This document shows, in pieces, positions 1 to 64,000 of a stretch of DNA of 64,000 nucleotides. The notes under the pieces were generated by a model. That model saw nothing but the letters and a program-made list of their open reading frames with translations, had not been told where the DNA came from and ran no database searches. The DNA comes from a virus, in IMG/VR virus record IMGVR_UViG_3300002180_000002, one strand, 5' to 3'. Made by a program: the position numbers and the translations under genes. The first letter of the stretch is position 1. The number at the start of each line of letters is the position of its first letter.

Positions 1-142
1 ATATATGTAATGGTAATTTTGAAGAAAATAAAGAACTACAACCTCACAACGTTGATAGTTTAAAACAGGCAAGCTTAATATTAACTATATTTTTATGGCT
101 TGCGGATTATATCGTATTACAAATTAAATTAAATAAAGACAC

Positions 143-460
143 ATGAACAGAGCAACATTATTAGGAAACATAGGGAATGACCCTGAAATTATCAATCTTG
201 AAAGCGGTAGTAAAATCGCTAAATTCAGTCTAGCTACAAACAAAAGCTATAAAAACGCTCAAGGTGAAAAAGTGAACGAAACTCAATGGCACAACATTGT
301 GTGCTTTGGAAAATTGTCTGATGTAGTTGAGCAACACTTTCAGAAAGGGAAGAAAATGCTTGTTGAAGGTGAAATCACTACCCGTAGTTGGGATGATAAA
401 GAAGGTAACAAAAGATATATTACCGAAATCGTTATGTCTAATTTTGAATTCGCAGGATAA
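143..460 (+). CDS. ssb: single-stranded DNA-binding protein (OB-fold core only, no acidic C-terminal tip)
   Basis: 105-aa ORF. MNRATLLGNIGNDPE... and ...TQWHNIVCFGKLSD... fit the bacterial/phage SSB OB-fold pattern. It ends SNFEFAG, without a D-D-(I/L)-P-F tail. Confidence 0.85.
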   Translation: MNRATLLGNIGNDPEIINLESGSKIAKFSLATNKSYKNAQGEKVNETQWHNIVCFGKLSDVVEQHFQKGKKMLVEGEITTRSWDDKEGNKRYITEIVMSNFEFAG

Positions 461-1452
461 TGGATGATTTAAAAGAAGAAAAAACCGTCAGGGAAGAAGT
501 GATTGACGATCTAATGAATAAAAAGATTCGTTTAAGTTATTCTGCTTTAAAGAATTTCACCTCCCCAATTAACTTAGTTAACTACTACGTTAAAAAAAGA
601 ACGCAACAGAAAGTCCAAACTCCTGCTATGTTGGAGGGAATCGCTTCGGATGTTTATCTACTTGAACCTCATAATTATGAAAGTAAAATAGAGGTTATAG
701 ATAAAGTTCCTACTACAGCTATTCAGGTTGGATTTACTCAAGACCTTTTGCTTTCAATTAAAGATCAAGAAATTTCCGATGAATTAATTCAGAAAGCATA
801 CAGCAATCACTATTCAAAAGGAACTCCTGATAAAATATATGAGTCCTTAAAACCATATATCAACGCTACTTCATTAGGAAAAACTATTATTGATAGCGCT
901 ACAGATAAAAGAGTGAAAGAACTCACTGACGCTCTTAATATGCAAATGGATGTATCATTATTAATGTCGCGCATATCCTCGGTACAAAAGCGTTTAGAAT
1001 GGCAGGACGAAGGTTGGGATTTTATTGCTTATCTTGACATGGAGCTTGAAGAAGAAGATATTTGTGATGTAAAGAGGACTAAAGATGCCGAACCTGATTT
1101 TTTTGAAAGAGATATTAGGTATAATAAGTATTATTTTCAAGGAGGAATGTATTGCTACGCTTACTATTTATTATATGGGAAATTACCCAACTATACCTTA
1201 TTAGCGTATGACACTACGTCTAATTATGATATATTTAAGCTTGATTATGGGTATATCCAGTATGGAATTACTGAATATAGGTATAAATTAGAGCAGTTAA
1301 ATAAAGCAATAAAAACAAATTCATTTTGGAAATCTTACGGATTTTTTAAGCCTGATAGACAGGTTTACAAACCTAAGTGGGTTCAAGGATTTGAATTAGA
1401 AAAGCCAATGAAAAAGCTTTATAAAAACACATATCAAGAACCAAAAAATTAA
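460..1452 (+). CDS. PD-(D/E)XK (RecB/Cas4-like) nuclease
   Basis: 330-aa ORF coupled to ssb through a TAATG junction. Motifs LSYSALKNF, AYLD, CDVK (D...D/ExK) and QGGMY (QxxxY) are present. Confidence 0.6.
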   Translation: MDDLKEEKTVREEVIDDLMNKKIRLSYSALKNFTSPINLVNYYVKKRTQQKVQTPAMLEGIASDVYLLEPHNYESKIEVIDKVPTTAIQVGFTQDLLLSIKDQEISDELIQKAYSNHYSKGTPDKIYESLKPYINATSLGKTIIDSATDKRVKELTDALNMQMDVSLLMSRISSVQKRLEWQDEGWDFIAYLDMELEEEDICDVKRTKDAEPDFFERDIRYNKYYFQGGMYCYAYYLLYGKLPNYTLLAYDTTSNYDIFKLDYGYIQYGITEYRYKLEQLNKAIKTNSFWKSYGFFKPDRQVYKPKWVQGFELEKPMKKLYKNTYQEPKN

Positions 1453-1482
1453 ATAAAATGACTTGTAGATATTTTGAATAAA

Positions 1483-1716
1483 TGCGTTTGGACGAGGGTT
1501 CGACTCCCTCCGACTCCACATTCTTTGAATCGCCGTTTAAAGTTTAGTGTGGTAGACACTATATTCTACCTTTTTAGGGGTCGCTTGGTTTTGACAGCGC
1601 ACAGAAGCATTATGGAGAGTTGTTTAACTATAACTTCAAAAGTTATAAACTTTTTCCCTGCACCGCTTAGAGCAGTAGCATAGAAACGCTTGGGGGAGCG
1701 ACATCCCCCTTTTATT
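1483..1716 (+). ncRNA. ssrA: circularly permuted (two-piece) tmRNA-like gene
   Basis: The 3' part comes first: TGGAC-GAGGG-TTCGACT-CCCTC-CGACTCC-A (1489-1518). The 5' part GGGGTCGCTTGGTTTTGAC starts at 1577. The acceptor pairs over 7 bp with G3:U70. AGCGCA (1596-1601) pairs with TGCGTT (1483-1488). A frame ends ...LRAVA-TAG (1681-1683) and an intrinsic terminator follows. Confidence 0.6.
1692..1716 (+). terminator. intrinsic terminator closing the tmRNA-like gene
   Basis: GGGGGA-GCGACA-TCCCCC hairpin followed by TTTTATT. Confidence 0.7.
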
Positions 1717-1726
1717 GAAATAAAAT

Positions 1727-1981
1727 ATGAGTAAATTAAAACCAACCCTTAAGGAAGTATTACGAGAAGATCAGCCATGGGCTTTAAAAGACTTGTTAGA
1801 AAAACTTATTGAATTTCCTAAAGGAAAATATAAGCATTTTAGAAAATCAATAACAAGACCTCTTAAAAAATGGTCGCCTATGAAATGGTTTGGATATACT
1901 CATATAAATAAAATGTTAGGATGTGGAGAAGACCGATATATTTCTAAACTTAGGTTCTTTAAATATATTCCAAGAAATTAG
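1727..1981 (+). CDS. hypothetical protein
   Basis: 84-aa ORF directly after the terminator; no recognisable motif. Confidence 0.45.
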   Translation: MSKLKPTLKEVLREDQPWALKDLLEKLIEFPKGKYKHFRKSITRPLKKWSPMKWFGYTHINKMLGCGEDRYISKLRFFKYIPRN

Positions 1982-2063
1982 ATTTGGCTTAATAGCAGAG
2001 CCACTTAATTAGAAATCTGCTAATATTTTAAATAAAAAAGCCTTTAAGAGAGGTAAAACAATT

Positions 2064-2606
2064 ATGAAGAAAATATTAATATTATTAATGTTGCCAATGC
2101 TATTTATAGCTTGCCAAAAAGAAACTGTAGATGAAACTATAGTCAATCTAAAAAAAGACGCTCCTGAATTATTAGAAGCTAAAAAAAACCAAGAACAAAC
2201 AATTATTGATGTAAGTAAAATTGATTTTACAGAAACAAAGTATGATGAAGCGCGTAAAGTGTTTAAAAATATGTTACATAGTGAAAATCAAGTATTATTT
2301 ATAATAAACGTTAAAGATGAAGTGTCTTGGAAAGAGTATTTATTTTATAAATATGCTACTACATTTGTAAATGAGTTTACAGAAACAAATAATCAGCTTA
2401 GATACCATAAAGACAGTAAAACAATATATTTAGCTAATTCACAAACTAATCAAATTAATACAGATATAGACTATCAAGAAAGTCTTCAAGAACGTGCAAA
2501 TTGCGCTTGGGTATGTAATGATTGTCCTGCTGATGGCACTTGCTTATATATGTGGGTGCATCAATGTAGATGTTGTGTGTACCAGTGTTGTCATAACGAA
2601 GAATAA
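2064..2606 (+). CDS. lipoprotein with cysteine-rich C-terminus
   Basis: Signal peptide with lipobox MKKILILLMLPMLFIAC. The last ~45 aa carry 12 Cys (CAWVCNDCPADGTCLYMWVHQCRCCVYQCC). A 10-bp hairpin (2633-2662) follows. Confidence 0.6.
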   Translation: MKKILILLMLPMLFIACQKETVDETIVNLKKDAPELLEAKKNQEQTIIDVSKIDFTETKYDEARKVFKNMLHSENQVLFIINVKDEVSWKEYLFYKYATTFVNEFTETNNQLRYHKDSKTIYLANSQTNQINTDIDYQESLQERANCAWVCNDCPADGTCLYMWVHQCRCCVYQCCHNEE

Positions 2607-2676
2607 ATAAAGTACTTAAAAATTAATAATTATTACCCTTATTATATAAATGATAAGGGTAAATTAAACTATTGGA

Positions 2677-3093
2677 ATGGAAATTTACATTCAAAGACGG
2701 CTTGATAATACATTTAATATTCCTTATTCATCAGATCATGATAAATTAAAACATATTAAAGTAGATGATATTGTTTTATGTAAAATTACTAAACCTAGAA
2801 ATATAGGACATCATAAAAAGTTCTTCACTTTAATTGAGTTTGTTTTTCAAAATCAAGAAGCTTATAATAATAGAGAACACTTGCGTAGGGATTTAACTAT
2901 TGAAGCAGGGTTTTATGATGAACATCTTAATTTTTGGAAAGAAAAAGTAAAAGAAGCAAAAAGCATTTCTTTTGCTAAAATGGATCAAATAGAGTTTCAA
3001 AAATTCTACTCAAGATTTATTGATGCTATTAATAGAGTTTATGGTTTTGATAAACATGATATGCTTGAAAATATAGATCAGTATTACTCATAA
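2677..3093 (+). CDS. hypothetical protein
   Basis: 138-aa ORF. The KPRNIGHHKKFFTLIEFVF segment resembles conserved phage proteins of unknown function, but I cannot name the family with confidence. Confidence 0.5.
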   Translation: MEIYIQRRLDNTFNIPYSSDHDKLKHIKVDDIVLCKITKPRNIGHHKKFFTLIEFVFQNQEAYNNREHLRRDLTIEAGFYDEHLNFWKEKVKEAKSISFAKMDQIEFQKFYSRFIDAINRVYGFDKHDMLENIDQYYS

Positions 3094-3411
3094 ATGACAG
3101 GTGATGGGGAATATATAATTATTGGTGTAAACTCTAAAAACAAAGAGAAAGCTATTATTGCTCTTTCTAAAGAAGGTATTGGAATTGAACTTTTTAGGGG
3201 ATTAAAACTTAATATTAAGGCTTCATTTAACTCTATACTTCCTTATTATAATCCATCATTTAATGAAGATGAAAAGTTTATTTCTGATTGTTTTAAAGTT
3301 TTTAAGTATAATAATTCTGTCGAAGTATTTAACTCACTTGATTGTGAAAGAAAAACAGGAATCACAAGGTATCATTGTAATAAAATATATGATAAATATT
3401 TAAAAGAATAA
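3094..3411 (+). CDS. hypothetical protein
   Basis: 105-aa ORF abutting the previous stop (TAAATG). Confidence 0.45.
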   Translation: MTGDGEYIIIGVNSKNKEKAIIALSKEGIGIELFRGLKLNIKASFNSILPYYNPSFNEDEKFISDCFKVFKYNNSVEVFNSLDCERKTGITRYHCNKIYDKYLKE

Positions 3412-3416
3412 TAATA

Positions 3417-3977
3417 ATGTTAGAATTTTTATTAAAATGTAAATATTACAATAAATCATTAAATGCTTTTTCAGGGTATTTTAATGTTGATATTATAGAT
3501 ATTGAATTTATGTATAATCACTTTCTAAACACAAAAGAGTACCTCTTAGATGATTATGTAGAATTAATACATTTATCTTGGGAGGTTGATAAAAATACTT
3601 TCTACAATAAAGAAGAATTAGATTCATTTTGTAGAAAACAATCTAAATTTAGAAAACTTAACTTTTTAGATTATGATATATTAAGCGCTTGTAGATTAAA
3701 AATAAAACAATCAAGAAATTATTTAGTAAAATATAATGAATATTTAAGTCAAAAACCAAGAAAATATGCACAAGCTTTTATATCTAAAAAAAATATAAGA
3801 GAATTTATTTTTAAACGAGACAATTATATGTGTTTATCCTGCGGTAGCTTACATAAATTAACCATAGATCATATACAATCTATTTATTCAGGAGGTTTAA
3901 ATAGATTGTATAACTTACAAACGTTATGTGGTAGTTGTAATTCAAGCAAATCTACTAAATATATAGATTACAGATAA
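3417..3977 (+). CDS. HNH endonuclease
   Basis: C-terminal CLSCGS...LTIDHIQSIYSGGLNRLYNLQTLCGSCNSSKS is a CxxC...DH...N...CxxCN HNH signature. Confidence 0.85.
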   Translation: MLEFLLKCKYYNKSLNAFSGYFNVDIIDIEFMYNHFLNTKEYLLDDYVELIHLSWEVDKNTFYNKEELDSFCRKQSKFRKLNFLDYDILSACRLKIKQSRNYLVKYNEYLSQKPRKYAQAFISKKNIREFIFKRDNYMCLSCGSLHKLTIDHIQSIYSGGLNRLYNLQTLCGSCNSSKSTKYIDYR

Positions 3978-4801
3978 TGAGTTGGATTAAAATACATAAA
4001 AAGATTTTGAAGTGGGAATGGTATGATGATATTCCTGTTAGGGTAACTTTTTTCCATTTACTTTTAAAAGCTAATTGGAAAGAAAAACAATGGAAAGGTA
4101 TCACTATTAAAAGGGGGCAAGTATTAACAGGGTCTATTTCTACACCTAAAGAAATAGTTATCTCAAGACAGCAATTTAGACGTGCAATTAAAGTTTTAAT
4201 TTCTAACCAAACAATAACCACAGAGCCAACCAACAGAAATACGTTGATAACCATTGTTAATTATGATGATTATCAAGTTAAAGAAAAGAAAACAACCAAC
4301 AAAAAACCACCTAAACAACCAACAAATAACCAACAGATAACCACTACTAAAGAATATAAAGAATATAAAGAATATAAGAATAAAGAAGACTACATACTTG
4401 TTCTTGATAATATTCTTTTATCTGAAATTGTAATTTCAGACGTGCCTGAAAAATTAAAATTTTATTTTAAAACAGCAAAAAGCTTTCAAGAACTTTTTAT
4501 AAAAAATTTGAAGGACAAAAAATCACCAACCACACATCAAGATAAGGCAAAATTTAAAAGTTATGTTGATCCAGTACGATTAATGTTTGATATAGATAAA
4601 GTTGAAAGAGAACAATTATTAAAAGTTTATAATTTTCTAAATAGCCCTAATTCTGAAAAAGGAGATTTTTCATGGAAAGTAAACATTCTTTCTACAAAAA
4701 AATTAAGAGAAAAATTTCAACAACTTTCTGCAAAAGCAAATACAAGTAATAAATCTACAAATAATTCACAAAAAACATTTTCAAAAAACAGAAACTCATG
4801 A
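3977..4801 (+). CDS. putative replication organizer / winged-helix DNA-binding protein
   Basis: The N-terminus MSWIKIHKKILKWEWYDD...RGQVLTGS...QQFRRAIKVL resembles phage replication-organizer wHTH domains. A DnaC-like ATPase gene follows. Contains a KEYKEYKEYK repeat. Confidence 0.45.
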   Translation: MSWIKIHKKILKWEWYDDIPVRVTFFHLLLKANWKEKQWKGITIKRGQVLTGSISTPKEIVISRQQFRRAIKVLISNQTITTEPTNRNTLITIVNYDDYQVKEKKTTNKKPPKQPTNNQQITTTKEYKEYKEYKNKEDYILVLDNILLSEIVISDVPEKLKFYFKTAKSFQELFIKNLKDKKSPTTHQDKAKFKSYVDPVRLMFDIDKVEREQLLKVYNFLNSPNSEKGDFSWKVNILSTKKLREKFQQLSAKANTSNKSTNNSQKTFSKNRNS

Positions 4802-5721
4802 GTGAAAGGACTAACGAATCTAAAAGAGCGGGTGAAATTATGAGCCAAAAGAGCGGAAAATTGATTGGAAAGAAAAAATACACCGCATTAAAAGCATTAG
4901 GACTTGACGATTTAACAGAAGATTCTATGTATGCGCTTGAGCTACAGTTTCCAAATTTAACCGTAACAAACGCTTTAGAAATGATAAAAGCTTACGAGGA
5001 TAATTTAAGTTATTCTTCCGTATTAAATAATAAATCTGTTCAAGATTATTATAAAGAAATTAATAAACCTGAAATTCCTCAAGAAAAGAAAGAAATGACT
5101 AAAGAATGGTTATGGAATAGGTTTGTAAAAGCGTATTACAAAACAACTGGAAATAAGTTTATTGAAAATAAATATACCGTTGAAAACATCAAACCTTTAA
5201 TCTTATATTTTATTGGAGATTTTGAAGGCTTCTCAAAATGTGCTAATATTTCCACATTATCAAAACCAAGCTTCAAAAAAGGATTATTAATTATTGGAGG
5301 GTATGGAAACGGCAAAACATCTATAATGGATTCATTAGAGATTGCTTTAAGAGGTACTAACGTTTCTTTTAAAGGTTATACAGCGCATGAAATTGTAGCT
5401 ATGTATGATGCTATTAAAGATACTTATGATAAAGACTCTTTTAATAAAATTACAGAACAAGGAACTAGGTGTTTTGATGATGTTTTAACAGAAAAAATCG
5501 CAAGTAATTACGGTAAAGTAGATATATTCCAATTAATTTTTGAAAAAAGATATAATAATAACGCTAGAACATATATTACTATCAATTTTGATGATGATTT
5601 TCCTAATGATGTGGATAAAGCATTAGATCAACTAGGATTAAGGTATGGAGGAAGGGTTTATGATAGGATTTTTGCTATGTGGAATATTATTATTTTTAAA
5701 GGAGATAGTTTTAGAAAATAA
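4798..5721 (+). CDS. DnaC/IstB-like AAA+ ATPase (putative helicase loader)
   Basis: Walker A GGYGNGKTS and Walker B-like RCFDDV. ATGA overlap with the upstream gene. Confidence 0.6.
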   Translation: MSERTNESKRAGEIMSQKSGKLIGKKKYTALKALGLDDLTEDSMYALELQFPNLTVTNALEMIKAYEDNLSYSSVLNNKSVQDYYKEINKPEIPQEKKEMTKEWLWNRFVKAYYKTTGNKFIENKYTVENIKPLILYFIGDFEGFSKCANISTLSKPSFKKGLLIIGGYGNGKTSIMDSLEIALRGTNVSFKGYTAHEIVAMYDAIKDTYDKDSFNKITEQGTRCFDDVLTEKIASNYGKVDIFQLIFEKRYNNNARTYITINFDDDFPNDVDKALDQLGLRYGGRVYDRIFAMWNIIIFKGDSFRK

Positions 5722-5774
5722 GTAATTTTATATAAAAAATAAAAACATATAGCGTTAAATAATATATTTATACT

Positions 5775-5782
5775 TATATTTG
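5775..5782 (+). promoter_or_regulatory. Bacteroidetes-type -7 promoter element (TAtaTTTG)
   Basis: Perfect TAnnTTTG ending 4 nt before the ATG at 5787. This implies a leaderless or near-leaderless mRNA. Confidence 0.4.
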
Positions 5783-5786
5783 AAAT

Positions 5787-6086
5787 ATGAAACATAAAGT
5801 TGACTTTGGTAGAGCGATTAAGTTCGTTAGAGAAAAAAAAGGGTTAAATCAAGAACAGCTTGGAAATAAAGTTGATTCTAATCAACCATACATATCACAA
5901 ATCGAAAGAGGTGTGTTCAATCCATCTATTAAGTTTATTGAGAAAATATGCAAGGCGCTTAATATTCCTTTTGTTTTTATGGTATGGCACTCAATGACAG
6001 AGGAAAATATTTCAGAAGAAAAAAGAGAAGCGTTTAAAATGTTAAAGCCATCTATTGATAATATTTTTAATGATCTTTTAAAATAA
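5787..6086 (+). CDS. XRE-family helix-turn-helix transcriptional regulator
   Basis: FGRAIKFVREKKGLNQEQLGNKVDSNQPYISQIERGVFNPSIKFIEKICKALNIP is a classic HTH_XRE domain. Confidence 0.85.
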   Translation: MKHKVDFGRAIKFVREKKGLNQEQLGNKVDSNQPYISQIERGVFNPSIKFIEKICKALNIPFVFMVWHSMTEENISEEKREAFKMLKPSIDNIFNDLLK

Positions 6087-6090
6087 TATA

Positions 6091-6615
6091 ATGGAAAACA
6101 CACCTGAAAATAAAGCAATATTTCTACGATCTTGTATTGGAGAGTATCTTTTTGAAGAAAATATTTCAGAAATGAAAACTTGGCACATTCATTCAGTTGA
6201 TATGAACGGAGTGGTTAAGGTTATCCACACTAAAGATGATATGGCGTTGGTTGCTGAAATAGACGATATTGTTGTTGCAAAAAAACCATTATCACATATT
6301 TCTGATGAAGATGCTATTGAAGTTGGTAAAATACAAGCATGGTGGCAATCAGTAAAGTATAAATCATTAAAGTGTGAAACACGAAAAGATAATTTTCTAA
6401 TTAGTCATGCAAAAAATGATATACAACAGGCTTTGCTGGAATTAAAGAATAATAAAAATGATTTCACAATGATACCATCAAGTTATGATTATCTACGTTC
6501 AAAAGGCTATGCATTACCTTTTAACGGTGTATCAGTTGAAACCCTTATTGAACGGGGTTGGATAAAACTTAAAAAGTATAATAATACTAGAACAACTACT
6601 AACATAACTTGTTAA
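6091..6615 (+). CDS. hypothetical protein
   Basis: 174-aa ORF starting 5 nt after the XRE gene. Confidence 0.5.
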   Translation: MENTPENKAIFLRSCIGEYLFEENISEMKTWHIHSVDMNGVVKVIHTKDDMALVAEIDDIVVAKKPLSHISDEDAIEVGKIQAWWQSVKYKSLKCETRKDNFLISHAKNDIQQALLELKNNKNDFTMIPSSYDYLRSKGYALPFNGVSVETLIERGWIKLKKYNNTRTTTNITC

Positions 6616-6646
6616 TTATAGAAATAACTGAATAATTGTACTAATC

Positions 6647-6811
6647 ATGAAAGCTATTGAATTAGAAATAGGGATGTGTATTTGGGTCAAGGAATACAAA
6701 GAATGGTTAAGTATTGAAGATGTAAATATCACACTTGGACGGACAGCTGTAACATTTGAAAATGGAGATACTTTGTTTTTTAATGAACGAAGAAGATTTG
6801 TAGAACTTTAA
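6647..6811 (+). CDS. small hypothetical protein (54 aa)
   Basis: ATG ORF read by hand in a gap of the ORF track; co-directional with its neighbours. Confidence 0.3.
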   Translation: MKAIELEIGMCIWVKEYKEWLSIEDVNITLGRTAVTFENGDTLFFNERRRFVEL

Positions 6812-6847
6812 ACAAACAATAGCATGAATGAATTACAGTAAAAAGTA

Positions 6848-7027
6848 TTGAAAATATTTGAAGAAGAGTACGGTCATTTCACTTGTGATGATATTGCATT
6901 TAGATTTAATTTAAGAGCAATGCATGTCGGTAAAGCATTTAAAAAATTAGAAGAATTAAACCTTATTCATTGCAGAGTTAGTTGTAATGAATCTAATCCT
7001 GTCTATTGGTATATAGGCGACCGATAA
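6848..7027 (+). CDS. small winged-helix-like protein (TTG start, or 6824 start with in-frame TAA)
   Basis: ...KIFEEEYGHFTCDDIAFRFNLRAMHVGKAFKKLEELNLIH... looks like a wHTH. An upstream in-frame ATG (6824) is separated from it by TAA at 6839-6841. Confidence 0.3.
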   Translation: MKIFEEEYGHFTCDDIAFRFNLRAMHVGKAFKKLEELNLIHCRVSCNESNPVYWYIGDR

Positions 7028-7030
7028 ATT

Positions 7031-7162
7031 ATGACACCTAAAGAAATTAGAAAACACATAGAAGATTTTTTGTTGAATAGCAGAAATAAAATAACAATTA
7101 TAAGTTCAAAAAAGCAACTGAACTATGCAATTGACGATTATATTAAAAACTTAAAACTGTAG
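7031..7162 (+). CDS. small hypothetical protein (43 aa)
   Basis: ATG ORF read by hand. Its stop lies inside an AACTGTAG motif. Confidence 0.25.
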   Translation: MTPKEIRKHIEDFLLNSRNKITIISSKKQLNYAIDDYIKNLKL

Positions 7163-7289
7163 GTTGAATGTACTACAACGGTTTTGTATATGAAAAGTAG
7201 CGTGTAAGTATTCGCATACTTTTCCGACTAAAATACCGTTATTAAATAAGCTAATCAAATTAAATTTGGCACGGAATTAGCTATTTTTT

Positions 7290-7307
7290 ATATACGTTGT
7301 TGGCAAC
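7290..7307. repeat. left inverted repeat flanking the hicBA-like cassette
   Basis: ATATACGTTGTTGGCAAC. Its reverse complement matches 8092-8113 (GTTGCCAA-CTCG-CAACGTATAT) apart from a 4-nt insertion. Confidence 0.7.
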
Positions 7308-7340
7308 TGTTATTTTTTTCTTATATTTCAGATTATAAAG

Positions 7341-7370
7341 TTGTTGATAAAGTACAATTATATATATTTG
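7341..7370 (+). promoter_or_regulatory. candidate host-type promoter for the hicBA-like pair
   Basis: TTGTTG (7341-7346), spacer, then a perfect TAtaTTTG (7363-7370) 15 nt before the ATG at 7386. Confidence 0.4.
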
Positions 7371-7385
7371 ACAAAATTTTAAAAA

Positions 7386-7766
7386 ATGGATAAAAAACAA
7401 GCAAACGCTAAATATTCCGACGGAAGAAGGAATGTAGAATTTAATGTTTCAATTTTTTTATGGGAAGAAGATTCTATTTTTTATGTTTATTCTCCAGCTC
7501 TAGACTTAACAGGATATGGAATATCTAAAGATGAAGCTAGAGAATCTTTTGAAACTGTTTTGCACGAGTTCGTAAAATATACTCACAATAAGAAGACAAT
7601 ATTTCAAGAGTTAGAAAACCTTGGTTGGGCTGTTAATAAGAGAAAAAAGAGAGTTGTTTCTCCTGATTTTGAGGATATGCTTTCTGAAAATGAACATTTC
7701 AAGCATTTATATAAATCCAAAGATTTAGTGAGAGATTCGTCTAATGTTAATTTAGAACTCGCATAA
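7386..7766 (+). CDS. hicB: HicB-like antitoxin
   Basis: EFNVSIFLWEEDSIFYVYSPALDLTGYGISKDEARESFETVLHEFVKY fits the HicB/UPF0150 N-domain pattern. Directly followed by a HicA-like ORF. Confidence 0.6.
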   Translation: MDKKQANAKYSDGRRNVEFNVSIFLWEEDSIFYVYSPALDLTGYGISKDEARESFETVLHEFVKYTHNKKTIFQELENLGWAVNKRKKRVVSPDFEDMLSENEHFKHLYKSKDLVRDSSNVNLELA

Positions 7767-8066
7767 ATGTCAACTAAACATCTACGAAACGTAACAATCT
7801 CTCAACTAGAATCGTTTCTAGAGCTTTGTCTGTGCAAATTTATTAAAAGTAAAAAAGGTCACGCTCAATATACTAGGTCAGACTTAACTAGACCATTACC
7901 TTTTCAAAATCACATTGAACCTGTTCCAGAATTTATCGTACAAAACCTTTTAAGAGGCTTGGGTTATTCCAAAAAAGATTTTCACGCCATACTCGACCAA
8001 AAAAAAGAAGTCGTAAAGATTGGAAGTAAATATGTGATTAGAGATATAGTCAAAAAGAAAAAATAA
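7767..8066 (+). CDS. hicA: HicA-like mRNA interferase toxin
   Basis: LESFLELCLCKFIKSKKGHAQY...PLPFQNHIEPVPEFIVQNLLRGLG fits the HicA/YcfA pattern (G-x-H, then P..H....l...il..lG). TAAATG junction with the hicB-like gene. Confidence 0.6.
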   Translation: MSTKHLRNVTISQLESFLELCLCKFIKSKKGHAQYTRSDLTRPLPFQNHIEPVPEFIVQNLLRGLGYSKKDFHAILDQKKEVVKIGSKYVIRDIVKKKK

Positions 8067-8091
8067 TCATTCTCGTTTCCGTTCCGTAATT

Positions 8092-8113
8092 GTTGCCAAC
8101 TCGCAACGTATAT
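8092..8113. repeat. right inverted repeat flanking the hicBA-like cassette
   Basis: GTTGCCAACTCGCAACGTATAT. It is complementary to 7290-7307, and part of it (8098-8111) is also complementary to 8252-8265. Confidence 0.7.
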
Positions 8114-8582
8114 GCCTCGTGGATGCGCAGCATACACATAAGAGGCTATGGCTGCGCATCTATTAGGCATATACCTTGTTAGATGAGCGTTTTGTAAGCG
8201 TAGACGCAGATAATTAATTAAACAAGCACTGACCTTAGTCGATGCGTAGACATACGTTGCGAGTTAGAGGTCATTGAGCAAAAAAAGAGAAATATTAATA
8301 ATTTATAAAAAGGGTTTGTTACCAAGTGAGCATCTGTCTCCTGTTTCCTGCAACTTAGTGGCTAGACGGATAATCTATCTTGTCTTATATAAAGCGTGGG
8401 GCGTGTTCTGGTCGAATACGTCAACCGATAGACCTAACTCTAGTGTTCAGCTATGCAGCTTACCAAGTATGCGATACCTAGCCGTAGCGACCCTTTTTAT
8501 AAATTATTACTGTTTCTTTTTGCGGTGCTTGCACAATGACCTCTAACAAAAGATATAAAGCATCGTTTTAATGTGCTTTATA
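8092..8582 (+). other. GC-rich, highly structured non-coding island (candidate ncRNA or gene remnant)
   Basis: Perfect long-range complements: 8098-8111/8252-8265 (14 bp) and 8264-8276/8534-8546 (13 bp). Nested hairpin 8108-8117/8165-8174 plus 8122-8131/8151-8160. Terminal hairpin 8554-8582. Only alternative-start ORFs are present. Confidence 0.45.
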
Positions 8583-8628
8583 TAAAGTTGTAGAACGTTC
8601 AAATTTTAACTAAAAACAAACTGTAATT

Positions 8629-8769
8629 ATGGCAAAAGATAAATTTATCGAGAAAATGGAAAAAGAATGTAAAGAGGACAATCACAAGTTTAGCGAGTGG
8701 ATTCCTTTCGATGATTTGGAAGATACTAGGAATTGTATTTTTTGTTCTGAAACCGAGTATAAATTTTAA
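8629..8769 (+). CDS. small hypothetical protein (46 aa), possible zinc-ribbon
   Basis: ATG ORF read by hand, with C..DNH...C..C spacing. Its stop lies in TTAACTGTAG. Confidence 0.3.
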   Translation: MAKDKFIEKMEKECKEDNHKFSEWIPFDDLEDTRNCIFCSETEYKF

Positions 8770-8777
8770 CTGTAGTT

Positions 8778-8933
8778 ATGAAAAAATCATTTATAAATAC
8801 AGAAGAAGCTAATCAAATTTCACAAAGCGAAATAATTGCTGGATTAGAGAAACTTCAAGACAAAATAAAAGAACGTAAAATTAGAGATCGTAAGGCTGAA
8901 CAAAATTTTAATTGGTATTTACAATGTAACTAA
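8778..8933 (+). CDS. small hypothetical protein (51 aa)
   Basis: ATG ORF read by hand; the stop is followed by AAACTGTAGG. Confidence 0.25.
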   Translation: MKKSFINTEEANQISQSEIIAGLEKLQDKIKERKIRDRKAEQNFNWYLQCN

Positions 8934-8949
8934 AACTGTAGGATTTTAA

Positions 8950-9438
8950 TTATTTATTAAAATAATCCTCAAGAACAGAAGACAACTCTCTCTTATGATC
9001 TTTCCTAACAAGATTATCAGAAACCATAAAACGATCATTATTCTTTAGTGAATCAATAAAACAATCCACTATTTCTACACCAAAAGGGGTAAGCATATAT
9101 TTAAAACTTTCATTTCTACTTTCCACGATTTTAGAAACCATTCCCATATTAAGATAATTCTGAATATTAATTGTAGTATTATGTTTTTTAATTCTATAAT
9201 TAAAAACTCCTAATTCCTTAAAATACAGCAGGTTCAATATATGTTTGTGATCTAAAGCATACTTCTCACTAACATAATCTAAATGAAAACCAAGGAAATA
9301 TACTGGCAATATTCCTCTAACAGGTTCTTCAAGTAAGACACTTTTTGTTAAATACGGTTTTTCTTCATTTGTTATTACAACTTCATTTTCAGACTTTAAT
9401 TCTATTGGTTTATATGATGCCATAACCCAAATATACAA
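8950..9438 (-). CDS. hypothetical protein (only leftward gene in this block)
   Basis: 162-aa ORF; the start may instead be the MASYKP methionine at 9423. Divergent from the virion module. A CAAAatTA motif (9482-9489) could be its -7 element. Confidence 0.5.
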   Translation of the reverse strand: MYIWVMASYKPIELKSENEVVITNEEKPYLTKSVLLEEPVRGILPVYFLGFHLDYVSEKYALDHKHILNLLYFKELGVFNYRIKKHNTTINIQNYLNMGMVSKIVESRNESFKYMLTPFGVEIVDCFIDSLKNNDRFMVSDNLVRKDHKRELSSVLEDYFNK

Positions 9439-9535
9439 TATTTAATTTCTCAAAATATTCCATATTACCTGAAATCGTTATCAAAATTATTTTTATGTAT
9501 TATACTTGTGGTGTAATTACAAAATATATATTAAT

Positions 9536-10786
9536 ATGTCAACAACAGAAGGTAATGGAATTGTTATTGAGGAAGTAGGGAAGCAGAACCCGAACCCTCT
9601 TATTGATACTGCGAAAGAAAAAGAATTGGAATCTAAAGAAAACGACCCTAATCCCGATCAGGAATCTGAAAAGGATAAGGAAAATTTAGAAAAATCTAAG
9701 GAAAAAGAAAAAAACGCAGAAGAAGAAAACAAAAATAAATCTGCGGAAGAAATTCAGAAAGAAAAAGAAACTGAAAATCAGAGTTCTAAATCAGAAAAGG
9801 ATAAGGAAGATTCAAGTGAATTTTCAGTTAATTTCAAAAAAGAAGAAGCACCTAAACCTAAAGAGAAAGAAAAAAAGCAGGAATCTGCTTCTATCTCGGA
9901 AGAAAAAGTTCTTGAATTCTTAAAAACTAAAAATCCCTCTTTTAAAGATATTGAAAGTTTATCTGATATTTCAACTAAAGTCGAGCTTTCTGAACCTGTA
10001 CAGAAGTTTCAAGAATACCACAACAAAACAGGTAGAGGTATCGAAGATTTTTACAACCTACATCGTAATTGGAAAGAAGAATCAGAAGATAAAGCTATCG
10101 TAGAATTTTTGAAGCTTTCTGAAAAGAATATATCTAATGAAGATATTGAATTACAAATGGACTTATTAAGAGTTCCTACAGAAGAAAACGAAGACGAATT
10201 TACTGATAGCGAGATTAAGCAAAGGAAAATTAATTGGAATAAAACCCATAGAGAAGCTATTGCGTTTCTTAATAAAATGCAAAAAGACCTTCAAACTCCG
10301 CTTACAAATCAAAATCAGAGCGTTAAACAACGCAAGCTTACGGATGATGAATTTAATAAAATGTATCAGCCGTATTGGGATAAACGCGATAATTCCCTTA
10401 ATGAATTCAATGAATTCAGTTTCACTACGTCTTTAGGCGATATAAGTGTTAAAATCAACGAAGCCGATAAAAAAGCTATCAAAGAATTAACCCAAACTCC
10501 TGAAACTTTCTTCAATTTATGGAAAGATGGAGAAAAAGGAATAAACACTAATCAAACCGTGCAAGATGTAGCTTGGATGATTCCAAGTATTAAACAACGT
10601 ATGATAACGGAGATTTCCGCTCAAGTAAACACTTTAACACTAGAAAACCTTTCCAAGAAACAACGAAACGTGAAACTTGAAAAAATTAAAGATAAAGCGT
10701 CTCCTGAATCGTCAGTAAAAGTTGAGGTCGTAAATGACAGTAATCCTTCTACTTTCGGTGAGCCTTTAATAAAAAAACGAAGTTAA
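9536..10786 (+). CDS. putative scaffolding protein
   Basis: Acidic K/E-rich low-complexity N-half and coiled-coil-like remainder. Lies immediately upstream of the capsid candidate. The ATG at 9536 is preferred over the TTG at 9506. Confidence 0.4.
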   Translation: MSTTEGNGIVIEEVGKQNPNPLIDTAKEKELESKENDPNPDQESEKDKENLEKSKEKEKNAEEENKNKSAEEIQKEKETENQSSKSEKDKEDSSEFSVNFKKEEAPKPKEKEKKQESASISEEKVLEFLKTKNPSFKDIESLSDISTKVELSEPVQKFQEYHNKTGRGIEDFYNLHRNWKEESEDKAIVEFLKLSEKNISNEDIELQMDLLRVPTEENEDEFTDSEIKQRKINWNKTHREAIAFLNKMQKDLQTPLTNQNQSVKQRKLTDDEFNKMYQPYWDKRDNSLNEFNEFSFTTSLGDISVKINEADKKAIKELTQTPETFFNLWKDGEKGINTNQTVQDVAWMIPSIKQRMITEISAQVNTLTLENLSKKQRNVKLEKIKDKASPESSVKVEVVNDSNPSTFGEPLIKKRS

Positions 10787-10809
10787 ATAAAATATAAAAA
10801 TATAATAGA

Positions 10810-12198
10810 ATGGCTACATTCCCAGCAAATCCGCATAACAATACATCCCCTGTCCTCTTAGACGACAAGACGTATCGTAATCCAGTAGACCTTTTAGCAG
10901 AAATGCAAGCAAAAGAAGGTGTTCCTGATGAAGTATTAGACAGAGTAATCTCCCATTGTGCCGATCTTTGGCAAGACAGTTGGACAGGTTTCTTAGACGA
11001 ATACCAACACAATATTCCTTTTGAAACTGATTTTGTTCAGTTCGTGGAACATGAAACTCCTGACTATGTAATTGACGACGATGGCGCAGTTGCAAGAACA
11101 GGTGAAGACTTTACAATCACTTGGGCTAACGTTGAAGGATGGGTATCAGGTCAAAATGCTTGGTTCTTCCGTATTGACGACGTAATTATGGTTGTTGATA
11201 ATACTGGTAAAAAAGAAATGGGTGTTATCACTTCAATGGATTCAGGAACAAACACTTTCACAGCTAAATGTCGTGAAGGAGCTTCTTGGACAGTTGCAAC
11301 CACTAACTTAACTATTGACGTAACAGGGTCAGATTTTGACAGAGCTTCTTGCGGTCCAGAAGGATTACTTGAGTTAAGAAAAACCAAAACCCATATTCTT
11401 AAGCTTCAAATCGTTAAAGAAGCAATGGAATGGACAGGTGGTAAAGCATATAAATACGACTTAGAAAAAGAAAGAGTTGCTTGGTATGATGATAATACTT
11501 TAGAACTTGATCGTAGATTAAATGATAAAGTCGCTAAAACAATGCTTTTAGAAACTGAATCTATAGATGGTTCAGGCGCTCATACAGCAGGTAAATATGG
11601 TACAAAAGGTCTTTTCCAAAAATTAGAGCAAGATGGAGTTCTTCAAAGTGGTTACATTACAACCGAAGCTACTCTTGAATCTATAACTGATTATTATGAT
11701 GATCTTGGCATTAAAACAAAAGAATTTGTTTTCCACTGTGATACAGCACAATATCGTTATTTAGAAAAAATAGCTTCGGAAATAGCTACTACTCTAAGTA
11801 TTGATTTAAGTTTAGTTCTTAGTAATAATACTGAAAACAAGATGATGTTTGGTTATTCTGCTTTGAAAAAAGATGGTTATACTTTTTACTTCTCTAAATG
11901 GGAACTTAAAAACGGTAATAGTCCTTTAGGTAAAGACAGAATTAAAGACGCTATGCCAAAAGGAATAATTATGCCAAAAGGAACGGTTAAAACTATGATT
12001 AACGGAGCAGAAGTTCAAGTTCCTTATATCTTTAAAGCTTACCAAAACATGAAGTTAAAGCCGGGTCTTGTTCGTACTTTCTTTAGTGGTGGTTTTGCAG
12101 AAGGAAATGGTTCTGACTGTGAGTATTTAAAAGTTACTAAATCAACAACAGTTGCTATCGGTTGCCCTTGCCCCGAAGCAATAGTATATGTGAAATAA
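10810..12198 (+). CDS. putative major capsid protein
   Basis: 462-aa ORF after the scaffold-like gene, followed by a strong hairpin. Assigned by position and size only. Confidence 0.5.
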   Translation: MATFPANPHNNTSPVLLDDKTYRNPVDLLAEMQAKEGVPDEVLDRVISHCADLWQDSWTGFLDEYQHNIPFETDFVQFVEHETPDYVIDDDGAVARTGEDFTITWANVEGWVSGQNAWFFRIDDVIMVVDNTGKKEMGVITSMDSGTNTFTAKCREGASWTVATTNLTIDVTGSDFDRASCGPEGLLELRKTKTHILKLQIVKEAMEWTGGKAYKYDLEKERVAWYDDNTLELDRRLNDKVAKTMLLETESIDGSGAHTAGKYGTKGLFQKLEQDGVLQSGYITTEATLESITDYYDDLGIKTKEFVFHCDTAQYRYLEKIASEIATTLSIDLSLVLSNNTENKMMFGYSALKKDGYTFYFSKWELKNGNSPLGKDRIKDAMPKGIIMPKGTVKTMINGAEVQVPYIFKAYQNMKLKPGLVRTFFSGGFAEGNGSDCEYLKVTKSTTVAIGCPCPEAIVYVK

Positions 12199-12217
12199 AC
12201 GATCCATTATTTCTGTT

Positions 12218-12254
12218 GAAACGGCGCTTTCGGAATTTTTCGGAGCGCCGTTTC
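12218..12254 (+). terminator. strong hairpin after the capsid candidate
   Basis: GAAACGGCGCT...AGCGCCGTTTC, an 11-bp GC-rich stem. Confidence 0.6.
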
Positions 12255-12305
12255 TAATTATTAGAATTTATTTTATACCTTTGATAAACTTTTTATACAG
12301 AAATA

Positions 12306-13070
12306 ATGAATACCAACGATTATGTTTTCTTCCGCACACTAAAAAAATATAAAATTGTAATATTTGAAAATCCTACTTTATGGATTGATAGATACAAGAC
12401 AGGAGATAAGAAAGGCAAGGTAAGAGCAAAAGTAAAAATTAGACTAGCTAAAGATGCCGACACTATCGATTATAAAGCACAACAAAAAATTGACCCAAAT
12501 ACTCAAGCTGTATCTTTATGGATTGATATGGGTAAAGGAGTTTTTAAAATCCCGAAAGAAGATATTTATCTTCTTGAATTTCTTGAAAAATGCAAAGAAA
12601 ACGAAGCTAATGGAGGTAAAATATTTCGTAAAGTAGATGTTTCTAAAGAAAAAGAAATAGAATTAAATGCTTTTGAAGAATATGATAAAGCAACAGCTAT
12701 TATTATGGACGCAAGCGATAGAGATTTAAGAGCTATTGCTATGTGGTTTATTAATCCTTCTAAAATTAATGACGACCCTCAAGACCTTAAATTAGAGTTA
12801 CGAAGAAAATGTCAAAGCCCTACTTTTGTAGAGCAATTAAATAAATTCAACTTAGAAAATTCTAATGATGAAAAACTACTAATTTCTATTGCGCTGACGA
12901 AAAATATTATTTCGCTTGTTGACGGAAGAAGATTTGTATGGGCTGACGGAGAAGAATCAATTTATCTTTCCGCACAAGCAAAAGATTCCGTTAGAGATTT
13001 CAGTCTTTTCTTAAAGAATGATTCCGAAGGACGTGAATTTGCTAAAATAATTGCAGAAAAAATCAAATAG
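12306..13070 (+). CDS. hypothetical virion-module protein
   Basis: 254-aa ORF with TAccTTTG (12276-12283) upstream. Confidence 0.5.
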   Translation: MNTNDYVFFRTLKKYKIVIFENPTLWIDRYKTGDKKGKVRAKVKIRLAKDADTIDYKAQQKIDPNTQAVSLWIDMGKGVFKIPKEDIYLLEFLEKCKENEANGGKIFRKVDVSKEKEIELNAFEEYDKATAIIMDASDRDLRAIAMWFINPSKINDDPQDLKLELRRKCQSPTFVEQLNKFNLENSNDEKLLISIALTKNIISLVDGRRFVWADGEESIYLSAQAKDSVRDFSLFLKNDSEGREFAKIIAEKIK

Positions 13071-13078
13071 CAAAGATT

Positions 13079-13546
13079 ATGAGTTTATTTAAAAGAATTT
13101 TTAACTTAGATAATAAACACCCCACTAATACAATCAATATGAATAAAGCATATTCCACTAAGGAATTAAAAAAGTTGGACAGAAAAGAACTTGATGAAAT
13201 AGCTAAAAGCTATGGAGTAAATCCTGCTGATTTTAAAAAACAGAAAGATTTAGCTGATATGGTTTATGATAAACAATTACCATTTATGGTTAATAACAAT
13301 TTCTTATCCTCTTATAAAAGCAATAAAGTTGTTACTGGCGCAAAAATTGAAACTGTTAAAAGAAAGCCAAATGGTTCTGCTGATATTAAATTTATTAATA
13401 AAGAATTAGGTGTTCTTAATGTAGATTCTCATTATGTTAGAAAACAAAGCCCTAGAGGTGGCGGTTACTTTATTATTTATGAAGATGGAACTAGATCATA
13501 CCAATCGGCAGAAATGTTTGAAAGAGGTTACGATTCAGTAGAATAA
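13079..13546 (+). CDS. hypothetical protein with Rho-N/SAP-like helix-extended-helix segment
   Basis: LKKLDRKELDEIAKSYGVNPADFKKQKDLADMV resembles the HeH motif common in phage head-associated proteins. Confidence 0.4.
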   Translation: MSLFKRIFNLDNKHPTNTINMNKAYSTKELKKLDRKELDEIAKSYGVNPADFKKQKDLADMVYDKQLPFMVNNNFLSSYKSNKVVTGAKIETVKRKPNGSADIKFINKELGVLNVDSHYVRKQSPRGGGYFIIYEDGTRSYQSAEMFERGYDSVE

Positions 13547-13569
13547 ACAAACATAATTTATATTTAAAA

Positions 13570-13598
13570 AGCTCCTAATGTTATTAGGAGCTTTTTTT
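13570..13598 (+). terminator. intrinsic terminator
   Basis: AGCTCCTAAT-GTT-ATTAGGAGCT followed by a T-run. Confidence 0.75.
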
Positions 13599-13668
13599 AT
13601 TACTTATAATAAAAAGGCTTCATTTTTAAATTAACTATATTTGAAATACTTTTAATTAATGCGGTAAA

Positions 13669-14412
13669 ATGATAGATGCAATATACCAAACGGTTCAATC
13701 TTTATTAAATAAAGAACAACTAGGATATTTAAAACCACTTCGGTTTAATTTATATGCTAGATTAGCTCAACGAAAAATTTATAATGATTATTTTATTGAT
13801 TTAAAATCACAAGTAAGAAAACAAAACTGGATGCTTGATGGTAAAAATTTTGCAGATTTACCTAAACACACTAGGCAACTAATAGAGCATTTTTCTGATG
13901 AAACAGAAATAGCAGGTGCTTTAATTCCAATGAAGTTTTTACTGCCTGATGAACTTGAGTTTGTGGAGGATATATTCTATAACATAAACAAATCTACAAG
14001 CACTAAAACTTCCGAAGAATTAGAAGAAAACAATGTTAGAATAGAAGTAGTTCCTTACAGTGAATTTCTTGATTTACCAAGAAACAGATATGTTCCTCCA
14101 ACAAACAAAAACCCATACGGTTCAAAAGTTGGTAAATACATTAAAGTTGCTCCTAAAACCATTGAGACAATTAAGATTCATTTTTTAAGAAAACCTCTTG
14201 ACCCTAAATGGACTTTCAATGATGAATCGGGTGTTGCTTTTTTTGATGGAACAGCAGATGATTATCAAGATTTTGATCTTCCTGAAACATCTTACGACGC
14301 TTTAATACACCATATTCATGAAAACGCTTCTACAGAGCTTAAAAACGAATTAGGTGTGCAAGTAGCTAATCAAAATCAATCACAAGATTTTCAAGAAAAT
14401 AACAGACAATAA
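13669..14412 (+). CDS. hypothetical virion-module protein
   Basis: 247-aa ORF with a perfect TAtaTTTG (13636-13643) upstream. Confidence 0.5.
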   Translation: MIDAIYQTVQSLLNKEQLGYLKPLRFNLYARLAQRKIYNDYFIDLKSQVRKQNWMLDGKNFADLPKHTRQLIEHFSDETEIAGALIPMKFLLPDELEFVEDIFYNINKSTSTKTSEELEENNVRIEVVPYSEFLDLPRNRYVPPTNKNPYGSKVGKYIKVAPKTIETIKIHFLRKPLDPKWTFNDESGVAFFDGTADDYQDFDLPETSYDALIHHIHENASTELKNELGVQVANQNQSQDFQENNRQ

Positions 14413-14414
14413 TT

Positions 14415-15266
14415 ATGACTTCATTCGCAACTACAGATAAAGAATATTATGAAGACCCTGAACATTGGGGAGAAGAAAGGTATATGACTCTTGAGAATAT
14501 TATTGATAATATTATTCTTACAGCCGATGATGATTCATTCTTTAAAAAAGCAAGCAGAAAAAGCGCTTCAATTTTTGGAAAACAATGCCTAAAGAGATTA
14601 AAAATTCACGTTATTCCTGAATACAAAGCTATTGAAGTTCAATTAGCGCCAAGCAGAACTTTTCCATACCCTAGATACATGATGAATTGGGCTAGAGTAT
14701 CTGTAGTTAATTCTTGTAAAAAACTAACCACTTTAAACGTTAATAATAGCCCTTCAATCCATAGTTATCTTCAAGATGAAACCTATGAACTTTTATATGA
14801 TGAAACAGGAACAATATTAAGAGCAGAAGACGCTAATTACTCAACAGGAGACTGTACTAAAATTTCTTTTTCTTGTGATTGCAAAGATAGTATCATATCT
14901 CCTTGCAATCAATGTGGAGATTGTCAAGATGATAGTTTTAAAGACAGTTGGGTTAAAGATAATAAAGAAGGTAGTTATTTTGAATTTAGCGAAGATTTAG
15001 TTGATGAAATCATTGTTATTGAATTTCTTTCAACAGGATTAGAAAAATTAAGTGATGCTGACGTAAGAATTCCTGATGTACTTGAACTTGCTGTTGAAAA
15101 TTGGATCAGATGTTTTTTACTTAAAGGAAAAAGAAATGTTACAAGAGCAGATTGGGGAGATTATTGGGATATGTATAAATTAGAAAGAAAAAGATGTAAG
15201 CCTTTACTTAGTAAAAAAATATCTGTAGAACAAATATTAAAATCATTATCATTAAGATATAAATAA
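14415..15266 (+). CDS. hypothetical virion-module protein with Cys cluster
   Basis: 283-aa ORF carrying CTKISFSCDCKDSIISPCNQCGDCQDD. Confidence 0.5.
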   Translation: MTSFATTDKEYYEDPEHWGEERYMTLENIIDNIILTADDDSFFKKASRKSASIFGKQCLKRLKIHVIPEYKAIEVQLAPSRTFPYPRYMMNWARVSVVNSCKKLTTLNVNNSPSIHSYLQDETYELLYDETGTILRAEDANYSTGDCTKISFSCDCKDSIISPCNQCGDCQDDSFKDSWVKDNKEGSYFEFSEDLVDEIIVIEFLSTGLEKLSDADVRIPDVLELAVENWIRCFLLKGKRNVTRADWGDYWDMYKLERKRCKPLLSKKISVEQILKSLSLRYK

Positions 15267-18200
15267 TGGCTAGTATAAAAAGCATATTTGTAGCAGGAAT
15301 TACAGATAAAGAAAGTGATCCTGCTTTAATTGAACAAGGCTTCAATAGAGGTACTGAATGTATGCGTTTTCATTCAAATGGAGGAAATGATGGTATTGGT
15401 GTAAATATAAAAGGAACACTTGAAGTAGCAGATGAAACCGCTATCTATGAAGGTGATGATGAAGACACTGCTTTTAAATGTGTTGGAGGTGTCTTTAACG
15501 AGGATAACAGCACTATTTATTATCTTTTAGCTTCTTCTAGCGGGATTATCAGTAAGATTTGTTCTTATAATATTCTAACAAAAGAGTCTTCTATTATATC
15601 TCACGACAATCAAAGTAAATATAATTTTTCTATTGATAAATATATTACAGGAATTAATGAAATTGACGGCTTGTTATTTATATCTGAATGGGAAAAAAAC
15701 CCAAGAAGAATAAATATTGAAAGAGCAAAAACATACGGCTTAAATGGATTTACAGAAGAAGATATTCAAGTAGTTTTAATTCCTCCCCACCAAAAGCCAA
15801 AAATTACACTACAAAGCACTGGTTCTGAAAAAGAAAATAATATCGAAGAAAAGCTTTTATATTTTGCTTATCAATGGAGGTATTTAGATGGAGATTATTC
15901 TATAGTGTCTCCTTTTTCAGAAGCAGGATTCTTTCCTAGTAATTTTGATTATGATTATGCGACTCAATCAAATAGAGCTATGGTTAATAATTTTAATCAA
16001 ATTAAGATTGAGTTTGACACTGGAAACGAAAGAGTAGCAGAAATTAGATTAATTTTTAAAGAAAGTCAAAGTAATACAGAATGGATTATTGATGATTTCA
16101 ACAAAGAAAAGCTTGGTTACGGACATAATGAAACAAGAGAATTTCTTTTTGACAACAATAAAGCGCACAGAGTATTAAGTGATGATGTGATTAGAAATTT
16201 CGGAAATACCGTACCTCTTTCAGTTAAAACACAAACCATTATAGACGGAAGACTTTTATATGCAAATTATAAAGAATTCTATGACTTACTAGATAGTGAT
16301 GAAGAAAAAATAAACATTGACTACAATCTTGAATTAGAATCTATAAAGAATCAAATTATAGGAGAACCATCAGGTATAAGCTCACACATTCTTTTAAACG
16401 CAATTCATTCAACTGCTCCTGATTCTTTAACACTAATTATTACAACATCTGGATTGTCAGATGTTGATTTATTAGTTAACGATCCTTTAACTATAGGTAA
16501 TGGAGAAAATGCAGGAGCTTATACTATAATCTCTAAAACTAATAACTCTCTTGTTTTAGAAAAAAATAACGAACCGTTTCCTGTTTTTAATGGGGAAGAA
16601 GATAATATTATTTTATTTTTAATTTACGAGAATCTTGAAGCTACTTTAATACCCAAAAAAACAGTAAAGAGTTATAGAGATTATGAAGTAGGTATTGTCT
16701 ATTTAGATTCTCCTTGCAGAACTACCCCTGTATTAGTTAGTAAAACGAACACTTTATTTATTCCTAATATAAATTGTGTTTCCGAAAACTCTATTCATGT
16801 CATATTAAAAAACAAACCTCCTGCATGGGCTAAATACTATAGATTTTTCATCAAACAATCTAAAAAGAATTACGATACAATACTTCCTTTAATTTATTAT
16901 ACAGACGGTGTTTATAGATGGGTGAAATTAGAAGGAGCAGATAAAGATAAAGTAAAAGAAGGAGATTATTTAATTGTCAAAGCTGATTCTAATGGTATTT
17001 TAGAAACTCCCGCAAAGATTAAAGTTTTAGAAATAAAAGAACAAGAAGCTAATTTCATTAGCACTGATAATGAAGGAGAAATTGGAGAAAAAGCAGGTCT
17101 TTATTTCAAAATAATATCAGAAGGATTTAGAATAGAAGAAACAGACTTAATTAGATATAGCCTTAGATGTTCAGATGCTTTATATTTAAACTCTATATTT
17201 GATAGCGCTCCATATATTAGTGATCCTCATTTTTACGGTACAGGAGTTAACGATATGTCTTCAAGCGGTACATATTCAGGAGCAAACGAAGAAAGGCACA
17301 GATTTATTGTTGAAATTGACAGCGAACTTGGAGGTTCAGGAGGTGTTGACACCTTTAGATGGAGTAATGATAATGGAGGAACATGGACAAATGATGTTGA
17401 TATTACAGGAGGAAGTATATCTTTATCTAATGGTGTTCAGATAAGCTTTTCATCTACTACTGGACATTCTTTAAACGACCAATGGGCTGTTAATGCAAGA
17501 GCTATTTGGAGTATTAATTTCATCGATAGACGACCTTATGGATATTTTAGAACCGTAAATGAACATGATGATTTACTTGAGAATATTGAAGACGAAATTA
17601 TTTATGCAGGAGCTAGAATTAAATTAACTTACAATGAATCAGGAGGGGCAGGGGAATCTTTTGAAATAGATGAAATATCTACCGCTCAATATGACAACAT
17701 ACAAGAATGGTTTTATAAAGAAAATATTATTTCTTTAATTATTTCTCAATCAGACTTAGAGTTAGAAAACATTAGATTTATGAGAGGTGTTTTAATAGAG
17801 AGAGAATCCGAAGGGAATCGAACTGTTATACAACAAAACGACACAGAAGGAACTATGACTATGTGTGTTAAATCAAAAAATCATGAATTTGCTCCACTTG
17901 TAGAATCTTATTCAGAGATAATTCAAAACGATAATCAAGAAAATTTATTAATTCTTGAAACAGAGCCAGTAGAGCAACCTGTAGGTATTTACCATGAAAT
18001 AGGGAAAACATACGATATAGTTGATAATTATCATATTTCTGATAGTGATGTCGATGGTGATGTGGATCAATCTTTAGGCGTAGACTTAAGGGTAAAATTA
18101 GATTTTTTCAATGCTTTTTGTTTTGGAAATGCAATAGAAAGCTATAAAATAAAAGATGAATTTAATAGAAAAGGCACTGATGTAGGAATTAGAACCTCAA

Positions 18201-19504
18201 CTGTAATAAAAGACGAATACAAACAAATTCATAGAAAATCTGATATTACGTGGAGTGATGTTTATGAAAAAGAATTAAGCTTTAATGGCTTAAGTTCTTT
18301 TAATTTTGGACTTTCTAATTTTGTTAAAATGGATCAAGAAGAAGGAGCAATTAGTAGAATACATAATGCTAATGGCAATCTTCTTGTGTTTCAAGAAAAC
18401 GATATAGGTATTCTTCCTTATAATAAAAGTGTTATTTATGATGTAGAAGGAGATAAAAGAGTAGGAATCTCCACTAATATTTTAGATAAAAAAAGTTTCC
18501 GTTCGTATGCTAATGGAAAATTTGGAACAAAACACCCTGAAAGCTTCGTTTCTTGGGGGAATAGAAAATATATTGTAGACCAAGCAAGAGGTGTTTTATT
18601 AAGAATATCTAATGACGGAGTAACCCCATTAAGCGATTACTTAGGTAGTAATTGGTTTTCTAAAGTGATGGATAAAAACCAAGGGAAACATATCATAGGT
18701 GGTTATGAGCCAACCACAGAAGAATATTTATTAAACTTAATCATTCCGAGTGATTCATCAATACTAAAAACAACTAAAGAAAGCTCTAAAACACTAGCTT
18801 TTAAAGATAAAAATAATGGTAAAGGATTTTCTACTGTATATCCATATACCCCCGACTTTATTATTCATGCTGACAACAAAATGTTTTCTTGGCACAAAGG
18901 AGTGATGTATCAGCACAATGTAAGCTTAACTCGTAACAATTTTTACGGCAAACAATATTTAACTAAAATTAAATTCTATGCCAACAAAGAAGCTAGTATT
19001 GTTAAAATTTGGCAAGCAATGAGTATTGAAAGCAATGAGCCATGGGATGTTTCTATAAAAACAAAACTAACTTCAAGAAAAATAGATAAACTAAGTTTTG
19101 AAAAAATTGAAGATTATTGGTACTCTATTATTAAAGGAAATACTAATGGTAATTTAAAAGCAGAAAGTACTTTTGGGCTTGGCACTCTTGCTATTGTTAA
19201 TGGATTAATAACAGTAGACACGAAGCTTTTTGCTTCATTATCGGTTGGAGATCACGTTACAACCCCACCCGCATCAAATATTAATGTTCCTTTAACTAAG
19301 GTTATAGAAATAACTCCAACAACAATTAAATTAGAGACTGCATTAAACACTAATGCTACTTTCTTATTATATAAGAAAAATCAAGATATTGATGGGGCTA
19401 GTATTAGAGGGGATGTTCTTGAAGTTGAAATGACTAATAGAAGTACTAAAAAAGTTGAACTTAGAGCAGTTAATTTTGAGGTATTAAAGTCCGAAACTTC
19501 TTAA
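15266..19504 (+). CDS. large virion/tail structural protein (1412 aa)
   Basis: Size and position in the virion module, with an ATAATG junction to the previous gene. No specific motif recognised. Confidence 0.5.
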   Translation: MASIKSIFVAGITDKESDPALIEQGFNRGTECMRFHSNGGNDGIGVNIKGTLEVADETAIYEGDDEDTAFKCVGGVFNEDNSTIYYLLASSSGIISKICSYNILTKESSIISHDNQSKYNFSIDKYITGINEIDGLLFISEWEKNPRRINIERAKTYGLNGFTEEDIQVVLIPPHQKPKITLQSTGSEKENNIEEKLLYFAYQWRYLDGDYSIVSPFSEAGFFPSNFDYDYATQSNRAMVNNFNQIKIEFDTGNERVAEIRLIFKESQSNTEWIIDDFNKEKLGYGHNETREFLFDNNKAHRVLSDDVIRNFGNTVPLSVKTQTIIDGRLLYANYKEFYDLLDSDEEKINIDYNLELESIKNQIIGEPSGISSHILLNAIHSTAPDSLTLIITTSGLSDVDLLVNDPLTIGNGENAGAYTIISKTNNSLVLEKNNEPFPVFNGEEDNIILFLIYENLEATLIPKKTVKSYRDYEVGIVYLDSPCRTTPVLVSKTNTLFIPNINCVSENSIHVILKNKPPAWAKYYRFFIKQSKKNYDTILPLIYYTDGVYRWVKLEGADKDKVKEGDYLIVKADSNGILETPAKIKVLEIKEQEANFISTDNEGEIGEKAGLYFKIISEGFRIEETDLIRYSLRCSDALYLNSIFDSAPYISDPHFYGTGVNDMSSSGTYSGANEERHRFIVEIDSELGGSGGVDTFRWSNDNGGTWTNDVDITGGSISLSNGVQISFSSTTGHSLNDQWAVNARAIWSINFIDRRPYGYFRTVNEHDDLLENIEDEIIYAGARIKLTYNESGGAGESFEIDEISTAQYDNIQEWFYKENIISLIISQSDLELENIRFMRGVLIERESEGNRTVIQQNDTEGTMTMCVKSKNHEFAPLVESYSEIIQNDNQENLLILETEPVEQPVGIYHEIGKTYDIVDNYHISDSDVDGDVDQSLGVDLRVKLDFFNAFCFGNAIESYKIKDEFNRKGTDVGIRTSTVIKDEYKQIHRKSDITWSDVYEKELSFNGLSSFNFGLSNFVKMDQEEGAISRIHNANGNLLVFQENDIGILPYNKSVIYDVEGDKRVGISTNILDKKSFRSYANGKFGTKHPESFVSWGNRKYIVDQARGVLLRISNDGVTPLSDYLGSNWFSKVMDKNQGKHIIGGYEPTTEEYLLNLIIPSDSSILKTTKESSKTLAFKDKNNGKGFSTVYPYTPDFIIHADNKMFSWHKGVMYQHNVSLTRNNFYGKQYLTKIKFYANKEASIVKIWQAMSIESNEPWDVSIKTKLTSRKIDKLSFEKIEDYWYSIIKGNTNGNLKAESTFGLGTLAIVNGLITVDTKLFASLSVGDHVTTPPASNINVPLTKVIEITPTTIKLETALNTNATFLLYKKNQDIDGASIRGDVLEVEMTNRSTKKVELRAVNFEVLKSETS

Positions 19505-19924
19505 TTAATGTTCAATAACTCTAACCATTTCTATTGCATTTGTACTTCCTTTTTTAAAGCCACAATCCTCATATCTTTTCAAGAGAGATTCATTTTTTAA
19601 TGAAGTATAAACAACAGTTCCACCTAAAGATTTTATATTTTCTAATAAAGAATTTATTAAAGCATTAAGAGCTTCTTTTCTTAATAATCTATCTTTAACA
19701 TTAGGGTTACTAACAATCCACTCTATATGAAATAATATAGGAGATGATGTAGCGTACATAAAACCACAACAGATAGGAATATTATTTTGCATAATCATAA
19801 TTCCATTTTTTCCTTGATTAGGAAGTAAGTTTTGGGATGGACTCGTAAAACGAAACCACTTCCACCAATCAAGAAGCATTTCATAATCTTGTAATGTTGT
19901 TTGTCGTAGTTGAAGTTCACTCAT
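19505..19924 (-). CDS. GNAT-family N-acetyltransferase
   Basis: 139-aa ORF on the opposite strand. The ...ALNALINSLLENIKSLGGTVVYTSLKNESLLKRYEDCGFKKG end fits a GNAT fold. Confidence 0.65.
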   Translation of the reverse strand: MSELQLRQTTLQDYEMLLDWWKWFRFTSPSQNLLPNQGKNGIMIMQNNIPICCGFMYATSSPILFHIEWIVSNPNVKDRLLRKEALNALINSLLENIKSLGGTVVYTSLKNESLLKRYEDCGFKKGSTNAIEMVRVIEH

Positions 19925-19995
19925 ACAACAAAGATAATATATTACCTATGAATAAATTAGTTTTTATTTTAATATACTATATTTGTATTTATACA

Positions 19996-20778
19996 ATGAA
20001 TATTGGAATTTACAAAATAACATCGCCTAAAGGAAGAATATATATAGGTTCTTCTAAAAACATAACAAAAAGGTTTAAGGATTATCAATACCTAAATTGT
20101 AAATCACAAACTAGACTTTACAATTCCTTCATTAAATATGGTGTAGATAACCATATATTTGAAATTATAACAGAATGTGATATTCAAGAAATGTTATCTA
20201 TGGAACTTCATTGGGGATTATTTTATAATGTTTTAGATAGAAAAGCAGGGCTTAACTCAAAACTACCTAAAAATAATGAAAATTATAATGTAGTATCAAA
20301 TGAAACAAAAGATAAAATAAGCAAGTCATTAACAGGTAGAGTCTCCCCAATGAAAGGAAAAAAAACTGGGAAACCTGCATGGAATAAAGGATTAAAGTTA
20401 AATGGTGTTTCTCATAGAAAAGGAAAAAAACTTTCAAAAGAATCCAAAAAGAAAATGAGTCTGTCTAGTATAGGTCAAGTTCCATGGAATAAAGGAATAT
20501 CTCCTTCAAATAAAACAAGAGAAAAACTTTCAAAAGCTTTAAAAGGGAGAGAAGTTTGGAATAAAGGTATTAAATGGAGTGAAGAATCTAAAAAGAAAAT
20601 GTCTATAAGCTCTAAAGGAAGTATTCCTGCAAACAGAAAAATTATTTTAGACGAATTAACTGGTGTTTTTTATTTAAGTATTACAGAAGCTAGTCAAATA
20701 TTAAATATGAAAAGAAGGACACTACAAGCAATGCTCACTAATCAAAACCCAAATAAAACAAGTTTAATTTACGCTTAA
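19996..20778 (+). CDS. GIY-YIG homing endonuclease with NUMOD3-like repeats
   Basis: MNIGIYKITSPKGRIYIGSSKNITKRFKDYQ (GIY...YIG) plus repeated S.S..G...WNKG motifs. The ATG at 19996 is preferred over the longer track ORF. Confidence 0.85.
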   Translation: MNIGIYKITSPKGRIYIGSSKNITKRFKDYQYLNCKSQTRLYNSFIKYGVDNHIFEIITECDIQEMLSMELHWGLFYNVLDRKAGLNSKLPKNNENYNVVSNETKDKISKSLTGRVSPMKGKKTGKPAWNKGLKLNGVSHRKGKKLSKESKKKMSLSSIGQVPWNKGISPSNKTREKLSKALKGREVWNKGIKWSEESKKKMSISSKGSIPANRKIILDELTGVFYLSITEASQILNMKRRTLQAMLTNQNPNKTSLIYA

Positions 20779-20790
20779 ATAAATATATAT

Positions 20791-21573
20791 ATGTTTGATT
20801 TACAAAGATACGAATTAAGACAAGCTGGAATCACATCAAGTGTTATTGCTTTGGGAGTAGCAGGGAGTCAAATAATTGGCGCAAATAAAGCTAAAAGAGA
20901 AGCTAAAGGTGATATTGAAAATTTTGACCCACAGGAATTAAAAAATCCTTACGAAAATATTACTATAGACACATTAGCTTCTGAACAACAAACTCAAGCT
21001 AACCTGTCTAATTCAGCAACAGCTATTGACGCGCTTCAAAGGGGTGGCGTTAGAGCTATCAGCGCAGGTGTTCCACAAGTTACCGAATCAAATATTCTTC
21101 TTCAAAATATTATATCCGAAGATTTAGCAAGACAAGCTAAAGAAAGAAGTATTTTAATTGCAAAAGGCGATGAAAATAATCAAAGAATTATAGAAGATCG
21201 AGAAAATTTAGCCCTTCAAGGTTTAGGACAACAATATCAAGTAGCAAGACAAGATGAAGCGTCAGGCGCAACAAATTTAGTGTCAGGATTACTTGCTTTT
21301 GATAGCGCTATAAGATCAGATAATGGAGGTAAATCAGGTTTTGGAACAGAAAATACATCCGCAGGAACAAATACAGGAACGACTACAGAAACATCGGTAA
21401 GTAATGTTGGGTTCGGTCAAAAACACAGCAACATTATTCCAACAAATCCTTTAGGTATATTTAATGAAAAACCTGCATTTGAAGTAAAAAGAACTCCTAC
21501 AGTAATAGAAGATGATAACTTATTTGATTCTATTTTTGGTAGAGATACAAACACAAGACCCTCATTCTTTTAA
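20791..21573 (+). CDS. hypothetical virion-module protein
   Basis: 260-aa ORF, Q/A/G-rich. Confidence 0.5.
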   Translation: MFDLQRYELRQAGITSSVIALGVAGSQIIGANKAKREAKGDIENFDPQELKNPYENITIDTLASEQQTQANLSNSATAIDALQRGGVRAISAGVPQVTESNILLQNIISEDLARQAKERSILIAKGDENNQRIIEDRENLALQGLGQQYQVARQDEASGATNLVSGLLAFDSAIRSDNGGKSGFGTENTSAGTNTGTTTETSVSNVGFGQKHSNIIPTNPLGIFNEKPAFEVKRTPTVIEDDNLFDSIFGRDTNTRPSFF

Positions 21574-21576
21574 ATT

Positions 21577-23016
21577 ATGCAAAATACTAATTCAGGAGCG
21601 TTTGTTAAACTACAGCCTATTGTAAATAATAATATAGGAGCTATTATTGAGGAACATAATCGATGGTGGACAAGATTTAATGCGGATCAGGCAGATAAAG
21701 AAAATGCTAAAAAAGCAAACTTAGCTAAGTTTAAAGCTAGTCAAAATAAATTAGCTATTGATGCTTATGAAGGATTACGCCCCGAAGAAAACGCAGGGTT
21801 TTTAAACGCACAAATCATTGAAAATTTTGAAAAGAAAAAACCTTATTATAGAGAACTTGCGAATAAATATGCAAATGGTGATTTTCAAGCAGGATTAGCG
21901 CTTACAGAAGAAAAAGAAAAAATCGCAGGGATTGTAAATCTTAATAAAACTTACGGAGAAAAAGCACAAGAACTTGATCTTCAAGAATCACAAGGATTAT
22001 ATAATGAATTTTTAGACAGTCCATATAAAGGATTAAAAGATTCTCTTAGCAAAGGAATGTATAAATTGAATGATGATTGGGGAATGGATATGTATATTCC
22101 TGATAAAGACGAGGTTGTTACCATGTCTCCTAGTCAATTATTTAATAATGATTATCTTAATTCAACATATCATAAAAAAGCGAATTTTACTGGAAATGGT
22201 GTTACTATAGCTAAAACCCTTCTTGATAATGAAGATGGTAATCAAGTTATAACTAAAGGAACAAAAACAAGAGCAGTACGCGTTATTAAAAGCCTTCTTG
22301 CTCAAGATGATGTTGAAGCTAGAAGTTGGTACGGTAATGCTGTTAAAAATAATTTAGTTTCTTTTGATAAACCATTCAATGAACTATCTGATATTGAGGA
22401 AACTATATTAGCAGAGAGCTATTATAATGAAAATGTTCTCCCTAATATTCAACAGAAAACAGTTGATAAGAGTCTTGATAAAGCTATAAAAAATGCAAGA
22501 CTTAAAAAATTAAATCGTGAAGAAAAAGAAGATACAGAAGATTTTACAACAATAACGCCTTCAACAGATGAAGAAGGTAATTTTGTTAATAATCTTGATG
22601 CAGAAGTTCCTTATGTAATGAATGAAGGTGATCGAGTTTTTAATTTAAAAGGTGAGCCTATTTCTTTTGGTGTAAAAGGAAACTCAAACACAAACATAAC
22701 TTACACCGATCTTGTTAAACAGAAAGATGGTAAAATTATTGCTATTGGGAAACAGGTTGAAAAAGTAGAAGAAACTCTTAGAGGTGAAGATGGGAAAACA
22801 TTATTTTTACAAGATGGCGTTACCCCAAAAACCAAAACTAGAGAGAAAGCTATTGATATTATAGAATATAGCCCTAGAGTTATAAATAATATTGTTAGAC
22901 AACTTGAAGATGGAGAAGGAAATACTTTTAATGACTTACAAGGAGCTTCTATATTTATGGAAGGACTATTAGAGAAAAATACTAGCAACACAAGCAAGAA
23001 AGGTAGATTTGATTAA
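21577..23016 (+). CDS. hypothetical virion-module protein
   Basis: 479-aa ORF immediately upstream of the giant gene. Confidence 0.5.
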   Translation: MQNTNSGAFVKLQPIVNNNIGAIIEEHNRWWTRFNADQADKENAKKANLAKFKASQNKLAIDAYEGLRPEENAGFLNAQIIENFEKKKPYYRELANKYANGDFQAGLALTEEKEKIAGIVNLNKTYGEKAQELDLQESQGLYNEFLDSPYKGLKDSLSKGMYKLNDDWGMDMYIPDKDEVVTMSPSQLFNNDYLNSTYHKKANFTGNGVTIAKTLLDNEDGNQVITKGTKTRAVRVIKSLLAQDDVEARSWYGNAVKNNLVSFDKPFNELSDIEETILAESYYNENVLPNIQQKTVDKSLDKAIKNARLKKLNREEKEDTEDFTTITPSTDEEGNFVNNLDAEVPYVMNEGDRVFNLKGEPISFGVKGNSNTNITYTDLVKQKDGKIIAIGKQVEKVEETLRGEDGKTLFLQDGVTPKTKTREKAIDIIEYSPRVINNIVRQLEDGEGNTFNDLQGASIFMEGLLEKNTSNTSKKGRFD

Positions 23017-23018
23017 TC

Positions 23019-26000
23019 ATGGACGAATTAGAAAAATTATATAACGGACTTATAGAATCAGGTGATTACACAAAATCATTTGAGGATTTTAAATCAAAAT
23101 ATAGCACTGATGAAAACATAACATCGTTGTATAATGGTTTAAATAGTACAGGTGATTACACAAAATCTAAAGATGAATTTGTGAATAAATATTTTTCTAC
23201 GCCAGTAAAAAAAAAAGGAGATACTATCGAGACTTCGGGTGTGTCAGAATCGGTTGGTTCACTACCTCAAACAAAGTCAGCTTCTTCGGAATTGCCTTCA
23301 AATCAAGGAGCAAGCATTAATTCATCAACCGCACCTACGGTAGCTAATCTTAATAACGGAAAAACAAATAGTGATATTCCATTTTTTCAACCTATTCCAA
23401 AAGAACTACAAGGGGATAACAAGGAAAATATAGACCTGCTTAATGAGTTAGAAAACATAACTCTATCAGAAGATGAATTAGCAGGTATTGAAGAAGAATA
23501 TAATAAACAAAAAGGTGGGGATTTTGGTTTTTTAGGAAATATTAAAAAAGCGATCACCTCAACACCTGCTTTTGGCATAAAGAAAAATCCTTTTTTTAAC
23601 CCTAATTCTGTTACACCTAAAAGCAAAGAAGAATTAACTGAAAAACTTCTTAATGAAAAAAGAACAGAATTTATATCAAATTTAGATAAAGGTAAAAAGG
23701 AAAAGCTAACAGACCTAGTAAAGGTTAAAAATTTCCGTGCTGATTTAAAAAGAGAAAATTTAGAAGTTGAATTAGATAATATTGATGAAAATCTTTTTAA
23801 GATAAAAGAGAATGTTGAAGCTATTGATGCTGAAATATTAAGTATTGAAAATCAAAAAACAGCTTTAAAAACAAAAGTTAAAAACGAAGGTCTTACCCCT
23901 CAAGATGAAAATTCTTATAATAGTTTAATTGATGCTCAACAAAAGTTTTTAAAAGAGAGAAACAACGCAGTTGAAGGTTCTGAATCTATTTTTACAAACA
24001 GGATAGAAAAAATCAATCAGCTTGAAGATAATATTGAGAACTTAGGCTCAATGGAGCAAGAACTTGATTTATTAAAAAGAAATTACGGTTTTTTTGATAA
24101 TGTAAAAGGGAGAGCAGGAATTGGTTTTGCAGATATGTTTGCTAATGTAAAATATCAATATGACCGTCAAATTTTACGATCCAAAAGAAAAAATATTAAA
24201 AATCTTTTAGAAGCAAGAGAAAATTTATTTACTAAAGGATTAAATACATCTGCCATTGATAAGGAATTACCCGCAGAATATAGAGTTAGGACATTTCAAT
24301 ATGATTCGGAAGAATTTGATATTGAAACTGAAAATGAGTTTAATAAATTACTTTCTTCTAATTTCACAAACAAAAGAATTGTTGACGAACAAAGAGATAA
24401 ATTACGCTCAAACATTTCTGTAGATGATATTAATAGTTTCGGTGATGTAATTAACTTTACTGTAGACGGATTATCTGATAATACAGCGACTATAGCTCAA
24501 CTTGCCATTCCTTATTTCGGACAATCACTTTTTTTAATTAACCAACAGGCAGGAAGTGAATTAGATTTAAAGGGTGAGAATAAAGATAAAAAAGAACGCT
24601 TGAATGAAATCGAAAAAATTTTTGATAATGATTCAGGTAGTATTGTTAATTTTTCTGATTTAGGTGAAGAAGAACGAAATTTACTTTTAAGTGAACAAGA
24701 TCGTATTTCTAAATCTTTAGATAACTTAAATGATACTCAAATATTTTTTGCTTCAAGTTCCATGGCGATTTCTGAATTAGCTTTTAGTAGACTATTTGGT
24801 GAAGCAAAAAGAATTAAAATTGGTAAACGTATATTACAAAACGCAGGGAAAGAAGAATTAAAAAGAGAAGTAAATAGAGCTACCGTAAATATGTTTAAAG
24901 ATAGGTTGTCTTCTTTAAAAAAAGGAGGGATTGCCGTACTAAAAGATGGAGCAGAAGAAGGGTTTTTAGATGAATTCCTTACTAATTTCACTCACAATGG
25001 AATTAGAAAGTTTTATTTAGAAGATGAATCTGTGGGGCTATTTGATAACTCTATCGATGCTATAGCAGGTGGATTATCTGTGGGTACTGTTATGTCTGCT
25101 TCCCCTAGAATTGGAGGTAGTTTTATAAGTCATTTTTCAGACAGAAAAAAAAGAAACGCTGTTTATAGTAATGTTAAGGAAATCACAGAGCTTCAAAATC
25201 AATTATCTACAAATATTGATATTGACGCAGATTTAGCAGGTTTAATGCAAAATAAAATTAATAACCTTATTTCTAAAAATAAAGAAATTATAGGAAGAAC
25301 TATAGAAAGCTTTGATAATCTTGATCCAATCGATAAAGAGAGAATACTTACTATTTCTAATGAAATGGCAGGACTTGAAATTTCTTTTGATAAACTAACA
25401 AATAAAAAAAATAAAACTTCTTCTGAAAAAACCCTACTTAGTGAGATCGGCGACAGAATGAATATTCTTAATGAAGAAAAAGGACAAATATTAGATCAAC
25501 CTGTTTTTGAGTCCACTGTTTCAGAACAAACTAAGGAGTTTGCGGATGCTATTGGGGAACAAGAAGATATATCTCAATTTGTTACAGGAGCAACTAAAGT
25601 TAAGATAGGTAATACTGATGTTATATTAGGCGAAAAAGAAGGCGTTATTAATATAGAAAGTATAAGCACGCCAAAAAACCAAAGAGGTCAAGGGAGCGCT
25701 CGTAAAGCTATCCAAGAGATTACTGAATTAGCAGACGAGAAAGGTAAAGATTTGCGCTTAAATGTAGTTCCACTTGATAATACAACAACAGAGAAAGGTC
25801 TTATTAAGTTGTATGAAGAAGTAGGATTTGTTAAAGATAAAGATTTTGATAAAGATGATGGAGGGATTATGATGCGTAAGCCTGAAACTACTGATACCGA
25901 CACTAAAAAAGGTCTTGATAATATAGATACTGTTATAGATGAAGCGGAAACCTCAATAGAAAATGAAGCGATTCCTAAATTAAAAGAATCTGCTGAAAAC

Positions 26001-29000
26001 TTATCGTTTGATGAATGGAAAAATGAATCTAAAAAATGGGATGATTATACAGATAAATTAAGTGATAAGGTGCAATCCTTTGAAAAAGGAGAATTAGGAT
26101 TATCAAAAAGAACCCCTGAATTTTTAGAAGCGAAAAAAGAATTTGACAATGCTTTTCGCCAACAGCAAAAATTTAATAAATCAACTCCTAAAGGATTCGG
26201 AAGAAGAAAATTTCAAGAAAAAATAGATAAAGCAAATCAAAAAAAGAAAGAACAAAAATCAACTACTGAATTTGAAACTAATCTTAACACATATTCCGTT
26301 GAAGTTGTTAATGGAGAATTACAAATAAAATCTAAATTAGGTGATGTAAAACCTAGTGTTTCTGAAATCAAAAAAATAACTGAAAAGTATGTTTCCGAAA
26401 CTAATTTTGATAAAGGAAAAAGAGCTGATTTTTCTAAAAAAGAAAATTTATCTCCTGAACAAATATCGCAAGTTGTAGTTGAGGAAAGTCAAAATCCTCA
26501 AGAAGTAGCACAACAAATAATTTCAGTACAGGATTCAAATCAAGATTCGGAAAAAACCTTAGAAGTATCTAAACAAGGTGCTATTTCTCAAGCACTTAAT
26601 GGAGTGCAAATAAATAAAGAGAGCTTCTCTAAAGTTGACGACGCAAACAATATTTCAAGCGTAAATCCTCATTACTTTAGTCCTTTACATAAAACATTAA
26701 AAGGAAAAGCAGGAAATATTGATGCTATTAGAGAATCAGCACAAGAACTTACGGGAGAAGATATTTCACTTGAAGACATTACTAACTTCATCAAAGAATT
26801 TAATAACCCAAAAGATTTTTCACAATCAGAAACATCAAACACTTCTGACCTTGAAGATAAATTTAAAGATTTAACTGGATTAAAACCAACACCTAAAAAC
26901 ATTGAAAAAGTCGCAGGTAAGAAAACCGAATCAAAACAAAAAACAGAAGGAGAAGAAGATTCAGAAATTCCTTTCCAAACAGAAAGTACACAAACAAGAT
27001 TAGCAGGTTCAGAACTTATAAGCCTTATTGATAGATTAAAAAAGACAGGGTTAGCAAATGATGTTAAGGTTCTTAGTAACAATCAAATAATCACTCTTTT
27101 AAATAAAATAGGTGTTGAGAATACGCAACAACAAAACATTAATGGATTTGTACACGATGGAATAGTTTATCTTAATAGAAGTAAAGTTAAAAAAGACACT
27201 CCTATTCATGAATTTGGACACTTATGGAATTCTTTCGCAAAAGAAAATCATAAAGATGTTTTCAATAAAGGGATTGAGATTATAAAAGATACGGAATACC
27301 ATGAAGCTGTTAAAAATAATCCTGCATACAAAAACCTCAATGAAGAAGCACAGCTTGAGGAAGCATTAGCTCAAGCTATTGGAGAAAAAGGAGTTAAAAT
27401 ATTAAATGAATCTAAAAAAACAAAATTCGCTTCTTGGTTCAAAGCATTATTTACAAAAATCGCAAAAGGATTAGGAATCAGAAGCTTTAATGCTAATCAA
27501 TTAGCGAACCTTACTCTTGATAAATACACAAATTTAGTGAGTGGAGAAATTTTAAGTGGAAAACAAATTACCAATAAAAATAAAAAAACTGAAAAATCAC
27601 GACAAGATACTTCTGATATAACAAGTATTGAGGTTGTTATGGCAGAAGCTATTGCTTCACAGAACGCATCAAAAATATTACGCCAACAAATAAATAATAA
27701 AAAAGCTATTGACAAAGCAGTTAAAGACGCTTTAGTAAAATTTATTAGAGATCAAATCAAAAGCAAAAGATTTAATGCTTTAAAAAAAGGCGAGTTTTCT
27801 AAGATACTTACTGCTGTAAAAACTACTAAAACAAAAAATGATTTATTAAAACAACTTAAGAAAGTTGATGATCTTTTAGATCGACTAGATAGTGAAATAA
27901 TTAATGATAATATTAATAATATCCTTGACAGAAAATTAACTAAAATCGAAAGTGGTCGCCAAAAAGCTAATCTTCTTACAGAGGAAGAATCTATTATTCT
28001 TAAAACGGTTAAATCTAATATTAAAGGTCTTCAATCCACTAAAAAACCTACTCAAAAAAAATATAATGCTATAACAGAAAAATTAGCAAAACTGTTTGAT
28101 AATAGAGACGAAATACAATTAAAAACCGAGCCTAGTCGTGAAGATGTATTAAATGAAGAAGCTATTAATATCTCCATAGATGTTTTAATGGGATATAGAA
28201 GCGCTTTAAATTCTGACACAAAAAAGTTTTTACTAAGTAGTCTTGAACAAATTGAATCTATTTATAACCAAGGAAGAAGCCAATTAATTTCAGCAAAAGA
28301 AGCAAAAGCAAACGAATACAAAGATTATAGAGACGAATTAGTAGAAGACACTAATCCTGATGAATTAGTTCAGAAAAAAAGAAAAGAACAAGTTGATAGT
28401 AATCGTGAAGGTGTTAAAGCTGATTTCGCTAGACTTTATTTTAATATTACCAAAAGAAAATTAATTGGTAGTATGGACAGGCTAGCTACTGTATTATCAA
28501 GAAAAGGAGCGGGCAATCGTAATGATAGTGCGTGGGTTCAATTTACTAATTTACTAAAAAGAGCAGAAACTCTTAAAGAAAGAAGAATAGGAAGCTTATC
28601 TAAATCTATTACTAATATTCAAAAACGTTTTTTTGGAAGTAGATATAAAGCAGATAAAATGCTTAATACAAGAGAAAAACTTGATATTATTTTACCTGAC
28701 CCTACACTTGAGGAAGGTCAAGAGCCTTTAACAACACAAACCGATTTCACTTACGATGAAATGCTTTCTGTTTGGTTAAATGCTAAAAATGAAGATAATC
28801 TTTCAGGTCTTGAAGCAAATGGATTTACAGAAGACGTTATTAAAAAAATAGACGATATTCTTCCTGAATCAGTTAAAGAGTATGGTAAATGGCAAGTTGA
28901 AGAATTTTATGAAGACTCATGGGAAGATGAAAATGAAGTTTACAAACGTATGAATTTCCACACTTTACCAAAAAGTGAGAATTATGCAGGGAAATTATAT

Positions 29001-30671
29001 AGAGGTAATGTTGATTTAGATATAGACACCGAAGCCCTTAATAAAGGTAAAGGTACTCTAAGAACAACAGCTCATGGTAGTCAAAAAATCAGAACTAAGA
29101 ACTCAAAGCCTATTATGGCAGTTCCTACCACTTTTTTAATGAAAAAGCATATTACCGACACTTCTCATTATGTTGCATTTGGTGAAATACACCAAACAAT
29201 GACTAAGTTAATAGCTGATAAAAAATTAACTGATGCTATTGATGTTACTAATCCTCTTACAGGTGATCTAGCTGTTAAGTTTCTTAAATTTTATAAAGAA
29301 AGTATCTTAGAAAAAGGACTTCATAGAGGTTATCCTATAGTTAATTCGATTGCTAAGAATATAAATAAAGCTACTCTTGCATTAAAAACAAAAATTGGTA
29401 TTACCCAAACTATATCTATTTTAAATGCTTCTGTTGATATGCCAAGTGGGTTAAGCCCTAATAAGTTTTTAGGATATTATGCTGACTTCCCTAAACTTAT
29501 AGAATCTTATAAATACGTCGTTAATAATTCTGAATACATTAAAAGAAGATATGGGAAAGAAGGATTCGACCAAGCTATAACAGGTCTTTCAACACTTATT
29601 GAAACTCCTATGTTTAGTACTGGAAATAATACTGTTGACGCTAGAAGAAAGCAAATAGCTAGATTTTACAAAGAAGCACTTGATAATGCTATGATTAATG
29701 TACGTTTTGGTGATAAAGTTGGTGTAATGGGCGCATTACCAGTTTATAATGCGTACTACGATAGATACAAAAAAAGATATTCCGAAGAAGTTGCTAGAGA
29801 AAAAGCAATGAAACAATTTGAAGACGCTGTAGATAGATCACAACAAACTATATCTACTTTCGGGAAAAGTGAACTTCAAAATGACCCTATAGGAAGGTAT
29901 TTTGCCATGTTTGCAACCGCGCCTATTCAAAATCAGCAAAACGCGATGTACCACTTCAATGAAATGCGTAGAGGTATTAAGGGTAAGGGTATGAAAGGAA
30001 CTTATTTGAAAAATGCTTATGGTTTTTTAAACTACCAATTTGCACAACCTATGCTGTACACATATATTGCTAATATGATGGCAGGTAGCATATTTAAAGC
30101 ACTTGGAGCAGGAGAAGAAGAACCTGATGATACTGATAAATCTATGTTGAGTGCATTTATTTTAGGTAACACAACAGCTATTCCTTTTATTGGTGGAGCT
30201 ATGCAAGGAACGGTTGAGAAGTTTATTCTTGGAATGGATAAATCATACGGCGAAATAGTTTCCAGTGCTTTATTAAGTAATTCTTCTGAATTTATGAAGA
30301 AATTTTACGAGATTGCAGATGCAAAGTCTAAAAAAGAAGAAGTTGCTAAAACCGAAGAAATGATTCAAGAGGTTAGTAGACTTTTAATTGGGTTTCCTAC
30401 CATCGTTTCAGAAGCTATTTTTGATTGGGATGATATTTACTGGAATGATGATGTAGATAATTGGGTGAAATTCTATAAAGCACTAGGATATAGTGATTAT
30501 ACTATTGTTAAATCTCGAAGACAAAGAAAAACGAGAGTGCAAAGTGATAAATTGAAAGAAGCTGAAAAAAGAGAATGGGAAAATTCTATAATTCGATGGG
30601 AAAAACAGAATAAACAGAAAAAAACAGAGCCACTTTTTAAGTTGCTCCCTGAACAGAAAAAACGGAAATAA
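23019..30671 (+). CDS. giant multidomain virion protein (2550 aa) with internal GNAT-like segment and HExxH motif
   Basis: Uninterrupted 7.65-kb ORF. Contains QRGQGSARK...LYEEVGFV (about 25567-25885), HEFGH (27207-27221), long coiled-coil-like K/E-rich stretches, and hydrophobic segments near the C-terminus. Confidence 0.6.
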   Translation: MDELEKLYNGLIESGDYTKSFEDFKSKYSTDENITSLYNGLNSTGDYTKSKDEFVNKYFSTPVKKKGDTIETSGVSESVGSLPQTKSASSELPSNQGASINSSTAPTVANLNNGKTNSDIPFFQPIPKELQGDNKENIDLLNELENITLSEDELAGIEEEYNKQKGGDFGFLGNIKKAITSTPAFGIKKNPFFNPNSVTPKSKEELTEKLLNEKRTEFISNLDKGKKEKLTDLVKVKNFRADLKRENLEVELDNIDENLFKIKENVEAIDAEILSIENQKTALKTKVKNEGLTPQDENSYNSLIDAQQKFLKERNNAVEGSESIFTNRIEKINQLEDNIENLGSMEQELDLLKRNYGFFDNVKGRAGIGFADMFANVKYQYDRQILRSKRKNIKNLLEARENLFTKGLNTSAIDKELPAEYRVRTFQYDSEEFDIETENEFNKLLSSNFTNKRIVDEQRDKLRSNISVDDINSFGDVINFTVDGLSDNTATIAQLAIPYFGQSLFLINQQAGSELDLKGENKDKKERLNEIEKIFDNDSGSIVNFSDLGEEERNLLLSEQDRISKSLDNLNDTQIFFASSSMAISELAFSRLFGEAKRIKIGKRILQNAGKEELKREVNRATVNMFKDRLSSLKKGGIAVLKDGAEEGFLDEFLTNFTHNGIRKFYLEDESVGLFDNSIDAIAGGLSVGTVMSASPRIGGSFISHFSDRKKRNAVYSNVKEITELQNQLSTNIDIDADLAGLMQNKINNLISKNKEIIGRTIESFDNLDPIDKERILTISNEMAGLEISFDKLTNKKNKTSSEKTLLSEIGDRMNILNEEKGQILDQPVFESTVSEQTKEFADAIGEQEDISQFVTGATKVKIGNTDVILGEKEGVINIESISTPKNQRGQGSARKAIQEITELADEKGKDLRLNVVPLDNTTTEKGLIKLYEEVGFVKDKDFDKDDGGIMMRKPETTDTDTKKGLDNIDTVIDEAETSIENEAIPKLKESAENLSFDEWKNESKKWDDYTDKLSDKVQSFEKGELGLSKRTPEFLEAKKEFDNAFRQQQKFNKSTPKGFGRRKFQEKIDKANQKKKEQKSTTEFETNLNTYSVEVVNGELQIKSKLGDVKPSVSEIKKITEKYVSETNFDKGKRADFSKKENLSPEQISQVVVEESQNPQEVAQQIISVQDSNQDSEKTLEVSKQGAISQALNGVQINKESFSKVDDANNISSVNPHYFSPLHKTLKGKAGNIDAIRESAQELTGEDISLEDITNFIKEFNNPKDFSQSETSNTSDLEDKFKDLTGLKPTPKNIEKVAGKKTESKQKTEGEEDSEIPFQTESTQTRLAGSELISLIDRLKKTGLANDVKVLSNNQIITLLNKIGVENTQQQNINGFVHDGIVYLNRSKVKKDTPIHEFGHLWNSFAKENHKDVFNKGIEIIKDTEYHEAVKNNPAYKNLNEEAQLEEALAQAIGEKGVKILNESKKTKFASWFKALFTKIAKGLGIRSFNANQLANLTLDKYTNLVSGEILSGKQITNKNKKTEKSRQDTSDITSIEVVMAEAIASQNASKILRQQINNKKAIDKAVKDALVKFIRDQIKSKRFNALKKGEFSKILTAVKTTKTKNDLLKQLKKVDDLLDRLDSEIINDNINNILDRKLTKIESGRQKANLLTEEESIILKTVKSNIKGLQSTKKPTQKKYNAITEKLAKLFDNRDEIQLKTEPSREDVLNEEAINISIDVLMGYRSALNSDTKKFLLSSLEQIESIYNQGRSQLISAKEAKANEYKDYRDELVEDTNPDELVQKKRKEQVDSNREGVKADFARLYFNITKRKLIGSMDRLATVLSRKGAGNRNDSAWVQFTNLLKRAETLKERRIGSLSKSITNIQKRFFGSRYKADKMLNTREKLDIILPDPTLEEGQEPLTTQTDFTYDEMLSVWLNAKNEDNLSGLEANGFTEDVIKKIDDILPESVKEYGKWQVEEFYEDSWEDENEVYKRMNFHTLPKSENYAGKLYRGNVDLDIDTEALNKGKGTLRTTAHGSQKIRTKNSKPIMAVPTTFLMKKHITDTSHYVAFGEIHQTMTKLIADKKLTDAIDVTNPLTGDLAVKFLKFYKESILEKGLHRGYPIVNSIAKNINKATLALKTKIGITQTISILNASVDMPSGLSPNKFLGYYADFPKLIESYKYVVNNSEYIKRRYGKEGFDQAITGLSTLIETPMFSTGNNTVDARRKQIARFYKEALDNAMINVRFGDKVGVMGALPVYNAYYDRYKKRYSEEVAREKAMKQFEDAVDRSQQTISTFGKSELQNDPIGRYFAMFATAPIQNQQNAMYHFNEMRRGIKGKGMKGTYLKNAYGFLNYQFAQPMLYTYIANMMAGSIFKALGAGEEEPDDTDKSMLSAFILGNTTAIPFIGGAMQGTVEKFILGMDKSYGEIVSSALLSNSSEFMKKFYEIADAKSKKEEVAKTEEMIQEVSRLLIGFPTIVSEAIFDWDDIYWNDDVDNWVKFYKALGYSDYTIVKSRRQRKTRVQSDKLKEAEKREWENSIIRWEKQNKQKKTEPLFKLLPEQKKRK

Positions 30672-31024
30672 TGATTGATTTTGACTACAAGCAGAGATTG
30701 GAAGACCATATTTCTGCATTAATAAGTGCGTATGATAAACAAATACTTCTCCTAAATAGAGATTTAGCTAAAAAAGAAGTTAAAGACAATGAACCTGACA
30801 AAGAAGAACTTAAAATTACGGATGCTCAAGTAAAAAGTTTTTCAGAAGGAATTGCTAAGTCAGCAGAAACAGCTAATACTTTACTAAGAGACATTAAATC
30901 TAAAATTCAAGAGCTTGACGAACTAGAGAAAAAAGAAGATGAAAAATCTTCTGATAAAGTTAAAAAACCTCAACAAAAAGAAGATGAAACTTCTAATAAT
31001 CCTATGAACGATAACGTATCATAA
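30671..31024 (+). CDS. small acidic coiled-coil protein (possible small terminase subunit)
   Basis: 117-aa ORF with ATGA/TAATG coupling to both neighbours, directly upstream of TerL. Assigned by position only. Confidence 0.3.
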   Translation: MIDFDYKQRLEDHISALISAYDKQILLLNRDLAKKEVKDNEPDKEELKITDAQVKSFSEGIAKSAETANTLLRDIKSKIQELDELEKKEDEKSSDKVKKPQQKEDETSNNPMNDNVS

Positions 31025-33357
31025 TGGAAAGAGACACTAGCTATAGAGGAAGAATTGGAGAAAAGGTAAAAATAGAATCTATTATACCTAAATCTACTTA
31101 CGATAAAAAGAATAAAGAACATTCTTGGGAATATCGAGAATATCCTGAATTCAATGATAATTTCGTTTGTATATCTCAAGACGGAACTCTTGGGGATATT
31201 TGGAAAGTAGGAGATTATTTAATTGGCTTACCTAATCACTCACTACAAGGTTTACGAATAAAACAAAGTGGAACTGAAATCACAAAAAATTATTTTGATA
31301 AAAAAATAGTAAATAAAGATGTTGAACCTAATGAAGCAAAATGGGTAAGAAAACCACCTCCTATAGAATTCAAAAGACTTTGGAATTGGTATAAACGCGA
31401 AATGAAGCGTAATAAAAGTGGAGTTGGTAGAACTAAAGTTAAAAAAGATTTTCTTACTAAAAGACAAGAACTTTATAATGAGTTTAACGAATTTATTCGT
31501 GATGAATATTTTAAACGAAAATTTGGAATGTTCATTAAAATCGATAACGAAACCCATTATATCACAGGAGCTAATTGGATGTTTCTGCAACATTATTACT
31601 TAACAGAATCAAATATATTTCCTTTATTTCGTGTTACAGCTATGGAAACATGGTGGCACTGGGAAGCGTGTAAGGCTGATACCCGTGTATGGGGTGAAAT
31701 TAGAGGTAAAGCACGTAGAACAAGTTGGTCTGTTGAATCAGCAAGTTTAGCACTTGACGAACTTACAATCACTAAATATGCAGAGATTCCTATTGTTTCT
31801 GAAAGAAAAGACCTTGCTAAAAAATTATTTACTGGTAAAATAGTAAATTCCTTTAATTACTATCCTTTATATTTTAAACCTGTTATTGATCTTCCGAATG
31901 AAGAAGTGAAAAGTAGTTTGCAAATTACTTTTGAGACAGATGATATGGAAATATCCACTATCGATTATTACCCTACAAAGACAACTGCATACGATAGTTT
32001 GAAGGTAAAATATTTCTCGATAAATGATGAAATAGGAAAATGGGAAGATGCAAGTCTTACTGATTTCATCACTAGGCACATGAGGTGTCATACAGAAGGA
32101 GGTGCTACTGGAAGATTTGGAAGTACGGCAGGAGAATACAAAAAAGGTGGAGGAAAAGAATTTAAAGATGAATTTGAAAAAGCTGATATAACACAAAGAA
32201 ATAAGCTTGGAAGAACTCAAAACGGTCTAGCTTCTTTATTTATAGATGTTTGCTATACAATGACCCAACCTATAAGTTATTTTGATGAATGGGGTTATTC
32301 TATTGTCTATGACCCTAAAGAGCCTATTAAAAATGAAATAGGTAAAATAGTTGAACATGGGGCTATAACAGATTGGCAAATTACTTTTGATACATATAAA
32401 AAATTAGACGACAAAAAAAGTTTAAATGCTTTTCTTCGAGATATGCCTAGAACTCCTGAACACATGTTTAGAAATGAAGGAGGAGTAAATAATGATTTTG
32501 AAATTGATAATTTAAACAATCATGTAGATCATTTAGATAAGTACACTCCTGATATGTTAAATGAAAGAATCATTTATAGAGGAAACTTAGCTTGGTCTGC
32601 TGAACCTTACAATTCAAATGTAGTTTGGAAACCAAATCCAAAAGGTAGATTTCACACAACATGGATTCCTGACCCTGACAAACAAAATAAACATTCAATA
32701 AAATTATTTTACGGAAGAAAACTACAAACACCTGATAATCAAGGTATTGGATGCTTTGGAGTTGATAGTTATGATATTATAGGAAATACAGGAGACGGTA
32801 ATGGTTCAGATGGAGCTATTGCAGGATATACTAACTTTAATATGGCAGGTGCGCCCTCACATTCTTTCTTTTTAAAATATAAAGAAAGACCTAATAAAAG
32901 GGATGATTTTTACGATGATGTAATTATGGCTTGTCAGTTTTGGGGTTTTAATGCTTTAATTGAAAGTAACAAAGCAAGGCTTCTTGAGTATATGTATGAT
33001 AAAGGATTTACAGGATATGTTCTGCGTCGTCAAGATAAACCTTACAATAAATTAACTGATGCTGAACAAAAGTGGGGAGGAATCCCAAGTTCTACGCCAG
33101 TAATAGAAGATCAAATGAATCTATTAAAAAATTATATATTTGATAACGTAGGAATTAATTTAGAAGACGATTGTAAAGTTTGGTTTATTGATTTAATCCA
33201 AGAATGGATTGACATTAATCCTAACAAACGTAAGCTATTTGATTTAGGAGTTGCTTCGGGTATGGCTATCATGGGCGCTCAATATAAAGTAAAAAAAAGA
33301 AAGTCTGTTGAAATATCTCAAAAAGGAGGTTTAGCAATGTCTGACTTTTCAGCTTAA
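31024..33357 (+). CDS. terL: terminase large subunit
   Basis: IRGKARRTSWS (Walker A-like) and YFSINDEIGKW (Walker B hhhDE). Nuclease-type acidic motifs GCFGVDSYD and GSDGAIAG. Confidence 0.65.
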   Translation: MERDTSYRGRIGEKVKIESIIPKSTYDKKNKEHSWEYREYPEFNDNFVCISQDGTLGDIWKVGDYLIGLPNHSLQGLRIKQSGTEITKNYFDKKIVNKDVEPNEAKWVRKPPPIEFKRLWNWYKREMKRNKSGVGRTKVKKDFLTKRQELYNEFNEFIRDEYFKRKFGMFIKIDNETHYITGANWMFLQHYYLTESNIFPLFRVTAMETWWHWEACKADTRVWGEIRGKARRTSWSVESASLALDELTITKYAEIPIVSERKDLAKKLFTGKIVNSFNYYPLYFKPVIDLPNEEVKSSLQITFETDDMEISTIDYYPTKTTAYDSLKVKYFSINDEIGKWEDASLTDFITRHMRCHTEGGATGRFGSTAGEYKKGGGKEFKDEFEKADITQRNKLGRTQNGLASLFIDVCYTMTQPISYFDEWGYSIVYDPKEPIKNEIGKIVEHGAITDWQITFDTYKKLDDKKSLNAFLRDMPRTPEHMFRNEGGVNNDFEIDNLNNHVDHLDKYTPDMLNERIIYRGNLAWSAEPYNSNVVWKPNPKGRFHTTWIPDPDKQNKHSIKLFYGRKLQTPDNQGIGCFGVDSYDIIGNTGDGNGSDGAIAGYTNFNMAGAPSHSFFLKYKERPNKRDDFYDDVIMACQFWGFNALIESNKARLLEYMYDKGFTGYVLRRQDKPYNKLTDAEQKWGGIPSSTPVIEDQMNLLKNYIFDNVGINLEDDCKVWFIDLIQEWIDINPNKRKLFDLGVASGMAIMGAQYKVKKRKSVEISQKGGLAMSDFSA

Positions 33358-33397
33358 CATATTACCTATAAAGAATATCAATAATGTTTTTTTAAAC

Positions 33398-33405
33398 TAT
33401 TTTTG
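33398..33405 (+). promoter_or_regulatory. -7 promoter element (TAttTTTG)
   Basis: Perfect TAnnTTTG ending 4 nt before the ATG at 33410. Confidence 0.35.
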
Positions 33406-33409
33406 AATT

Positions 33410-35827
33410 ATGCTTGAAAATAATAAAATATTCCCTGACGATTTAGCTCCTAATCATATAAAAAATGGTTACGCTTGGGGAAAAGAGGTAGCCGAAGCAA
33501 TAACTTCGCAATGGTGGGGAGGTAATTTATACCAACGTAGAAATTGGATCAATAAAATGAGACAATATTCACGGGGAGAACAAAGCACCGATCCTTATAA
33601 AAAAATAATAGAAGGTAGTTCAAAGCGTAGTCAAGGAGGTGATGGTTCAAACCCTCATTTTAAAACTCATAAGATTGATTATTTGCCATTAAAAATAATG
33701 CCAAACTTCAAAAATATTCTTGTTAATGCTATTGACGAAAGCTTATTTAAACCAAAAGCCGAAGCGATTGACATAACGGCTGTAGATAAAAAACGTAATT
33801 TTTTCAAAAAACTAGAAGATAATTTTTACACTAAAGACTTTGCTTCAATTATTCAATCGGGTACAGGGGTGAATATGAGAATAGATGATCTTCCTGAAAC
33901 AGAAGATGAATTAAAAATAAAAAAGCTTGAATATAAACCTCTTATTGAAATAGCAAATGAAGTTGCTATAGAAAGCGTTATTCAAGCGGAAAAATTTGAA
34001 GCCGTTAAAGATAAGATTGATAAAGACTTGTTTGATTTAGGAGTTGGTGTTATGCGCCACTTCACAGACCCTACAGAAGGTATAAAACTAAAATATGTTG
34101 ATCCTAATGGGTGGATTCATAATGATTTTCAAGATGAAGACGGAAAAGATATTCGTTATCATGGAGTTATTTTAAAAGCAACAATATCAGAAATTGAAAA
34201 ACAAGCAAAAAGACCATTAACTCAAGACGAGCTTGATAGTTTAAAGAAGCTATCTTTGAATACTACAGAAACTATTGATCCTTATTCGGCTGACATGGAT
34301 GGAAATAGGTTAGTGGAGTATATTCATTTCTCATATTTAACACGTAAACAAAGTATTTATAAAAAAGCATATAAAAACGGAAGCTTTAAAGCTATTGACA
34401 AAACTAATGATGATAAAGAATATAACCCTCCAAAAGCAAGTAAGCGATTTGACATTCCTTACAAAGTTTGGTATGAAGGTATTTATATTCCAACTGCTGA
34501 TATTTTAGTTTCTTGGGATGAAATGGAAAATCAGGTTGTTGATAATGTTGGAGAACCTGTAAGCCCATTTATTATTTATGCTCCTAACGTTAAGAATCTT
34601 TCGGAAGAAGGATATGTTAGATTTGATAGTTTAGTCGAAAGAGCTATTCCAATTATAGACGACATTCACAAAGATTTTTATAAATTTCAACAACTTAAAA
34701 TGGAGCTTCGCCCACAAAGTATTGAAATCGATGTGGATGCTATTAATGAAGTTTCTCTTAATGGTGTGCCTGTATCTCCCAAAGATATACTTGATTTATT
34801 TTTCGGACGTGGTGTGCTTCTTAAAAAGAGATATTCAGAAGATGGTGATGAAATTGGAAAGGCTGTTACCGAAACAGGAAATGATGGCGTAACAAACGCT
34901 ATGGTTTTCTTGTCAAAAGAGTTTACAGCAAGCTACGACAAATTACGTCAATTAATAGGTATTAACGAATTAAGAGATGGAACAACAGTACCTAACTCAA
35001 AAACTGCTGTAGCTGTTCAAAAAATACTTCTTGCTAGTTCAAATAACGCTACAAATCATATTGTTAAAGGTAGTTTTGCTATGTCTTTAAAAATGTGTGA
35101 ATGTGTTTCGTATAGATTAAAAGATATACTGGACGATGAAGATTTAAAAGAACAATTTATAAGTAAAATAGGTACTGATAATATTGAAATTCTCGATGAA
35201 ATCAAAAATATCACTGCACATACTTTCGCTATATACTTTGATTTCAAACCTGATAATGAAGAACGTTTAGCTTTTGAACAATCACTTATAGATTCTAAAG
35301 CTTCTAATGAAATAAACGTTGCTCAATATAATAAATCGCGTCAAATTAGAAACACTAAGAGCGCTATTAAATATCTTGAGTTTGTTGTTGAACAAAATGT
35401 TAAAAAAGCACAGGAATTAAAAAATCAAAGCATAAGAGTTCAAGCCGAAGCACAAGCTCAAACAACTGTTGTTTCTGAAAGAGCTAAACAAGAAACTCTA
35501 AGTGTTACTTGGAGTGTAAAGGAAAAAGAAATGTTATTAAAAGACAAATTAGAAACTGATATGTTGCTTAAAAAAGCTAAAATTCAAGAGCTTGGCAAAA
35601 AATTAGATCATGGTCGAAACCTTGAGGTTAAATCTATTGAAGGTCAAAATATAACAGCTAAAGAAGAATTTAAAGAAGACAGAAAGGACGAAAGAGTTGA
35701 TAAACAGGACACCAATGAATCTAAAAAAATATATCAAAGACAAAATCAAACTGAACCAATTAATTTCGAGAATGAATTAGATGATATATTTAAAGACAAT
35801 GAAATATTAGCTAATCAAGACAATTAA
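33410..35827 (+). CDS. putative portal protein
   Basis: 805-aa ORF adjacent to TerL. Assigned by size and position only. Confidence 0.45.
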   Translation: MLENNKIFPDDLAPNHIKNGYAWGKEVAEAITSQWWGGNLYQRRNWINKMRQYSRGEQSTDPYKKIIEGSSKRSQGGDGSNPHFKTHKIDYLPLKIMPNFKNILVNAIDESLFKPKAEAIDITAVDKKRNFFKKLEDNFYTKDFASIIQSGTGVNMRIDDLPETEDELKIKKLEYKPLIEIANEVAIESVIQAEKFEAVKDKIDKDLFDLGVGVMRHFTDPTEGIKLKYVDPNGWIHNDFQDEDGKDIRYHGVILKATISEIEKQAKRPLTQDELDSLKKLSLNTTETIDPYSADMDGNRLVEYIHFSYLTRKQSIYKKAYKNGSFKAIDKTNDDKEYNPPKASKRFDIPYKVWYEGIYIPTADILVSWDEMENQVVDNVGEPVSPFIIYAPNVKNLSEEGYVRFDSLVERAIPIIDDIHKDFYKFQQLKMELRPQSIEIDVDAINEVSLNGVPVSPKDILDLFFGRGVLLKKRYSEDGDEIGKAVTETGNDGVTNAMVFLSKEFTASYDKLRQLIGINELRDGTTVPNSKTAVAVQKILLASSNNATNHIVKGSFAMSLKMCECVSYRLKDILDDEDLKEQFISKIGTDNIEILDEIKNITAHTFAIYFDFKPDNEERLAFEQSLIDSKASNEINVAQYNKSRQIRNTKSAIKYLEFVVEQNVKKAQELKNQSIRVQAEAQAQTTVVSERAKQETLSVTWSVKEKEMLLKDKLETDMLLKKAKIQELGKKLDHGRNLEVKSIEGQNITAKEEFKEDRKDERVDKQDTNESKKIYQRQNQTEPINFENELDDIFKDNEILANQDN

Positions 35828-35842
35828 ATAGAGCTTAAGATT

Positions 35843-36202
35843 ATGACACCGCAATTTTACCCTATAGAAAATCAATATCAAGGAGATACTTTTGACGAGC
35901 TTTCTTTTCGCTTTTTTGATTCAGACACTAAAGAAGGTATTATTCTATCAGGAAATATAAAAATAGAATTATATTTTTATGGGGGATATGAATTTAATGA
36001 AATTAAAAAAACACTTACATTAGGTGATGGACTTACTATTACAGACGCTTCGGATGGGATTGTTCGGATAGATACTTTTAAGAATGATCTTGAAGCAGAT
36101 ACTTACCAATATGAAATAAAAATATTCTTCCCTAATGAAGAAGAAAAAACTTATGTAGCAGGAACTATGACGGTAGAAAATAGAAAATCAGTCAATGAGT
36201 AG
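35843..36202 (+). CDS. hypothetical virion-module protein
   Basis: 119-aa ORF overlapping the start of the fibre gene. Confidence 0.45.
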   Translation: MTPQFYPIENQYQGDTFDELSFRFFDSDTKEGIILSGNIKIELYFYGGYEFNEIKKTLTLGDGLTITDASDGIVRIDTFKNDLEADTYQYEIKIFFPNEEEKTYVAGTMTVENRKSVNE

Positions 36203-38393
36203 CACAAATGAACCAATAGGCGTTGAGGTATTTCCTTCCATTACTAATGTAACTGTTGAAGTTAAAAAAACTACAAAAGTTGTTGGAGTACAAGTTGGAT
36301 TCAATCCTGTTATCTTAAAACTTGGAGAAACCTCAACAACCGCTTATCGTGGCGACCATGGTTTAATTGCTTATCAACACGCTATTAATGATTTTCATAT
36401 TGGAGAAGCTCCTATTAACGGGAAATATTACGGAAGAATAAACGAAGGATGGTCTGAAATAGTAGTGAGTGGATTAACTTTGGGAGAAACTTCCTCAACT
36501 GCATATCGAGGTGATAGAGGAAAAATTGGGTACGATCATTCACTTATCATTACAGGAAACCCACATAATGTAACAAAAACAGAAGTTGGTTTAAATAAAG
36601 TTGATAATACTTCTGACGCAAATAAGCCTATATCTATAGCAACACAAACTGCTTTAAACCTAAAAATAGGTGATGCTCCCGCAGACGGAAAAGATTACGG
36701 TAGAAATAATAATGCTTGGGTTGAAATAGTTGGAGATTCATCGCCATTAACTACTAAAGGAGATTTATATACTTATAGTACTTTAAACGCTAGACTACCT
36801 GTAGGAGCTGATGATACATTTTTACAAGCTGACAGCACACAACCTACAGGGTTAAAATATACAGCACTTCCATTTGGTTCTTCTCTTACTCAAGCTATTG
36901 GAGATATTTTAGGAGTAAGTTTTGATGATGTAGAAAATGATTTAGCTTGGACTACTACATCTATATCGGGAGCTTCTGTCAGTATAGCAACCGAAGCTAT
37001 TACTATAAATGCAGATGGTGTTTTTTCTTTCATTGTTACTTTAAGAACAGCTAGTGATAACCGTACAGAATTATTTATAAAAACCTATATAGATACTGGT
37101 TCAGGATGGGTAGAAGATACCGATGCTGTTGTTTCTGATTACATATCAAGAGATACTGACCAAGATACAGGGGCAGTAACTCTTGTATATTCTTTTGATT
37201 TAAACGATGGAGATAAAATTAAGTTTACAGGATTTGGAGATACAGATGGAGCTTGTACAGGATTAAATGCGGGTACTGTTTTAATTATCAGAGAAGAAAC
37301 AGGTGTTAGAGGTGCTACAGGCGATACAGGAGCAGGAGGTGCTACAAGTGTTATTGGAACTCCTGCGCTAAACGAATTAGCTTTATTTCATTCTTCTACA
37401 GAAATAAAAAGCGATCCAAAACTTGCTTATTCTTCATCAGTACTTGTTGTAGAAAATACTACAGGAGGTGCTAATTTTGTTGTAAATGTAACTGATGGGT
37501 CTACTGCTAGCTTAAAAGCAGGCACAGGTCAAGCTCAACTTAAGTTTGACCAAACACTTCCGTTTGCTATAGCTAAAGATACTAAAGCCAATATTTTAGC
37601 AGGCACAGGTTCAGGTACTAATTTAATAGAACTTTTACCTGCTTCGGGTTATTTTGGTATAGGTATAACTCCTACAGAAGGATTTCATGTTGATTCTTCT
37701 CTTAATGCTAAGTTTGATGGATTCGTTTCAATGGGAGGTACTGCTATTAATACTAATACTTTATTACAAATAGCAAAAAACACTTTAAATCCTACAGTTA
37801 ATGCTTCGGGAGCTAACATTACTAGAACTCTACAAATGACCTCTAATAATGCTAGAAAAATAACTGGCGGTGTTTTTACTGCGGGTACTACTGTTTCAGC
37901 TTTTGATTCTACAGGCAGAATAGTTGGAGGGGAATTTACAGGTCAAACATCAGGAACAGGAGTTTATACTTATCTTGTTGGAGGTCAGTTTTTAGCATAC
38001 AATCAAAGCACAGGAACAGTTAATCAAGCTTACGCAGGTTGGTTTAAAATTCAAAATCTTGTTGTAGGAGGTACAATCACTAATGCTTATGGAGTGTTTA
38101 TTGAAAATTCTTTAAATAATGGCACTATAACTAATCTTTGGGGGGTTTATCAAAAAGAAGAAAATATTAAAAATCATTTTGCTAGCCCTATAGTAATAGG
38201 TTCAACAACCCTTACAACAGATGTAGGATTAGAGGTAGATAAATCTATAGGAGCGTTCTTACCTTCTCGAATGACTACTACTGAAAGAGACGCTTTAACA
38301 GCAACTAATGGTATGATTATTTACAATACTACTTTAAATGCTTTTAATTTTTATGAAAATGGGGCTTGGGTAACAGGTTCAGGATTAGCTTAA
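36195..38393 (+). CDS. tail fibre protein
   Basis: Duplicated LGETS(T/S)TAYRGD(H/R)G motif and VGLNKVDNTSDANKPIS fibre repeat. Gly/Thr-rich beta-like body. The end reads ...TTTERDALTATNGMIIYNTTLNAFNFYENGAWV. Confidence 0.75.
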   Translation: MSSTNEPIGVEVFPSITNVTVEVKKTTKVVGVQVGFNPVILKLGETSTTAYRGDHGLIAYQHAINDFHIGEAPINGKYYGRINEGWSEIVVSGLTLGETSSTAYRGDRGKIGYDHSLIITGNPHNVTKTEVGLNKVDNTSDANKPISIATQTALNLKIGDAPADGKDYGRNNNAWVEIVGDSSPLTTKGDLYTYSTLNARLPVGADDTFLQADSTQPTGLKYTALPFGSSLTQAIGDILGVSFDDVENDLAWTTTSISGASVSIATEAITINADGVFSFIVTLRTASDNRTELFIKTYIDTGSGWVEDTDAVVSDYISRDTDQDTGAVTLVYSFDLNDGDKIKFTGFGDTDGACTGLNAGTVLIIREETGVRGATGDTGAGGATSVIGTPALNELALFHSSTEIKSDPKLAYSSSVLVVENTTGGANFVVNVTDGSTASLKAGTGQAQLKFDQTLPFAIAKDTKANILAGTGSGTNLIELLPASGYFGIGITPTEGFHVDSSLNAKFDGFVSMGGTAINTNTLLQIAKNTLNPTVNASGANITRTLQMTSNNARKITGGVFTAGTTVSAFDSTGRIVGGEFTGQTSGTGVYTYLVGGQFLAYNQSTGTVNQAYAGWFKIQNLVVGGTITNAYGVFIENSLNNGTITNLWGVYQKEENIKNHFASPIVIGSTTLTTDVGLEVDKSIGAFLPSRMTTTERDALTATNGMIIYNTTLNAFNFYENGAWVTGSGLA

Positions 38394-38464
38394 TTTTATA
38401 TATTACTCAAATAAAAGGATTATTCTTCTTGTAAATAGTATTTTTGATATAAATCATTTTTATT

Positions 38465-38713
38465 ATGAAAGTATTTATAACAGCAAATTATTTAGAAGTT
38501 ACGGAAGATAATGACGATTTCTTGTTTCGCGCTCCATCAAAACTTATAAGACTAGAAGAAATTTCTACTTCTAAAGTTAGAATTTACACAGAGACAACTA
38601 AACAACGTCAAAACCACGAAATTATTGTTAACCCTACAACAGCTACAGATGCGGTTGGTTCGGGTCTTACAGGAGGACTTATTACATGGTTAATGACTAA
38701 TACAGGAGCTTAA
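38465..38713 (+). CDS. hypothetical protein
   Basis: 82-aa ORF with TAttTTTG (38439-38446) upstream. Confidence 0.45.
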   Translation: MKVFITANYLEVTEDNDDFLFRAPSKLIRLEEISTSKVRIYTETTKQRQNHEIIVNPTTATDAVGSGLTGGLITWLMTNTGA

Positions 38714-38718
38714 TAGTT

Positions 38719-39069
38719 ATGACTATAATTATTTCTATATTATCCATGATTGGAATTAGTCTTTTAGGATCATTACTTTATTCGGTAATTGACGCAAAAA
38801 AATACTTTAAACCTAAGATTTTCTCCATTAAAATATTTTTAAGAGAAAACATATTTACTTGGCTTTATTCATTCTTAATATGCGGGATAATTGCTACTAT
38901 TATAAATTTAATTCCTAATACAGCTACAGCTATTCAATCTGCAACTGGACTATCTGTTTCTAATGAAATAGCTTCGTTTTTAACTCTTGGATATGCGTTA
39001 TGTGCTAGTATGGAAAAAGATAAATTATCTGATGAAGACAAAAATAAAATTATTAAGAAAGATTTATAA
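38719..39069 (+). CDS. membrane protein (holin candidate)
   Basis: 116 aa with about 3 hydrophobic segments and a charged C-terminus, upstream of the amidase. Confidence 0.45.
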   Translation: MTIIISILSMIGISLLGSLLYSVIDAKKYFKPKIFSIKIFLRENIFTWLYSFLICGIIATIINLIPNTATAIQSATGLSVSNEIASFLTLGYALCASMEKDKLSDEDKNKIIKKDL

Positions 39070-39071
39070 TT

Positions 39072-39206
39072 ATGAAAAAGAAAAAAATATTAGAGTATCT
39101 AGTTAAATCCGCAATTTACCAAAATGAAGTTGTAGAGATTTTGTTAAAAGAAAGCAATACTAACAGAACTGTCAATCCTGACAAGCCAAAACCACCTAAA
39201 ACATGA
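39072..39206 (+). CDS. small hypothetical protein (44 aa)
   Basis: ATG ORF read by hand; ATGA overlap with the next gene. Confidence 0.3.
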   Translation: MKKKKILEYLVKSAIYQNEVVEILLKESNTNRTVNPDKPKPPKT

Positions 39207-39553
39207 GGTTTGTTTTAACTATATTTTTCTTTATATTATTTGTTGGGAATACTCCTTTTTGGGATTGGTATTATCCTGATAGCGGAACGATTGAAGCTGA
39301 ATGGTATAAATGGGATGCGGGAAAAAAGAAAGTAAATGAATTAATATTTTTTATAGGTCTATTAATTTCTTTATGCAATAAAACATTTTGGTCTTATATT
39401 GCTATTTTAATTGTATTAATATTTGTAGGTTGTAGTGTAATAGATAAAGCTAGGGGAATTAATGATTATCATATTCACGATATATTTGTGGCTTTAGGAG
39501 CTTTATTTATAGCAAGAGAAATTTATTTTAAAAAATTAAAGAATGTTATTTAA
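39203..39553 (+). CDS. membrane protein
   Basis: 116 aa with several hydrophobic segments. Confidence 0.45.
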   Translation: MRFVLTIFFFILFVGNTPFWDWYYPDSGTIEAEWYKWDAGKKKVNELIFFIGLLISLCNKTFWSYIAILIVLIFVGCSVIDKARGINDYHIHDIFVALGALFIAREIYFKKLKNVI

Positions 39554-39794
39554 TTCAAAACCTTCAATTATTAGATTTATTATAGTTTGCATGATTGTAT
39601 ATGTAAGCGGTTACATAGTCGCGAACATAACAGGAAATATTACAAACGTTTATGTTTTGTATGAAATATTTTGGTTGTTATTTTTTTCTTTTGTGTTTAC
39701 CGCAGGATTAATTTCTATTTGGAATGAATTTAAGTGTGGTTTATTCAAGTTGTTGAAAAGACAGATTAAAATTTTTTTATATAAAATAATATAA
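39543..39794 (+). CDS. membrane protein
   Basis: 83 aa with 2-3 hydrophobic segments. Confidence 0.45.
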   Translation: MLFNSKPSIIRFIIVCMIVYVSGYIVANITGNITNVYVLYEIFWLLFFSFVFTAGLISIWNEFKCGLFKLLKRQIKIFLYKII

Positions 39795-40198
39795 TGAATA
39801 TTAGATTTTTATTTTATACCCCATCAATAGTTGATTTATTTCAAGTTGTTGCTAATGAAAAAGAAAACATTGATTTTGTTTTTTTAACTATTGCTATAAT
39901 AACAGGAATAATAGGGTCAGGCGTAAGAGTTGCTTATGAAAAACAAAGTAAAAAAGTAAGTTCAAATAGAATATTATTTATTCTTATTTGCTCTTTAGCA
40001 GTAAGTTATGGAATATATGAATTCACAACAATATACAAGCATCGTAACTTTATAGGTCTTATCTCTATTCTTGGAGGAATTATAAGCATAGACATTATTA
40101 AATTTATTATAGAAGACTTACCTTCTATAGGTAAAGAAATAGTTAGAAAACAAGCTAAGTTAGAAAATAAAAATAAAGACAATAATAAAGAGTTATGA
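39794..40198 (+). CDS. membrane protein (holin candidate)
   Basis: 134 aa with 3-4 hydrophobic segments and a charged tail. ATGA overlap with the amidase gene. Confidence 0.45.
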   Translation: MNIRFLFYTPSIVDLFQVVANEKENIDFVFLTIAIITGIIGSGVRVAYEKQSKKVSSNRILFILICSLAVSYGIYEFTTIYKHRNFIGLISILGGIISIDIIKFIIEDLPSIGKEIVRKQAKLENKNKDNNKEL

Positions 40199-40848
40199 CA
40201 AAGCCAAAAGTAATAAACCACGTATTCCCCGAAGATCAATATTATCCTATTAATACTGAAAAGAAACAAATCGTATTACATCATACAGTTTCAGGAGATA
40301 ATGTTGATGGAGATATTAATTGGTGGAAACAAACACCTCAACATGTCGCTACTTGTATTATAGTAGATCGTGATGGAACAATCCACACTTTATTTAGTTC
40401 AGAACATTGGGCGCATCATTTAGGTATTAAGAAGTATATATTCAATAAGTTTAATATTCCAAATTACGGAGCAAACAAGAAATTGAATCAAGGCGCAATC
40501 GGTCTTGAAATTGATTCTTGGGGAGGTATTGTAAAAAGAAACGGTAATTTTTATCGTTCAGGAGATAGAAAAATATCGGCAGATAAAGTAATTGATTACG
40601 GTAGAGAAATTAGAGGTTTCAGATACTACGAAAAATACACGCAAGCTCAAATTAACACCACAGTTTATTTATTAAAGTACTGGAATGATAAATATGGCAT
40701 TCCAATTAATTATAATCCTGAAATGTGGAATTTAAGTGAAGAAGCATTAAAAGGAAAAGCAGGTGTTTGGACTCATGTTAGTTTCAGACCTGACAAGAGC
40801 GATTGTCACCCTTACCCGCCACTTATTGAAGCATTAAAAAGACTATAA
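40195..40848 (+). CDS. N-acetylmuramoyl-L-alanine amidase (PGRP/amidase_2-type endolysin)
   Basis: QIVLHHTVS..., IGLEIDSWG and THVSFRPDKSDCHPY match the Zn-amidase pattern. Confidence 0.75.
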   Translation: MTKPKVINHVFPEDQYYPINTEKKQIVLHHTVSGDNVDGDINWWKQTPQHVATCIIVDRDGTIHTLFSSEHWAHHLGIKKYIFNKFNIPNYGANKKLNQGAIGLEIDSWGGIVKRNGNFYRSGDRKISADKVIDYGREIRGFRYYEKYTQAQINTTVYLLKYWNDKYGIPINYNPEMWNLSEEALKGKAGVWTHVSFRPDKSDCHPYPPLIEALKRL

Positions 40849-41091
40849 ATGAAATTAACACAAGAGGAAAAAGACAGAACTTTAAAAAATTTCATGGAAG
40901 AAATGTTTGATTTTAAAGGACTAAAAAAGATTGGCTTTTTAAAGATATTAAAAAAAATGATTATAAAGCACAAGCCGAAAAGATTTGTGAGTTTTTTGGA
41001 ATGGAATCGGTATATGAGTATCGGGCAAAAACTACTTACGCTCATATATCCTACGCAGAAGGGCATAGACCAAAAGGCGAAGGTTTTATGA
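40849..41091 (+). CDS. hypothetical protein; possible -1 frameshift product extending to 41117
   Basis: 80-aa zero-frame ORF. After the A-runs at 40923-40928 and 40950-40957, the -1 frame is open to TAA at 41115-41117 and reads more protein-like. Confidence 0.4.
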   Translation: MKLTQEEKDRTLKNFMEEMFDFKGLKKIGFLKILKKMIIKHKPKRFVSFLEWNRYMSIGQKLLTLIYPTQKGIDQKAKVL

Positions 41092-41221
41092 CAGAATTTA
41101 AAAGTATTTACGAATAAAAAACTCCCTGCGTGAACAGAGAGTTTTCAGAATAAATTATACATAGCGCAACTTTTAAATAATCAGGGTTGTATTACTCCTG
41201 ACACGGCAAATATAGGATAAA

Positions 41222-41641
41222 ATGGACAAAAAGCAAATATTTCAGATTATTGAAGAAAAAACAGGAATGAAAAAATGGGTGATTATTCTCGCTCTAACAG
41301 CGCTAGGATTAGCGTTATTAGGTTTTGGTGGGAGTAAAGGGTGGAATATGTACGGAGATCATTTAGATGCTTTAGAAAAAGAAAAACAAGCTGACATTGA
41401 ACTTGCAGAGTCAAATAGACTTAAATCTATAGATAGTATGGCTTGTATTCAACAAGAGCGTGAAGAAGAATATGTTAATATCGATATGATAAAAAACAAT
41501 ATTCCTAATTACAAATATAAATTTAATAAAGCAGAAGATGAAATCACTAAACTTAAAGACAGTATTCGTTCTATTTATAGTAGCCAGTTTACTAAACGCG
41601 AACTCGATTCGTTCGCAGACAACGCAAGAGTTCAGCGCTGA
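41222..41641 (+). CDS. N-terminally anchored coiled-coil membrane protein (i-spanin-like)
   Basis: TM segment WVIILALTALGLALLGFGG followed by a charged helical region. Lies downstream of the lysis genes. Confidence 0.4.
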   Translation: MDKKQIFQIIEEKTGMKKWVIILALTALGLALLGFGGSKGWNMYGDHLDALEKEKQADIELAESNRLKSIDSMACIQQEREEEYVNIDMIKNNIPNYKYKFNKAEDEITKLKDSIRSIYSSQFTKRELDSFADNARVQR

Positions 41642-42092
41642 TAATTTTGACCTTGATATAAGTATAGATTTTGAACCAAGTTTCTTCAAAGAATATAGGT
41701 CTGTTCGCTATCGTGAAATCAATGAAATGCTTAAATATGCAAAAGCGTATAATAACTTAGTGGAGCAAGATAGTTTGCAAAATATAAAAATTAAGCAACA
41801 GAATAATATTATTAAATCACAAGATTCAATTATCAATAGTTATGAAAATATAATTATTCCAACTTTTGAAAAAGAAATAGCTTCTTTGAACTATCAAAAT
41901 TTACAATTTCAAATAGAACTTAAAAAAGAAAAAGAATTGTTTGCTATCCGTCTTGAGCGAGAAGAAATGGAATTACAAAAATTCAAATCTAAAAGAATAA
42001 ATATTGGCTTAGGAGGATGTTACGGATTTAGTAATAATGGAACAGGATTTAACGCAGGAGTAGTTGTTAGCTACACTTTATTTAGATTTTAA
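41538..42092 (+). CDS. secreted coiled-coil protein with outer-membrane beta-signal-like C-terminus
   Basis: Signal peptide MKSLNLKTVFVLFIVASLLNANS. Ends ...GFNAGVVVSYTLFRF. Its start is embedded 104 nt inside the previous gene in another frame. Confidence 0.4.
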   Translation: MKSLNLKTVFVLFIVASLLNANSIRSQTTQEFSADNFDLDISIDFEPSFFKEYRSVRYREINEMLKYAKAYNNLVEQDSLQNIKIKQQNNIIKSQDSIINSYENIIIPTFEKEIASLNYQNLQFQIELKKEKELFAIRLEREEMELQKFKSKRINIGLGGCYGFSNNGTGFNAGVVVSYTLFRF

Positions 42093-42134
42093 TTAATATT
42101 ACCTGTTATAACCTGTTTAAATATTTTTTTGAGT

Positions 42135-42142
42135 TATTTTTG
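42135..42142 (+). promoter_or_regulatory. -7 promoter element (TAttTTTG)
   Basis: Perfect TAnnTTTG 20 nt upstream of the ATG at 42163. Confidence 0.35.
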
Positions 42143-42162
42143 AATTACTTAAAACATGAATC

Positions 42163-45100
42163 ATGCCTATTCACGGAAACGACAACAGATACCCAATAGT
42201 AGAAAATCCTCACGCTAAAAATAGAATCCTTGCTTGGGATCATATTGCAGGGAAAACAATTCAAATTCCTTTAGAAGTTATCGCAAGTGAAGAAGGTTTT
42301 ACTTTACAAGACAATATTCGTAGAATTGTTACTACTTTCGGTCAAGGAAGTCAAAATTATAATGTCCACGACTTAATTAATAATTCTCAATTCTTACCTT
42401 TATCATCAGACCACACAGCCGATCAACCAAGATTTACTGTTTCTGAAATAGAATCTCTTATTGTTAAAGTTCCACGAAGTAGTAGAACTGGAAATAGAGC
42501 GCTTGAAGTATTTGATTATTATTTATTAAAAGAAGTTGGAAAAGGCACTTATGGTGGAGGTGGTGATACTCATGTTGTTGCTAATAATTTTCTTTTTCTT
42601 AGAACAACACAAACAATAGTTATTTCTTCAAATACTCCTGAACCTCCTGTTATTTATGATATATACACAGAAGAAGATTATGAAATTCCACATCTTTGCG
42701 TTAATACAGAAGATCAAGATTTTGAAGTTGTTAATACTAAAGATTATTATTTTAAAATATATACTCTTGATGGAGCAAGAGCGCCTGATATTCCTGACTA
42801 TCCTTATCATCTTTATAGATTTATAGGGGGCGAAGGTAATTACGGAACTATTGGTGGAGACAGTACATTTTCCACAGACTTTGAACTTGTTGAAGCTGTT
42901 GGAGAAACACCTATAGGAACTACCATTAGAACCGTGAATATAGCTTCTGTCATTGAAAAAGGCACCTCTATAGAAAATATTTCGGAAGCTCTTAAGGATG
43001 GCTTTAGAGGAATATTAAATATAGAAAGTGATGAAATTGTTTTATTTAAAGTATTTAGAAAAATAGGAAACACTTTAATTTTTGAACAATATTATTGGAA
43101 AAACGGTAAAGCAGAAAATATCACAGCAGACTGTGAGCCTTCTGATTTTGAAGTAGATTACAAAGAATCTATAGGTAAAATATCTCTTGAAACAGATACA
43201 AAAAATGGAGATACTAAAATATATAATGTATTTAGTACAGATAAAGCAACTCCCGAAGTTGGGCTAAACTTAAACGTTCCTGATCTTCTTTTTGATAGCG
43301 ATGATTCTAATATTTATGTTTTATCTAGGGTTTATGACGATACGCTTTCTGATATATATAATCTATATAAATATACAGGCGTTCCCACAACATACGGGGC
43401 AAGTTCAGGGAATGCTGCCGTGAATGGTGATTTTGAACTTATAGATACTATTGGAGACGTTTCTAACCCTCCAACTACTTCCGAAGGAATATTAAAAGTT
43501 AGAAGAATAATTGTTGGTTCAGTTATTAATGGAACAGACATAGTAAATGATGATATTTCTAAAGCTATAAATAGAAGTTTTAGAAGTCAAATAAAAATAA
43601 ATCCTGACGAGCTTTTAATTTTTGAAGCTCATAGAAAAATAACTGATTCTGATTCAAAAGATTCTACCTTGCTTCTTGAAAAATATAGATGGATGGGTAG
43701 AACAAATTTAATTGATTCAGATACCGTTTTAGCTGATTTTGATCTTGATTTTGAAAAGAAAGCTATTGCGGAACTTCCAACAGATAAAACAGAAACACCA
43801 CAAGTTAATCCTGTTCCAACAGTAGATATTAATCTTCCCGAAGTTGCTTTAAATAATGCATCAGCTACTTATATTATATCTGCTACAGAAGACTTTTATT
43901 TTGTTATTTATAATGAAAATATCACCTCTTTAGATTATAAAATATATAAATACATTGGAGCAATTCAATCGATTGGTAGTGGAGGTGTAACTGTTGTGAA
44001 TGGTGATTTTGAAGAAGTTACCGAAGTAAATGACGACACTACTCCATATTACATGAGAGGAACATCTTTCTTAAATGTTGGTACAGGAACATACAATCAA
44101 GTTCCTGAAAAAGACGCATATCGTTTAGGAAAAATTGCTATTGGAAAAACTACTGTTAACGAATTGTTTGAAGTTGATGGAAATGAAACAGGTACTACGG
44201 GTGGAGTAAATCTTAAATACACTCAAACAAATGGTAGAATTATTGAACTTTCCCTTGGAGGTGAAGACCAATTAAGTGATCTTTCTATTCCTGCATCAGG
44301 AGTTTCAGGAATGATAGCACGATATTCAGGAGACACGAATTACCCTACTACTACTACTTATGTTGCTTTAGGAGATTATGATTTATTAGGCGCTCAAAAG
44401 AATTTTGGATTAACAATGGGTCTTGCAAAAGCAGACGCATCAGCATACGCCTTGATGTTTGCTCAAGCATTAGTTGAAGATAATGAAGATGAACACCAGT
44501 TAAAATTTAAATCTTTAAGTGTTGATGGTGATTTTGCTTATTATCATCTTAATTCTAAAGGATATAAATCACAACTTCCCATATTAGGATTTGCAAATGA
44601 ACCACTTCACCATTTTTATGTAAAAAATAATGAAGGTGATGATTCTGAATTTTTAATATCTCCACATTTATTTTCAACTGATAATTTATTTAAAATAGGA
44701 TCAAGTTATGGTGATGGTACTTTTACCTCTAATTATGTTCATACAGATACTCTTGCAAAAACAGGTACAACAGAAACAACTCTTGGAACACAAACATTTG
44801 GTTTAGGTGTTGATGCTAGTGGATATATTATTGCTGTGCCTAAAGCGGGTGGTTTAGAGGAAATTGATGAAGGAAACGGAATAGGATGGAGATTAATTGG
44901 AAAAGACCCAACAAAACATAGAGATATTGGATTAAATGCTGTTGATTTTAGTCAAAACGTTGCTTCTGAATTTTATGGAGCTATAGGAGAAAATAGTTTT
45001 GCAGTAGGTTTTAATGTTTTAGCACAAGGTCTTAACTCCGTAGCTTTAGGAGGACAAGACATAAGAGCTATAGGTGAAGCATCATTTGTTGGAGGTGGGT

Positions 45101-45888
45101 ATGGAAATTTTGCTAACGGAATTGGTTCTAGCGTTATTGGAAGTCAAACAAGTATTGCAGAAGGAAGTTACTCTGCTGTTTTAGCAGGATATAATGCAAC
45201 AGCTTATTCTTATGCAGAAGTTGTTATAGGCAGGTTTCAAACAATTTACGCTCCTACATCTTCAACATCTTGGGATTCGTCAGATAAATTATTTGTTGTA
45301 GGGTGTGGTTCTAGCGCCTTCGCTAGAGCAGATGCTTTTACAATATATAAAGATGGAACAATAACAGCACCATCTTTAACTACAGCATTAATAGATACCG
45401 CAGGAGATAAAGCTTTAGTTACTAAAGAATATGGAGATACTAATTATGCAAATCCAACTCAAGCTTTCGGTGGATGTGGAATGATTGGAAATGCAACAGA
45501 GACAGTTATTAATACTGCGGGGGTATATGAAAATATCACAGGAACATTTGTAGCAAATGCATCTTTAAGTGAGGTTACGGCAAATGCATCAGGACTATTA
45601 ACTTATACGGGTTCAGCAGACAGACATTTTCATATAGTATGTAATTTAGATATGCTTTGTGTTTCTAATAATCAAACATTAAAATTTAAATGGTTTAAAA
45701 ATGGTTTAGAATTACAAATTCCTATGGAAAGAAGAATCACTACAGGTACAGATATAGGTTCAGCTTCTATTCATGCAGATGTTATGCTATCTACAAGTGA
45801 TACTTTACAATTAAAAGCAACAAATATTACAAGTACAGCTAATATTACTATACAAAATATATATAAATTTATATTAGGGATGGTTTAA
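42163..45888 (+). CDS. tail fibre / adhesin-like protein (1241 aa)
   Basis: Three related internal modules (...Y(H/N/K)LY(R/K)(F/Y)(I/T)G...NGDFE(L/E)...). A C-terminal region of short Gly/Ser/Ala repeats (NSFAVGFNVLAQGLNSVALGG...SSVIGSQTSIAEGSYSAVLAG) is reminiscent of YadA/Hep-Hag head repeats. Confidence 0.65.
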   Translation: MPIHGNDNRYPIVENPHAKNRILAWDHIAGKTIQIPLEVIASEEGFTLQDNIRRIVTTFGQGSQNYNVHDLINNSQFLPLSSDHTADQPRFTVSEIESLIVKVPRSSRTGNRALEVFDYYLLKEVGKGTYGGGGDTHVVANNFLFLRTTQTIVISSNTPEPPVIYDIYTEEDYEIPHLCVNTEDQDFEVVNTKDYYFKIYTLDGARAPDIPDYPYHLYRFIGGEGNYGTIGGDSTFSTDFELVEAVGETPIGTTIRTVNIASVIEKGTSIENISEALKDGFRGILNIESDEIVLFKVFRKIGNTLIFEQYYWKNGKAENITADCEPSDFEVDYKESIGKISLETDTKNGDTKIYNVFSTDKATPEVGLNLNVPDLLFDSDDSNIYVLSRVYDDTLSDIYNLYKYTGVPTTYGASSGNAAVNGDFELIDTIGDVSNPPTTSEGILKVRRIIVGSVINGTDIVNDDISKAINRSFRSQIKINPDELLIFEAHRKITDSDSKDSTLLLEKYRWMGRTNLIDSDTVLADFDLDFEKKAIAELPTDKTETPQVNPVPTVDINLPEVALNNASATYIISATEDFYFVIYNENITSLDYKIYKYIGAIQSIGSGGVTVVNGDFEEVTEVNDDTTPYYMRGTSFLNVGTGTYNQVPEKDAYRLGKIAIGKTTVNELFEVDGNETGTTGGVNLKYTQTNGRIIELSLGGEDQLSDLSIPASGVSGMIARYSGDTNYPTTTTYVALGDYDLLGAQKNFGLTMGLAKADASAYALMFAQALVEDNEDEHQLKFKSLSVDGDFAYYHLNSKGYKSQLPILGFANEPLHHFYVKNNEGDDSEFLISPHLFSTDNLFKIGSSYGDGTFTSNYVHTDTLAKTGTTETTLGTQTFGLGVDASGYIIAVPKAGGLEEIDEGNGIGWRLIGKDPTKHRDIGLNAVDFSQNVASEFYGAIGENSFAVGFNVLAQGLNSVALGGQDIRAIGEASFVGGGYGNFANGIGSSVIGSQTSIAEGSYSAVLAGYNATAYSYAEVVIGRFQTIYAPTSSTSWDSSDKLFVVGCGSSAFARADAFTIYKDGTITAPSLTTALIDTAGDKALVTKEYGDTNYANPTQAFGGCGMIGNATETVINTAGVYENITGTFVANASLSEVTANASGLLTYTGSADRHFHIVCNLDMLCVSNNQTLKFKWFKNGLELQIPMERRITTGTDIGSASIHADVMLSTSDTLQLKATNITSTANITIQNIYKFILGMV

Positions 45889-45924
45889 TAAAATTATTAT
45901 TATCTTTGAAAAAAAACACTTATA

Positions 45925-46140
45925 ATGGACAATAAAAATCAAGAAAAATCTAAAAATGTTTCACTTTCTGAAAGTGAACAAGCTATTATTAAAGAGAAAA
46001 GAATTCAGGAAAAAAATTTAATTGATGGACAAAAAGAGATAAACGCTATACTTTCAAAACGTAAGCTGAATATAGTTGTTGATCCAAATAGTCCTATTAG
46101 AAACCCAACATCTATAGTTGTTCCTTTGAATCAACAATAA
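45925..46140 (+). CDS. hypothetical protein
   Basis: 71-aa ORF with TAtcTTTG (45901-45908) upstream. Its 3' end overlaps the convergent gene by 29 nt. Confidence 0.4.
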   Translation: MDNKNQEKSKNVSLSESEQAIIKEKRIQEKNLIDGQKEINAILSKRKLNIVVDPNSPIRNPTSIVVPLNQQ

Positions 46141-46453
46141 ATCCAACAGCTTCACCTTTTAAATAGACAGCTTGTTTTTCTATTTCATATTCATCTAAAT
46201 TCTTAAGACTTCCATTTAAAAGCTTTAAGTAAAAGGGTGTAGTTACGTTTATAGGTATAAAACTAATTGTCATATTATCTTTAGAAATATAATTTGATTT
46301 TAAGACTAAATCTTTATCGTTTATATTAGGTAAACAAAATACCTGTCCTTCAATTATTTCATTATTTTCTGTCTTAACAGTATAAATAATTGATGTTGTT
46401 TTAAATTCTATATCAGTAGCTATTAGTCTAATTTTTTTTCCAGTGCTTTGCAT
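46112..46453 (-). CDS. hypothetical protein (leftward two-gene cassette)
   Basis: 113-aa ORF overlapping the upstream cassette gene by 31 nt. Confidence 0.5.
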   Translation of the reverse strand: MQSTGKKIRLIATDIEFKTTSIIYTVKTENNEIIEGQVFCLPNINDKDLVLKSNYISKDNMTISFIPINVTTPFYLKLLNGSLKNLDEYEIEKQAVYLKGEAVGFIVDSKEQL

Positions 46454-46791
46454 AGCTTGTAAAGGTTAAATTTTCTTTTAGTCAAGTACATAACAGGATA
46501 ATTATAAACCACTGTCATATTACTTATATAGTGTAGTTTTTTATCTAAGTTGTCTTTTTTTCTTTCATTCGATAAGTGCTTATTAAAATTAAGAATTCTA
46601 AACACTTTTTCTTTATCATATATAGATAATAAAGCTTCAAATAAATACAATCTTTTGTAATACAGTGGTTTCATGGAATATAGAATAATATCTCCTTCAA
46701 TGGTTTTTTTTAACTCAAACGACTGTATTGTAGTATCATACAATTTATTGTCTTGAATCAAAAAACCGTTATTCCTATTTTCATGATCCAT
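46423..46791 (-). CDS. hypothetical protein (leftward two-gene cassette)
   Basis: 122-aa ORF, divergent from the RHH gene. Confidence 0.5.
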   Translation of the reverse strand: MDHENRNNGFLIQDNKLYDTTIQSFELKKTIEGDIILYSMKPLYYKRLYLFEALLSIYDKEKVFRILNFNKHLSNERKKDNLDKKLHYISNMTVVYNYPVMYLTKRKFNLYKLCKALEKKLD

Positions 46792-46811
46792 TTATAAAAT
46801 ATATTTTAAAA

Positions 46812-46819
46812 CAAAGGTA
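46812..46819 (-). promoter_or_regulatory. -7 promoter element for the leftward cassette (TAccTTTG on the minus strand)
   Basis: The plus strand reads CAAAGGTA, 21 nt from the minus-strand ATG at 46791. Confidence 0.35.
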
Positions 46820-46849
46820 ATTTATTTTTGGATAATAAAATAATTGCAG

Positions 46850-46857
46850 TACATTTG
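46850..46857 (+). promoter_or_regulatory. -7 promoter element (TAcaTTTG) for the RHH operon
   Basis: Perfect TAnnTTTG 19 nt before the ATG at 46877. A second copy, TAttTTTG, lies at 46823-46830. Confidence 0.35.
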
Positions 46858-46876
46858 TAGTCTTAAAGACACACAA

Positions 46877-47014
46877 ATGAGTGATATACTTAATGATGAT
46901 ATTAGAGTTAGGGTTAATGAAGACTTCAAGCTTACTCTTGAAACAGAAGCTAAAGCTTTAGGATTAAAGCTAGCTCCATATATTAGAATGATTTTAACAA
47001 AAAGAAGTAAATAA
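46877..47014 (+). CDS. ribbon-helix-helix (Arc/CopG-like) DNA-binding protein (45 aa)
   Basis: MSDILNDDIRVRVNEDFKLTLETEAKALGLKLAPYIRMILTKRSK shows the beta-strand then two-helix RHH pattern. Read by hand; it replaces the antisense track ORF 46822..47091. Confidence 0.55.
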   Translation: MSDILNDDIRVRVNEDFKLTLETEAKALGLKLAPYIRMILTKRSK

Positions 47015-47388
47015 TGAGCGAAGACGTAATTCCTATCAATAAAACAACCACAAATAAAAAACGTGTAAAAAGAAAGTCTATATCGGTTCAATCTTCTGAA
47101 TTAATAAAGACAGAGAAACACACACAATATAATTGGTTTCAGAGATTAATATGTAAGTGGATAAAGGTTACTCCTGCGGACACATACACGTATTATTACA
47201 GAATAAAATACACTAGCAATCAAGGAATTATCAGTAAAACTAAAAATAATATTCTTATAAATAAAGACGCTAGGCTTTTTGCTGTTTTGGATGATGCAAA
47301 TCGATTTGCTGTTATTGTTACTATGCAAAAATCAGTGGACAAACCTTTTGTTCACGGAACAATTTATATTCACGAAAGTTCTAAATAA
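47014..47388 (+). CDS. hypothetical protein
   Basis: 124-aa ORF with a TAATG junction to the RHH gene. Confidence 0.45.
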   Translation: MSEDVIPINKTTTNKKRVKRKSISVQSSELIKTEKHTQYNWFQRLICKWIKVTPADTYTYYYRIKYTSNQGIISKTKNNILINKDARLFAVLDDANRFAVIVTMQKSVDKPFVHGTIYIHESSK

Positions 47389-47395
47389 ATTTACA

Positions 47396-47893
47396 ATGGA
47401 AAACACATTAATAATTATCGACGGGTTACTTATTCTTTTAGTATTTTTTCTTTTATTCTATTTATCATTAAAGAATAAAACTATTAAAGAAAATAAATCT
47501 AAAATATCTATATTAAATGGTGAAAGAAACCAACAATCTCTTGCTATTTTAAATAAAGATAACACTATAAAAAGACAGGAAGAACGCATTAATAGGTTGA
47601 GGTCTAAACTTGATAAAATCAATCAAAAAAGCGCTCAAGGAAAACCTATTCCAGTCTCAATGTACAGATTAGTTACTAAAGATGATAAGCCTATAGAGCA
47701 AGGAATGGATTATATTTATCTTGGCACGTATGCTTCTTATCGACAAGCGGAATCCATGACAGGAGTGAAAAGAGCTAAAATCAGACAATCTATGCGTTTT
47801 GACAAATTAGTTTATAGTCCAAAAAAAGAAGTGAAAGTTATCTTCGTACCCGAAGACAATGATTTAAAATCTAACGAAAAAATACGTTATTAA
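47396..47893 (+). CDS. membrane-anchored hypothetical protein
   Basis: MENTLIIIDGLLILLVFFLLFYLSL TM segment followed by a coiled coil. The ATG at 47396 is preferred over the overlapping longer track ORF. Confidence 0.45.
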   Translation: MENTLIIIDGLLILLVFFLLFYLSLKNKTIKENKSKISILNGERNQQSLAILNKDNTIKRQEERINRLRSKLDKINQKSAQGKPIPVSMYRLVTKDDKPIEQGMDYIYLGTYASYRQAESMTGVKRAKIRQSMRFDKLVYSPKKEVKVIFVPEDNDLKSNEKIRY

Positions 47894-47894
47894 T

Positions 47895-48248
47895 ATGGAA
47901 GTAGAAGGTAGAATAGTTGTCATAAATGACACACAGCAAATAGGAAATAATAACTTTCAAAAAAGAGAAGTTGTTATTGAAACAGAAGATGAATATCCTC
48001 AAAAACTATTGATTGAATTTGTTCAGGCAAAATGTGATTTATTAGATAAATTTTTAGAGGGCGAAAATGTAAAAATATCTATTAATCTAAGAGGTCGCGA
48101 ATGGGTAAACCCTCAAGGAGAAACTAAATATTTTAATTCTATTCAAGGATGGAGAATCGAGTCTTTAGACAGTAATACAAGTCAGAATGATGCATTTGAA
48201 CCCGCAAACGATCTTAATGAAGAAGAACATGATGATCTCCCATTTTAA
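47895..48248 (+). CDS. DUF3127-like OB-fold protein with SSB-type acidic C-terminal tip
   Basis: MEVEGRIVVINDTQQIGNNNFQKREVVIETEDEYPQKLLIEF...INLRGREW matches my recollection of DUF3127. It ends EEEHDDLPF, like the SSB tip. Confidence 0.55.
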   Translation: MEVEGRIVVINDTQQIGNNNFQKREVVIETEDEYPQKLLIEFVQAKCDLLDKFLEGENVKISINLRGREWVNPQGETKYFNSIQGWRIESLDSNTSQNDAFEPANDLNEEEHDDLPF

Positions 48249-48303
48249 CGGTAGTTTTCTGTTGTTTTTACCTTTATATTAAAAATTTGTATTGTATTTG
48301 TAT

Positions 48304-48810
48304 ATGGATTGTAAGAGATGTAATACAGATAAAGATGATAGTGAGTTTTATAGTAATGATAAAACTTGTAAAGCTTGCAGAAAAAAATTAATTCGTGAGA
48401 ACACTAAAAAGAAAAGAGAAAATCCTGAATGGGTTGAGAAAGAACGTGAAAGGTGTCGTGAAAAATATCATAGGCTTGGTTACAAAGGCAAGCAATATGA
48501 ATGGGATAAAGATAAGGTTTGGAAAAACACCTCAACTTATAAAAATCTCCATCGTGATTTAAAGATTCCAAAAGGCATATCGGCACATCATTGGAATTAT
48601 TTTAAACTAAAAGATGTTGTGTTGATGGATAAAAAGGATCACAAAGCATTTCATCGGTTAATTGAGTTAGATGTTGAACGAAGAATTTTTAAAGTTAAGC
48701 AGACAGGTAAATATCTTGATACTAGAAATAAACACCTTTCATTTATTGTAACATCAGGGTTTATTTTTGTAGAGTACAATAAAAATGTTAATTATCAATT
48801 AGTAAAATAA
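48304..48810 (+). CDS. HNH-like endonuclease / zinc-finger protein
   Basis: CKRCNTDKDDSEFYSNDKTCKACRKK plus SAHHWNY...DKKDHKAFH. Confidence 0.4.
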   Translation: MDCKRCNTDKDDSEFYSNDKTCKACRKKLIRENTKKKRENPEWVEKERERCREKYHRLGYKGKQYEWDKDKVWKNTSTYKNLHRDLKIPKGISAHHWNYFKLKDVVLMDKKDHKAFHRLIELDVERRIFKVKQTGKYLDTRNKHLSFIVTSGFIFVEYNKNVNYQLVK

Positions 48811-48815
48811 CTATT

Positions 48816-49268
48816 ATGAACAACCCTGAACAAGTATTCAATGAGATAATAAGCCTTTTTAATGGTGCGTTAGTGAAAGAAAGAGATAGAATAACTTTTG
48901 GATTAAATACTATTCCTGATAATAATAAATTTACTAGAGAATTAACCATAGTAAAAGGTGGAATTGAGATAATGATATTTAAAGAGTCGATGAATATGGC
49001 TTCTTTAAAAGAAACAGGAGCAAAGATAGTTACAGAACGTCTTTTGCAAAACGCTATAAAAACAATATTCCTTAATGGATTAGATAGTTTTAAAGCTGTT
49101 TCTAAAACTAAAGACGCTCTTATCCATGAAGAAGTAATTGATGATCTATGGGATAAACATTCGGAATATATAGGGGAAGATATTGATAGTATGTCATTTG
49201 TTGCAGGAACGGTTATAATGAAAAAGCAAAATTTTAAAAACGCTTTAATGCCACTTACAAAGAAATAA
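48816..49268 (+). CDS. hypothetical protein
   Basis: 150-aa ORF. Confidence 0.45.
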   Translation: MNNPEQVFNEIISLFNGALVKERDRITFGLNTIPDNNKFTRELTIVKGGIEIMIFKESMNMASLKETGAKIVTERLLQNAIKTIFLNGLDSFKAVSKTKDALIHEEVIDDLWDKHSEYIGEDIDSMSFVAGTVIMKKQNFKNALMPLTKK

Positions 49269-49627
49269 TGGATATTGTAATAACATTACCTAAAACAGTT
49301 TCTTGGACTGATTACGAAAAAGAACTGGAAGCTGTTAAGGACGGGAAACAAGTTATAAATTTTAAAGTTCCTAATTTTCCTGTAAAGACGAAAGTAGGAG
49401 ACAAATGTTATCTTTGTCATAATGGGTTCGTTGTCGGATGGATGAAGATTGTAAATTTTAGTGAAGGATATTTCACTTGCTCCACAACAGGAGAATGTTG
49501 GAAAGGAAAGTTTATTCAGCGTTCAGGATTATTCCACAAAGTAGAGCCTATACCAATGAAAGGGTTTCAAGGGTTTAGATACTTTAAAGGAATAGCAAAT
49601 GCGGATAATAGAGATCGCAAAAAATAG
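49268..49627 (+). CDS. hypothetical protein
   Basis: 119-aa ORF with a TAATG junction to the previous gene. Confidence 0.45.
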   Translation: MDIVITLPKTVSWTDYEKELEAVKDGKQVINFKVPNFPVKTKVGDKCYLCHNGFVVGWMKIVNFSEGYFTCSTTGECWKGKFIQRSGLFHKVEPIPMKGFQGFRYFKGIANADNRDRKK

Positions 49628-49760
49628 ATTATATAGAGTTTATAAAGACGATAATTATAAAGATGTTTGGATTGCTAATGGAGAAATATTATATCCTGAA
49701 AATCCTCATAACATTCTCACTCCAACAGAGTGTCAAGCAATAGAAATGGAAATATTTTAG
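49599..49760 (+). CDS. small hypothetical protein (53 aa)
   Basis: ATG ORF read by hand. It fills the gap up to the ATG at 49763. Confidence 0.3.
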   Translation: MRIIEIAKNRLYRVYKDDNYKDVWIANGEILYPENPHNILTPTECQAIEMEIF

Positions 49761-49762
49761 AT

Positions 49763-49960
49763 ATGGCTAAAAAAATAAAAAAAAATAAAAAGTTTCCTAA
49801 CATAAAATTATCAGAAGTTAGACCGCCAAAAATTGTTGTTAATTATGCAGTGCGTATTTCTGACGGGCAAGTAATTTATTTAGATAATTTTTCTAAAAAA
49901 GATATTGAAAGTTACGCAGAACAAGTAAAAAATAGTATAATTGATAAGTTTATTAGATAA
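49763..49960 (+). CDS. hypothetical protein
   Basis: The ATG at 49763 is preferred over the GTG at 49730. Basic N-terminus. Confidence 0.4.
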   Translation: MAKKIKKNKKFPNIKLSEVRPPKIVVNYAVRISDGQVIYLDNFSKKDIESYAEQVKNSIIDKFIR

Positions 49961-49962
49961 TT

Positions 49963-50097
49963 ATGGGATCAGATAGTTCATATTCAGCAGACGAAAACCA
50001 AAACCCAAAAGAAATACGTCAACGTGTTCGTTTACGTGAAGGAAGTCATTTAACTCCTAAGAAAAAGAAACGAAAAAAGCGCTCAAAAAGAAAATGA
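49963..50097 (+). CDS. small basic hypothetical protein (44 aa)
   Basis: ATG ORF read by hand; ATGA overlap with the next gene. Confidence 0.3.
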   Translation: MGSDSSYSADENQNPKEIRQRVRLREGSHLTPKKKKRKKRSKRK

Positions 50098-50792
50098 TCC
50101 AAGAAAAAAAATGTAAAGGTACACACAGATACACATTCGGATTAGGATGCGGGAGATTGGTAGAAGCCAGTAAAAGAAAATTTGGTATTGCTACAGACGG
50201 AAAATGTGATTGTTGGAAGGAGTGGCTTAAATCAGATGCAAGTGATGAATTTATAAATGGTAACATTATTCCGAAAGCTAAAAAGACTGTGGCGAAAGAG
50301 GAAAAAGCAAAAAGTAATGAAGAAAAATCTCTTAGTTACGATTGGAGTAAGAAATTACAAGACGAAATTAACAAAATAGTCAGGACTATTGATAAAGGGT
50401 TGCCGTGTTTAGCTAGGAACAAAAGAGGTCAGATGCACGCAGGACACGTTTATGCAAGGGGAGGAAATAGTACTATAAAATATAACCTTCATAATATTCA
50501 TCGCCAAAACGCTCAATCTAATCATTATCAGAATGACGACGGTAAATTAAGAGAAGGGTTAATTAACGAGTATGGACAGGAATACATGGATTTCATTAGT
50601 CAATTACGAAGAACTCCAATGTTAACATTTAACAATAAGGAATATCGTGAATTAACATATTTAGCTAGAAACATCCTTAAATTACTTAAAGAAGCAGATA
50701 GAATTTACTCACTCTCGGAGCGTATTGAAATGAGAAATAGAGTTAATGTTGAGTTAGAAATATATGATAAAGAGTATTTAGTTTATGGCTAA
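50094..50792 (+). CDS. ninG: NinG/Rap-like recombination endonuclease
   Basis: N-terminal Cys cluster plus GLPCLARNKRGQMHAGHVYARGGNSTIKYNLHNIHRQNAQSNHYQ, matching the lambda NinG family pattern. Confidence 0.55.
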   Translation: MIQEKKCKGTHRYTFGLGCGRLVEASKRKFGIATDGKCDCWKEWLKSDASDEFINGNIIPKAKKTVAKEEKAKSNEEKSLSYDWSKKLQDEINKIVRTIDKGLPCLARNKRGQMHAGHVYARGGNSTIKYNLHNIHRQNAQSNHYQNDDGKLREGLINEYGQEYMDFISQLRRTPMLTFNNKEYRELTYLARNILKLLKEADRIYSLSERIEMRNRVNVELEIYDKEYLVYG

Positions 50793-50976
50793 AAAAGAAC
50801 TTATAGGAAATCAAGAAAATGTTGAGCCAAAAAAATATTTATACACCCCAAACGGGTTGGTGAAAAAAGCTGTACTTGTTCACATATTGAAAAGAGGTGA
50901 TTGCCCGAAATGTTGGGAAGAACAAGAAGAATATTTTACCGATGGAGTAAAAGTATATAAACGATTAAAATTTTAA
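50785..50976 (+). CDS. hypothetical protein
   Basis: 63-aa ORF overlapping the ninG-like stop. Confidence 0.4.
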   Translation: MAKKELIGNQENVEPKKYLYTPNGLVKKAVLVHILKRGDCPKCWEEQEEYFTDGVKVYKRLKF

Positions 50977-50996
50977 TAACTATTAATATAAATCTC

Positions 50997-51455
50997 ATGG
51001 AAAACAAACCACAATTTGAAATCGGAAAAATCTTTGATCCCTCTTTTGAAGGAATGTCAAAGTCTGAATTGACCGCTAATCTGCAATCTGCATCAAAAAT
51101 TATTGATGGCGAATACACTAAAAGTCTTACTCAAGATGAAGTTGGTATTGCAAAATCTGAACTTGCAGATGTAAGTATTAAGCTAGCTAAAATTGCTGAC
51201 GAGAAAAAAGCAGTAATGGAAGAATTTAAGCTTCTTGAAAAATCTCCAAAATTATTACATAAAGAACTTATTGATACAATCAAATTCAAAACAGTTCGTA
51301 AAGAAGGTCTTTTGTATTTATTTGCCGACCACGAAGCAGGTCTTATGTTTTCTTTTGATGAAGATGCTATTTGTGTTGACGCACGACCGTTATCTCCAAA
51401 AGAAAGACAATATGGAATTAGCGATGAATCAGGTGTAAGAAAGCTTGGATCATAA
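50997..51455 (+). CDS. hypothetical protein
   Basis: 152-aa ORF. Confidence 0.45.
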   Translation: MENKPQFEIGKIFDPSFEGMSKSELTANLQSASKIIDGEYTKSLTQDEVGIAKSELADVSIKLAKIADEKKAVMEEFKLLEKSPKLLHKELIDTIKFKTVRKEGLLYLFADHEAGLMFSFDEDAICVDARPLSPKERQYGISDESGVRKLGS

Positions 51456-51486
51456 TAATAATTAATTTTTAATACATTAAACAATC

Positions 51487-52248
51487 ATGGAAAAAACAAA
51501 ACCAGTAGATTCTAAAATAGAATCAAAAAGAACAATTATCAAGAATATTCTTGAAGAAGGTGGTGATGCCGAGCAAGTTCATGTAACTTGGCTTGAAGGA
51601 AGCGCCCCTGAACAGCATAATGATAAGCCTGTAGATATTTCAGGTACAATATCTGCTCCAAGATTATTCTTAGAAAAAAGAGTAGGTGAATTCTACCCGA
51701 AAACCGCTCATTGTCTTGTGTCAAGAACTGATGGTAAAATGGTGGTGGTAATTAACGAACAAACCGTTTGTGAAAAATACACTATCACAGGTCAAGTAGA
51801 AGTTGGTAAAAAATTCAAAGAATTAAATATCAATAACTTTGCTAACGGTATTGAACCTCTTAACCTTGTAAAAAAATTAAGACTTAGAAGGTCTATTTTT
51901 AAATCAAACACGGATCACACTAATTTGTTAGCTGTTCTTTCAAGTGTGGAAGCTAAAATTGATAAAGAAATGCAGGAGAATAAAGATGATAGAGCAAATC
52001 ATACTTTCAGACACCAACAAACTGTTACCAGTAATATTCCTAAATCATTTAATTTAAGAATTCCTATTATCGAAGGTGAAGAACCTGTTGATATTGAAGT
52101 TCAGGTTCTTTTAGAATTAGAGGGTGGGCGTATTATGTGCTACCTTGAAAGTGTAGATGGTGCTGACCTTATCGAAACTGCTTTTGAAACATTAGTTGAC
52201 AAAGAAGTTGAAGAAATCAAAGAGAAAGTAACGGTGCTATACCGATAA
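51487..52248 (+). CDS. hypothetical protein
   Basis: 253-aa ORF. Confidence 0.5.
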   Translation: MEKTKPVDSKIESKRTIIKNILEEGGDAEQVHVTWLEGSAPEQHNDKPVDISGTISAPRLFLEKRVGEFYPKTAHCLVSRTDGKMVVVINEQTVCEKYTITGQVEVGKKFKELNINNFANGIEPLNLVKKLRLRRSIFKSNTDHTNLLAVLSSVEAKIDKEMQENKDDRANHTFRHQQTVTSNIPKSFNLRIPIIEGEEPVDIEVQVLLELEGGRIMCYLESVDGADLIETAFETLVDKEVEEIKEKVTVLYR

Positions 52249-52256
52249 CCTAGGGT

Positions 52257-52481
52257 TCGTTGGACGCGCATTGGGGCGCTAAGCTTATCGGGTGAGAAGG
52301 GATAGGGTAAAAGATTGAGATACACAAGTCAGATAAATAACCGACACTCAATACTATCCAATAAAATTGATGAAAATGTATGTAAATACGAACGATTATC
52401 CTTACTAAGCATTTGAAAAAATGATAGAGTGCTGACTAACATCAATTATAGTTCACGGGGGTTCGACTCCCCCTCAACGGT
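52257..52481 (+). ncRNA. tRNA-like-domain RNA lacking an anticodon arm (about 225 nt)
   Basis: Acceptor TCGTTGG/TCAACGG, D-like arm GCGC-ATTGGG-GCGC, and T arm GGGGG-TTCGACT-CCCCC. A nested-helix insert of about 175 nt lies between the D and T arms. The RNA sits in a 247-nt gap between CDSs. Confidence 0.5.
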
Positions 52482-52495
52482 CAAATAATATAATA

Positions 52496-52780
52496 TTGAA
52501 AACACAACCGCAGATTGACGCAGAGGTGATAAATTACATTACTTCTCTTTATAAGATATTTGGTAAACTTGAAAATTTTAACGGAAGTTGTTACAAGTTT
52601 TCCGTTCATTTAATAAAGCAATTTTCAGGAGAAATGTATTCTAATTCTTGGCATATAATTACAAAGATTGGAAATAATTATTTTGATTCAAATGGAAAAG
52701 TTGACAATATAAACGGATATATATCCGAAAAAGAATTCGGAGAAGATTATTTCATTAACGCATTTAAAGAATACTTATGA
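52496..52780 (+). CDS. hypothetical protein (possible mini Cys-His-Asp papain/transglutaminase-like fold)
   Basis: 94-aa ORF with a TTG start. GSCYKF...WHIITKI...FDSNG spacing is suggestive only. Confidence 0.35.
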   Translation: MKTQPQIDAEVINYITSLYKIFGKLENFNGSCYKFSVHLIKQFSGEMYSNSWHIITKIGNNYFDSNGKVDNINGYISEKEFGEDYFINAFKEYL

Positions 52781-53061
52781 AAACAAAATTTTATTTAAAC
52801 GTAAGAGAAAACGGGAGCGCTAGAGTAACTAAAAATAAAGTTGCACTACATATTGACGAAGTAAGTATTGGAATGGAAATAGAACTTCCTGATACATTAT
52901 TTCAAAAACCAATCATTAATCGAAAAATTACCGTAACAGAAGACATGGTTTCGCCCAACACATTAAATGCTGATGTTAAAGAAAATATCGAAAATGCTCT
53001 TAAAGGTGTTCATGGAGTTAAAATAGAACTAACAATGCCAAAAGAAGATGATAATGGATAA
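52777..53061 (+). CDS. hypothetical protein
   Basis: 94-aa ORF with an ATGA overlap. Confidence 0.45.
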   Translation: MKTKFYLNVRENGSARVTKNKVALHIDEVSIGMEIELPDTLFQKPIINRKITVTEDMVSPNTLNADVKENIENALKGVHGVKIELTMPKEDDNG

Positions 53062-53680
53062 GCCTACTAATAATTTTAATTTAATTCGCCCTTTGCTAGA
53101 CTTTAAGTTAAATGATGAATTTTATTTCATTCAAGTTTTGCAAAGAAAAAAAGATGCAAAAGAAGGTCAGAAAGTAAATGGAACAAATAATAATTCTCGT
53201 TTAATTAAAGCTTATTATGTAAATTCTATAGAATATTTAGATTTTATAGAAAAAGAAATCATTCAACTTTGTGAAATATTTAATGCTAGAGCAGGAATTA
53301 ACTTAAATAAACGTTCATTTGAAAAGACTGCTTTACAGCATTTAAAACTTGTTACAGATAATCTTATTAATAAGAATTATGATAAAATTTATAAATCATA
53401 TTCATCTGCTGTCGGCAAATTTTCACATGATAAAAACAAAAAATGGATAATTGATATAGATTCAGAAGAAATTCATTTATTAGAGAGAATAAAAACCTGC
53501 ATAAATTTAATAGAACCTATTAATGATTTAATTCCTAATAAAGTTTTTTGCGAAATTCCTTCAAAAACAGGAATTCATTTAATTACAAGCCCTTTTAATT
53601 TACAAATATTTAAAATGAACTTCCCAAGTATAGATATTCAAAAAAACAATCCAACAAATCTATATATTCCAAAATTATGA
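53048..53680 (+). CDS. hypothetical protein with AEP primase-polymerase-like motif spacing
   Basis: WIIDIDSEE (DxD), SKTGIHLI (sG.H) and SIDIQ (hD) occur in the order and spacing of AEP motifs I-III. Weak evidence. Confidence 0.35.
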   Translation: MIMDKPTNNFNLIRPLLDFKLNDEFYFIQVLQRKKDAKEGQKVNGTNNNSRLIKAYYVNSIEYLDFIEKEIIQLCEIFNARAGINLNKRSFEKTALQHLKLVTDNLINKNYDKIYKSYSSAVGKFSHDKNKKWIIDIDSEEIHLLERIKTCINLIEPINDLIPNKVFCEIPSKTGIHLITSPFNLQIFKMNFPSIDIQKNNPTNLYIPKL

Positions 53681-54123
53681 AAACAACTATAATCGTAGAT
53701 ATAGACGGTACTATATCAAAAGTAGGAGATAGATTAAAATATCTTCAACAAGACCCTAAAAATTGGGATGATTTCTACAACGCTTGTTTTGAAGACGAGC
53801 CAATGGATGATATTATTAAATTGCTAGAACAATTTATAAATCATTACCATATCATTTTTTGCACAGGAAGACGTGAAAGTGTTAGAGAGCAAACCCAAGA
53901 ATGGATAATGAAGCACTTAGGGATTAGAACTCATAAAGGAAATTTGTTGATGCGTCCAGATGGAGATTTTAGACACGATATTGCTGTTAAACCTGAACAA
54001 TTAGAAAAGGCAGGGATAAAGCTTGATGAAATTCTTTTCGTTTTAGAAGATAGAAGAAGTATGGTTCAGCAATGGAGAGAAATAGGATTAACTTGTTTGC
54101 AGGTAGCCGACGGAGATTTTTAG
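53677..54123 (+). CDS. HAD-superfamily phosphatase
   Basis: IIVDIDGTIS (DxDGT motif I), FCTGRRE (motif II) and VLEDR. Confidence 0.65.
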   Translation: MKTTIIVDIDGTISKVGDRLKYLQQDPKNWDDFYNACFEDEPMDDIIKLLEQFINHYHIIFCTGRRESVREQTQEWIMKHLGIRTHKGNLLMRPDGDFRHDIAVKPEQLEKAGIKLDEILFVLEDRRSMVQQWREIGLTCLQVADGDF

Positions 54124-54126
54124 ACT

Positions 54127-54621
54127 ATGGCATATATAATTGAAGATACATTGTTAGATATGGAGCGGGCAAATGAGATGCTTAAAATTCCTGCTGTTGG
54201 ATATGATTTCATAACTTCTCTTTGTAGTAAATTTATTGGATCAGGAATACATAGAAACGTTTTTGAATATTCCTTAGACGACAAGTATGTTATAAAAGTT
54301 GAGCCAAACAATACAAATCAGAATACAATAGAGTGGATGATTTGGAATGAGGTTCAATATTTAACTGGCGACATGGAATGGGTAAAAGATTGGTTTGCTC
54401 CTGTAAAGTGGATTTCTCCAAACGGAAGACTTTTGGTTATGAAAAAAACCATTGAGAAACCTCACTTTGATAGACCTGAAAAAGTTCCTGATTTCCTTTG
54501 GGATGTTAAGGTAGATAATTTTGGATGGATTGGGAAAAATCTTGTCTGCCATGATTACGGACAATTTTACAATATGATTCACTATTCAAAAAAAATGAAG
54601 AAAGTAGAATGGATTTTTTAA
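54127..54621 (+). CDS. minimal protein-kinase-like fold protein (164 aa)
   Basis: GSGIHRNVF (Gly loop), YVIKVE (Lys), LWDVKVDNFGW (D-x-K-x-x-N) and CHDYG (DFG-like), in canonical order. Confidence 0.5.
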   Translation: MAYIIEDTLLDMERANEMLKIPAVGYDFITSLCSKFIGSGIHRNVFEYSLDDKYVIKVEPNNTNQNTIEWMIWNEVQYLTGDMEWVKDWFAPVKWISPNGRLLVMKKTIEKPHFDRPEKVPDFLWDVKVDNFGWIGKNLVCHDYGQFYNMIHYSKKMKKVEWIF

Positions 54622-54632
54622 AAATATAGATT

Positions 54633-55340
54633 ATGACTACAGCTAAAAAAGCATTTACAATTTTAGTAAATAAAAAAGAATACGATGTTTGGAACATCCC
54701 AAATAAAAAACATAAAGCACTTAACGGAGAAGTTGATACTTGGTGGCTTTATTATTCTGATAGTCTTCCCGAAGGCACATTACCTCCTTTAGATTCAGAA
54801 CATTGGTTAGCTTACCATGTTAGTATGAAGCGTAATATGTGGGATGTATTAATTGAGAGTTATCAAACTACTAAAATTAAATGGGATGATTATCATTTCC
54901 GAAATGGATATAGAGTTAAATTGCTTTGTGATAAAAAGTTAATTCATTCTTTTTCAACTCACAATATTGAATTTGCAATGAGTAAAGCGCAATATCTTAT
55001 GATTGTGCTACCTGAACATCCTTTTAATTTCTTAGATCAAGATTCAGAAAAAAATCGTAAAATTTATTATTACGGTATGCCTGCGCTAGTTGACCCAAAA
55101 AGGAACGGCGAAATCGGAATAATCCCTGACTATACTACTATTAAAAAAGTAGATTGGTGGAAAGAATATTACAGGCGACAAAGAACTGCTGATGGTCTTA
55201 TAGATAAAGAATGGGAACATAATTTTCAGGAACGCTTTGAAGAAGACAGTGATTACATTAATTGGGGCGACGCTCTTTCTGATGGTAATATCGATTGGTT
55301 TAGGAGTTTAAAAGAATCTGATAATTTAAAAAAGAAGTAA
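54633..55340 (+). CDS. hypothetical protein
   Basis: 235-aa ORF. Confidence 0.5.
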   Translation: MTTAKKAFTILVNKKEYDVWNIPNKKHKALNGEVDTWWLYYSDSLPEGTLPPLDSEHWLAYHVSMKRNMWDVLIESYQTTKIKWDDYHFRNGYRVKLLCDKKLIHSFSTHNIEFAMSKAQYLMIVLPEHPFNFLDQDSEKNRKIYYYGMPALVDPKRNGEIGIIPDYTTIKKVDWWKEYYRRQRTADGLIDKEWEHNFQERFEEDSDYINWGDALSDGNIDWFRSLKESDNLKKK

Positions 55341-55341
55341 G

Positions 55342-55944
55342 ATGAAAAAAACAAGAATATCTAAAAAGAAATTACAATCGTTTATTGATTCAATCGCAAA
55401 TGTTGTTGATACAGATAAGGAAGGCTTGGAAGATGCACTACAATCTTATGTATCAAAAGTTGACGGGTCTTATTTAACATTTGTAGGATTAGAAGAAAAT
55501 TTAAAATTTCTATTAAGAAAAGGAATTACTGAACAGGTAACTAACTTGCTTGGTTTTAATCCAGTAGAACAAAAATGGTATGGCAGAAGTCATAGGGCTA
55601 TATTTGGTTTCGGAATTGGAAGCACTTGTAAAAAAGATAATAGTGGTTATAGACCTTCTAATAAGGAAGATTATATTGAATCATGTAGAGTATTTTATGG
55701 TGATTTAGATATGGAAAAAACAGGTAAAGATAAGGTTACAGCTACCGAAACAATTCAAGATGGTACAACAGGGGTTTCAGTTGCTTGGATTTATAAGAAA
55801 GATCATCCTAATGAAAAATTACGAGGAACAATAGGAACAGCATTTTCACCATATCCTAAAACTTGGGGTAAGGGTGAATGGACAGCAACCACTTTAGAGG
55901 AAGCTAAAGAAATGGCATTAGATTTTGCCGAAAGCGTATCATAA
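55342..55944 (+). CDS. hypothetical protein
   Basis: 200-aa ORF. Confidence 0.5.
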   Translation: MKKTRISKKKLQSFIDSIANVVDTDKEGLEDALQSYVSKVDGSYLTFVGLEENLKFLLRKGITEQVTNLLGFNPVEQKWYGRSHRAIFGFGIGSTCKKDNSGYRPSNKEDYIESCRVFYGDLDMEKTGKDKVTATETIQDGTTGVSVAWIYKKDHPNEKLRGTIGTAFSPYPKTWGKGEWTATTLEEAKEMALDFAESVS

Positions 55945-55967
55945 AAAATATTAATTAAAATAAAACA

Positions 55968-56345
55968 ATGAACAATTCATATTATTTATGCTCTCTTGGA
56001 GCAATGAACGCCTTAGATGTTGAAGGGAAATCTGCTCTCCTTCCTAGAATAGAGTCTCAAGTAGGTATTGTATATTCTAATATTTATACGATAAAAAGAA
56101 TATATAATGCTTTACCTGATGAAAAGAGAGCTTATTTTTGGGCGCAAGAAATCACTGATGGACACGTTAATATCGTTAATTTCTATAAAAACTTAAAAGA
56201 AGGTTTTGATTTTTTTAACTGGATAGAAAAAGAATTAGGTTATTTAAAGCCACAAAATCAAGCTGTAGTGATTAATAGAGTTTGTGAACAGCTCCTAATG
56301 AATCCAATAGACTTATTTAATAAATTGGCAGAAAACTTAAATTAG
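55968..56345 (+). CDS. hypothetical protein
   Basis: 125-aa ORF. Confidence 0.45.
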   Translation: MNNSYYLCSLGAMNALDVEGKSALLPRIESQVGIVYSNIYTIKRIYNALPDEKRAYFWAQEITDGHVNIVNFYKNLKEGFDFFNWIEKELGYLKPQNQAVVINRVCEQLLMNPIDLFNKLAENLN

Positions 56346-56420
56346 GTTGTATGTTTATTAAGTTTTAACTACTTTTGTTCCATCTACAAGATGCCCGTCA
56401 TTATCTTGTTTTCATCCAAT

Positions 56421-56457
56421 AATCCCTTTTTGTTTAACAATTAGGGATTTTTTTTGT
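56421..56457 (+). terminator. intrinsic terminator
   Basis: AATCCCT...AGGGATT followed by T8. A second hairpin ACAAGAT...ATCTTGT (56386-56409) precedes it. Confidence 0.6.
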
Positions 56458-56470
56458 ATATTTGGTTTGT

Positions 56471-56806
56471 ATGAAATCTTTAAGGTTCTTAGCAGTTGTA
56501 TTGGTATTCTTTATTACTGCAATGAGTTGGTCTGCAAATCCAACCATTACCGACAAATCGACCACTGTAGATAACACTTTTATTAGTGTTTCTTTAGAAG
56601 TTGCAGATTTTAGTACAGTCTTAGTTGACGTAATCAATTTCAAATCTACCGAAAACAAACAGGTAAAAAAGTCAGTAGCGAGTTATCAATACTTTCTTGA
56701 TCCTTATGTTCCTTATGGTGGAATCTTGATTGAGATTAAAGAACAAAGCTTTACTAAAATAAAAAGGTTTCCTAATGCCCGTGATGCGTTGACATACTTC
56801 GTCTGA
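56471..56806 (+). CDS. secreted hypothetical protein
   Basis: Signal peptide MKSLRFLAVVLVFFITAMSWSA. The ATG at 56471 is preferred over the TTG at 56462. Confidence 0.45.
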   Translation: MKSLRFLAVVLVFFITAMSWSANPTITDKSTTVDNTFISVSLEVADFSTVLVDVINFKSTENKQVKKSVASYQYFLDPYVPYGGILIEIKEQSFTKIKRFPNARDALTYFV

Positions 56807-56834
56807 ATGAGGTCAGGAAACTAAAAATATTAAA

Positions 56835-56858
56835 AGAGGGCGATCGCCCTCTTTTTTT
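56835..56858 (+). terminator. intrinsic terminator
   Basis: AGAGGGCG-AT-CGCCCTCT followed by T7. Confidence 0.75.
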
Positions 56859-56913
56859 ATTATCTTTGGTTTGTCGAGCGTGAAACCTGACATAATCCAT
56901 AAACTTTTTATAT

Positions 56914-57174
56914 ATGCGTACTATTAAAGCGAAATTCCGTTGTGATACGGTAATTCCTGCAACAGAGCATTATGATAGTGTGGCGTACCTTAGTGCTGTT
57001 TTCGCAAACGACGATGGTACTGAAAATGAAGAAAATAAATCTTTCTCAAAAGCTACACCGTCAGGACAGTTAACAATATCTATATCAAAAGATGCACCTG
57101 CTCATAAATTTTTTAAAGCAGGAAGACATTATTATTTAGATTTTACTAAAATACCTCTTGAGAAGCAAGAATAA
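56914..57174 (+). CDS. hypothetical protein
   Basis: 86-aa ORF, the last rightward gene before the convergent block. Confidence 0.45.
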   Translation: MRTIKAKFRCDTVIPATEHYDSVAYLSAVFANDDGTENEENKSFSKATPSGQLTISISKDAPAHKFFKAGRHYYLDFTKIPLEKQE

Positions 57175-57254
57175 TTTAGTATCTTGTGGATGCGAATTAT
57201 TAATTCCCACAAAAGAAAACTCTTTTTTGAGCTTTTAGTTGCCATAACTAGAAA

Positions 57255-57295
57255 GAAACTCCTGATTGTCATGATTCAGGAGTTTCGTCTTTTTT
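57255..57295 (+). terminator. hairpin terminator at the convergence point
   Basis: GAAACTCCTGA...TCAGGAGTTTC (11 bp) followed by GTCTTTTTT. It overlaps the 3' end of the leftward gene. Confidence 0.55.
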
Positions 57296-57694
57296 AGAGG
57301 TAGGGTTATAAACCTTCACTATGTAGAGCGGGTTCAATATGAAGTAAAATTTAAAAGGAGTCTCAAGAAGTAATTTAAGATCAGTGAATTTTTTTTTAGT
57401 TTTATAAAAAGCGCTTTCACCACATATATCCGCATAATCATTATACCGAAAATACAACCCACCGCTTTCAACAGGATTATGTGAGCCTTTAATGTTTGTT
57501 AGCATACGTTCCCATACACGGTAATCGTTTAATGTGAATTCCCTTTGTTTTATATCGGTAAGTAAAATAGAGTGCTTAAAATATCCTCGTAGGCTTTTAT
57601 AATACGAAAATGATATACCACTAATTGTTGAGGTTTTTTTTATATTATAGTAGAAGTCCTCTACCCAATTAATAAGTTTTTCGTTATCGGTCAT
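57269..57694 (-). CDS. hypothetical protein
   Basis: 141-aa ORF, the last gene of the leftward block. Confidence 0.5.
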   Translation of the reverse strand: MTDNEKLINWVEDFYYNIKKTSTISGISFSYYKSLRGYFKHSILLTDIKQREFTLNDYRVWERMLTNIKGSHNPVESGGLYFRYNDYADICGESAFYKTKKKFTDLKLLLETPFKFYFILNPLYIVKVYNPTSKKDETPES

Positions 57695-57893
57695 TGATAG
57701 TAACGGAATAATCTTTCAAAATAATATCTAAACCATCTATAGAATTATCTGAAAGAATGTTTTTTAATCCAACATCGTTGAGGTACGCAGGAACAGTCCA
57801 TTGATTTACTGAATAATCGACATAACGTAATCGATAACGAACTTTACTATGTCCTTTTATAATCGCCAGTATTGTAGTTTCAAATCTTTCCAT
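57684..57893 (-). CDS. hypothetical protein
   Basis: The ATG at 57893 (MERFETT...) is preferred over the longer alternative-start track ORF. Confidence 0.4.
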   Translation of the reverse strand: MERFETTILAIIKGHSKVRYRLRYVDYSVNQWTVPAYLNDVGLKNILSDNSIDGLDIILKDYSVTINDR

Positions 57894-57991
57894 CCTAAAA
57901 AAATGCACCGCGAAACAGGATAACGTCAAGGTAATTTAAACCTATCTAATAAACTGTATGACGGTGCATACCATTATTTCTATCTTACTAG

Positions 57992-58063
57992 AAGCGAGAA
58001 AGGGAATCGAACCCTTGCATAGCGGTTTTGCAGACCGCCGTGTTTCCACTTCACCATTTCGCC
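57992..58063 (-). tRNA. tRNA-Cys (anticodon GCA)
   Basis: Reverse complement: GGCGAAA-TG-GTGAAGTGGAAACAC-G-GCGGT-CTGCAAA-ACCGC-TATGC-AAGGG-TTCGATT-CCCTT-TCTCGCT-T. It forms a cloverleaf with discriminator U73. The acceptor stem has one A:C mismatch and one G:U pair. Confidence 0.7.
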
Positions 58064-58393
58064 TTATTTATAATAACCATACTTTATTTTATCACCTATT
58101 ATAATTTGAGATTTACTTTTTAAAGGTCTATATTTTGTAGAAAAAATAGTTTCTTCACCATCACAAATATCCGATAATAGTTCATGGAATTTATCAATTT
58201 GTTGTTGATCGCCATGAACAGTAAATTCTTTCGGGTTATTTTGTATCTGTGCAAAAAGACCATCAGTTCCTTCAAAAGGTGCTTCTTCAACAACTATAGG
58301 TTGAGGTTCGGATTTAGCAGAAAGCAATATTGGAGCAACTGCGACCACGCCGACAGACAACCCTAGTCTTTTTATAAATTTTCTCCTATTCAT
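58064..58393 (-). CDS. small exported protein with twin-arginine signal
   Basis: MNRRKFIKRLGLSVGVVAVAPILLSAKS carries the RRxF(I/L)K Tat motif plus an h-region. Its stop abuts the tRNA-Cys. Confidence 0.55.
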   Translation of the reverse strand: MNRRKFIKRLGLSVGVVAVAPILLSAKSEPQPIVVEEAPFEGTDGLFAQIQNNPKEFTVHGDQQQIDKFHELLSDICDGEETIFSTKYRPLKSKSQIIIGDKIKYGYYK

Positions 58394-58453
58394 TACTAAA
58401 ATATTCTTTTAGTTCTTTTTCAATTTCATCTGTCAAATTAAATACATTACCCA

Positions 58454-58711
58454 TCATTCCTGTAGAGTATAGTAAACAAATCCATCACGTTTATACCAAT
58501 CACTACGTCTACGTACAGTATTATTAAATACCTCTAAACAGCCAGTTAAATACTGCGCCAATATAAAATCAGGAGTATCACTACCGTTCTCTTGAGAGTG
58601 CTTATTCAACAACCCTTCCAACTCCTTTTCAAATATTGAAACTCCTTCAACATCAGGAAACCTTTTCATTTTTAATTTCCAATCCAATTCATTTTCTGCT
58701 TTTTCTGCCAT
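58454..58711 (-). CDS. hypothetical protein
   Basis: 85-aa ORF. Confidence 0.45.
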   Translation of the reverse strand: MAEKAENELDWKLKMKRFPDVEGVSIFEKELEGLLNKHSQENGSDTPDFILAQYLTGCLEVFNNTVRRRSDWYKRDGFVYYTLQE

Positions 58712-58713
58712 AT

Positions 58714-58866
58714 CTATATATATTCAGTATTACAATTCACACAACTATAAATTGGCATATCGCCAAAAGCATCATGACAATTATCATTCACCATCGGAGC
58801 ATCGCAACACGTACTTCTCAACACGAACAACTCCAAAAAAGAATCGAACGCACGGATCATAAACAT
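58714..58866 (-). CDS. small Cys-rich hypothetical protein (50 aa)
   Basis: Read by hand: MFMIRAFDSFLELFVLRSTCCDAPMVNDNCHDAFGDMPIYSCVNCNTEYI. It fills the gap between neighbouring genes. Confidence 0.3.
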   Translation of the reverse strand: MFMIRAFDSFLELFVLRSTCCDAPMVNDNCHDAFGDMPIYSCVNCNTEYI

Positions 58867-58886
58867 TTCAATACTCAAGCACATAA

Positions 58887-59159
58887 TTATCTTCCTGATA
58901 TTAATACCTCACCATGTAATCCACTTGTATTAATATGTATTTCAGTAAAATCTAAAATATCCTCATGAACCCTAACATTTGATTTTGTTAGATTTTCAAA
59001 AAAACGAGTTATCTTTTCCTTAAACATTTCAGCACTCTCTAATTTTTCCTCTAGTTCATTATACGTTTCCACACTTAAAACTACTTCCTTAACAGGTATT
59101 TTAAACTCCTTAGCCATTCTTTCTGTTTTAAAAACCCTCCCGCCGTTTCTAACCATCAC
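58887..59159 (-). CDS. hypothetical protein (first leftward gene)
   Basis: 90-aa ORF. Confidence 0.45.
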   Translation of the reverse strand: MMVRNGGRVFKTERMAKEFKIPVKEVVLSVETYNELEEKLESAEMFKEKITRFFENLTKSNVRVHEDILDFTEIHINTSGLHGEVLISGR

Positions 59160-59253
59160 TAGGTCTGTAACAACCTCAACAGGAGGGTAAAATTAATTAT
59201 TAACATAAAAACTTAAACACTTTATGAAAAAAGTATTACCATTCATTGTAGCC

Positions 59254-59261
59254 CAAAGGTA
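59254..59261 (-). promoter_or_regulatory. candidate leftward -7 promoter element (TAccTTTG on the minus strand)
   Basis: The plus strand reads CAAAGGTA, about 95 nt upstream of the minus-strand ATG at 59159. Confidence 0.3.
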
Positions 59262-59264
59262 CAC

Positions 59265-59328
59265 AAAAAACTGCACACAGGAATAGTATTTGCCACTTTT
59301 TTACGAAAAAACTCCACATAGGAATAGT
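59265..59328. repeat. two 23-bp direct repeats, 41 bp apart
   Basis: AAAAAACTGCACACAGGAATAGT (59265-59287) and AAAAAACTCCACATAGGAATAGT (59306-59328), 21/23 identical. Confidence 0.7.
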
Positions 59329-59452
59329 CTTTTTTTGACGCAACAAGCTGACACACAACTATATAACCCCTAAAACACACAAATCTATATTATAGTTATA
59401 TATATAATTACAACACAAGCACACAAAACACGTCTCCGTAACAACCCCGTAG

Positions 59453-59466
59453 CCGTTTACAAACGG
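59453..59466. repeat. CCGTTT-AC-AAACGG palindrome
   Basis: 6-bp arms. A near-identical copy lies at 60117-60130. Confidence 0.6.
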
Positions 59467-60101
59467 ATAATTCCCGCAACGATTCGTTGAGGTTCACGAT
59501 CACACAACACCAAAAAAAAAGCCAAGCTACTGCGCAGGCGACTACAACCATATTTTGCACACCTGTCTACGCCACGGCTTAGCAGTGGGTGTGGCGCGTG
59601 TTTGTCGCGAGGGGAAACCGTTTGGTTTACCCCCTCCCCTTGTATTTTCGCGGGCGTGCCTTCAAAACTTTTCGCTTTTTGTGTACGCTGTTTTTGGGCG
59701 TGCGGTTGACAAGCTATTCTGTAGATAGTGTTGAGGTTGCGCTCCGTTGAGGTGAATCAGTTTGACGTGTCAGGGGAAACGCTATTTTGCGCGCTTCTGC
59801 TGTGCGTACTCTTTTGCGTGGCGTGTGTACCTCAACGCGAGGGAATTCGTGTGAATGGTGCGCTCCTGCTTGTTGTGGTTGCGTTATTCGGGAGCGAGTG
59901 TACCATTGTGCGCGCTGTTGCGCTCTCCTGCTGTGATTCTGTGCGGAAAGTGTACACTTACACTTGTGTACGTGCGTGCGCTAAGAGCGGGAGCGGTTAA
60001 GCTGTTTGCGTGTTGGTGTTGCTTTGTTGTTGCGGTTGGTAGTGTGGATGGGTTGCGGGTGTAGATTGTGTTATATGTACGCGCGCGCGGGATTTGTTGC
60101 G

Positions 60102-60130
60102 TACAAACGTTTGTAGTCGTTTACAAACGG
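60102..60130. repeat. adjacent palindromes TACAAACGTTTGTA and TCGTTTACAAACGG
   Basis: Perfect 14-bp palindrome (60102-60115) followed by a copy of the 59453-59466 site. Confidence 0.6.
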
Positions 60131-60255
60131 CTAGCGGTGGTGTGATGGTGTTTTATGGTGTAGATTTATTGCATTGTGCTTATGTCGTGAGTGTGAGTGT
60201 TTTCGGGGTGTTGTGTGTTGGTGTTGAAAATAAATGTATTTTTCTTTCTTAATTG

Positions 60256-60286
60256 TTTGGTATATTCAGAAAGATATGTATATTTG
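60256..60286 (+). promoter_or_regulatory. rightward early promoter (TTTG - 19 nt - TAtaTTTG)
   Basis: Both the -33 and -7 Bacteroidetes consensus elements are present with canonical spacing, 24 nt upstream of the ATG at 60311. Confidence 0.55.
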
Positions 60287-60310
60287 TAGTGGATTTAAAC
60301 AATATATATT

Positions 60311-60592
60311 ATGACATTTACAAACAAACTTAGATTATTATTTTTAGTAGTGATTCTTTTCGGCTTCACTTATTCAGCAACGGCGCAAGAACCTGCGTAC
60401 AAAATTGTAGGCAGTGAGATAGTTAAGACCTCAACGGAGCGCGTGAAGGTTGCGCCAGTGAAGACAGAATACACTCATACGATTAAGGGTGTAGTTTATC
60501 CAGTGTACAAAGGTGCGAAGGGTGGCTACTTCATTAAGCGCGTGAGCAAGAAGACGGGCAAGGAATACAAGCAGTATTTAAAACTCGACTAA
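60311..60592 (+). CDS. secreted basic hypothetical protein
   Basis: Signal peptide MTFTNKLRLLFLVVILFGFTYSATAQ. Confidence 0.5.
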   Translation: MTFTNKLRLLFLVVILFGFTYSATAQEPAYKIVGSEIVKTSTERVKVAPVKTEYTHTIKGVVYPVYKGAKGGYFIKRVSKKTGKEYKQYLKLD

Positions 60593-60594
60593 GC

Positions 60595-60654
60595 GAGGTT
60601 AAACAGGCATTAGGCTTAGAGCGTCCGCACTACTTTGGTGCGGGGTTGTAACAA
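60595..60654 (+). promoter_or_regulatory. intergenic repeated hairpin element, copy 1
   Basis: TTAAACAGGCATTAGGC...AGCGT-CCGCAC-TACTTTG-GTGCGG-GGTTGTAACAA, ending 17 nt before the next ATG. Confidence 0.55.
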
Positions 60655-60671
60655 TCTTAAAATTAATTATC

Positions 60672-60782
60672 ATGACTTCATTATTACCTTTATTAACTAT
60701 CGTTTTTATTATTGCTGTTGTTTCATTGGCTGTTAAATATGGTTTCACAAACGGAGCGCGAAGTTCAACCCTTAAACATTAA
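60672..60782 (+). CDS. small hydrophobic peptide (36 aa)
   Basis: MTSLLPLLTIVFIIAVVSLAVKYGF... has a single TM segment. Read by hand. Confidence 0.35.
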   Translation: MTSLLPLLTIVFIIAVVSLAVKYGFTNGARSSTLKH

Positions 60783-60865
60783 TTAACTCCCTACTTGCTT
60801 GCGTGCTGTAGTACGATGCTACCTTTCAAAAGGGCGCAAGCAACTAATAACAAAAAATATTTATC

Positions 60866-61162
60866 ATGAAAGTAAACGCTATAACAAAATATATCTTTAA
60901 AGGTAAAGAGTATAATTCCTTACAAGAGATAAAAGAAGAAATACATAATACTATTGGTTTAGAAGTATTGGATAAAGTTTCTAAAACTTGCCCACTTGAA
61001 AAACACAAAGACTATTTTAAATTATTAGAATTATTGTGTAGTAAAGAAGTCAGAGAAATTTTAACAGAATGTTTTAACGTAAATTTTGACGAACCTATTA
61101 CAGATTATGACGATAATTGTTTCAATGAAAACACTAAAGAAATTAATGTTTTAGATATATAA
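60866..61162 (+). CDS. hypothetical protein
   Basis: 98-aa ORF preceded by a 9-bp-stem hairpin (60795-60803/60835-60843). Confidence 0.45.
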   Translation: MKVNAITKYIFKGKEYNSLQEIKEEIHNTIGLEVLDKVSKTCPLEKHKDYFKLLELLCSKEVREILTECFNVNFDEPITDYDDNCFNENTKEINVLDI

Positions 61163-61176
61163 GTCGGTCGGGCGAC

Positions 61177-61240
61177 ATTAAACAGGCATTAAGCCCGAAG
61201 CGTTGCGGACGATTTCTCCCTAGTCCGCAGGTTGTAACAA
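61177..61240 (+). promoter_or_regulatory. intergenic repeated hairpin element, copy 2
   Basis: ATTAAACAGGCATTAAGC...AGCGT-TGCGGAC-...-GTCCGCA-GGTTGTAACAA, ending 19 nt before the ATG at 61260. Confidence 0.55.
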
Positions 61241-61259
61241 CAAAATAAATAATAATATC

Positions 61260-61973
61260 ATGACAACAAAAACAAATTATTACAACAATCAATTAAAAGC
61301 AGTTAGTAAGAAAAGTAATTTCGCGCCTACTATTGTATTAAGCAACGAACATGGAAAAACTAATTACATGGATGTAAACGAAGAAAGCGCGCCTGTTTTT
61401 ATAGAATGGCTTTCACAATTTAAAGCACCACCAACAACACAAGAACTTGAAAGAGAATTAACCTCTAATACTGAAACTTGGGTTAATAAATCATTTAATT
61501 TTATTCAAAAAGACGTTTACGAAAAAACTTTAGAGTGTGGATTGTACGAGTATATAAGACAATCAGAGCAAGACAACGATTTTTATAGTGATTATTTTGA
61601 TAATTACGGACTGTGGGATGAATTTAAGCAGTATTTAAAAGATAATGAAGAAGAAGACAGCGAAGAAGTAAGAAAAACATTTTCAGAAGATGAAACAACC
61701 TCTTTCGATAGTTATGTAAACGACCAAGAGCAAGACAATTACCCGATGTGGAATACTTTATTTGAATTTAGAAGCGAACCTTCCGAAGAAATAATACAAT
61801 CTTGTATAGATGCAGGATTCGGAATTATAGAAGGAATGGACGACTTTAATACGACTCTTTTCGTTAGTGGTTGCGGGTATTCTTTTTACGCTCAACATTG
61901 GATGCCTCTTTGGTTAAGTCTTCCATATACTGACAACGAAAAATATAAAAACACAAGTTATTCACATCTTTAA
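61260..61973 (+). CDS. acidic hypothetical protein
   Basis: 237-aa ORF with D/E-rich middle and a conserved-looking C-terminus (PMWNTLFEF...GCGYSFYAQHWMPLW). Confidence 0.5.
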   Translation: MTTKTNYYNNQLKAVSKKSNFAPTIVLSNEHGKTNYMDVNEESAPVFIEWLSQFKAPPTTQELERELTSNTETWVNKSFNFIQKDVYEKTLECGLYEYIRQSEQDNDFYSDYFDNYGLWDEFKQYLKDNEEEDSEEVRKTFSEDETTSFDSYVNDQEQDNYPMWNTLFEFRSEPSEEIIQSCIDAGFGIIEGMDDFNTTLFVSGCGYSFYAQHWMPLWLSLPYTDNEKYKNTSYSHL

Positions 61974-61984
61974 AATATTTTATT

Positions 61985-62389
61985 ATGACATTACAAATAA
62001 CAGATATTTCAGGAACAGGAGCGAAAGCAAAAAATCACGTAGAAGGCACTAAAAATACTTTGTATTCATACAACACCAAAGTAGCAGAATACGACACTAA
62101 AACAAACGAAATGCAAGTTTTCGGCTATCATTCAGTCACAACTGGAAGACATATAAACGCCTTCTTTAAATTGTTTGGACTACCAACACAAACCAAAAGC
62201 GAGTTAATTAAGAATTTCAATTTAGAAAGAACCGCCGAGCTAATTATTTCAATAGACATTAAAACTTCAAAAAGTATTAAGGATATATCTAAAGCATTAA
62301 AAAGGGGTATTTACAGAGGTTTAGATACGGAAGGCAGTTATATAGCACAACCAAAAGACGTTAAAATAAATTACTGCCAAGAACGATAA
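61985..62389 (+). CDS. hypothetical protein
   Basis: 134-aa ORF. Confidence 0.45.
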   Translation: MTLQITDISGTGAKAKNHVEGTKNTLYSYNTKVAEYDTKTNEMQVFGYHSVTTGRHINAFFKLFGLPTQTKSELIKNFNLERTAELIISIDIKTSKSIKDISKALKRGIYRGLDTEGSYIAQPKDVKINYCQER

Positions 62390-62410
62390 TTGAAAGAGGT
62401 TGCGACCTCT

Positions 62411-62470
62411 TAAAAAAGGTTATTAAGTCGCAAGCGTTCCCGCTCATATTGGGCGGGAGGTTAACAACAA
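62411..62470 (+). promoter_or_regulatory. intergenic repeated hairpin element, copy 3 (diverged)
   Basis: AAAAAGGTTATTAAGTC...AGCGT-TCCCGC-...-GCGGGA-GGTTAACAACAA, ending 12 nt before the ATG at 62483. Confidence 0.5.
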
Positions 62471-62482
62471 ATCAACAAGATT

Positions 62483-62833
62483 ATGACACAAGAAGCTATT
62501 TATTTAATTGATTTACTTGAAGACCAAGACAAGAAAAAAATAAAAAACTGGTTCGATAAGTTCGACAGTAGAAGCACAGATATAAATGATTGGCAAACTT
62601 ATTTAGGTTTTGAATTAGAGCCTTATGGGTGTGATATTTGCCACCGTATAAGAAATAAAATAATGAGTGCGATAAGCCATTATTTTGGTGTTAAACATTT
62701 AGACGATAAAATATATAATTCTTTAGGTATTTTATATTTCAAAGAAGCCGTTAATCTTATTAAACAAGCCGAACCAATACGGATAAAAATTAAAGATGTT
62801 TATCCGCAAATTAAACAATTTTTATATAACTAA
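62483..62833 (+). CDS. hypothetical protein
   Basis: 116-aa ORF. Confidence 0.45.
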   Translation: MTQEAIYLIDLLEDQDKKKIKNWFDKFDSRSTDINDWQTYLGFELEPYGCDICHRIRNKIMSAISHYFGVKHLDDKIYNSLGILYFKEAVNLIKQAEPIRIKIKDVYPQIKQFLYN

Positions 62834-62837
62834 ATAC

Positions 62838-63020
62838 ATGAAAGCAATCAATATAACAGTTGGCAACTACCAACTTGAAGAACTTGAAAACGGCAATTTT
62901 GAATTGCATTATACTGGCGACGGTTGGTAGAGTGTAACCCGCACCCGTGAACAGGTCGAAGAAAGTAAAAGTTTTTTTGACTTATGGATGAATTATGAAT
63001 CTAAAAATATTTTGGTATGA
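62838..63020 (+). CDS. small ORF interrupted by an in-frame TAG (readthrough candidate or disrupted gene)
   Basis: ATG at 62838, TAG at 62928-62930. The same frame stays open to TGA at 63018-63020, which overlaps the next ATG (ATGA). Confidence 0.3.
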
Positions 63021-63313
63021 GTAAAATTAGCAAGTTATTAGGTAAGGAAGCAATTCACGCAGATTTGGGAGCAGTCGAAGTTATTTCTGCTGTCAACGGT
63101 AGCCGTACAAAGGTCAATATTAAAGTGGTTCAACGCGCGAAGGGTTGGGATGAACAAAGTCAATCTTACAAGCCAGTAAAACGCTTTATTCCAACCCTCA
63201 ACAAGTTAGGCGTTGAGATTGGTAAAACCTTTACACAGAAAAAATATAACGATAACCACAGCCAATACGGGCATGAAGATATTTGCCACATTGATAAATT
63301 AAAATTAGTATAA
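63017..63313 (+). CDS. hypothetical protein
   Basis: 98-aa ORF. Confidence 0.45.
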   Translation: MSKISKLLGKEAIHADLGAVEVISAVNGSRTKVNIKVVQRAKGWDEQSQSYKPVKRFIPTLNKLGVEIGKTFTQKKYNDNHSQYGHEDICHIDKLKLV

Positions 63314-63315
63314 TT

Positions 63316-63513
63316 ATGGAAACAGCAGTTTTTGAAATAGAATTAAATGACGGTAGTATTTATAGAATATATTGTGCTAATCGTAGCCAAAAGAAACGAT
63401 TCTTTAGAACTCTTACAAATTTAAGAAACGAAGACAAGGTAAAAAAATATAAAACCCTTACAAACGGAATTCATAATATTTCGCAATGGGAGAAACAAGC
63501 GGACATTTTATAA
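63316..63513 (+). CDS. hypothetical protein
   Basis: 65-aa ORF. Confidence 0.4.
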   Translation: METAVFEIELNDGSIYRIYCANRSQKKRFFRTLTNLRNEDKVKKYKTLTNGIHNISQWEKQADIL

Positions 63514-63591
63514 AATATTATTTGTTGTTATGGGGTGGCGATAACTTCAAAACCTCAACAACAAATTAACGAAACCTAATAATTTATATTT

Positions 63592-63909
63592 ATGAAACTT
63601 ATTCTAACATACAAACACACAAGAAACTTATTTACTAAAAATGAATTTAAGCCATTTGTGAAAAAATATTTTAAAGACATAAAATTTCTTGGAACTGAAA
63701 GCGGAAATTGGAATGCTAAAATTAGTATTTCAAATTGGGATGAAGTAAAAGATAATTTACCTAAATATGCTATCCCTGAAAAAATTGAAATTGATAAGTC
63801 TAAAATAACAATGCTTGAGGCTTTAGTCAACGGACAATTAGGTCTTGCAAGAGAAATATGTGGAGGTAATGAAGTTAATTGCCCGCAATATCAACAATTA
63901 AAATGGTAG
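63592..63909 (+). CDS. hypothetical protein
   Basis: 105-aa ORF preceded by a 10-bp-stem hairpin (ATTTGTTGTT...AACAACAAAT). Confidence 0.45.
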   Translation: MKLILTYKHTRNLFTKNEFKPFVKKYFKDIKFLGTESGNWNAKISISNWDEVKDNLPKYAIPEKIEIDKSKITMLEALVNGQLGLAREICGGNEVNCPQYQQLKW

Positions 63910-63911
63910 CC

Positions 63912-64000
63912 ATGGAAATTTGGAAAGATATTAAAGACTATGAATCACTTTATCAAGTGAGTAATTTAGGAAATATTAAATCTATTTCTAAAAATATAAT
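63912..64000 (+). CDS. NUMOD4-type homing endonuclease, N-terminal fragment (truncated by window end)
   Basis: MEIWKDIKDYESLYQVSNLGNIKSISKNI matches the NUMOD4 E.W..I.....Y.VSN.G.I.S pattern. Confidence 0.6.
   Translation, partial: MEIWKDIKDYESLYQVSNLGNIKSISKNI

Follow-up and report, generated by a model that had tools for sequence, protein, structure and literature searches.

Whether a phage encodes its own circularly permuted, two-piece tmRNA is the question raised by positions 1483–1716 of the 64,000-nucleotide stretch of viral DNA analyzed here (the window). The original prediction, made from the letters alone, read this segment as such a gene. The locus at about 1456–1716 on the plus strand is very probably a circularly permuted ssrA gene of a lytic-type marine Bacteroidota phage, acting by the mechanism proposed below. 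The match to the Rfam permuted tmRNA model RF04321, covariation in related contigs, and a tag frame that is kept as a peptide all support the prediction. The sequence and its comparison with relatives show how the gene is built, that its pairs covary, that the tag has a coding signature, and that no integrase is present.

RF04321 merges the two-piece families of Alphaproteobacteria (RF01849), Betaproteobacteria (RF01850), and Cyanobacteria (RF01851). When the entire window was scanned, the model matched positions 1461–1670 with 52.1 bits (E = 2.6e-7), which passes the curated gathering score of 47 bits by a margin of only 5 bits, and the Infernal search proposed as a check came out in favor of the gene. 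The match on 1380–1780 alone scored 53.2 bits (E = 9e-10). A pattern describing the layout matched the window once compared to 0.00 matches per shuffle in 100 shuffles. ARAGORN in tmRNA mode made no call in the window, either by default or with settings from -ps95 down to -ps70. This second proposed check fails on the window copy, and the miss reflects how the tool works; detection by it does not define the biology of a tmRNA. RF00023, the model for the standard one-piece tmRNA, matched the acceptor piece at model positions 218–374, including a UGUAGA motif, with 43.9 bits, which is below its gathering score of 47. It is the best clan match for the window, and the alpha, beta, and cyano models score lower. 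A collinear one-piece tmRNA, which in RF00023 runs from the 5′ end through PK1, the tag, and PK2–4 to the 3′ end, was rejected; the 3′ part of the model alone matches, and the 5′ end sits downstream. The order is permuted, in that the T arm and the 3′ acceptor strand precede the 5′ acceptor strand on one and the same DNA strand, across a short spacer.

All of the sequence elements listed in the original prediction are present at the positions it gave, with two corrections to its boundaries. The RNA reaches farther 5′ than 1483, to about 1456. The 5′ half starts at 1577–1595 (GGGGTCGCTTGGTTTTGAC) as proposed, and the spacer ahead of it is 58 nt (1519–1576) instead of 59. The parts of the gene are listed below.

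1456..1518, plus strand: acceptor piece (3′ half), from the RF04321 alignment, the 43.9-bit match to the 3′ part of RF00023, and cofolding; its 5′ end is predicted at about 1456
1456..1464, plus strand: distal helix-2 strand AAATGACTT, predicted to pair with 1617–1625 by the cofold MFE structure and duplex energies
1483..1488, plus strand: helix 2a strand TGCGTT, the partner of AGCGCA at 1596–1601, from covariation
1494..1510, plus strand: T arm with stem GAGGG/CCCTC and loop TTCGACT, from RF04321 and covariation
1511..1518, plus strand: 3′ acceptor strand CGACTCC and discriminator A1518, from sequence and covariation
1519..1576, plus strand: intervening spacer of 58 nt with two hairpins, from folding
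1577..1716, plus strand: coding piece (5′ half), from sequence, RF04321, and cofolding
1577..1583, plus strand: 5′ acceptor strand GGGGTCG with the G3 of G3:U70, from sequence and covariation
1596..1601, plus strand: helix 2a strand AGCGCA, from covariation
1617..1625, plus strand: distal helix-2 strand GAGTTGTTT, from cofolding and duplex energies
1629..1647, plus strand: hairpin TATAACTT-CAA-AAGTTATA with the resume codon at the loop, from sequence, cofolding, and relatives
1636..1683, plus strand: predicted tag frame, TCA at 1636–1638, SKVINFFPAPLRAVA, TAG at 1681–1683, from homology and codon-position entropy
1659..1680, plus strand: helix-5-like hairpin that covers the LRAVA codons and has GCT/AGC as its inner stem, from cofolding
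1692..1716, plus strand: intrinsic-terminator-like hairpin GGGGGAGCGACATCCCCC and T run, from folding and relatives

The acceptor piece holds the helix-2 leader strand, the T arm, the 3′ acceptor strand, and the discriminator A. U1489 is bulged beside helix 2a and is followed by GGAC at 1490–1493. The CCA end is incompletely encoded after the piece, where ACAT comes next. The coding piece contains the 5′ acceptor strand, a D-loop analogue ending in GAC, the helix-2 strands, the tag frame, and the terminator. The 7-bp acceptor stem GGGGTCG/CGACTCC with its G3:U70 wobble, the perfect 8-bp hairpin at 1629–1647, and the frame ending in ...PAPLRAVA-TAG (1681–1683) were all described correctly. The proposed terminator is terminator-like, consisting of a hairpin at 1692–1709 and a T run, and relatives carry similar hairpins with AGCGA(A/C)A loops. 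The second spacer hairpin (1551–1570) is followed by TTTTT just 5′ of the mature 5′ end. The spacer has an MFE z of −2.1, and a hairpin located a few nucleotides upstream of GGGG is recurrent in relatives. A mechanically called ORF at 1474–1683 could be annotated as a hypothetical protein in place of the tmRNA.

About 200 viral contigs have the same order of 3′ half, spacer, and 5′ half; the IMG/VR contigs with this layout include 85 with a spacer of 30–60 nt and at least 120 with a spacer of 61–91 nt. ARAGORN calls a permuted tmRNA in 168 of 207 pattern-matched relatives and misses the other 39. Covariation in the acceptor, T, and helix-2 pairs, which had been named as a check on the prediction, is strong in the 24 sequences that share the helix-2 register of the window. 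These cells are 98.6% paired compared to 48–61% with the pairing slid. There are 81 double-change cells compared to 22.7 in shuffles, and none of 500 shuffles reached 81. Acceptor pairs 4–7 are preserved through compensatory changes, and pairs 5–7 covary among four Watson-Crick types. Pairing in the T stem is 100%, with covariation at two of its pairs. The predicted pairing of AGCGCA (1596–1601) with TGCGTT (1483–1488) is present, and its three variable pairs covary with 8–10 double changes each; two compensatory pairs separate the window from the relative L007. G3:U70 is kept in every relative, but G1-C72, G2-C71, and G3:U70 were set by the search pattern in most of them, so conservation at these pairs is not independent evidence. 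G3:U70 is also present in the crAss-like phage cr125_1 (NC_055900) and Chryseobacterium phage MA9V-3 (PV245944), which were both found by BLAST and not by the pattern.

Support for the remaining helices is uneven. Cognate duplexes of the distal helix had a mean energy of −7.15 compared to −3.86 kcal/mol for non-cognate duplexes (22 relatives, permutation p about 5e-5), a narrow-window test that is partly post hoc because its windows were taken from the predicted fold of the window itself. An earlier version of this comparison, which used wide windows, fell short of significance (p = 0.07). With 22 fused sequences as input, RNAalifold reproduced the tRNA-like domain and helix 2a, and it reproduced neither the distal helix nor the resume hairpin. 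The hairpin at 1629–1647 had 65% of cells paired compared to about 33% when slid, with one clearly covarying pair (UA 15, CG 5, and UG 2 in 22 relatives).

Homology predicts that the tag resumes at TCA 1636, reads SKVINFFPAPLRAVA, and ends at TAG 1681–1683. The tag that ARAGORN calls in L007, VKVINLFTPQLRAVA, is a homologue in which GCA GTA GCA of the window is replaced by GCG GTG GCG. The window shares CAUAACU before the resume codon with cr125_1, and the upstream context (A)UAAC(U/C) agrees with the tmRNA resume context of the Rfam consensus. The frame chosen in the original prediction is the one that relatives keep as a peptide, and 22 of them share the tag class xK(V/T)I...(P)LR(A/M)(A/V)(A/V). 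Its last two codons retain Ala/Val and vary mainly at the third position (entropy 0.27, 0.8–1.0, and 1.65 at positions 1, 2, and 3), and an in-frame stop after the tag is always present (TAA in 16 and TAG in 6). Compensatory pairing in the 1659–1680 hairpin, where relatives have CAUUAAGAAUG instead of GCUUAGAGC, would also explain some of the third-position changes in the AVA codons. The codon at which translation would resume, UCA (Ser), lies at the edge of the 8-bp hairpin; it is unusual and is shared by 4 of the 22 relatives. It is located 40 nt past GAC in the window, and the corresponding spacing is 38–46 nt in the TTTGAC clade; the median is 66 nt in the collected TTCGAC-type permuted genes. 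An alternative tag frame running to the UAG of the hairpin loop at 1668–1670, the stop aligned by Rfam, was rejected; it is broken in L106, and the codons downstream of it look coding. The SKVINFFPAPLRAVA frame has an Ala/Val-rich hydrophobic C terminus followed by an in-frame stop. The predicted addition to rescued peptides, with the leading Ala, is A-SKVINFFPAPLRADD, and the predicted KVI...PLRAVA sequence is a distinct tag class.

Two-piece tmRNAs described in bacteria typically retain the pseudoknots PK1 and PK2 (PMC3985003), which are outside the RF04321 model. The coding piece of the window differs in this respect. There are 10 nt between the end of the distal helix (1625) and the resume codon at 1636, and 8 nt between the tag stop and the terminator hairpin. 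The modeled fold leaves no room for either PK1 or PK2.

The window resembles Tenacibaculum phage Gundel_1. We did not detect integrase or recombinase families among the 74 ORFs of the 64-kb window, and Gundel_1 also lacks an integrase (PMC8776804). Gundel_1 is the closest isolate and has no tmRNA, which means that the gene is dispensable for phages of this type. ClpX-like ATPases are encoded by Gundel_1 and MA9V-3; a search for such a gene in the window did not find one, and no SmpB gene was found among the window ORFs. SSB/exonuclease genes are located upstream of the permuted tmRNA gene. Megablast of window positions 1–6000 against phage genomes gave no match, a flanking 330-aa protein had no related loci in viral contigs, and two flanking ORFs had no exact-protein record. 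Neither the related loci nor Gundel_1 had a tblastn match to any of five flanking ORFs, which leaves synteny around the gene undemonstrated. The identity of the tRNA-like domain over 33 nt to Flavobacteriaceae ssrA is a clue to the host.

We infer the expression, processing, charging, tagging, and phage benefit of the permuted tmRNA as follows. The region would be transcribed, possibly by read-through from the upstream SSB/exonuclease genes. A promoter was not recognizable upstream of the window's gene, where neither a Bacteroidetes −7 box nor a tRNA was found. In many relatives the gene is directly preceded by a −7 box (TAnnTTTG) or by a tRNA gene, which fits the expression of a tRNA-like gene. 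Folding suggests that the terminator-like hairpin in the spacer (1551–1570 plus T5) could stop transcription ahead of the coding piece. The 58-nt spacer would be taken out by tRNA-processing enzymes, with RNase P cutting at a presumed site 5′ of G1577, the first nucleotide of the GGGGTCG strand, and with 3′ trimming to A1518 followed by CCA completion. The products would be pieces of about 66 nt and about 140 nt held by three helices, namely the 7-bp acceptor stem, helix 2a, and the distal helix (1456–1464/1617–1625). Host AlaRS would charge the RNA through G3:U70 and A73, and host SmpB and EF-Tu would carry it to stalled ribosomes, where translation would restart at TCA 1636 and append (A)SKVINFFPAPLRAVA. 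The most likely benefit to the phage is extra ribosome-rescue capacity during infection with a tag of its own choosing.

The identity of 29–33 nt of the 3′ end to the chromosomal ssrA of several Bacteroidota, together with the use of ssrA 3′ ends as classic phage attachment sites (PMC9004378, PMC11915505), would fit a leftover of integration or excision in which 1489–1518 is an attP copy of a host ssrA 3′ end, the 5′ half was captured, and no functional RNA is made. The original prediction had named the attP copy as one of the findings that would overturn it. This explanation is very improbable and fails because the window, like Gundel_1 (PMC8776804), has no integrase. The 5′ half is present but is host-like only in the tRNA-like domain, PK1 is missing, and the tag SKVINFFPAPLRAVA is not the host-type GENNYALAA. 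The 5′ and 3′ halves also covary across many phage contigs, which requires selection on pairing between the pieces. Chance resemblance or a functionless, degenerate tRNA-like relic is hardly credible. The negative ARAGORN result and the near-threshold Rfam score are what a relic might give, but chance would yield the pattern 0.00 times, and homologues with compensatory changes and a conserved tag occur in many contigs.

Two other explanations accept that the locus makes RNA. An RNA that does not tag, serving as a SmpB/AlaRS decoy or a tag-less rescuer with the ORF kept as RNA structure, is unlikely. It would resemble mitochondrial tmRNAs or the TLD-only RNA of mycobacteriophage DS6A, and DS6A-like TLD-only molecules inhibit host tmRNA (PMC4131195, PMC11915505). 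PK1, usually located 5′ of the resume codon, is absent, and the tag overlaps the hairpins at 1629–1647 and 1659–1680, so the conservation of KVI and LRA is partly structural. A purely structural role does not account for last codons that keep Ala/Val with a free third position and are always followed by an in-frame stop, for the restriction of the GAC-to-resume distance to 38–46 nt, or for a resume context that fits the Rfam consensus, and the alternative frame broken by L106 is not conserved. A small but appreciable probability attaches to the same gene being expressed as two separate transcripts, with the acceptor piece ending at the spacer terminator and the coding piece having its own promoter. 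The terminator-like hairpin and T5 at 1551–1575, the recurrence in relatives of hairpins just 5′ of GGGG, and a weak sigma-70-like match at 1536–1565 are consistent with this arrangement. However, the promoter match does not exceed the level of shuffles (4 found compared to 2.7 expected) and is not of the Bacteroidetes type, and known permuted tmRNA genes produce one precursor that is then processed (PMC3985003, PMC11915505). In the relative L114 a tRNA makes up the spacer, and this favors its excision by tRNA-processing enzymes.

The permuted tmRNA gene of the window has the gene order, the 7-bp acceptor stem with G3:U70, and the T arm of the bacterial two-piece tmRNAs, and both have helix 2 between the pieces and the tag ORF in the 5′ piece. 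Unlike the bacterial forms, its tRNA-like domain is of the Bacteroidota type (GGNUUUGAC, GUUUGGAC), and its tag is unrelated to their ANDxxxALAA and ANNIVxFxR types. The 3′ acceptor strand and A1518 are identical to the 3′ ends of one-piece tmRNAs in Flavobacteriaceae and other Bacteroidota. The one-piece tmRNAs of Flaviramulus and Flavivirga have a 33-nt 3′ end identical to that of the window, and their 5′ 19 nt differ at 2 positions. Flavobacteriaceae one-piece tmRNAs share the bulged-U helix-2a register, and Cellulophaga phages Calle and phi38:1 have a one-piece tmRNA with a nearly identical tRNA-like domain. In contrast to the window copy, these host and phage one-piece tmRNAs are not permuted, are 360–400 nt long, have pseudoknots, and have the resume codon at about position 95. 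The Flavobacteriaceae host tag is GENNYALAA, whereas the window tag ends in ...PLRAVA. The RNA of DS6A is also phage-borne, tmRNA-derived, and devoid of pseudoknots, but it has no tag frame (PMC4131195), in contrast to the conserved tag frame of the window.

Permuted tmRNAs in phages are an already known kind. The marine phages Melnitz, pelagimyophages, and cyanophages also carry permuted ssrA without integrases, and a survey of 18,146 phage genomes found 53 unique two-piece forms, of which 50 are marine or aquatic (PMC9004378). Those forms belong to the alpha or cyano type and correspond to the two-piece tmRNA of their hosts or former hosts. In contrast, the presumed host phylum of the window uses a one-piece tmRNA; Bacteroidota account for 24,380 standard calls and 48 sporadic permuted ones (PMC11915505 Table S2). 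The window gene also has no associated glutamine riboswitch, a further difference from the marine phages (PMC9004378). The original prediction knew of no permuted tmRNA from a phage of such a host, but GenBank already annotates them in cr125_1 and MA9V-3; the novelty is therefore smaller than first implied. These two genes share with the window TTTGAC, the helix-2 register, the CAUAACU context, Bacteroidota hosts, and a resume codon about 40–46 nt past GAC. They differ in their tags (GNFYVTDYTRIAA and GNVIDINKYVAKLEVAA), which belong to other classes, in their longer spacers (about 170 nt in cr125_1), and in being detected by ARAGORN, which misses the window copy. We found no discussion of their tmRNA architecture in the papers examined on those phages.

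The window copy is a member of a compact group without pseudoknots, with its own tag, and poorly detected by the usual finder. ARAGORN is the finder in most phage annotation pipelines, and for annotation the locus would be a real tmRNA gene that it misses. The clade of the window lacks pseudoknots and has its resume codon near the tRNA-like domain, which bears on the tmRNA parts that are needed for frame selection and tagging. The phage tag is wholly unlike the host tag, and this raises the question of whether the gene provides extra ribosome rescue only or also redirects the tagged proteins. We consider it possible, although somewhat short of probable, that these genes form a separate, uncharacterized lineage of permuted tmRNA confined to Bacteroidota phages, with its own origin, no pseudoknots, and phage-specific tags. 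Its members may include marine flavobacterial phages, crAss-like gut phages, and the Chryseobacterium phage. A one-piece tmRNA of the host type may have given rise to this lineage in a permutation separate from those of the alpha, beta, and cyanobacterial forms, and the lineage may contain the most compact tag-encoding tmRNA, with about 205 nt in two pieces and a resume codon 40 nt away from the tRNA-like domain. If this is true, the phage, and not the host, would set the fate of proteins from rescued ribosomes.

A very probable circularly permuted tmRNA gene occupies ~1456–1716 (+), with the 3' half ahead of the 5' half. The T arm, acceptor strands, G3:U70 wobble and helix-2 pairing originally predicted at 1483–1716 are all present as stated. 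The elements read from the sequence are:

1490–1493 (+), GGAC of the 3' half
1494–1510 (+), T arm GAGGG/TTCGACT/CCCTC
1511–1517 (+), 3' acceptor strand CGACTCC
1518 (+), discriminator A
58 nt directly 3' of the 3' half (+), spacer
1551–1575 (+), terminator-like spacer hairpin (1551–1570) and TTTTT, directly before the mature 5' end G1577
1577–1595 (+), 5' half GGGGTCGCTTGGTTTTGAC
1692–1709 (+), terminator-like hairpin at the gene end, then a T run

The two acceptor strands form 7 bp including G3:U70, and TGCGTT (1483–1488) pairs with AGCGCA (1596–1601) as helix 2a. The layout pattern matched once in the window and in none of 100 shuffles. Two detection checks had been proposed with the prediction. 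The covariance model RF04321 (Rfam tmRNA_permuted) matched 1461–1670 with 52.1 bits (E 2.6e-7; gathering score 47), and the local stretch alone scored 53.2 bits. ARAGORN did not call the permuted gene, even with thresholds lowered to 70%; its sole report was the one tRNA gene of the window, a tRNA-Cys (GCA) at 57991–58063 (–).

Covariation was analyzed in a 64-column alignment of the 24 relatives that have the window's helix-2a register, built from fixed sequence anchors with pairing ignored. The three helices were 98.6% paired across this alignment, in which acceptor pairs 1–3 were fixed by the search pattern and the three helix-2a pairs closest to the tRNA-like domain (GTT of GTTT with AGC) by the choice of subset. 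Sliding the partners dropped pairing to 48–61% of cells. Double changes were observed in 81 cells compared to 22.7 in shuffles (0 of 500 reached 81), and this signal came entirely from positions free to vary. The covariation sought by the original prediction was thus found. Helix 2a of the related locus L007, from a 79.9 kb contig, differs from that of the window by two compensatory pairs (TGCGTT/AGCGCA to TATGTT/AGCATA). Co-folding of the two pieces predicted a distal helix, 1456–1464 with 1617–1625. Cognate duplexes from 22 relatives averaged –7.15 kcal/mol and non-cognate duplexes –3.86 kcal/mol (permutation p ~5e-5) using segments chosen from the window's own fold; an earlier cognate versus non-cognate comparison with wider windows was not significant. 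Support for the modeled distal helix is good, though some doubt remains. Because it begins there, the RNA would start at or before ~1456, four bases past the upstream ORF's stop codon (1450–1452).

The resume codon was placed at TCA 1636–1638 by the ARAGORN-called tag of L007 and the CAUAACU context common to cr125_1. The predicted tag is SKVINFFPAPLRAVA, with the stop TAG at 1681–1683. This frame, whose end had been predicted, is conserved in 22 relatives with the stop codon always in place after the tag. Their final two codons are GCN or GTN throughout save one TCA and one ACC, with entropies of 0.27, 0.8–1.0 and 1.65 at codon positions 1, 2 and 3, and (A)UAAC(U/C) directly precedes the resume codon. 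An out-of-frame UAG at 1668–1670, the stop aligned by Rfam, was rejected because its frame is broken in the related locus L106. The predicted 8-bp hairpin at 1629–1647 is present and displays the resume codon at its loop. Across relatives its cells are 65% paired, compared to ~33% when slid, and one pair clearly covaries; this signal could not be told apart from KVI codon conservation. The LRAVA codons are spanned by another hairpin (1659–1680). In relatives, GCUUAGAGC is replaced by CAUUAAGAAUG, which accounts for the Ala/Met alternation.

The architecture differs from that of described two-piece tmRNAs, whose coding piece, according to reviews, typically places PK1 and PK2 on either side of the tag frame (PMC3985003). 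The window has just 10 nt between the distal helix and the resume codon and just 8 nt between the stop codon and the terminator. Its GAC-to-resume-codon distance is 40 nt, compared to 38–46 nt (median 42) in permuted genes with TTTGAC, crAss-like ones included, a median of 66 nt in permuted genes with TTCGAC, and ~75 nt in Bacteroidota one-piece genes. The tRNA-like domain is of the Bacteroidota type, and the best tmRNA-clan match of the window is the 3' part of RF00023 (standard) rather than the alpha, beta or cyano models. Among host sequences picked by identity to the window, the Flavobacteriaceae one-piece tmRNA is identical over the 3' 33 nt and has two differences in the 5' 19 nt. The window's exact 29-mer occurs in 13 genome contigs, all with one-piece tmRNAs, and 11 are labelled Bacteroidota (Flaviramulus, Flavivirga, Flammeovirga and Vicingus among them). 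Tags are of the GENNYALAA or GNNSFAMAA type in 12 of the 13; ARAGORN gives one Flammeovirga gene a longer, dissimilar tag. The other two are MAG contigs labelled Roseobacteraceae, probably misbinned, with the same kind of gene: one-piece, with a tRNA-like domain of Bacteroidota type; their tags are GEEQYALAA and EKQYALAA. Bacteroidota assemblies in the tmRNA database hold 48 sporadic permuted versus 24,380 standard calls (PMC11915505), which makes the host phylum a one-piece phylum. These sequence comparisons are consistent with derivation of the permuted gene from the Bacteroidota one-piece form.

Phages have already been reported to carry permuted tmRNAs: 18,146 phage genomes yielded 53 unique two-piece forms, of which 50 were marine or aquatic (PMC9004378). 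The original prediction knew of none in phages of this host type; GenBank records of crAss-like phages and Chryseobacterium phage MA9V-3 annotate permuted tmRNAs of the same clade. By BLASTN the window's 3' half resembles annotated tmRNAs of these phages and of Cellulophaga phages. ARAGORN and Rfam identify the cr125_1 and MA9V-3 genes as permuted and that of Cellulophaga phage Calle as standard one-piece. The exact 29-mer is found in five IMG/VR contigs, with permuted genes in two, L007 and L004. The layout pattern matched 85 viral contigs with spacers of 30–60 nt and at least 120 more with spacers of 61–91 nt. Relatives fall into four tag classes: ANDxxFALAA types, ANNIVAFSRQTALV types, GNxFVTDYTxLxAA as in crAss-like phages, and the window's own class, exemplified by VKVINLFTPQLRAVA, AKVITPSFTQLRAVA, GKTINFSNAPLRAVA and SKVITLSFAPVRLAA. 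Full-text searches covering permuted or two-piece tmRNAs in phages and the tmRNAs of crAss-like and Tenacibaculum phages, with incomplete coverage of the literature, turned up no account of a pseudoknot-free architecture, of the ...PLRAVA tag class or of an independent origin. In cr125_1 (NC_055900; locus L002) a RAGATH-9 RNA (1328–1496, 154 bits) lies directly 5' of the permuted tmRNA, extending over the annotated start of the latter, and the locus edge bears a partial match to the Hatchet ribozyme.

Relatives have either a Bacteroidetes-type –7 box (TAnnTTTG) 47–57 nt before the T loop or a tRNA gene directly upstream. Neither was found upstream of the tmRNA gene in the window, and read-through from upstream genes would be the simplest guess for its transcription. 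By established tmRNA biology, host AlaRS would charge the RNA, host SmpB and EF-Tu would deliver it, and tagging would follow. In ~11 relatives (L004, L013, L048, L067, L069, L073, L083, L101, L156 and others) the tmRNA begins a few bases past a tRNA 3' end, so those tmRNAs are members of phage tRNA arrays.

Structure is frequent in the spacers of relatives, with a hairpin shortly before the mature 5' end. The 90-nt spacer of L114 (IMGVR_UViG_3300029319_000114) contains an apparently complete tRNA-like sequence, GGGGAATTAGCTCAGTTGG...TTCGAATC...CTCCA; if so, a tRNA is nested within a permuted tmRNA gene. Both features agree with removal of the spacer by RNase P and 3'-end tRNA processing, a route put forward for other permuted tmRNA genes (PMC3985003, PMC11915505). 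In the window, the spacer hairpin (1551–1570) with its T5 could instead end a separate acceptor-piece transcript rather than be excised from one precursor. Candidate roles for 1551–1575 are termination, an RNase P substrate element and 3'-end protection.

The window has a G+C of ~30%, and its large ORFs match phage structural proteins, terminase and portal protein. The nearest isolate is Tenacibaculum phage Gundel_1 (podovirus, Pachyviridae), with 55% identity across a 462-aa structural protein; more remote matches are to Cellulophaga and Flavobacterium phages. The tmRNA gene lies between SSB and PDDEXK-like nuclease genes on one side and small ORFs with a NinB-like gene on the other. The prediction had also raised a phage attachment site (attP) as an alternative for 1489–1518; a Pfam scan of the window's 74 ORFs detected no integrase, SmpB or ClpX family. 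A short ClpX-like ATPase (~270–280 aa) is encoded by Gundel_1 (L213 7823–8638) and by MA9V-3 (ORF62; PMC13120357), which thus carries it together with a permuted tmRNA; tblastn did not find this gene in the window, which leaves out ~15 kb of the genome. Three Pistol ribozymes (RF02679, gathering 34.5) lie inside 2 kb between small ORFs at 60583–60650, 61162–61236 and 62395–62465 (+), with 69.5, 62.2 and 54.1 bits. Gundel_1 likewise has one (L213 2564–2642, 65.6 bits), and ten tRNAs on the plus strand. Single ORFs among the 74 match Tad6, which inhibits type I Thoeris (E 1.6e-33), the PNKP phosphatase domain of polynucleotide kinase, an RNA-repair enzyme (E 1.8e-28), NinG, and the homing-endonuclease motifs GIY-YIG/NUMOD3. 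Anti-defence and RNA repair, encoded in one phage along with a tmRNA, may be related themes.

Gundel_1 is reported without a tmRNA (PMC8776804) and had none at Rfam gathering thresholds, so the tmRNA gene is accessory. A 69-aa mechanical ORF with a TTG start (1474–1683, +) crosses it in the tag frame and shares its TAG; a gene caller could label this ORF as a hypothetical protein, masking the RNA gene. ARAGORN called a permuted tmRNA in 168 of the 207 pattern-matched IMG/VR loci listed and missed 39, most of which have a tag of the window's class. ARAGORN-based phage catalogues therefore probably under-count the window's clade.

Follow-up and report, generated by a model that had tools for sequence, protein, structure and literature searches.

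A G+C-rich island in a 64,000-nucleotide stretch of viral DNA (IMG/VR record IMGVR_UViG_3300002180_000002, hereafter the window) is one copy of a heavily base-paired, previously undescribed element. We recovered about 40 homologous copies from the genomes of Flavobacteriaceae, from phages of this family and from marine metagenomes, and every helix of the element is backed by compensatory changes. With a probability of roughly 45%, we read the element as a cis-acting, bistable RNA frame that would punctuate polycistronic transcripts and gate the cargo carried within them, a function that we infer from fold and conservation.

The island and its homologues

The element (8098–8585, + strand) has a fold energy of −182.8 kcal/mol, as compared with −129.9 ± 6.0 kcal/mol for shuffled sequences (z = −8.9; 0/100 shuffles), which places the folding of the island far outside chance expectation; the − strand of the same element folds more weakly (z = −7.8). 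The G+C content of 8000–8599 is 37–43%, against 24–32% in 200-nt segments outside it (e.g. 7200–7899 and 8600–8999), bearing out the compositional contrast that had been remarked on in an earlier, sequence-only reading of the DNA. The same reading had reported an island free of ATG-initiated ORFs. This holds for the + strand, which carries TTG-started open frames including one of 90 aa at 8274–8546; on the − strand, two ORFs with ATG starts (62 and 30 aa) overlap 8067–8170 and are probably spurious. Rfam 15 covariance models gave no match to window positions 8067–8600 at E-values up to 10, nor to the homologous copies in loci L005, L009, L013, L015, L048 and L049 at E-values up to 1. A scan for sigma-70 promoters and terminators gave nothing above background, and no description of the element was found in the literature searched. 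The tRNA/tmRNA scan found nothing at the element and only a distant, phage-encoded tRNA-Cys (GCA) at 57991–58063 (− strand). The proposal that the island is an uncharacterized structured non-coding RNA has thus stood up, in the sense of a conserved, structured non-coding element without an Rfam match. Its treatment as a single RNA needs amendment: the conserved part is a frame (D1, brackets and D3; Table 1), inside which lies foreign cargo that had been missed.

The search for homologues started from a distant BLASTN match in the Tenacibaculum phage JQ (MT002873.2), a phage of Tenacibaculum geojense with its copy at about 39,600–40,712. This match led to a conserved core and then to pattern scans. 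These recovered copies in IMG/VR phage contigs, in Winogradskyella, Bizionia, Psychroserpens and Maribacter, in ‘Flavobacteriaceae bacterium PRS1’ and in marine metagenomes; matches in high-G+C genomes were set aside as chance, their lengths differing from the 42 nt of true copies. A second round used a covariance model, which brought in diverged copies, and the open frame of the cargo present in the window (cargo X), which led to contigs L048 and L049. In phages, a unit starts 0–30 nt past the stop codon of the upstream gene. One phage has the element between the stop codon of an ORF and the terminator of the operon, and in the related phage L040 the block is missing altogether; a 3′ module ending in an intrinsic terminator is found in L004, L027 and JQ. 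The PRS1 genome holds at least nine near-identical, ORF-less copies at unrelated sites, each with a sharp 5′ edge at the AAC triplet. Their 5′ flanks are unrelated and share no common promoter, some copies face away from their neighbors, and such dispersed copies within a single genome look like selfish DNA insertions.

Two further observations concern the DNA in and around the homologues. Two different copies (L014 ~3890 and L023 ~700) are each interrupted by an IS3-family insertion sequence at the same nucleotide, just after ...CACTTGTGCAAT, which suggests that the site is preferred or that copies have recombined with one another. Intergenic DNA near the elements and between neighboring small ORFs repeatedly contains the motif GCGTTGGC(A) (L006 ~2800 and ~2515; L015 ~3950–4000; L003 ~4680).

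The window itself represents a phage of the Tenacibaculum/Flavobacteriaceae type with low G+C content. In its structural genes it is similar to Tenacibaculum phage Gundel_1, and upstream of the element there is a replication module whose loaders are DnaD-like and DnaC-like; close relatives of the phage were sought through the neighboring proteins, and none was found. Neighboring genes had been labeled hicA (7767–8066) and hicB, but neither label is supported by Pfam, PHROGs or NCBIfam, the sole hint of hicA being a non-significant match of 7767–8066 to PDB 1WHZ (E = 0.92). With the labels failing profile searches and the homologues adjoining unrelated genes, the idea of an RNA associated with a toxin–antitoxin pair is not supported. 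A repeated motif, TAAAACTGTAGG / AAATTTTAACT, stands just upstream of several small ORF starts in the window (7152–7163, 8931–8942, 8601–8611 and 8761–8771) and may be a phage-specific expression signal. The window also contains free-standing homing-endonuclease-type genes at 3417–3974 and 19894–20778, of the HNH and the GIY-YIG + NUMOD3 type, respectively.

Anatomy of the frame and its cargo

The conserved 5′ domain, D1, is about 170 nt long, comprises helices P1, P2 and P3 and is closed by the triplets AAC and GUU. Among 17 sequences, 96% of the cells in these helices are paired (28–45% in slid controls), 13 pairs are compensatory, and of 500 shuffles none was as good. The AAC is present in 23 of 24 aligned copies and the GTT in all 24. 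P1, whose complementarity had been recognized earlier and is perfect over 14 nt, covaries, and the interrupted hairpin described with it is recovered as 8097–8131/8151–8185 (35 nt, 80% complementary). The alignment has about 51 G·U cells and about 3 A·C cells, and the fold therefore belongs to the + strand. In most copies the nucleotides GUGGAUGCGCAGCAUACAC and GGCUGYGCAUC are near-invariant.

Table 1. Features of the element in the window
Feature	Position	Strand	Remarks
D1, conserved 5′ domain	8098–8265	+	CM R1 score 197 bits; covariation
P1	8098–8111/8252–8265	+	begins AAC, ends GUU
P2	8111–8120/8162–8171	+	
P3	8122–8131/8151–8160	+	
X	8114–8118	+	GCCUC; alternative partners X′ or X″
X′	8142–8146	+	GAGGC, apical loop of P3; pairs with X
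T	8241–8249	+	GAUGCGUAG, near-copy of P3 5′ strand
P5, 5′ strand	8193–8199	+	UGUAAGC; pairs with 8527–8533
P6a, P6b, P6c, 5′ arms	8263–8276; 8278–8288; to 8315	+	complement search, compensatory pairs
P6c, P6b, P6a, 3′ arms	8490–8521; 8515–8523; 8534–8547	+	P6a 3′ arm ends in AAC
Cargo X	8297–8509; core 8316–8489 (174 nt)	+	core 46% G+C
D3 hairpin	8554–8582	+	conserved loop CGUUUUAAU (8564–8572), covarying stem
Outer bracket, upstream arm	7290–7312	+	inverted copy of 8087–8113 minus CGAG
Outer bracket, downstream arm	8087–8100	+	TAATTGTTGCCAAC; ends in the AAC that starts D1

Within D1, X–X′ excludes X–X″ and H–H′ excludes T–H′. The X–X′ pairing, which can make an H-type pseudoknot together with P3 or else replace the inner part of P2, is Watson–Crick in 17/17 sequences, is compensatory at four of its five pairs and is present in 22/22 distinct copies. 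T can substitute for the 5′ strand of P3 in pairing with 8151–8160. The T–H′ pairing is 98% paired, with one column (60/151) reading UA in nine sequences, CG in four and UG in four, and it covaries in divergent copies. In those copies the sequence of P3 is swapped (e.g. UAGGCGUAGC/GCUACGCCUA), and X′ changes along with it, as does T in most. The mutually exclusive pairings that had been proposed from the sequence are therefore real and conserved, and both partners of each alternative covary. The folds X–X″/H–H′ and X–X′/T–H′ are near-isoenergetic in many members, and as modeled the element can switch between the two.

Downstream of D1, bracket helices enclose the cargo. A complement reported earlier between 8264–8276 and 8534–8546 is seen as 8263–8281/8529–8547 (19 nt, 95%); P6a (8263–8276/8534–8547) reads GUU...AAC. 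The first reading had overlooked a longer stem at 8284–8315/8490–8521 (32 nt, 91%), and P6c reaches 8315/8490. On the 3′ side of the bracket a conserved bulge of 10–12 nt, with the P5 3′ strand at 8527–8533, pairs into D1; the resulting helix, P5, is a pseudoknot that spans the cargo and links D1 to its far side. In a composite alignment of 12 sequences, 55 pairs are 94% paired (34–42% in slid controls), 32 are compensatory and 0/500 shuffles were as good. Compensatory pairs make up four of seven in P5 (88% paired), eight of 11 in P6a and all seven in P6b. The helices P3, X–X′, T–H′, P5 and P6 change compensatorily in divergent copies, and P5 does so in the second copy of L027 as well. A crude comparison of cognate with non-cognate P5 strands was weakly discriminating (7.5 vs 6.1 bp), and the claim for P5 is based on the column-wise count and the divergent copies instead.

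The D3 hairpin, which had been picked out by eye and is present in the computed fold, recurs in L003 (twice), L005, L009, L013 and phage JQ. Stand-alone copies of D3, without D1 and with AACG(T) upstream, lie between other phage genes (L003 ~4386 and ~3024, − strand; L036 ~2172). Their loop is CGTTTTAAT and their stem covaries, and D3 may be a separate punctuation signal.

On the 5′ side, the arms of an outer bracket surround a two-gene module (7386–8066), and their pairing competes with P1. This bracket (7290–7312/8087–8113) explains a third pairing partner noted in the sequence-only reading, which is confirmed at 7299–7312/8087–8100 (86%), with ATATACGTTG at 7290 complementary to 8104–8113. 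The window holds an outer bracket and one unit, and the downstream arm, whose terminal AAC also starts D1, has the layout of the abutting units in L048. The chromosomal copies at L009 (~6282 and ~6610) and L013 follow a Mur-ligase-like (Mpl-like) gene. Their 5′ flank, TTCGTTTAAC, is complementary to GTTAAACGAA beyond D3, giving an outer helix that would close the whole element; an AAC-to-ATC change in L013 is matched by GAT in the partner strand.

The usual cargo of other members is one ORF of 26–90 aa, always on the folding strand, and these ORFs are mutually unrelated. The ORF starts about 45 nt after the GUU, behind an A-rich leader, and in most ORF-bearing copies the leader just before the AUG pairs with the stop-codon region. 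Some cargos in L027 are small hydrophobic peptides, and the copies in the PRS1 genome have a 75-nt hairpin in the loop and no ORF. One frame is common to the window, L012 and L015, with different cargos, and another is common to L004 and L028. An inverton, with inversion between IR-L and IR-R, was rejected since every cargo ORF has the same orientation.

Cargo X is a unit of about 210 bp with a terminal inverted repeat of 15–19 bp, AATAATTTATAAAAAGGGT / ACCCTTTTTATAAATTATT. Besides the window copy, it is found at 90–95% identity in L048 (3995–4215) and L049 (590–815), where gene callers annotated ‘proteins’. A large protein search with the 90-aa frame returned two unnamed relatives only, which are this same non-coding cargo in L048 and L049, and Pfam and tblastn searches gave no relatives. 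L049 is set apart from the other two copies by a −1/+1 indel pair, and an ATG of L048 and L049 reads ATA in the window; cargo X is therefore probably non-coding. As a structured RNA it was rejected, having no significant fold of its own (z = +1.05 and +0.33), and as an antisense it matched nothing in the window or the loci. Cargo X is a conserved, unstructured and probably non-coding sequence. Its brackets differ from contig to contig, so that it has moved independently of the frame; candidate identities are a small mobile element and an RNA gene. As regards features of miniature transposable elements (MITEs), the frame has no terminal inverted repeat and no target-site duplication was found around units beyond the AAC; cargo X has its 15–19-bp repeat and three known copies.

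Candidate functions

In the preferred reading, the element would act in the transcript, on the sense strand, and would usually be co-transcribed with the upstream gene. The frame runs through D1, from the invariant AAC to the invariant GUU, continues as P6a, P6b and P6c around the cargo and is closed by D3 or a terminator module, with P5 as a clamp between D1 and the bracket's 3′ side; D1 would alternate between its X–X″/H–H′ and X–X′/T–H′ folds. The bracket would hold the A-rich leader of the cargo against the end of the cargo ORF, and this arrangement, taken with a bistable D1, points to two roles. The frame would punctuate polycistronic RNA, its long duplexes being suited to processing or stabilization, and it would gate the translation of whatever the loop contains, in the manner of fold-back-gated mRNAs of the hok type. 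Constant around variable cargo, the frame would also provide homology or recombinase sites through which cargo can be swapped, duplicated and dispersed.

This RNA-frame reading is favored by the sense-strand fold, by a bistable design whose three-way covariation is typical of RNA folding pathways such as those of hok mRNAs, by the pairing of the leader with the ORF end, by the association of one frame with different cargos and by the position of units in operons upstream of terminators. The likeness to hok/sok mRNAs includes a long-range 5′–3′ pairing that encloses a small ORF, found here as P6 and P5 across the cargo, and mutually exclusive helices revealed by coupled covariation, found here in X/X′/X″ and H/H′/T. 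Some cargos are small hydrophobic peptides (L027), and copies occur on phages and chromosomes alike. In contrast to hok mRNAs, which have a conserved ORF for a small hydrophobic toxin, the ORFs carried as cargo show no relationship to one another, often have soluble products and can be missing, and it is the frame, not the ORF, that is conserved.

An RNA-only model leaves unexplained a role in recombination at the DNA level, which is suggested by the dispersed copies, the AAC-sharing arrays with an exact duplicate, and the Xer neighbors. The main alternative, though a less likely one, is an integron-like or pdif-module-like cassette system, in which D1 and the bracket would form a giant folded single-stranded DNA recombination site resembling attC. 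AAC and GTT would be the crossover points, a Xer-family recombinase would excise, insert and shuffle units, and a circularized unit (IR-R-AAC-D1-GTT-IR-L) would fold into one long hairpin. The head-to-tail arrays with their common AAC, the duplication of a unit, the dispersal of copies and the neighboring recombinases fit such a site better. In L048 (3089–5900), six units with a small ORF in each are arranged head to tail, the AAC at the end of one bracket being the start of the next D1, and units 2 and 6 are identical, ORF included; L027 has two tandem units that also share the AAC. As in integrons, these are tandem, co-oriented and promoterless cassettes whose small ORFs lie between imperfect hairpins conserved in structure, the 5′ end of a unit is complementary to the sequence after its ORF, and isolated copies occur elsewhere in genomes. 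The AAC and GTT triplets are near-invariant at the base of covarying stems, as they are in the R″ and R′ sequences at the base of the attC hairpin. The dispersed PRS1 copies with their sharp 5′ ends, and the whole block that is present in one phage and missing from its relative, also count in favor of a mobile cassette.

The same applies to the related Xer-family tyrosine recombinases that adjoin the element in four loci (L006, L048, L015 and L028; 277 aa for the L006 type and 375 aa for the L015 type), for which the best family is ‘XerA / integron integrase’ (XerA-like NF040815). The L048 array ends directly at one such gene (5941–6786), placing an Xer/IntI-clade recombinase beside an array. 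In L015 (1771–3380) and L028 (20–1619), two unrelated contexts, the element is directly followed on its 3′ side by two divergently oriented genes, a 126–131-aa zinc-ribbon ORF and a 375–376-aa tyrosine recombinase, with the palindrome CGTATCCTATTCGAATAAGATACG between them. However, the recombinases (277–375 aa) score below integron-integrase cutoffs; with the IntI-specific TIGR02249, which matches them in two stretches, they reach 100–196 bits, the cutoff being 265. The L048 gene carries an in-frame stop and, unlike an integron integrase, stands at the 3′ end of its array, and a recombinase was found neither at most other loci nor among the window ORFs tested.

The geometry also departs from that of attC. 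The element folds on the sense strand, which has the G·T excess, whereas attC folds and recombines as the bottom strand. It measures 170 nt, or more than 250 nt with its bracket, and is two to four times as long as any attC (57–141 nt). Its AAC and GTT run straight into the 9–11-bp P1 helix, and the unpaired spacer of attC, whose hairpin has extrahelical bases and an R″-spacer-L″/L′-spacer-R′ arrangement, is absent. In contrast to integrons, the bracket is constant across variable cargos, and cargo X has moved without its bracket. Nor do integrons have the pseudoknot and the two alternative folds; we know of no role for a pseudoknot or a conserved bistable switch in att sites. The pdif (Xer) modules of Acinetobacter plasmids are bounded by inverted 28-bp duplex sites of the recombinase type and are thought to be moved by Xer. 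The units resemble these modules in being bounded by inverted recombinase-type sites and in forming arrays, but the junction here is a 170-nt folded domain in which no XerC/XerD half-sites were identified.

The RNA-frame and recombination-site readings are mutually compatible. It is unlikely, though possible, that the element is the junction of a previously unrecognized gene-cassette platform of marine Flavobacteriaceae phages, in which one bistable, pseudoknotted fold of 170 nt between AAC and GTT would serve in DNA as a site for Xer-family recombinases, by which cargo is captured, duplicated and dispersed, and after transcription as an RNA switch that gates each cargo.

A self-processing ribozyme or intron-like mobile RNA, with a D1/P5/P6 core, the cargo in a peripheral loop and cleavage or splicing at the AAC junctions, would account for a pseudoknotted core with nucleotides near-invariant in most copies, for cargo in a loop closed by covarying helices, for the sharp unit boundaries and for ORF-less copies in one genome. 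Group I introns with loop ORFs share the pseudoknotted core, the tolerance of an ORF in a terminal loop and the occurrence in phages. Such an RNA is nevertheless improbable here. No group I (RF00028), group II or small-ribozyme model matches the window (E up to 10) or the loci (E up to 1), the order of helices differs from that of group I introns, and the insertions lie after stop codons or are otherwise intergenic, so that there is no exon to restore. Moreover, the near-invariant P3 sequence is wholly replaced in divergent copies, which argues for structure, and not catalytic nucleotides, at that position. A group II intron (RT/maturase, GTGTG 5′ end; 1308–2588 and ~3090) is present in L004 about 1 kb downstream of the element and is unrelated to it.

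It is very improbable that the element is a trans-acting structured RNA, such as a protein decoy or sponge, with D1 as the released product and the cargo incidental. The extremely conserved loop and stem sequences could be a protein site, many copies occur in one genome, and cutting of the long bracket duplexes could release a D1 of about 170 nt, but the covarying P5 and P6 tie D1 to the flanks of the cargo and would be needless for a free small RNA. Two proposals of the sequence-only reading, that the island is the remnant of a foreign protein gene or a retron msr/msd lacking its reverse transcriptase, are effectively excluded: the 90-aa frame with its two database relatives and the raised G+C would suit a gene remnant, but Pfam and tblastn are negative, those relatives bring in the −1/+1 indel pair, the window lacks the ATG and conservation outside the cargo is of structure and not of codons, while no reverse transcriptase lies near the window copy or any homologue, the only one seen being the group II maturase of L004, P1 closes D1 only, the a1/a2 closure of retrons is absent and the long hairpin is 5′ of the small ones on the G·U-bearing strand, where a retron has its msr hairpins 5′ of a long msd hairpin.

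Among other known classes, the omega RNAs of IS200/605 elements, HEARO and the IS110 bridge RNAs were rejected, with no model match, no IscB, TnpB or IS110 gene nearby and unconserved flanking targets. The PeSL ‘mobile regulatory cassettes’ of T4-type phages consist of a short stem-loop and a promoter. Like the element, they are conserved, repeated non-coding modules found on either side of variable small ORFs in the plastic regions of phages, where recombination between them could shuffle the ORFs; unlike them, the element has a large pseudoknotted domain plus brackets and lacks a recognizable promoter. Taken as a whole, the element fails defining tests of attC, retron ncRNA, group I introns and hok mRNAs and shares features with each of them.

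Implications for phage accessory genes

The element is large and complex in fold and has unusually rich covariation, with two conserved folds and a pseudoknot that forms across up to several hundred nucleotides of arbitrary cargo. The cultured Tenacibaculum phage JQ carries a copy, which opens the question of its function to experiment. If the RNA-switch reading is true, the frame would be a natural expression gate that is independent of its cargo, and if the link to recombinases holds, cassette-array biology would reach beyond classical integrons into the phages of Bacteroidota. For the plastic regions of phage genomes, the element would provide a route by which small accessory genes, often of the anti-defense or host-takeover class, are organized, expressed and exchanged.

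What the first reader, a model, noticed from the sequence alone, without database searches (positions are those of the whole stretch)
52257..52481. 225-nt RNA with tRNA-like acceptor, D and T arms but no anticodon arm
Seen in sequence:
- TCGTTGG (52257-52263) pairs with TCAACGG (52474-52480), giving 5 Watson-Crick and 2 G:U pairs.
- GCGC-ATTGGG-GCGC (52266-52279) is a D-arm-like hairpin with GG in the loop.
- GGGGG-TTCGACT-CCCCC (52457-52473) is a canonical T arm. Its T loop is identical to that of the tmRNA-like gene at 1494-1510.
- I could not draw any 5-7-5 anticodon arm. The interior instead forms nested helices: GGATAG/CTATCC (52300-05/52354-59), ATTGAG/CTCAAT (52314-19/52347-52) and ATTGATG/CATCAAT (52366-72/52440-46).
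- The last helix encloses a 10-codon frame, ATG TAT GTA AAT ACG AAC GAT TAT CCT TAC TAA (52376-52408, MYVNTNDYPY). Its N-x-N-D-Y core recalls tmRNA tags, but the ALAA-type end is missing and position 3:70 is G-C rather than G:U.

Inference: candidates are a divergent tmRNA-like RNA, a tRNA mimic or decoy (Y-RNA-like), or an intron-containing tRNA. The insert looks too short for a group I intron.
Basis: partly seen in the sequence, partly recalled or inferred. Interest (0 to 1): 0.7.

Follow-up and report, generated by a model that had tools for sequence, protein, structure and literature searches.

The report
tRNA-Leu-derived phage RNA, giant variable arm
This phage gene encodes a leucine-tRNA-shaped RNA that can no longer read codons; its side arm has grown into a conserved, knotted fold of about 150 bases, a previously undescribed RNA family found in at least 13 uncultured phages.

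Summary
Window 52257-52481 (+) has a 7-bp acceptor stem, a D arm, a canonical T arm and no usable anticodon arm.

I found 12 further distinct homologues in metagenomic phage contigs. Across the 13 sequences, 99.6% of helix cells pair and 24 of 41 pairs show compensatory changes.

The comparison revises the anatomy:
- The frame derives from a type-II tRNA-Leu.
- Its anticodon arm is a degenerate stub with no consistent anticodon.
- Its long variable arm has expanded into a 125-156 nt three-way junction.
- That junction is locked by a 6-bp pseudoknot (AGUCAG with CUGACU) that itself covaries.

It is not a group I intron. It reaches no gathering score in Rfam 15, and I found no description in the literature.

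One lineage lacks the T arm and acceptor. It keeps the domain inside an array of 24 tRNAs, a tmRNA and a GOLLD RNA.

Best reading: the tRNA frame serves for processing and stability, and the variable-arm domain is the working part, acting in trans. Its partner is unknown.

The parts
52257..52263 (+). Acceptor stem, 5' strand (UCGUUGG)
   Evidence: Pairs with 52474-80. All 7 pairs show compensatory changes across the family.
52266..52279 (+). D arm (GCGC-AUUGGG-GCGC). In most members it reads UGGCGGAAUUGGUAGACGC, the tRNA-Leu type.
   Evidence: Two D-stem pairs covary, G-C to A-U and C-G to U-A. The consensus 5' half scores best against tRNA-Leu genes among 43 phage tRNAs. blastn hits fall on annotated phage tRNA-Leu genes.
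52281..52295 (+). H1, a degenerate remnant of the anticodon arm (AAGCUUAUCGGGUGA; loop consensus YUAWCGG)
   Evidence: It occupies the anticodon-arm position. Across members the stem is 2-5 bp and the loop 3-8 nt, read directly from the sequences. With the domain removed, ARAGORN assigns cgg, atc, ata, tat or ggg, or 2- and 4-nt 'anticodons'.
52296..52298 (+). PA 5' strand (GAA), the base of the variable-arm stem that closes the inserted domain
   Evidence: Pairs with UUC at 52452-54. It covaries: GAC/GUC (L063), GAU/AUC (L254), GCG or GCA/UGC (L054, L146), GAA/UUU (L192).
52300..52359 (+). P2, a long two-part hairpin. P2a is 52300-05/52354-59 and P2b is 52314-19/52347-52. The apical loop is 52320-46.
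   Evidence: 6 of the 8 counted pairs have compensatory changes, and 99% of cells pair. RNAalifold recovers P2a independently on a plain MAFFT alignment.
52327..52332 (+). Pseudoknot 5' strand (AGUCAG), in the P2 apical loop
   Evidence: Pairs with CUGACU at 52432-37. Variants are AGUCGG/CCGACU (L146), AGUCUA/UAGACU (L254), AGUCAU/GUGACU (L192) and GGUCAG/CUGACU (L136). All 13 sequences pair at all 6 positions.
52366..52372 (+). P3 5' strand (AUUGAUG)
   Evidence: Pairs with CAUCAAU at 52440-46. The outer pair takes five types (A-U, C-G, G-C, U-A, G-U). The inner six pairs never vary.
52373..52400 (+). J3/4, an A/U-rich joining strand (consensus AAAAUAUUAAC-NNNNRUC). It includes the window-only hairpin GUAU-GUAA-AUAC at 52378-89.
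Evidence: Invariant in all other members.
52401..52429 (+). P4 hairpin (CUU...GAG), with an inner hairpin CAUUU-GAAA-AAAUG at 52410-23
   Evidence: P4 covaries: CUC/GAG, CCAC/GUGG, CUAC/GUAG, CCGC/GCGG, CGU/GCG. It is capped by UUCG in L043 and L136. The inner hairpin covaries to UUCCU-GAAA-AGGAA in L003.
52432..52437 (+). Pseudoknot 3' strand (CUGACU), in J4/3
   Evidence: See the pseudoknot 5' strand.
52440..52446 (+). P3 3' strand (CAUCAAU)
52452..52454 (+). PA 3' strand (UUC), 2 nt before the T stem, the position of a type-II variable arm
52457..52473 (+). T arm (GGGGG-UUCGACU-CCCCC)
   Evidence: Local Rfam hit to the tmRNA T arm. 3 of 5 stem pairs have compensatory changes.
52474..52481 (+). 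Acceptor 3' strand (UCAACGG) and discriminator U73. No CCA is encoded.
   Evidence: Of the 11 members where it can be read, the discriminator is A in 7, U in 2, C in 1 and G in 1 (table; sequences).

Best explanation
This is a gene for a stable, non-coding, non-decoding RNA derived from a type-II tRNA (tRNA-Leu).

Shown:
- It keeps the acceptor stem, a Leu-type D arm and the T arm.
- Its anticodon arm has decayed into a short, variable hairpin with no consistent anticodon.
- Its long variable arm has been expanded into a 125-156 nt domain (153 nt here).
- That domain is a three-way junction. Helix PA closes it, and it carries the two-part hairpin P2 and helix P3, which encloses hairpin P4.
- A 6-bp pseudoknot between the P2 apical loop and the strand joining P4 to P3 locks the fold.

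Inferred mechanism:
- The gene lies 8 nt after the stop codon of the upstream ORF. I found no promoter or terminator of its own, so it is probably transcribed within the phage's early or accessory operon.
- The tRNA frame would let host RNase P cut the 5' end at 52257. RNase Z or exonucleases plus the CCA-adding enzyme would finish the 3' end at 52481. The frame would also give a nuclease-resistant L-shaped body.
- The strongly conserved variable-arm domain is the working part. It acts in trans by binding a conserved partner (protein, RNA or small molecule), or possibly by catalysis.

In short, this is nature's version of the laboratory 'tRNA scaffold'. The partner is unknown. The neighbourhood (Tad6, YunG-like; an Acb2/Tad1-like gene at the same locus in a relative) suggests host takeover or counter-defence.

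On confidence: that this is a real, structured, tRNA-Leu-derived, non-decoding RNA family I hold at about 0.9. The figure of 0.5 given for this explanation applies to the scaffold-plus-trans-acting-domain mechanism.
For: Family and structure
- 13 distinct members were found by pattern scans and by following a flanking gene.
- RNAalifold on an unedited MAFFT alignment recovers the acceptor, D, P2a, P3 and T helices. 18 of its 31 pairs have compensatory changes.
- The full model, pseudoknot included, gives 99.6% paired cells, against 80.4% when shuffled and 36-43% when slid. 24 of 41 pairs have compensatory changes, and 0 of 500 shuffles reach that.

tRNA frame
- The Rfam tRNA model spans the whole of L043 (26.9 bits, E = 8e-4) with 140 nt in place of the 17-nt anticodon arm.
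- With the domain replaced by UUCG, ARAGORN calls a tRNA in 7 of 11 members, and in all 11 at a relaxed threshold. The anticodons are inconsistent or irregular.
- The 5' half matches tRNA-Leu best.

The domain as the functional unit
- The domain is about 90% identical between the window and L003, while the acceptor, D and T stems have diverged with compensation.
- In L192, L218 and L253 the T arm and acceptor are gone, replaced by a plain 9-bp stem. The domain is intact there and sits 6 nt upstream of tRNA-Gln, in an array of 24 tRNAs, a tmRNA and a GOLLD RNA. Flanking tRNA processing would release it.

Processing from a longer transcript
- No promoter or terminator signal above chance flanks it on the + strand.
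- It has the same orientation as the flanking ORFs in every locus examined.

Accessory character
- It is present at this locus in the window and L003. It is absent from the same locus in L002, L004, L005 and L009-L011.
Against: - No experiment or transcript data exist. Transcription, processing, CCA addition and stability are all inferred.
- The partner or activity of the domain is entirely unknown.
- Neighbouring genes differ between member phages, so context gives no consistent functional link.
- A73, the LeuRS identity element, is kept in 7 of 11 readable members. The elbow nucleotides are also kept. This could mean the tRNA part does more than serve as a scaffold.
- The helix strands in alignment A4 were extracted by hand to fit the model, so its pair statistics lean towards the model.
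- The scaffold-less variant is a single lineage (three near-identical contigs) and could be a decaying copy.
Confidence: 0.5

Rival explanations
1. It is an aminoacylated translation effector that works like tmRNA. The tRNA-Leu-like part is charged by LeuRS, which does not read the anticodon. The charged RNA is then used on stalled ribosomes, or by a non-ribosomal aminoacyl-transferase, with the big domain acting as the specificity module.
For: - The frame derives from tRNA-Leu. Bacterial LeuRS recognises A73 and the tRNA core, not the anticodon (established knowledge).
- A73 is present in 7 of 11 readable members (table).
- The acceptor, T arm and G18G19-type D loop are kept under selection.
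- The family co-occurs with phage tmRNAs in the window and in L192.
Against: - The discriminator is U in the window and L003, C in L054 and G in L146.
- L192 has no acceptor or T arm at all, yet keeps the domain.
- There is no conserved reading frame.
- No member has G3:U70 (pair 3).
- The window contains only one copy of the domain core motif.
Confidence: 0.13
2. It is a decoy or sponge directed against host immunity or a host tRNA-handling enzyme. The tRNA-shaped body lures a tRNA-targeting effector (an anticodon nuclease, a CCA-modifying toxin and the like). Alternatively, the domain soaks up a defence protein or signalling molecule.
For: - It lies in a variable accessory locus next to known counter-defence genes: Tad6 at 55342-55944, and an Acb2/Tad1-like gene at the equivalent locus in L002.
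- Among close relatives the RNA is present in some and absent in others, as expected for an accessory gene.
- Phage tRNAs and RNA antitoxin mimics are known counter-defence tools (established knowledge).
Against: - The degenerate anticodon loop varies in length and sequence, so it cannot mimic one specific anticodon-nuclease target.
- Neighbours are not conserved across member phages.
- No aptamer or antitoxin family matches.
- The idea overlaps with, rather than excludes, the best explanation.
Confidence: 0.2
3. It is an intron-containing tRNA gene. The insert is a self-splicing or protein-spliced intron, and its removal yields a working tRNA.
For: - Bacterial tRNA-Leu(UAA) genes are the classic home of group I introns (established knowledge).
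- The window has GACUA...UAUAGUU, which resembles a group I P7.
- GNRA loops are present.
Against: - There is no Rfam group I or group II hit, even at E = 10.
- The P7-like pairing is not conserved: the 3' element reads UAUAAUU, UAUGUUU or CAUAUGC in other members.
- There is no conserved terminal G and no conserved U.G at a 5' splice site.
- With the insert removed, the anticodon arm is irregular and the anticodon differs in every member.
- The insert is in the variable arm, not the anticodon loop.
- GACU is shown by covariation to pair with the P2 loop instead.
Confidence: 0.03
4. It is a cis-acting processing signal, a form of tRNA punctuation. Its only job is to have RNase P and RNase Z cut the polycistronic mRNA between the two flanking genes. 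The domain then protects or regulates the new mRNA ends.
For: - The element is packed tightly between co-oriented ORFs, with no promoter or terminator of its own.
- The same phage carries three Pistol self-cleaving ribozymes between small genes, so it does process its transcripts.
Against: - A plain tRNA would do that job. A 150-nt domain whose sequence is nearly invariant across unrelated gene contexts is not explained.
- Flanking genes differ in every member.
Confidence: 0.08

Closest known systems
Type-II tRNA-Leu (long-variable-arm tRNA)
   Same: - It has a 7-bp acceptor stem, U8 and G9.
- The 3-bp D stem and its loop read GGCGGAAUUGGUAGACGC.
- The T arm has the UUCRANU loop.
- A73 is present in most members.
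- An extra arm emerges 2 nt before the T stem.
- With the domain trimmed, ARAGORN accepts it as a tRNA.
   Different: - The anticodon arm is degenerate and has no consistent anticodon.
- The variable arm is 125-156 nt instead of about 13-20 nt, and it is a pseudoknotted three-way junction.
- The Rfam tRNA score is below the gathering threshold or absent.
tmRNA (including the permuted tmRNA in this same window)
   Same: - It is a tRNA-derived RNA with an acceptor stem and T arm and a large structured, pseudoknot-containing insertion.
- It is carried by phages alongside tRNAs.
- Its T loop is identical to that of the window's tmRNA.
   Different: - The insertion is in the variable arm, not in place of the anticodon arm.
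- It has a real D stem.
- It lacks G3:U70, a conserved tag frame and a resume codon.
- Neither tmRNA models nor ARAGORN recognise it.
Engineered tRNA scaffolds for expressing recombinant RNAs (Ponchon and Dardel approach; cited from my own knowledge)
   Same: The logic is the same. A foreign structured RNA is grafted into a tRNA body so that tRNA-processing enzymes trim it and the L-shape stabilises it.
   Different: - This one is natural rather than engineered.
- The graft is in the variable arm rather than the anticodon stem.
- Its function in vivo is unknown.
GOLLD and ROOL, large structured phage RNAs associated with tRNAs
   Same: - They are phage-borne, of unknown function and ornate.
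- They lie in or beside tRNA arrays. The GOLLD RNA in L192 even contains a tRNA, and it shares one array with the scaffold-less variant.
   Different: - This RNA is much smaller, with a domain of about 150 nt against 400-800 nt.
- No sequence or model match was found.
- Here the RNA is built into the tRNA fold itself.
Bacterial Y-RNA-like YrlA
   Same: It contains a tRNA-mimicking module (D-arm and T-arm mimicry) and does not decode.
   Different: - In YrlA the RNA ends form the Ro/Rsr-binding stem and the tRNA-like part is internal.
- Here the ends form the acceptor stem.
- No Rfam hit was found.

Membership tests
tRNA (Rfam RF00005 / ARAGORN) | 7-bp acceptor stem with an unpaired discriminator | tested here: met
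   52257-63 pairs with 52474-80, with U73 unpaired. All 7 pairs covary.
tRNA (Rfam RF00005 / ARAGORN) | D arm with GG in the loop, and a T arm with a UUCRANY loop | tested here: met
   Exceptions: the window has A8 instead of U8 and a short 6-nt D loop, and L038 has an 8-nt T loop.
tRNA (Rfam RF00005 / ARAGORN) | A 5-7-5 anticodon arm with U33 and an anticodon that is conserved among orthologues | tested here: not met
   H1 has a 2-5 bp stem and a 3-8 nt loop. On the trimmed sequences ARAGORN gives cgg, atc, ata, tat or ggg, or 2- and 4-nt anticodons.
tRNA (Rfam RF00005 / ARAGORN) | Score at or above the curated threshold on the native sequence | tested here: not met
   The window gives no tRNA hit even at E = 10. 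L043 scores 26.9 bits against a gathering score of 29. ARAGORN finds nothing.
tmRNA | A G3:U70 alanine identity pair in the acceptor stem | tested here: not met
   Pair 3 is G-C in 7 members, U-A in 2 and C-G in 2. It is never G:U.
tmRNA | A conserved tag reading frame with a resume codon and an in-frame stop | tested here: not met
The other members differ in frame and stop position.
tmRNA | Recognition by the tmRNA covariance models or ARAGORN | tested here: not met
   The only hit is an 18-bit local match to the T arm, against a gathering score of 47. ARAGORN finds none.
Group I intron in a tRNA gene | A P3-P8 catalytic core with a conserved P7 G-binding helix, a terminal G, and U.G at the 5' splice site | tested here: not met
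   There is no RF00028 hit at E = 10. The P7-like pairing is not conserved, and its 5' strand pairs elsewhere according to covariation.
Group I intron in a tRNA gene | Exons that join into a functional tRNA | tested here: not met
   the anticodon arms are inconsistent or irregular once the insert is removed.
Box C/D sRNA (raised by weak snoRNA hits) | Box C (RUGAUGA) and box D (CUGA) forming a kink-turn closed by a terminal stem | tested here: not met
   UGAUGA and CUGA are both present. However, UUGAUG pairs with CAUCAA (P3) and CUGACU pairs with the P2 loop. The 'box D' changes to UAGA, CCGA or GUGA together with its pseudoknot partner.
Any described RNA family (Rfam 15) | A match to one of 4227 covariance models | tested here: not met
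   Gathering-threshold scans of the window and of 12 member loci (all distinct members but the window), plus permissive scans of three members, were run. None explains the domain.
Aminoacylatable tRNA-Leu mimic | An A73 discriminator together with the Leu-type core | tested here: inconclusive
   A73 occurs in 7 of 11 readable members. The window has U73. Charging cannot be tested with these tools.

The most novel reading that the evidence does not exclude
This would be the first natural 'tRNA-scaffolded' functional RNA. The 150-nt pseudoknotted variable-arm domain would be a new class of ribozyme, aptamer or protein-binding RNA. Phages would deliver it in a tRNA-Leu body, possibly as an RNA-based counter-defence or host-takeover factor, and possibly exploiting LeuRS, EF-Tu or other tRNA-binding machinery for targeting.
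Probability: 0.3. Interest if true: 0.88.

Novelty: new variant of a known kind. Interest (0 to 1): 0.72.

Why it matters
tRNA-derived RNAs with new jobs are rare and have been biologically rich; tmRNA and the Y-RNA-like YrlA are the main examples.

This family matters for three reasons:
- It shows a third route. A type-II tRNA's variable arm, which points away from every surface used by processing enzymes, is used as the insertion point for a whole new folded domain.
- The secondary structure is unusually well supported, pseudoknot included, and the RNA is small (about 200 nt). It is therefore directly suitable for in vitro processing, probing, cryo-EM or crystallography, and pull-downs.
- It joins GOLLD, ROOL and phage tmRNAs as function-unknown RNAs travelling with phage tRNA genes. 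It may help explain why phages keep such RNAs.

For annotation, it flags a class of loci that tRNA finders skip and ORF callers may mis-call. In L054 a 75-codon ORF overlaps the RNA.

Tried and rejected
- **Close relatives in cultured phages.** megablast and blastn of the locus and of two other members against GenBank phages gave no full-length match. Only the first 25-30 nt hit tRNA-Leu genes.
- **First scans.** The first protein-based locus search and the first exact-pattern scans of IMG/VR found nothing or only chance matches.
- **Group I intron.** I considered this seriously because GACUAA-CAUCAAU-UAUAGUU resembles P7/P3'/P7'. I rejected it once more members showed that the 3' element varies without compensation, and that GACU pairs with the P2 loop.
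- **Anticodon arm.** I tried reading H1 as a real anticodon arm, for example a Pro CGG loop AUCGGGU, or Leu CUUAA. I rejected this because the register, loop length and 'anticodon' differ between members.
- **Coding or tag frame.** Rejected.
- **Box C/D kink-turn.** Rejected.
- **Hammerhead-like UGAUGA and other small ribozymes.** No Rfam support.
- **Conserved neighbour gene.** None is shared. A nucleotidyltransferase-like motif in the L029 neighbour could not be confirmed by Pfam or PDB sequence search. A PHROG scan of neighbours failed on a coordinate error.
- **rRNA resemblance.** A recalled resemblance of AAGUCAGGUAA to stretches of 16S rRNA or RNase P RNA was not tested and is not used.
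- **Literature.** Five literature searches found no description of such an RNA.
- **Single-sequence folding.** It is uninformative: z-scores are -0.6 to -1.2 and L043 misfolds.

Full report
**1.

Window 52257-52481 (+) lies in a 247-nt gap. Upstream is a 253-aa ORF (51487-52248, PHROG 11501, DUF2303-like). Downstream is a YunG-like ORF (52496-52780).

The T loop UUCGACU is identical to that of the permuted tmRNA at 1461-1670, whose T arm is at 1494-1510.

ARAGORN and Rfam at gathering thresholds report nothing here. A permissive Rfam scan finds only the T arm, as an 18-bit local match to the tmRNA model.

The single sequence does not fold better than shuffles (z = -0.75). On its own it could not be told from chance.

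**2. Finding relatives**

GenBank phages hold nothing similar. The window is an AT-rich (about 30% GC) crAss-like phage:
- One ORF has the crAss muzzle-protein C-terminal domain.
- The flanking protein has relatives in Flavobacterium, Cellulophaga and Bacteroides phages.

I followed homologues of the upstream protein into their contigs. This gave one locus, L003, with the same RNA at the same place. Other relatives (L002, L004, L005, L007-L011) lack it, so the RNA behaves as an accessory gene.

Between the window and L003 the interior is about 90% identical. The acceptor, D and T stems differ with compensation.

Exact-pattern scans built on the invariant blocks then recovered more members:
- L025 and L029 from metagenomes.
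- L036, L038, L043, L054, L063, L136, L146, L192 (identical to L218 and L253) and L254 from IMG/VR.

That makes 13 distinct sequences.

**3. Anatomy from comparison**

RNAalifold on an unedited MAFFT alignment of ten members recovers the acceptor stem, D stem, P2a, P3 and T stem. 18 of its 31 pairs have compensatory changes.

Reading the sequences side by side gave the rest of the model:

- **Hairpin H1.** After the D arm and one nucleotide comes a short, poorly conserved hairpin, at 52281-95 here.
- **Helix PA.** Next comes a 3-bp helix, GAA at 52296-98 with UUC at 52452-54. It closes everything up to 2 nt before the T stem. PA covaries: GAC/GUC, GAU/AUC, GCG or GCA/UGC, GAA/UUU.
- **Inside PA.** There are two elements:
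  - A two-part hairpin P2, made of P2a and P2b, both rich in covariation.
  - A helix P3, which encloses an invariant A/U-rich strand, a hairpin P4 and the strand UGCUGACUAA. P4 is capped by UUCG in two members and extended by an extra hairpin in four.
- **Pseudoknot.** The P2 apical loop carries an invariant AGUCAG that is complementary to CUGACU in that strand. Three members change both sides together: AGUCGG/CCGACU, AGUCUA/UAGACU and AGUCAU/GUGACU. One changes A-U to G-U.

I made a digest alignment from the hand-extracted helix strands joined by constant linkers (A4). On it:

| Measure | Observed | Control |
|---|---|---|
| Cells paired | 99.6% | 80.4% shuffled; 36-43% slid |
| Pairs with compensatory change | 24 of 41 | 0 of 500 shuffles reach this |

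Because I extracted the strands to fit the model, they lean towards it. The agreement and the pseudoknot double changes are the independent support.

**4. What the frame is**

A helix that emerges 2 nt before the T stem, after an arm in the anticodon position, is the geometry of a type-II (long-variable-arm) tRNA.

- The consensus 5' half UGGCGGAAUUGGUAGACGCU scores best against tRNA-Leu genes among 43 tRNAs of a phage tRNA array. The top seven scores are all Leu.
- blastn of the members hits annotated phage tRNA-Leu genes with their first 25-30 nt.
- The Rfam tRNA model spans the whole of L043 at 26.9 bits (gathering score 29), with 140 nt in place of the anticodon arm.
- When I replace the 125-156 nt domain by a UUCG loop, ARAGORN calls a tRNA in 7 of 11 members at default settings and in all 11 at a relaxed threshold. 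The 'anticodons' are cgg, atc, ata, tat and ggg, or irregular 2- and 4-nt ones.

So the frame is a tRNA-Leu derivative that has lost decoding. The insert is an overgrown variable arm, not a replacement of the anticodon arm.

**5. What it is not**

- **Not coding or tmRNA-like.**
  - Elsewhere indels shift the frame.
  - No member has G3:U70.
- **Not a group I intron.**
  - There is no model hit at E = 10.
  - The P7-like element is not conserved, and its partner strand is used by the pseudoknot.
  - There is no conserved terminal G.
  - The exons do not make a usable tRNA.
- **Not a box C/D RNA.** It contains UGAUGA and CUGA, but the pairing shown by covariation is different.
- **Not in Rfam 15.**
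- **Not found in the literature.** Five full-text searches found no description.

**6. The informative variant**

In L192, L218 and L253 (contigs of 42-175 kb) the domain, H1 and a vestigial D-like hairpin are intact. There is no T arm, and the acceptor is replaced by a plain 9-bp stem.

This copy lies about 33 nt after tRNA-Arg and 6 nt before tRNA-Gln. The array holds 24 tRNAs, a tmRNA and a GOLLD RNA. Here the flanking tRNAs, rather than a built-in tRNA frame, would provide the processing sites.

Two further points agree with this. The domain is better conserved than the frame. The discriminator also varies (A in 7 of 11, U in the window). Together these point to the domain as the functional unit and to the tRNA body as a processing and stability scaffold.

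**7. Mechanism**

Shown:
- The fold.
- The tRNA-Leu origin.
- The loss of a consistent anticodon.
- The lack of a conserved reading frame.
- The accessory distribution.
- The tight, co-oriented packing between ORFs with no promoter or terminator signal above chance.

Inferred:
- The RNA is cut from a longer transcript by RNase P and RNase Z, and receives CCA.
- It persists as an L-shaped RNA and works in trans through the variable-arm domain.

The partner is unknown. The neighbourhood contains counter-defence genes: Tad6 here, and an Acb2/Tad1-like gene at the same locus in L002. A counter-defence or host-takeover role is therefore a reasonable guess, but no more than that.

Rivals, in order of my confidence:
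1. A defence decoy or sponge.
2. A Leu-charged effector that works like tmRNA.
3. A cis-acting processing signal.
4. An intron, which I regard as nearly excluded.

**8. Verdict**

This is a real and well-supported new family of phage RNAs. It is a tRNA-Leu derivative with a giant pseudoknotted variable arm.

- It works like a natural tRNA scaffold.
- It is not a member of the tRNA (decoding), tmRNA, group I intron, Y RNA or C/D families by their defining features.
- Its function remains to be found.

Noticed in passing
window 1461-1670 (+): A permuted (two-piece) tmRNA gene (Rfam RF04321, 52.1 bits against a gathering score of 47) in what looks like a crAss-like phage. ARAGORN did not call it.
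   Followed up: partly
window 60583-60650, 61162-61236, 62395-62465 (+): Three Pistol self-cleaving ribozymes (54-70 bits). Each lies in a short gap between small co-oriented ORFs, which suggests ribozyme-based cutting of a polycistronic transcript.
   Followed up: no
window 57991-58063 (-): A tRNA-Cys(GCA) gene, the only conventional tRNA in the window. It is on the opposite strand to most genes.
   Followed up: no
window 15266-19504 (+); also 23019-30671 (+): The 1412-aa ORF carries the crAss muzzle-protein C-terminal domain (PF25729). A 2550-aa ORF follows. The window is therefore probably a marine, flavobacterial crAss-like phage.
   Followed up: partly
window 52496-55944 (+); L002 5102-5413: An accessory, counter-defence neighbourhood: a YunG-like gene, a PNKP-type HAD phosphatase (53677-54123) and Tad6 (55342-55944). 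In relative L002 the equivalent locus carries an Acb2/Tad1-like gene instead of the RNA.
   Followed up: partly
L192 1-9775 (IMGVR_UViG_3300023240_001391): One array holds 24 tRNAs, a tmRNA (5476-5873), a GOLLD RNA (7898-8381, with a tRNA inside it at 7971-8043), and the variant of this RNA that lacks the T arm (1870-2045).
   Followed up: partly
L029 4721-5659 (-): The 312-aa protein immediately downstream of the L029 copy has a GGSxxxxLLGxxxxDxD motif. It recalls the heads of CCA-adding enzymes and poly(A) polymerases, but there is no Pfam or PDB sequence hit. Unverified.
   Followed up: partly
L146 383-590 (-); L054 1714-1917 (+): In this subgroup the acceptor stem can be extended to 9 bp (L146, followed by an encoded CCA) or 8 bp (L054). 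PA is also longer (GAUGCA/UGCAAC; CAUGCG/UGCAAG). In L054 a 75-codon ORF overlaps the RNA and could be mis-annotated as a gene.
   Followed up: no
L046 about 13907-14130 (+): A chance hit of one scan pattern is followed by a T-arm-plus-acceptor-like 3' end (GCAGGTTCGACTCCTGCCACGTCCA). No Rfam family reached its gathering score there. It was not examined further.
   Followed up: no
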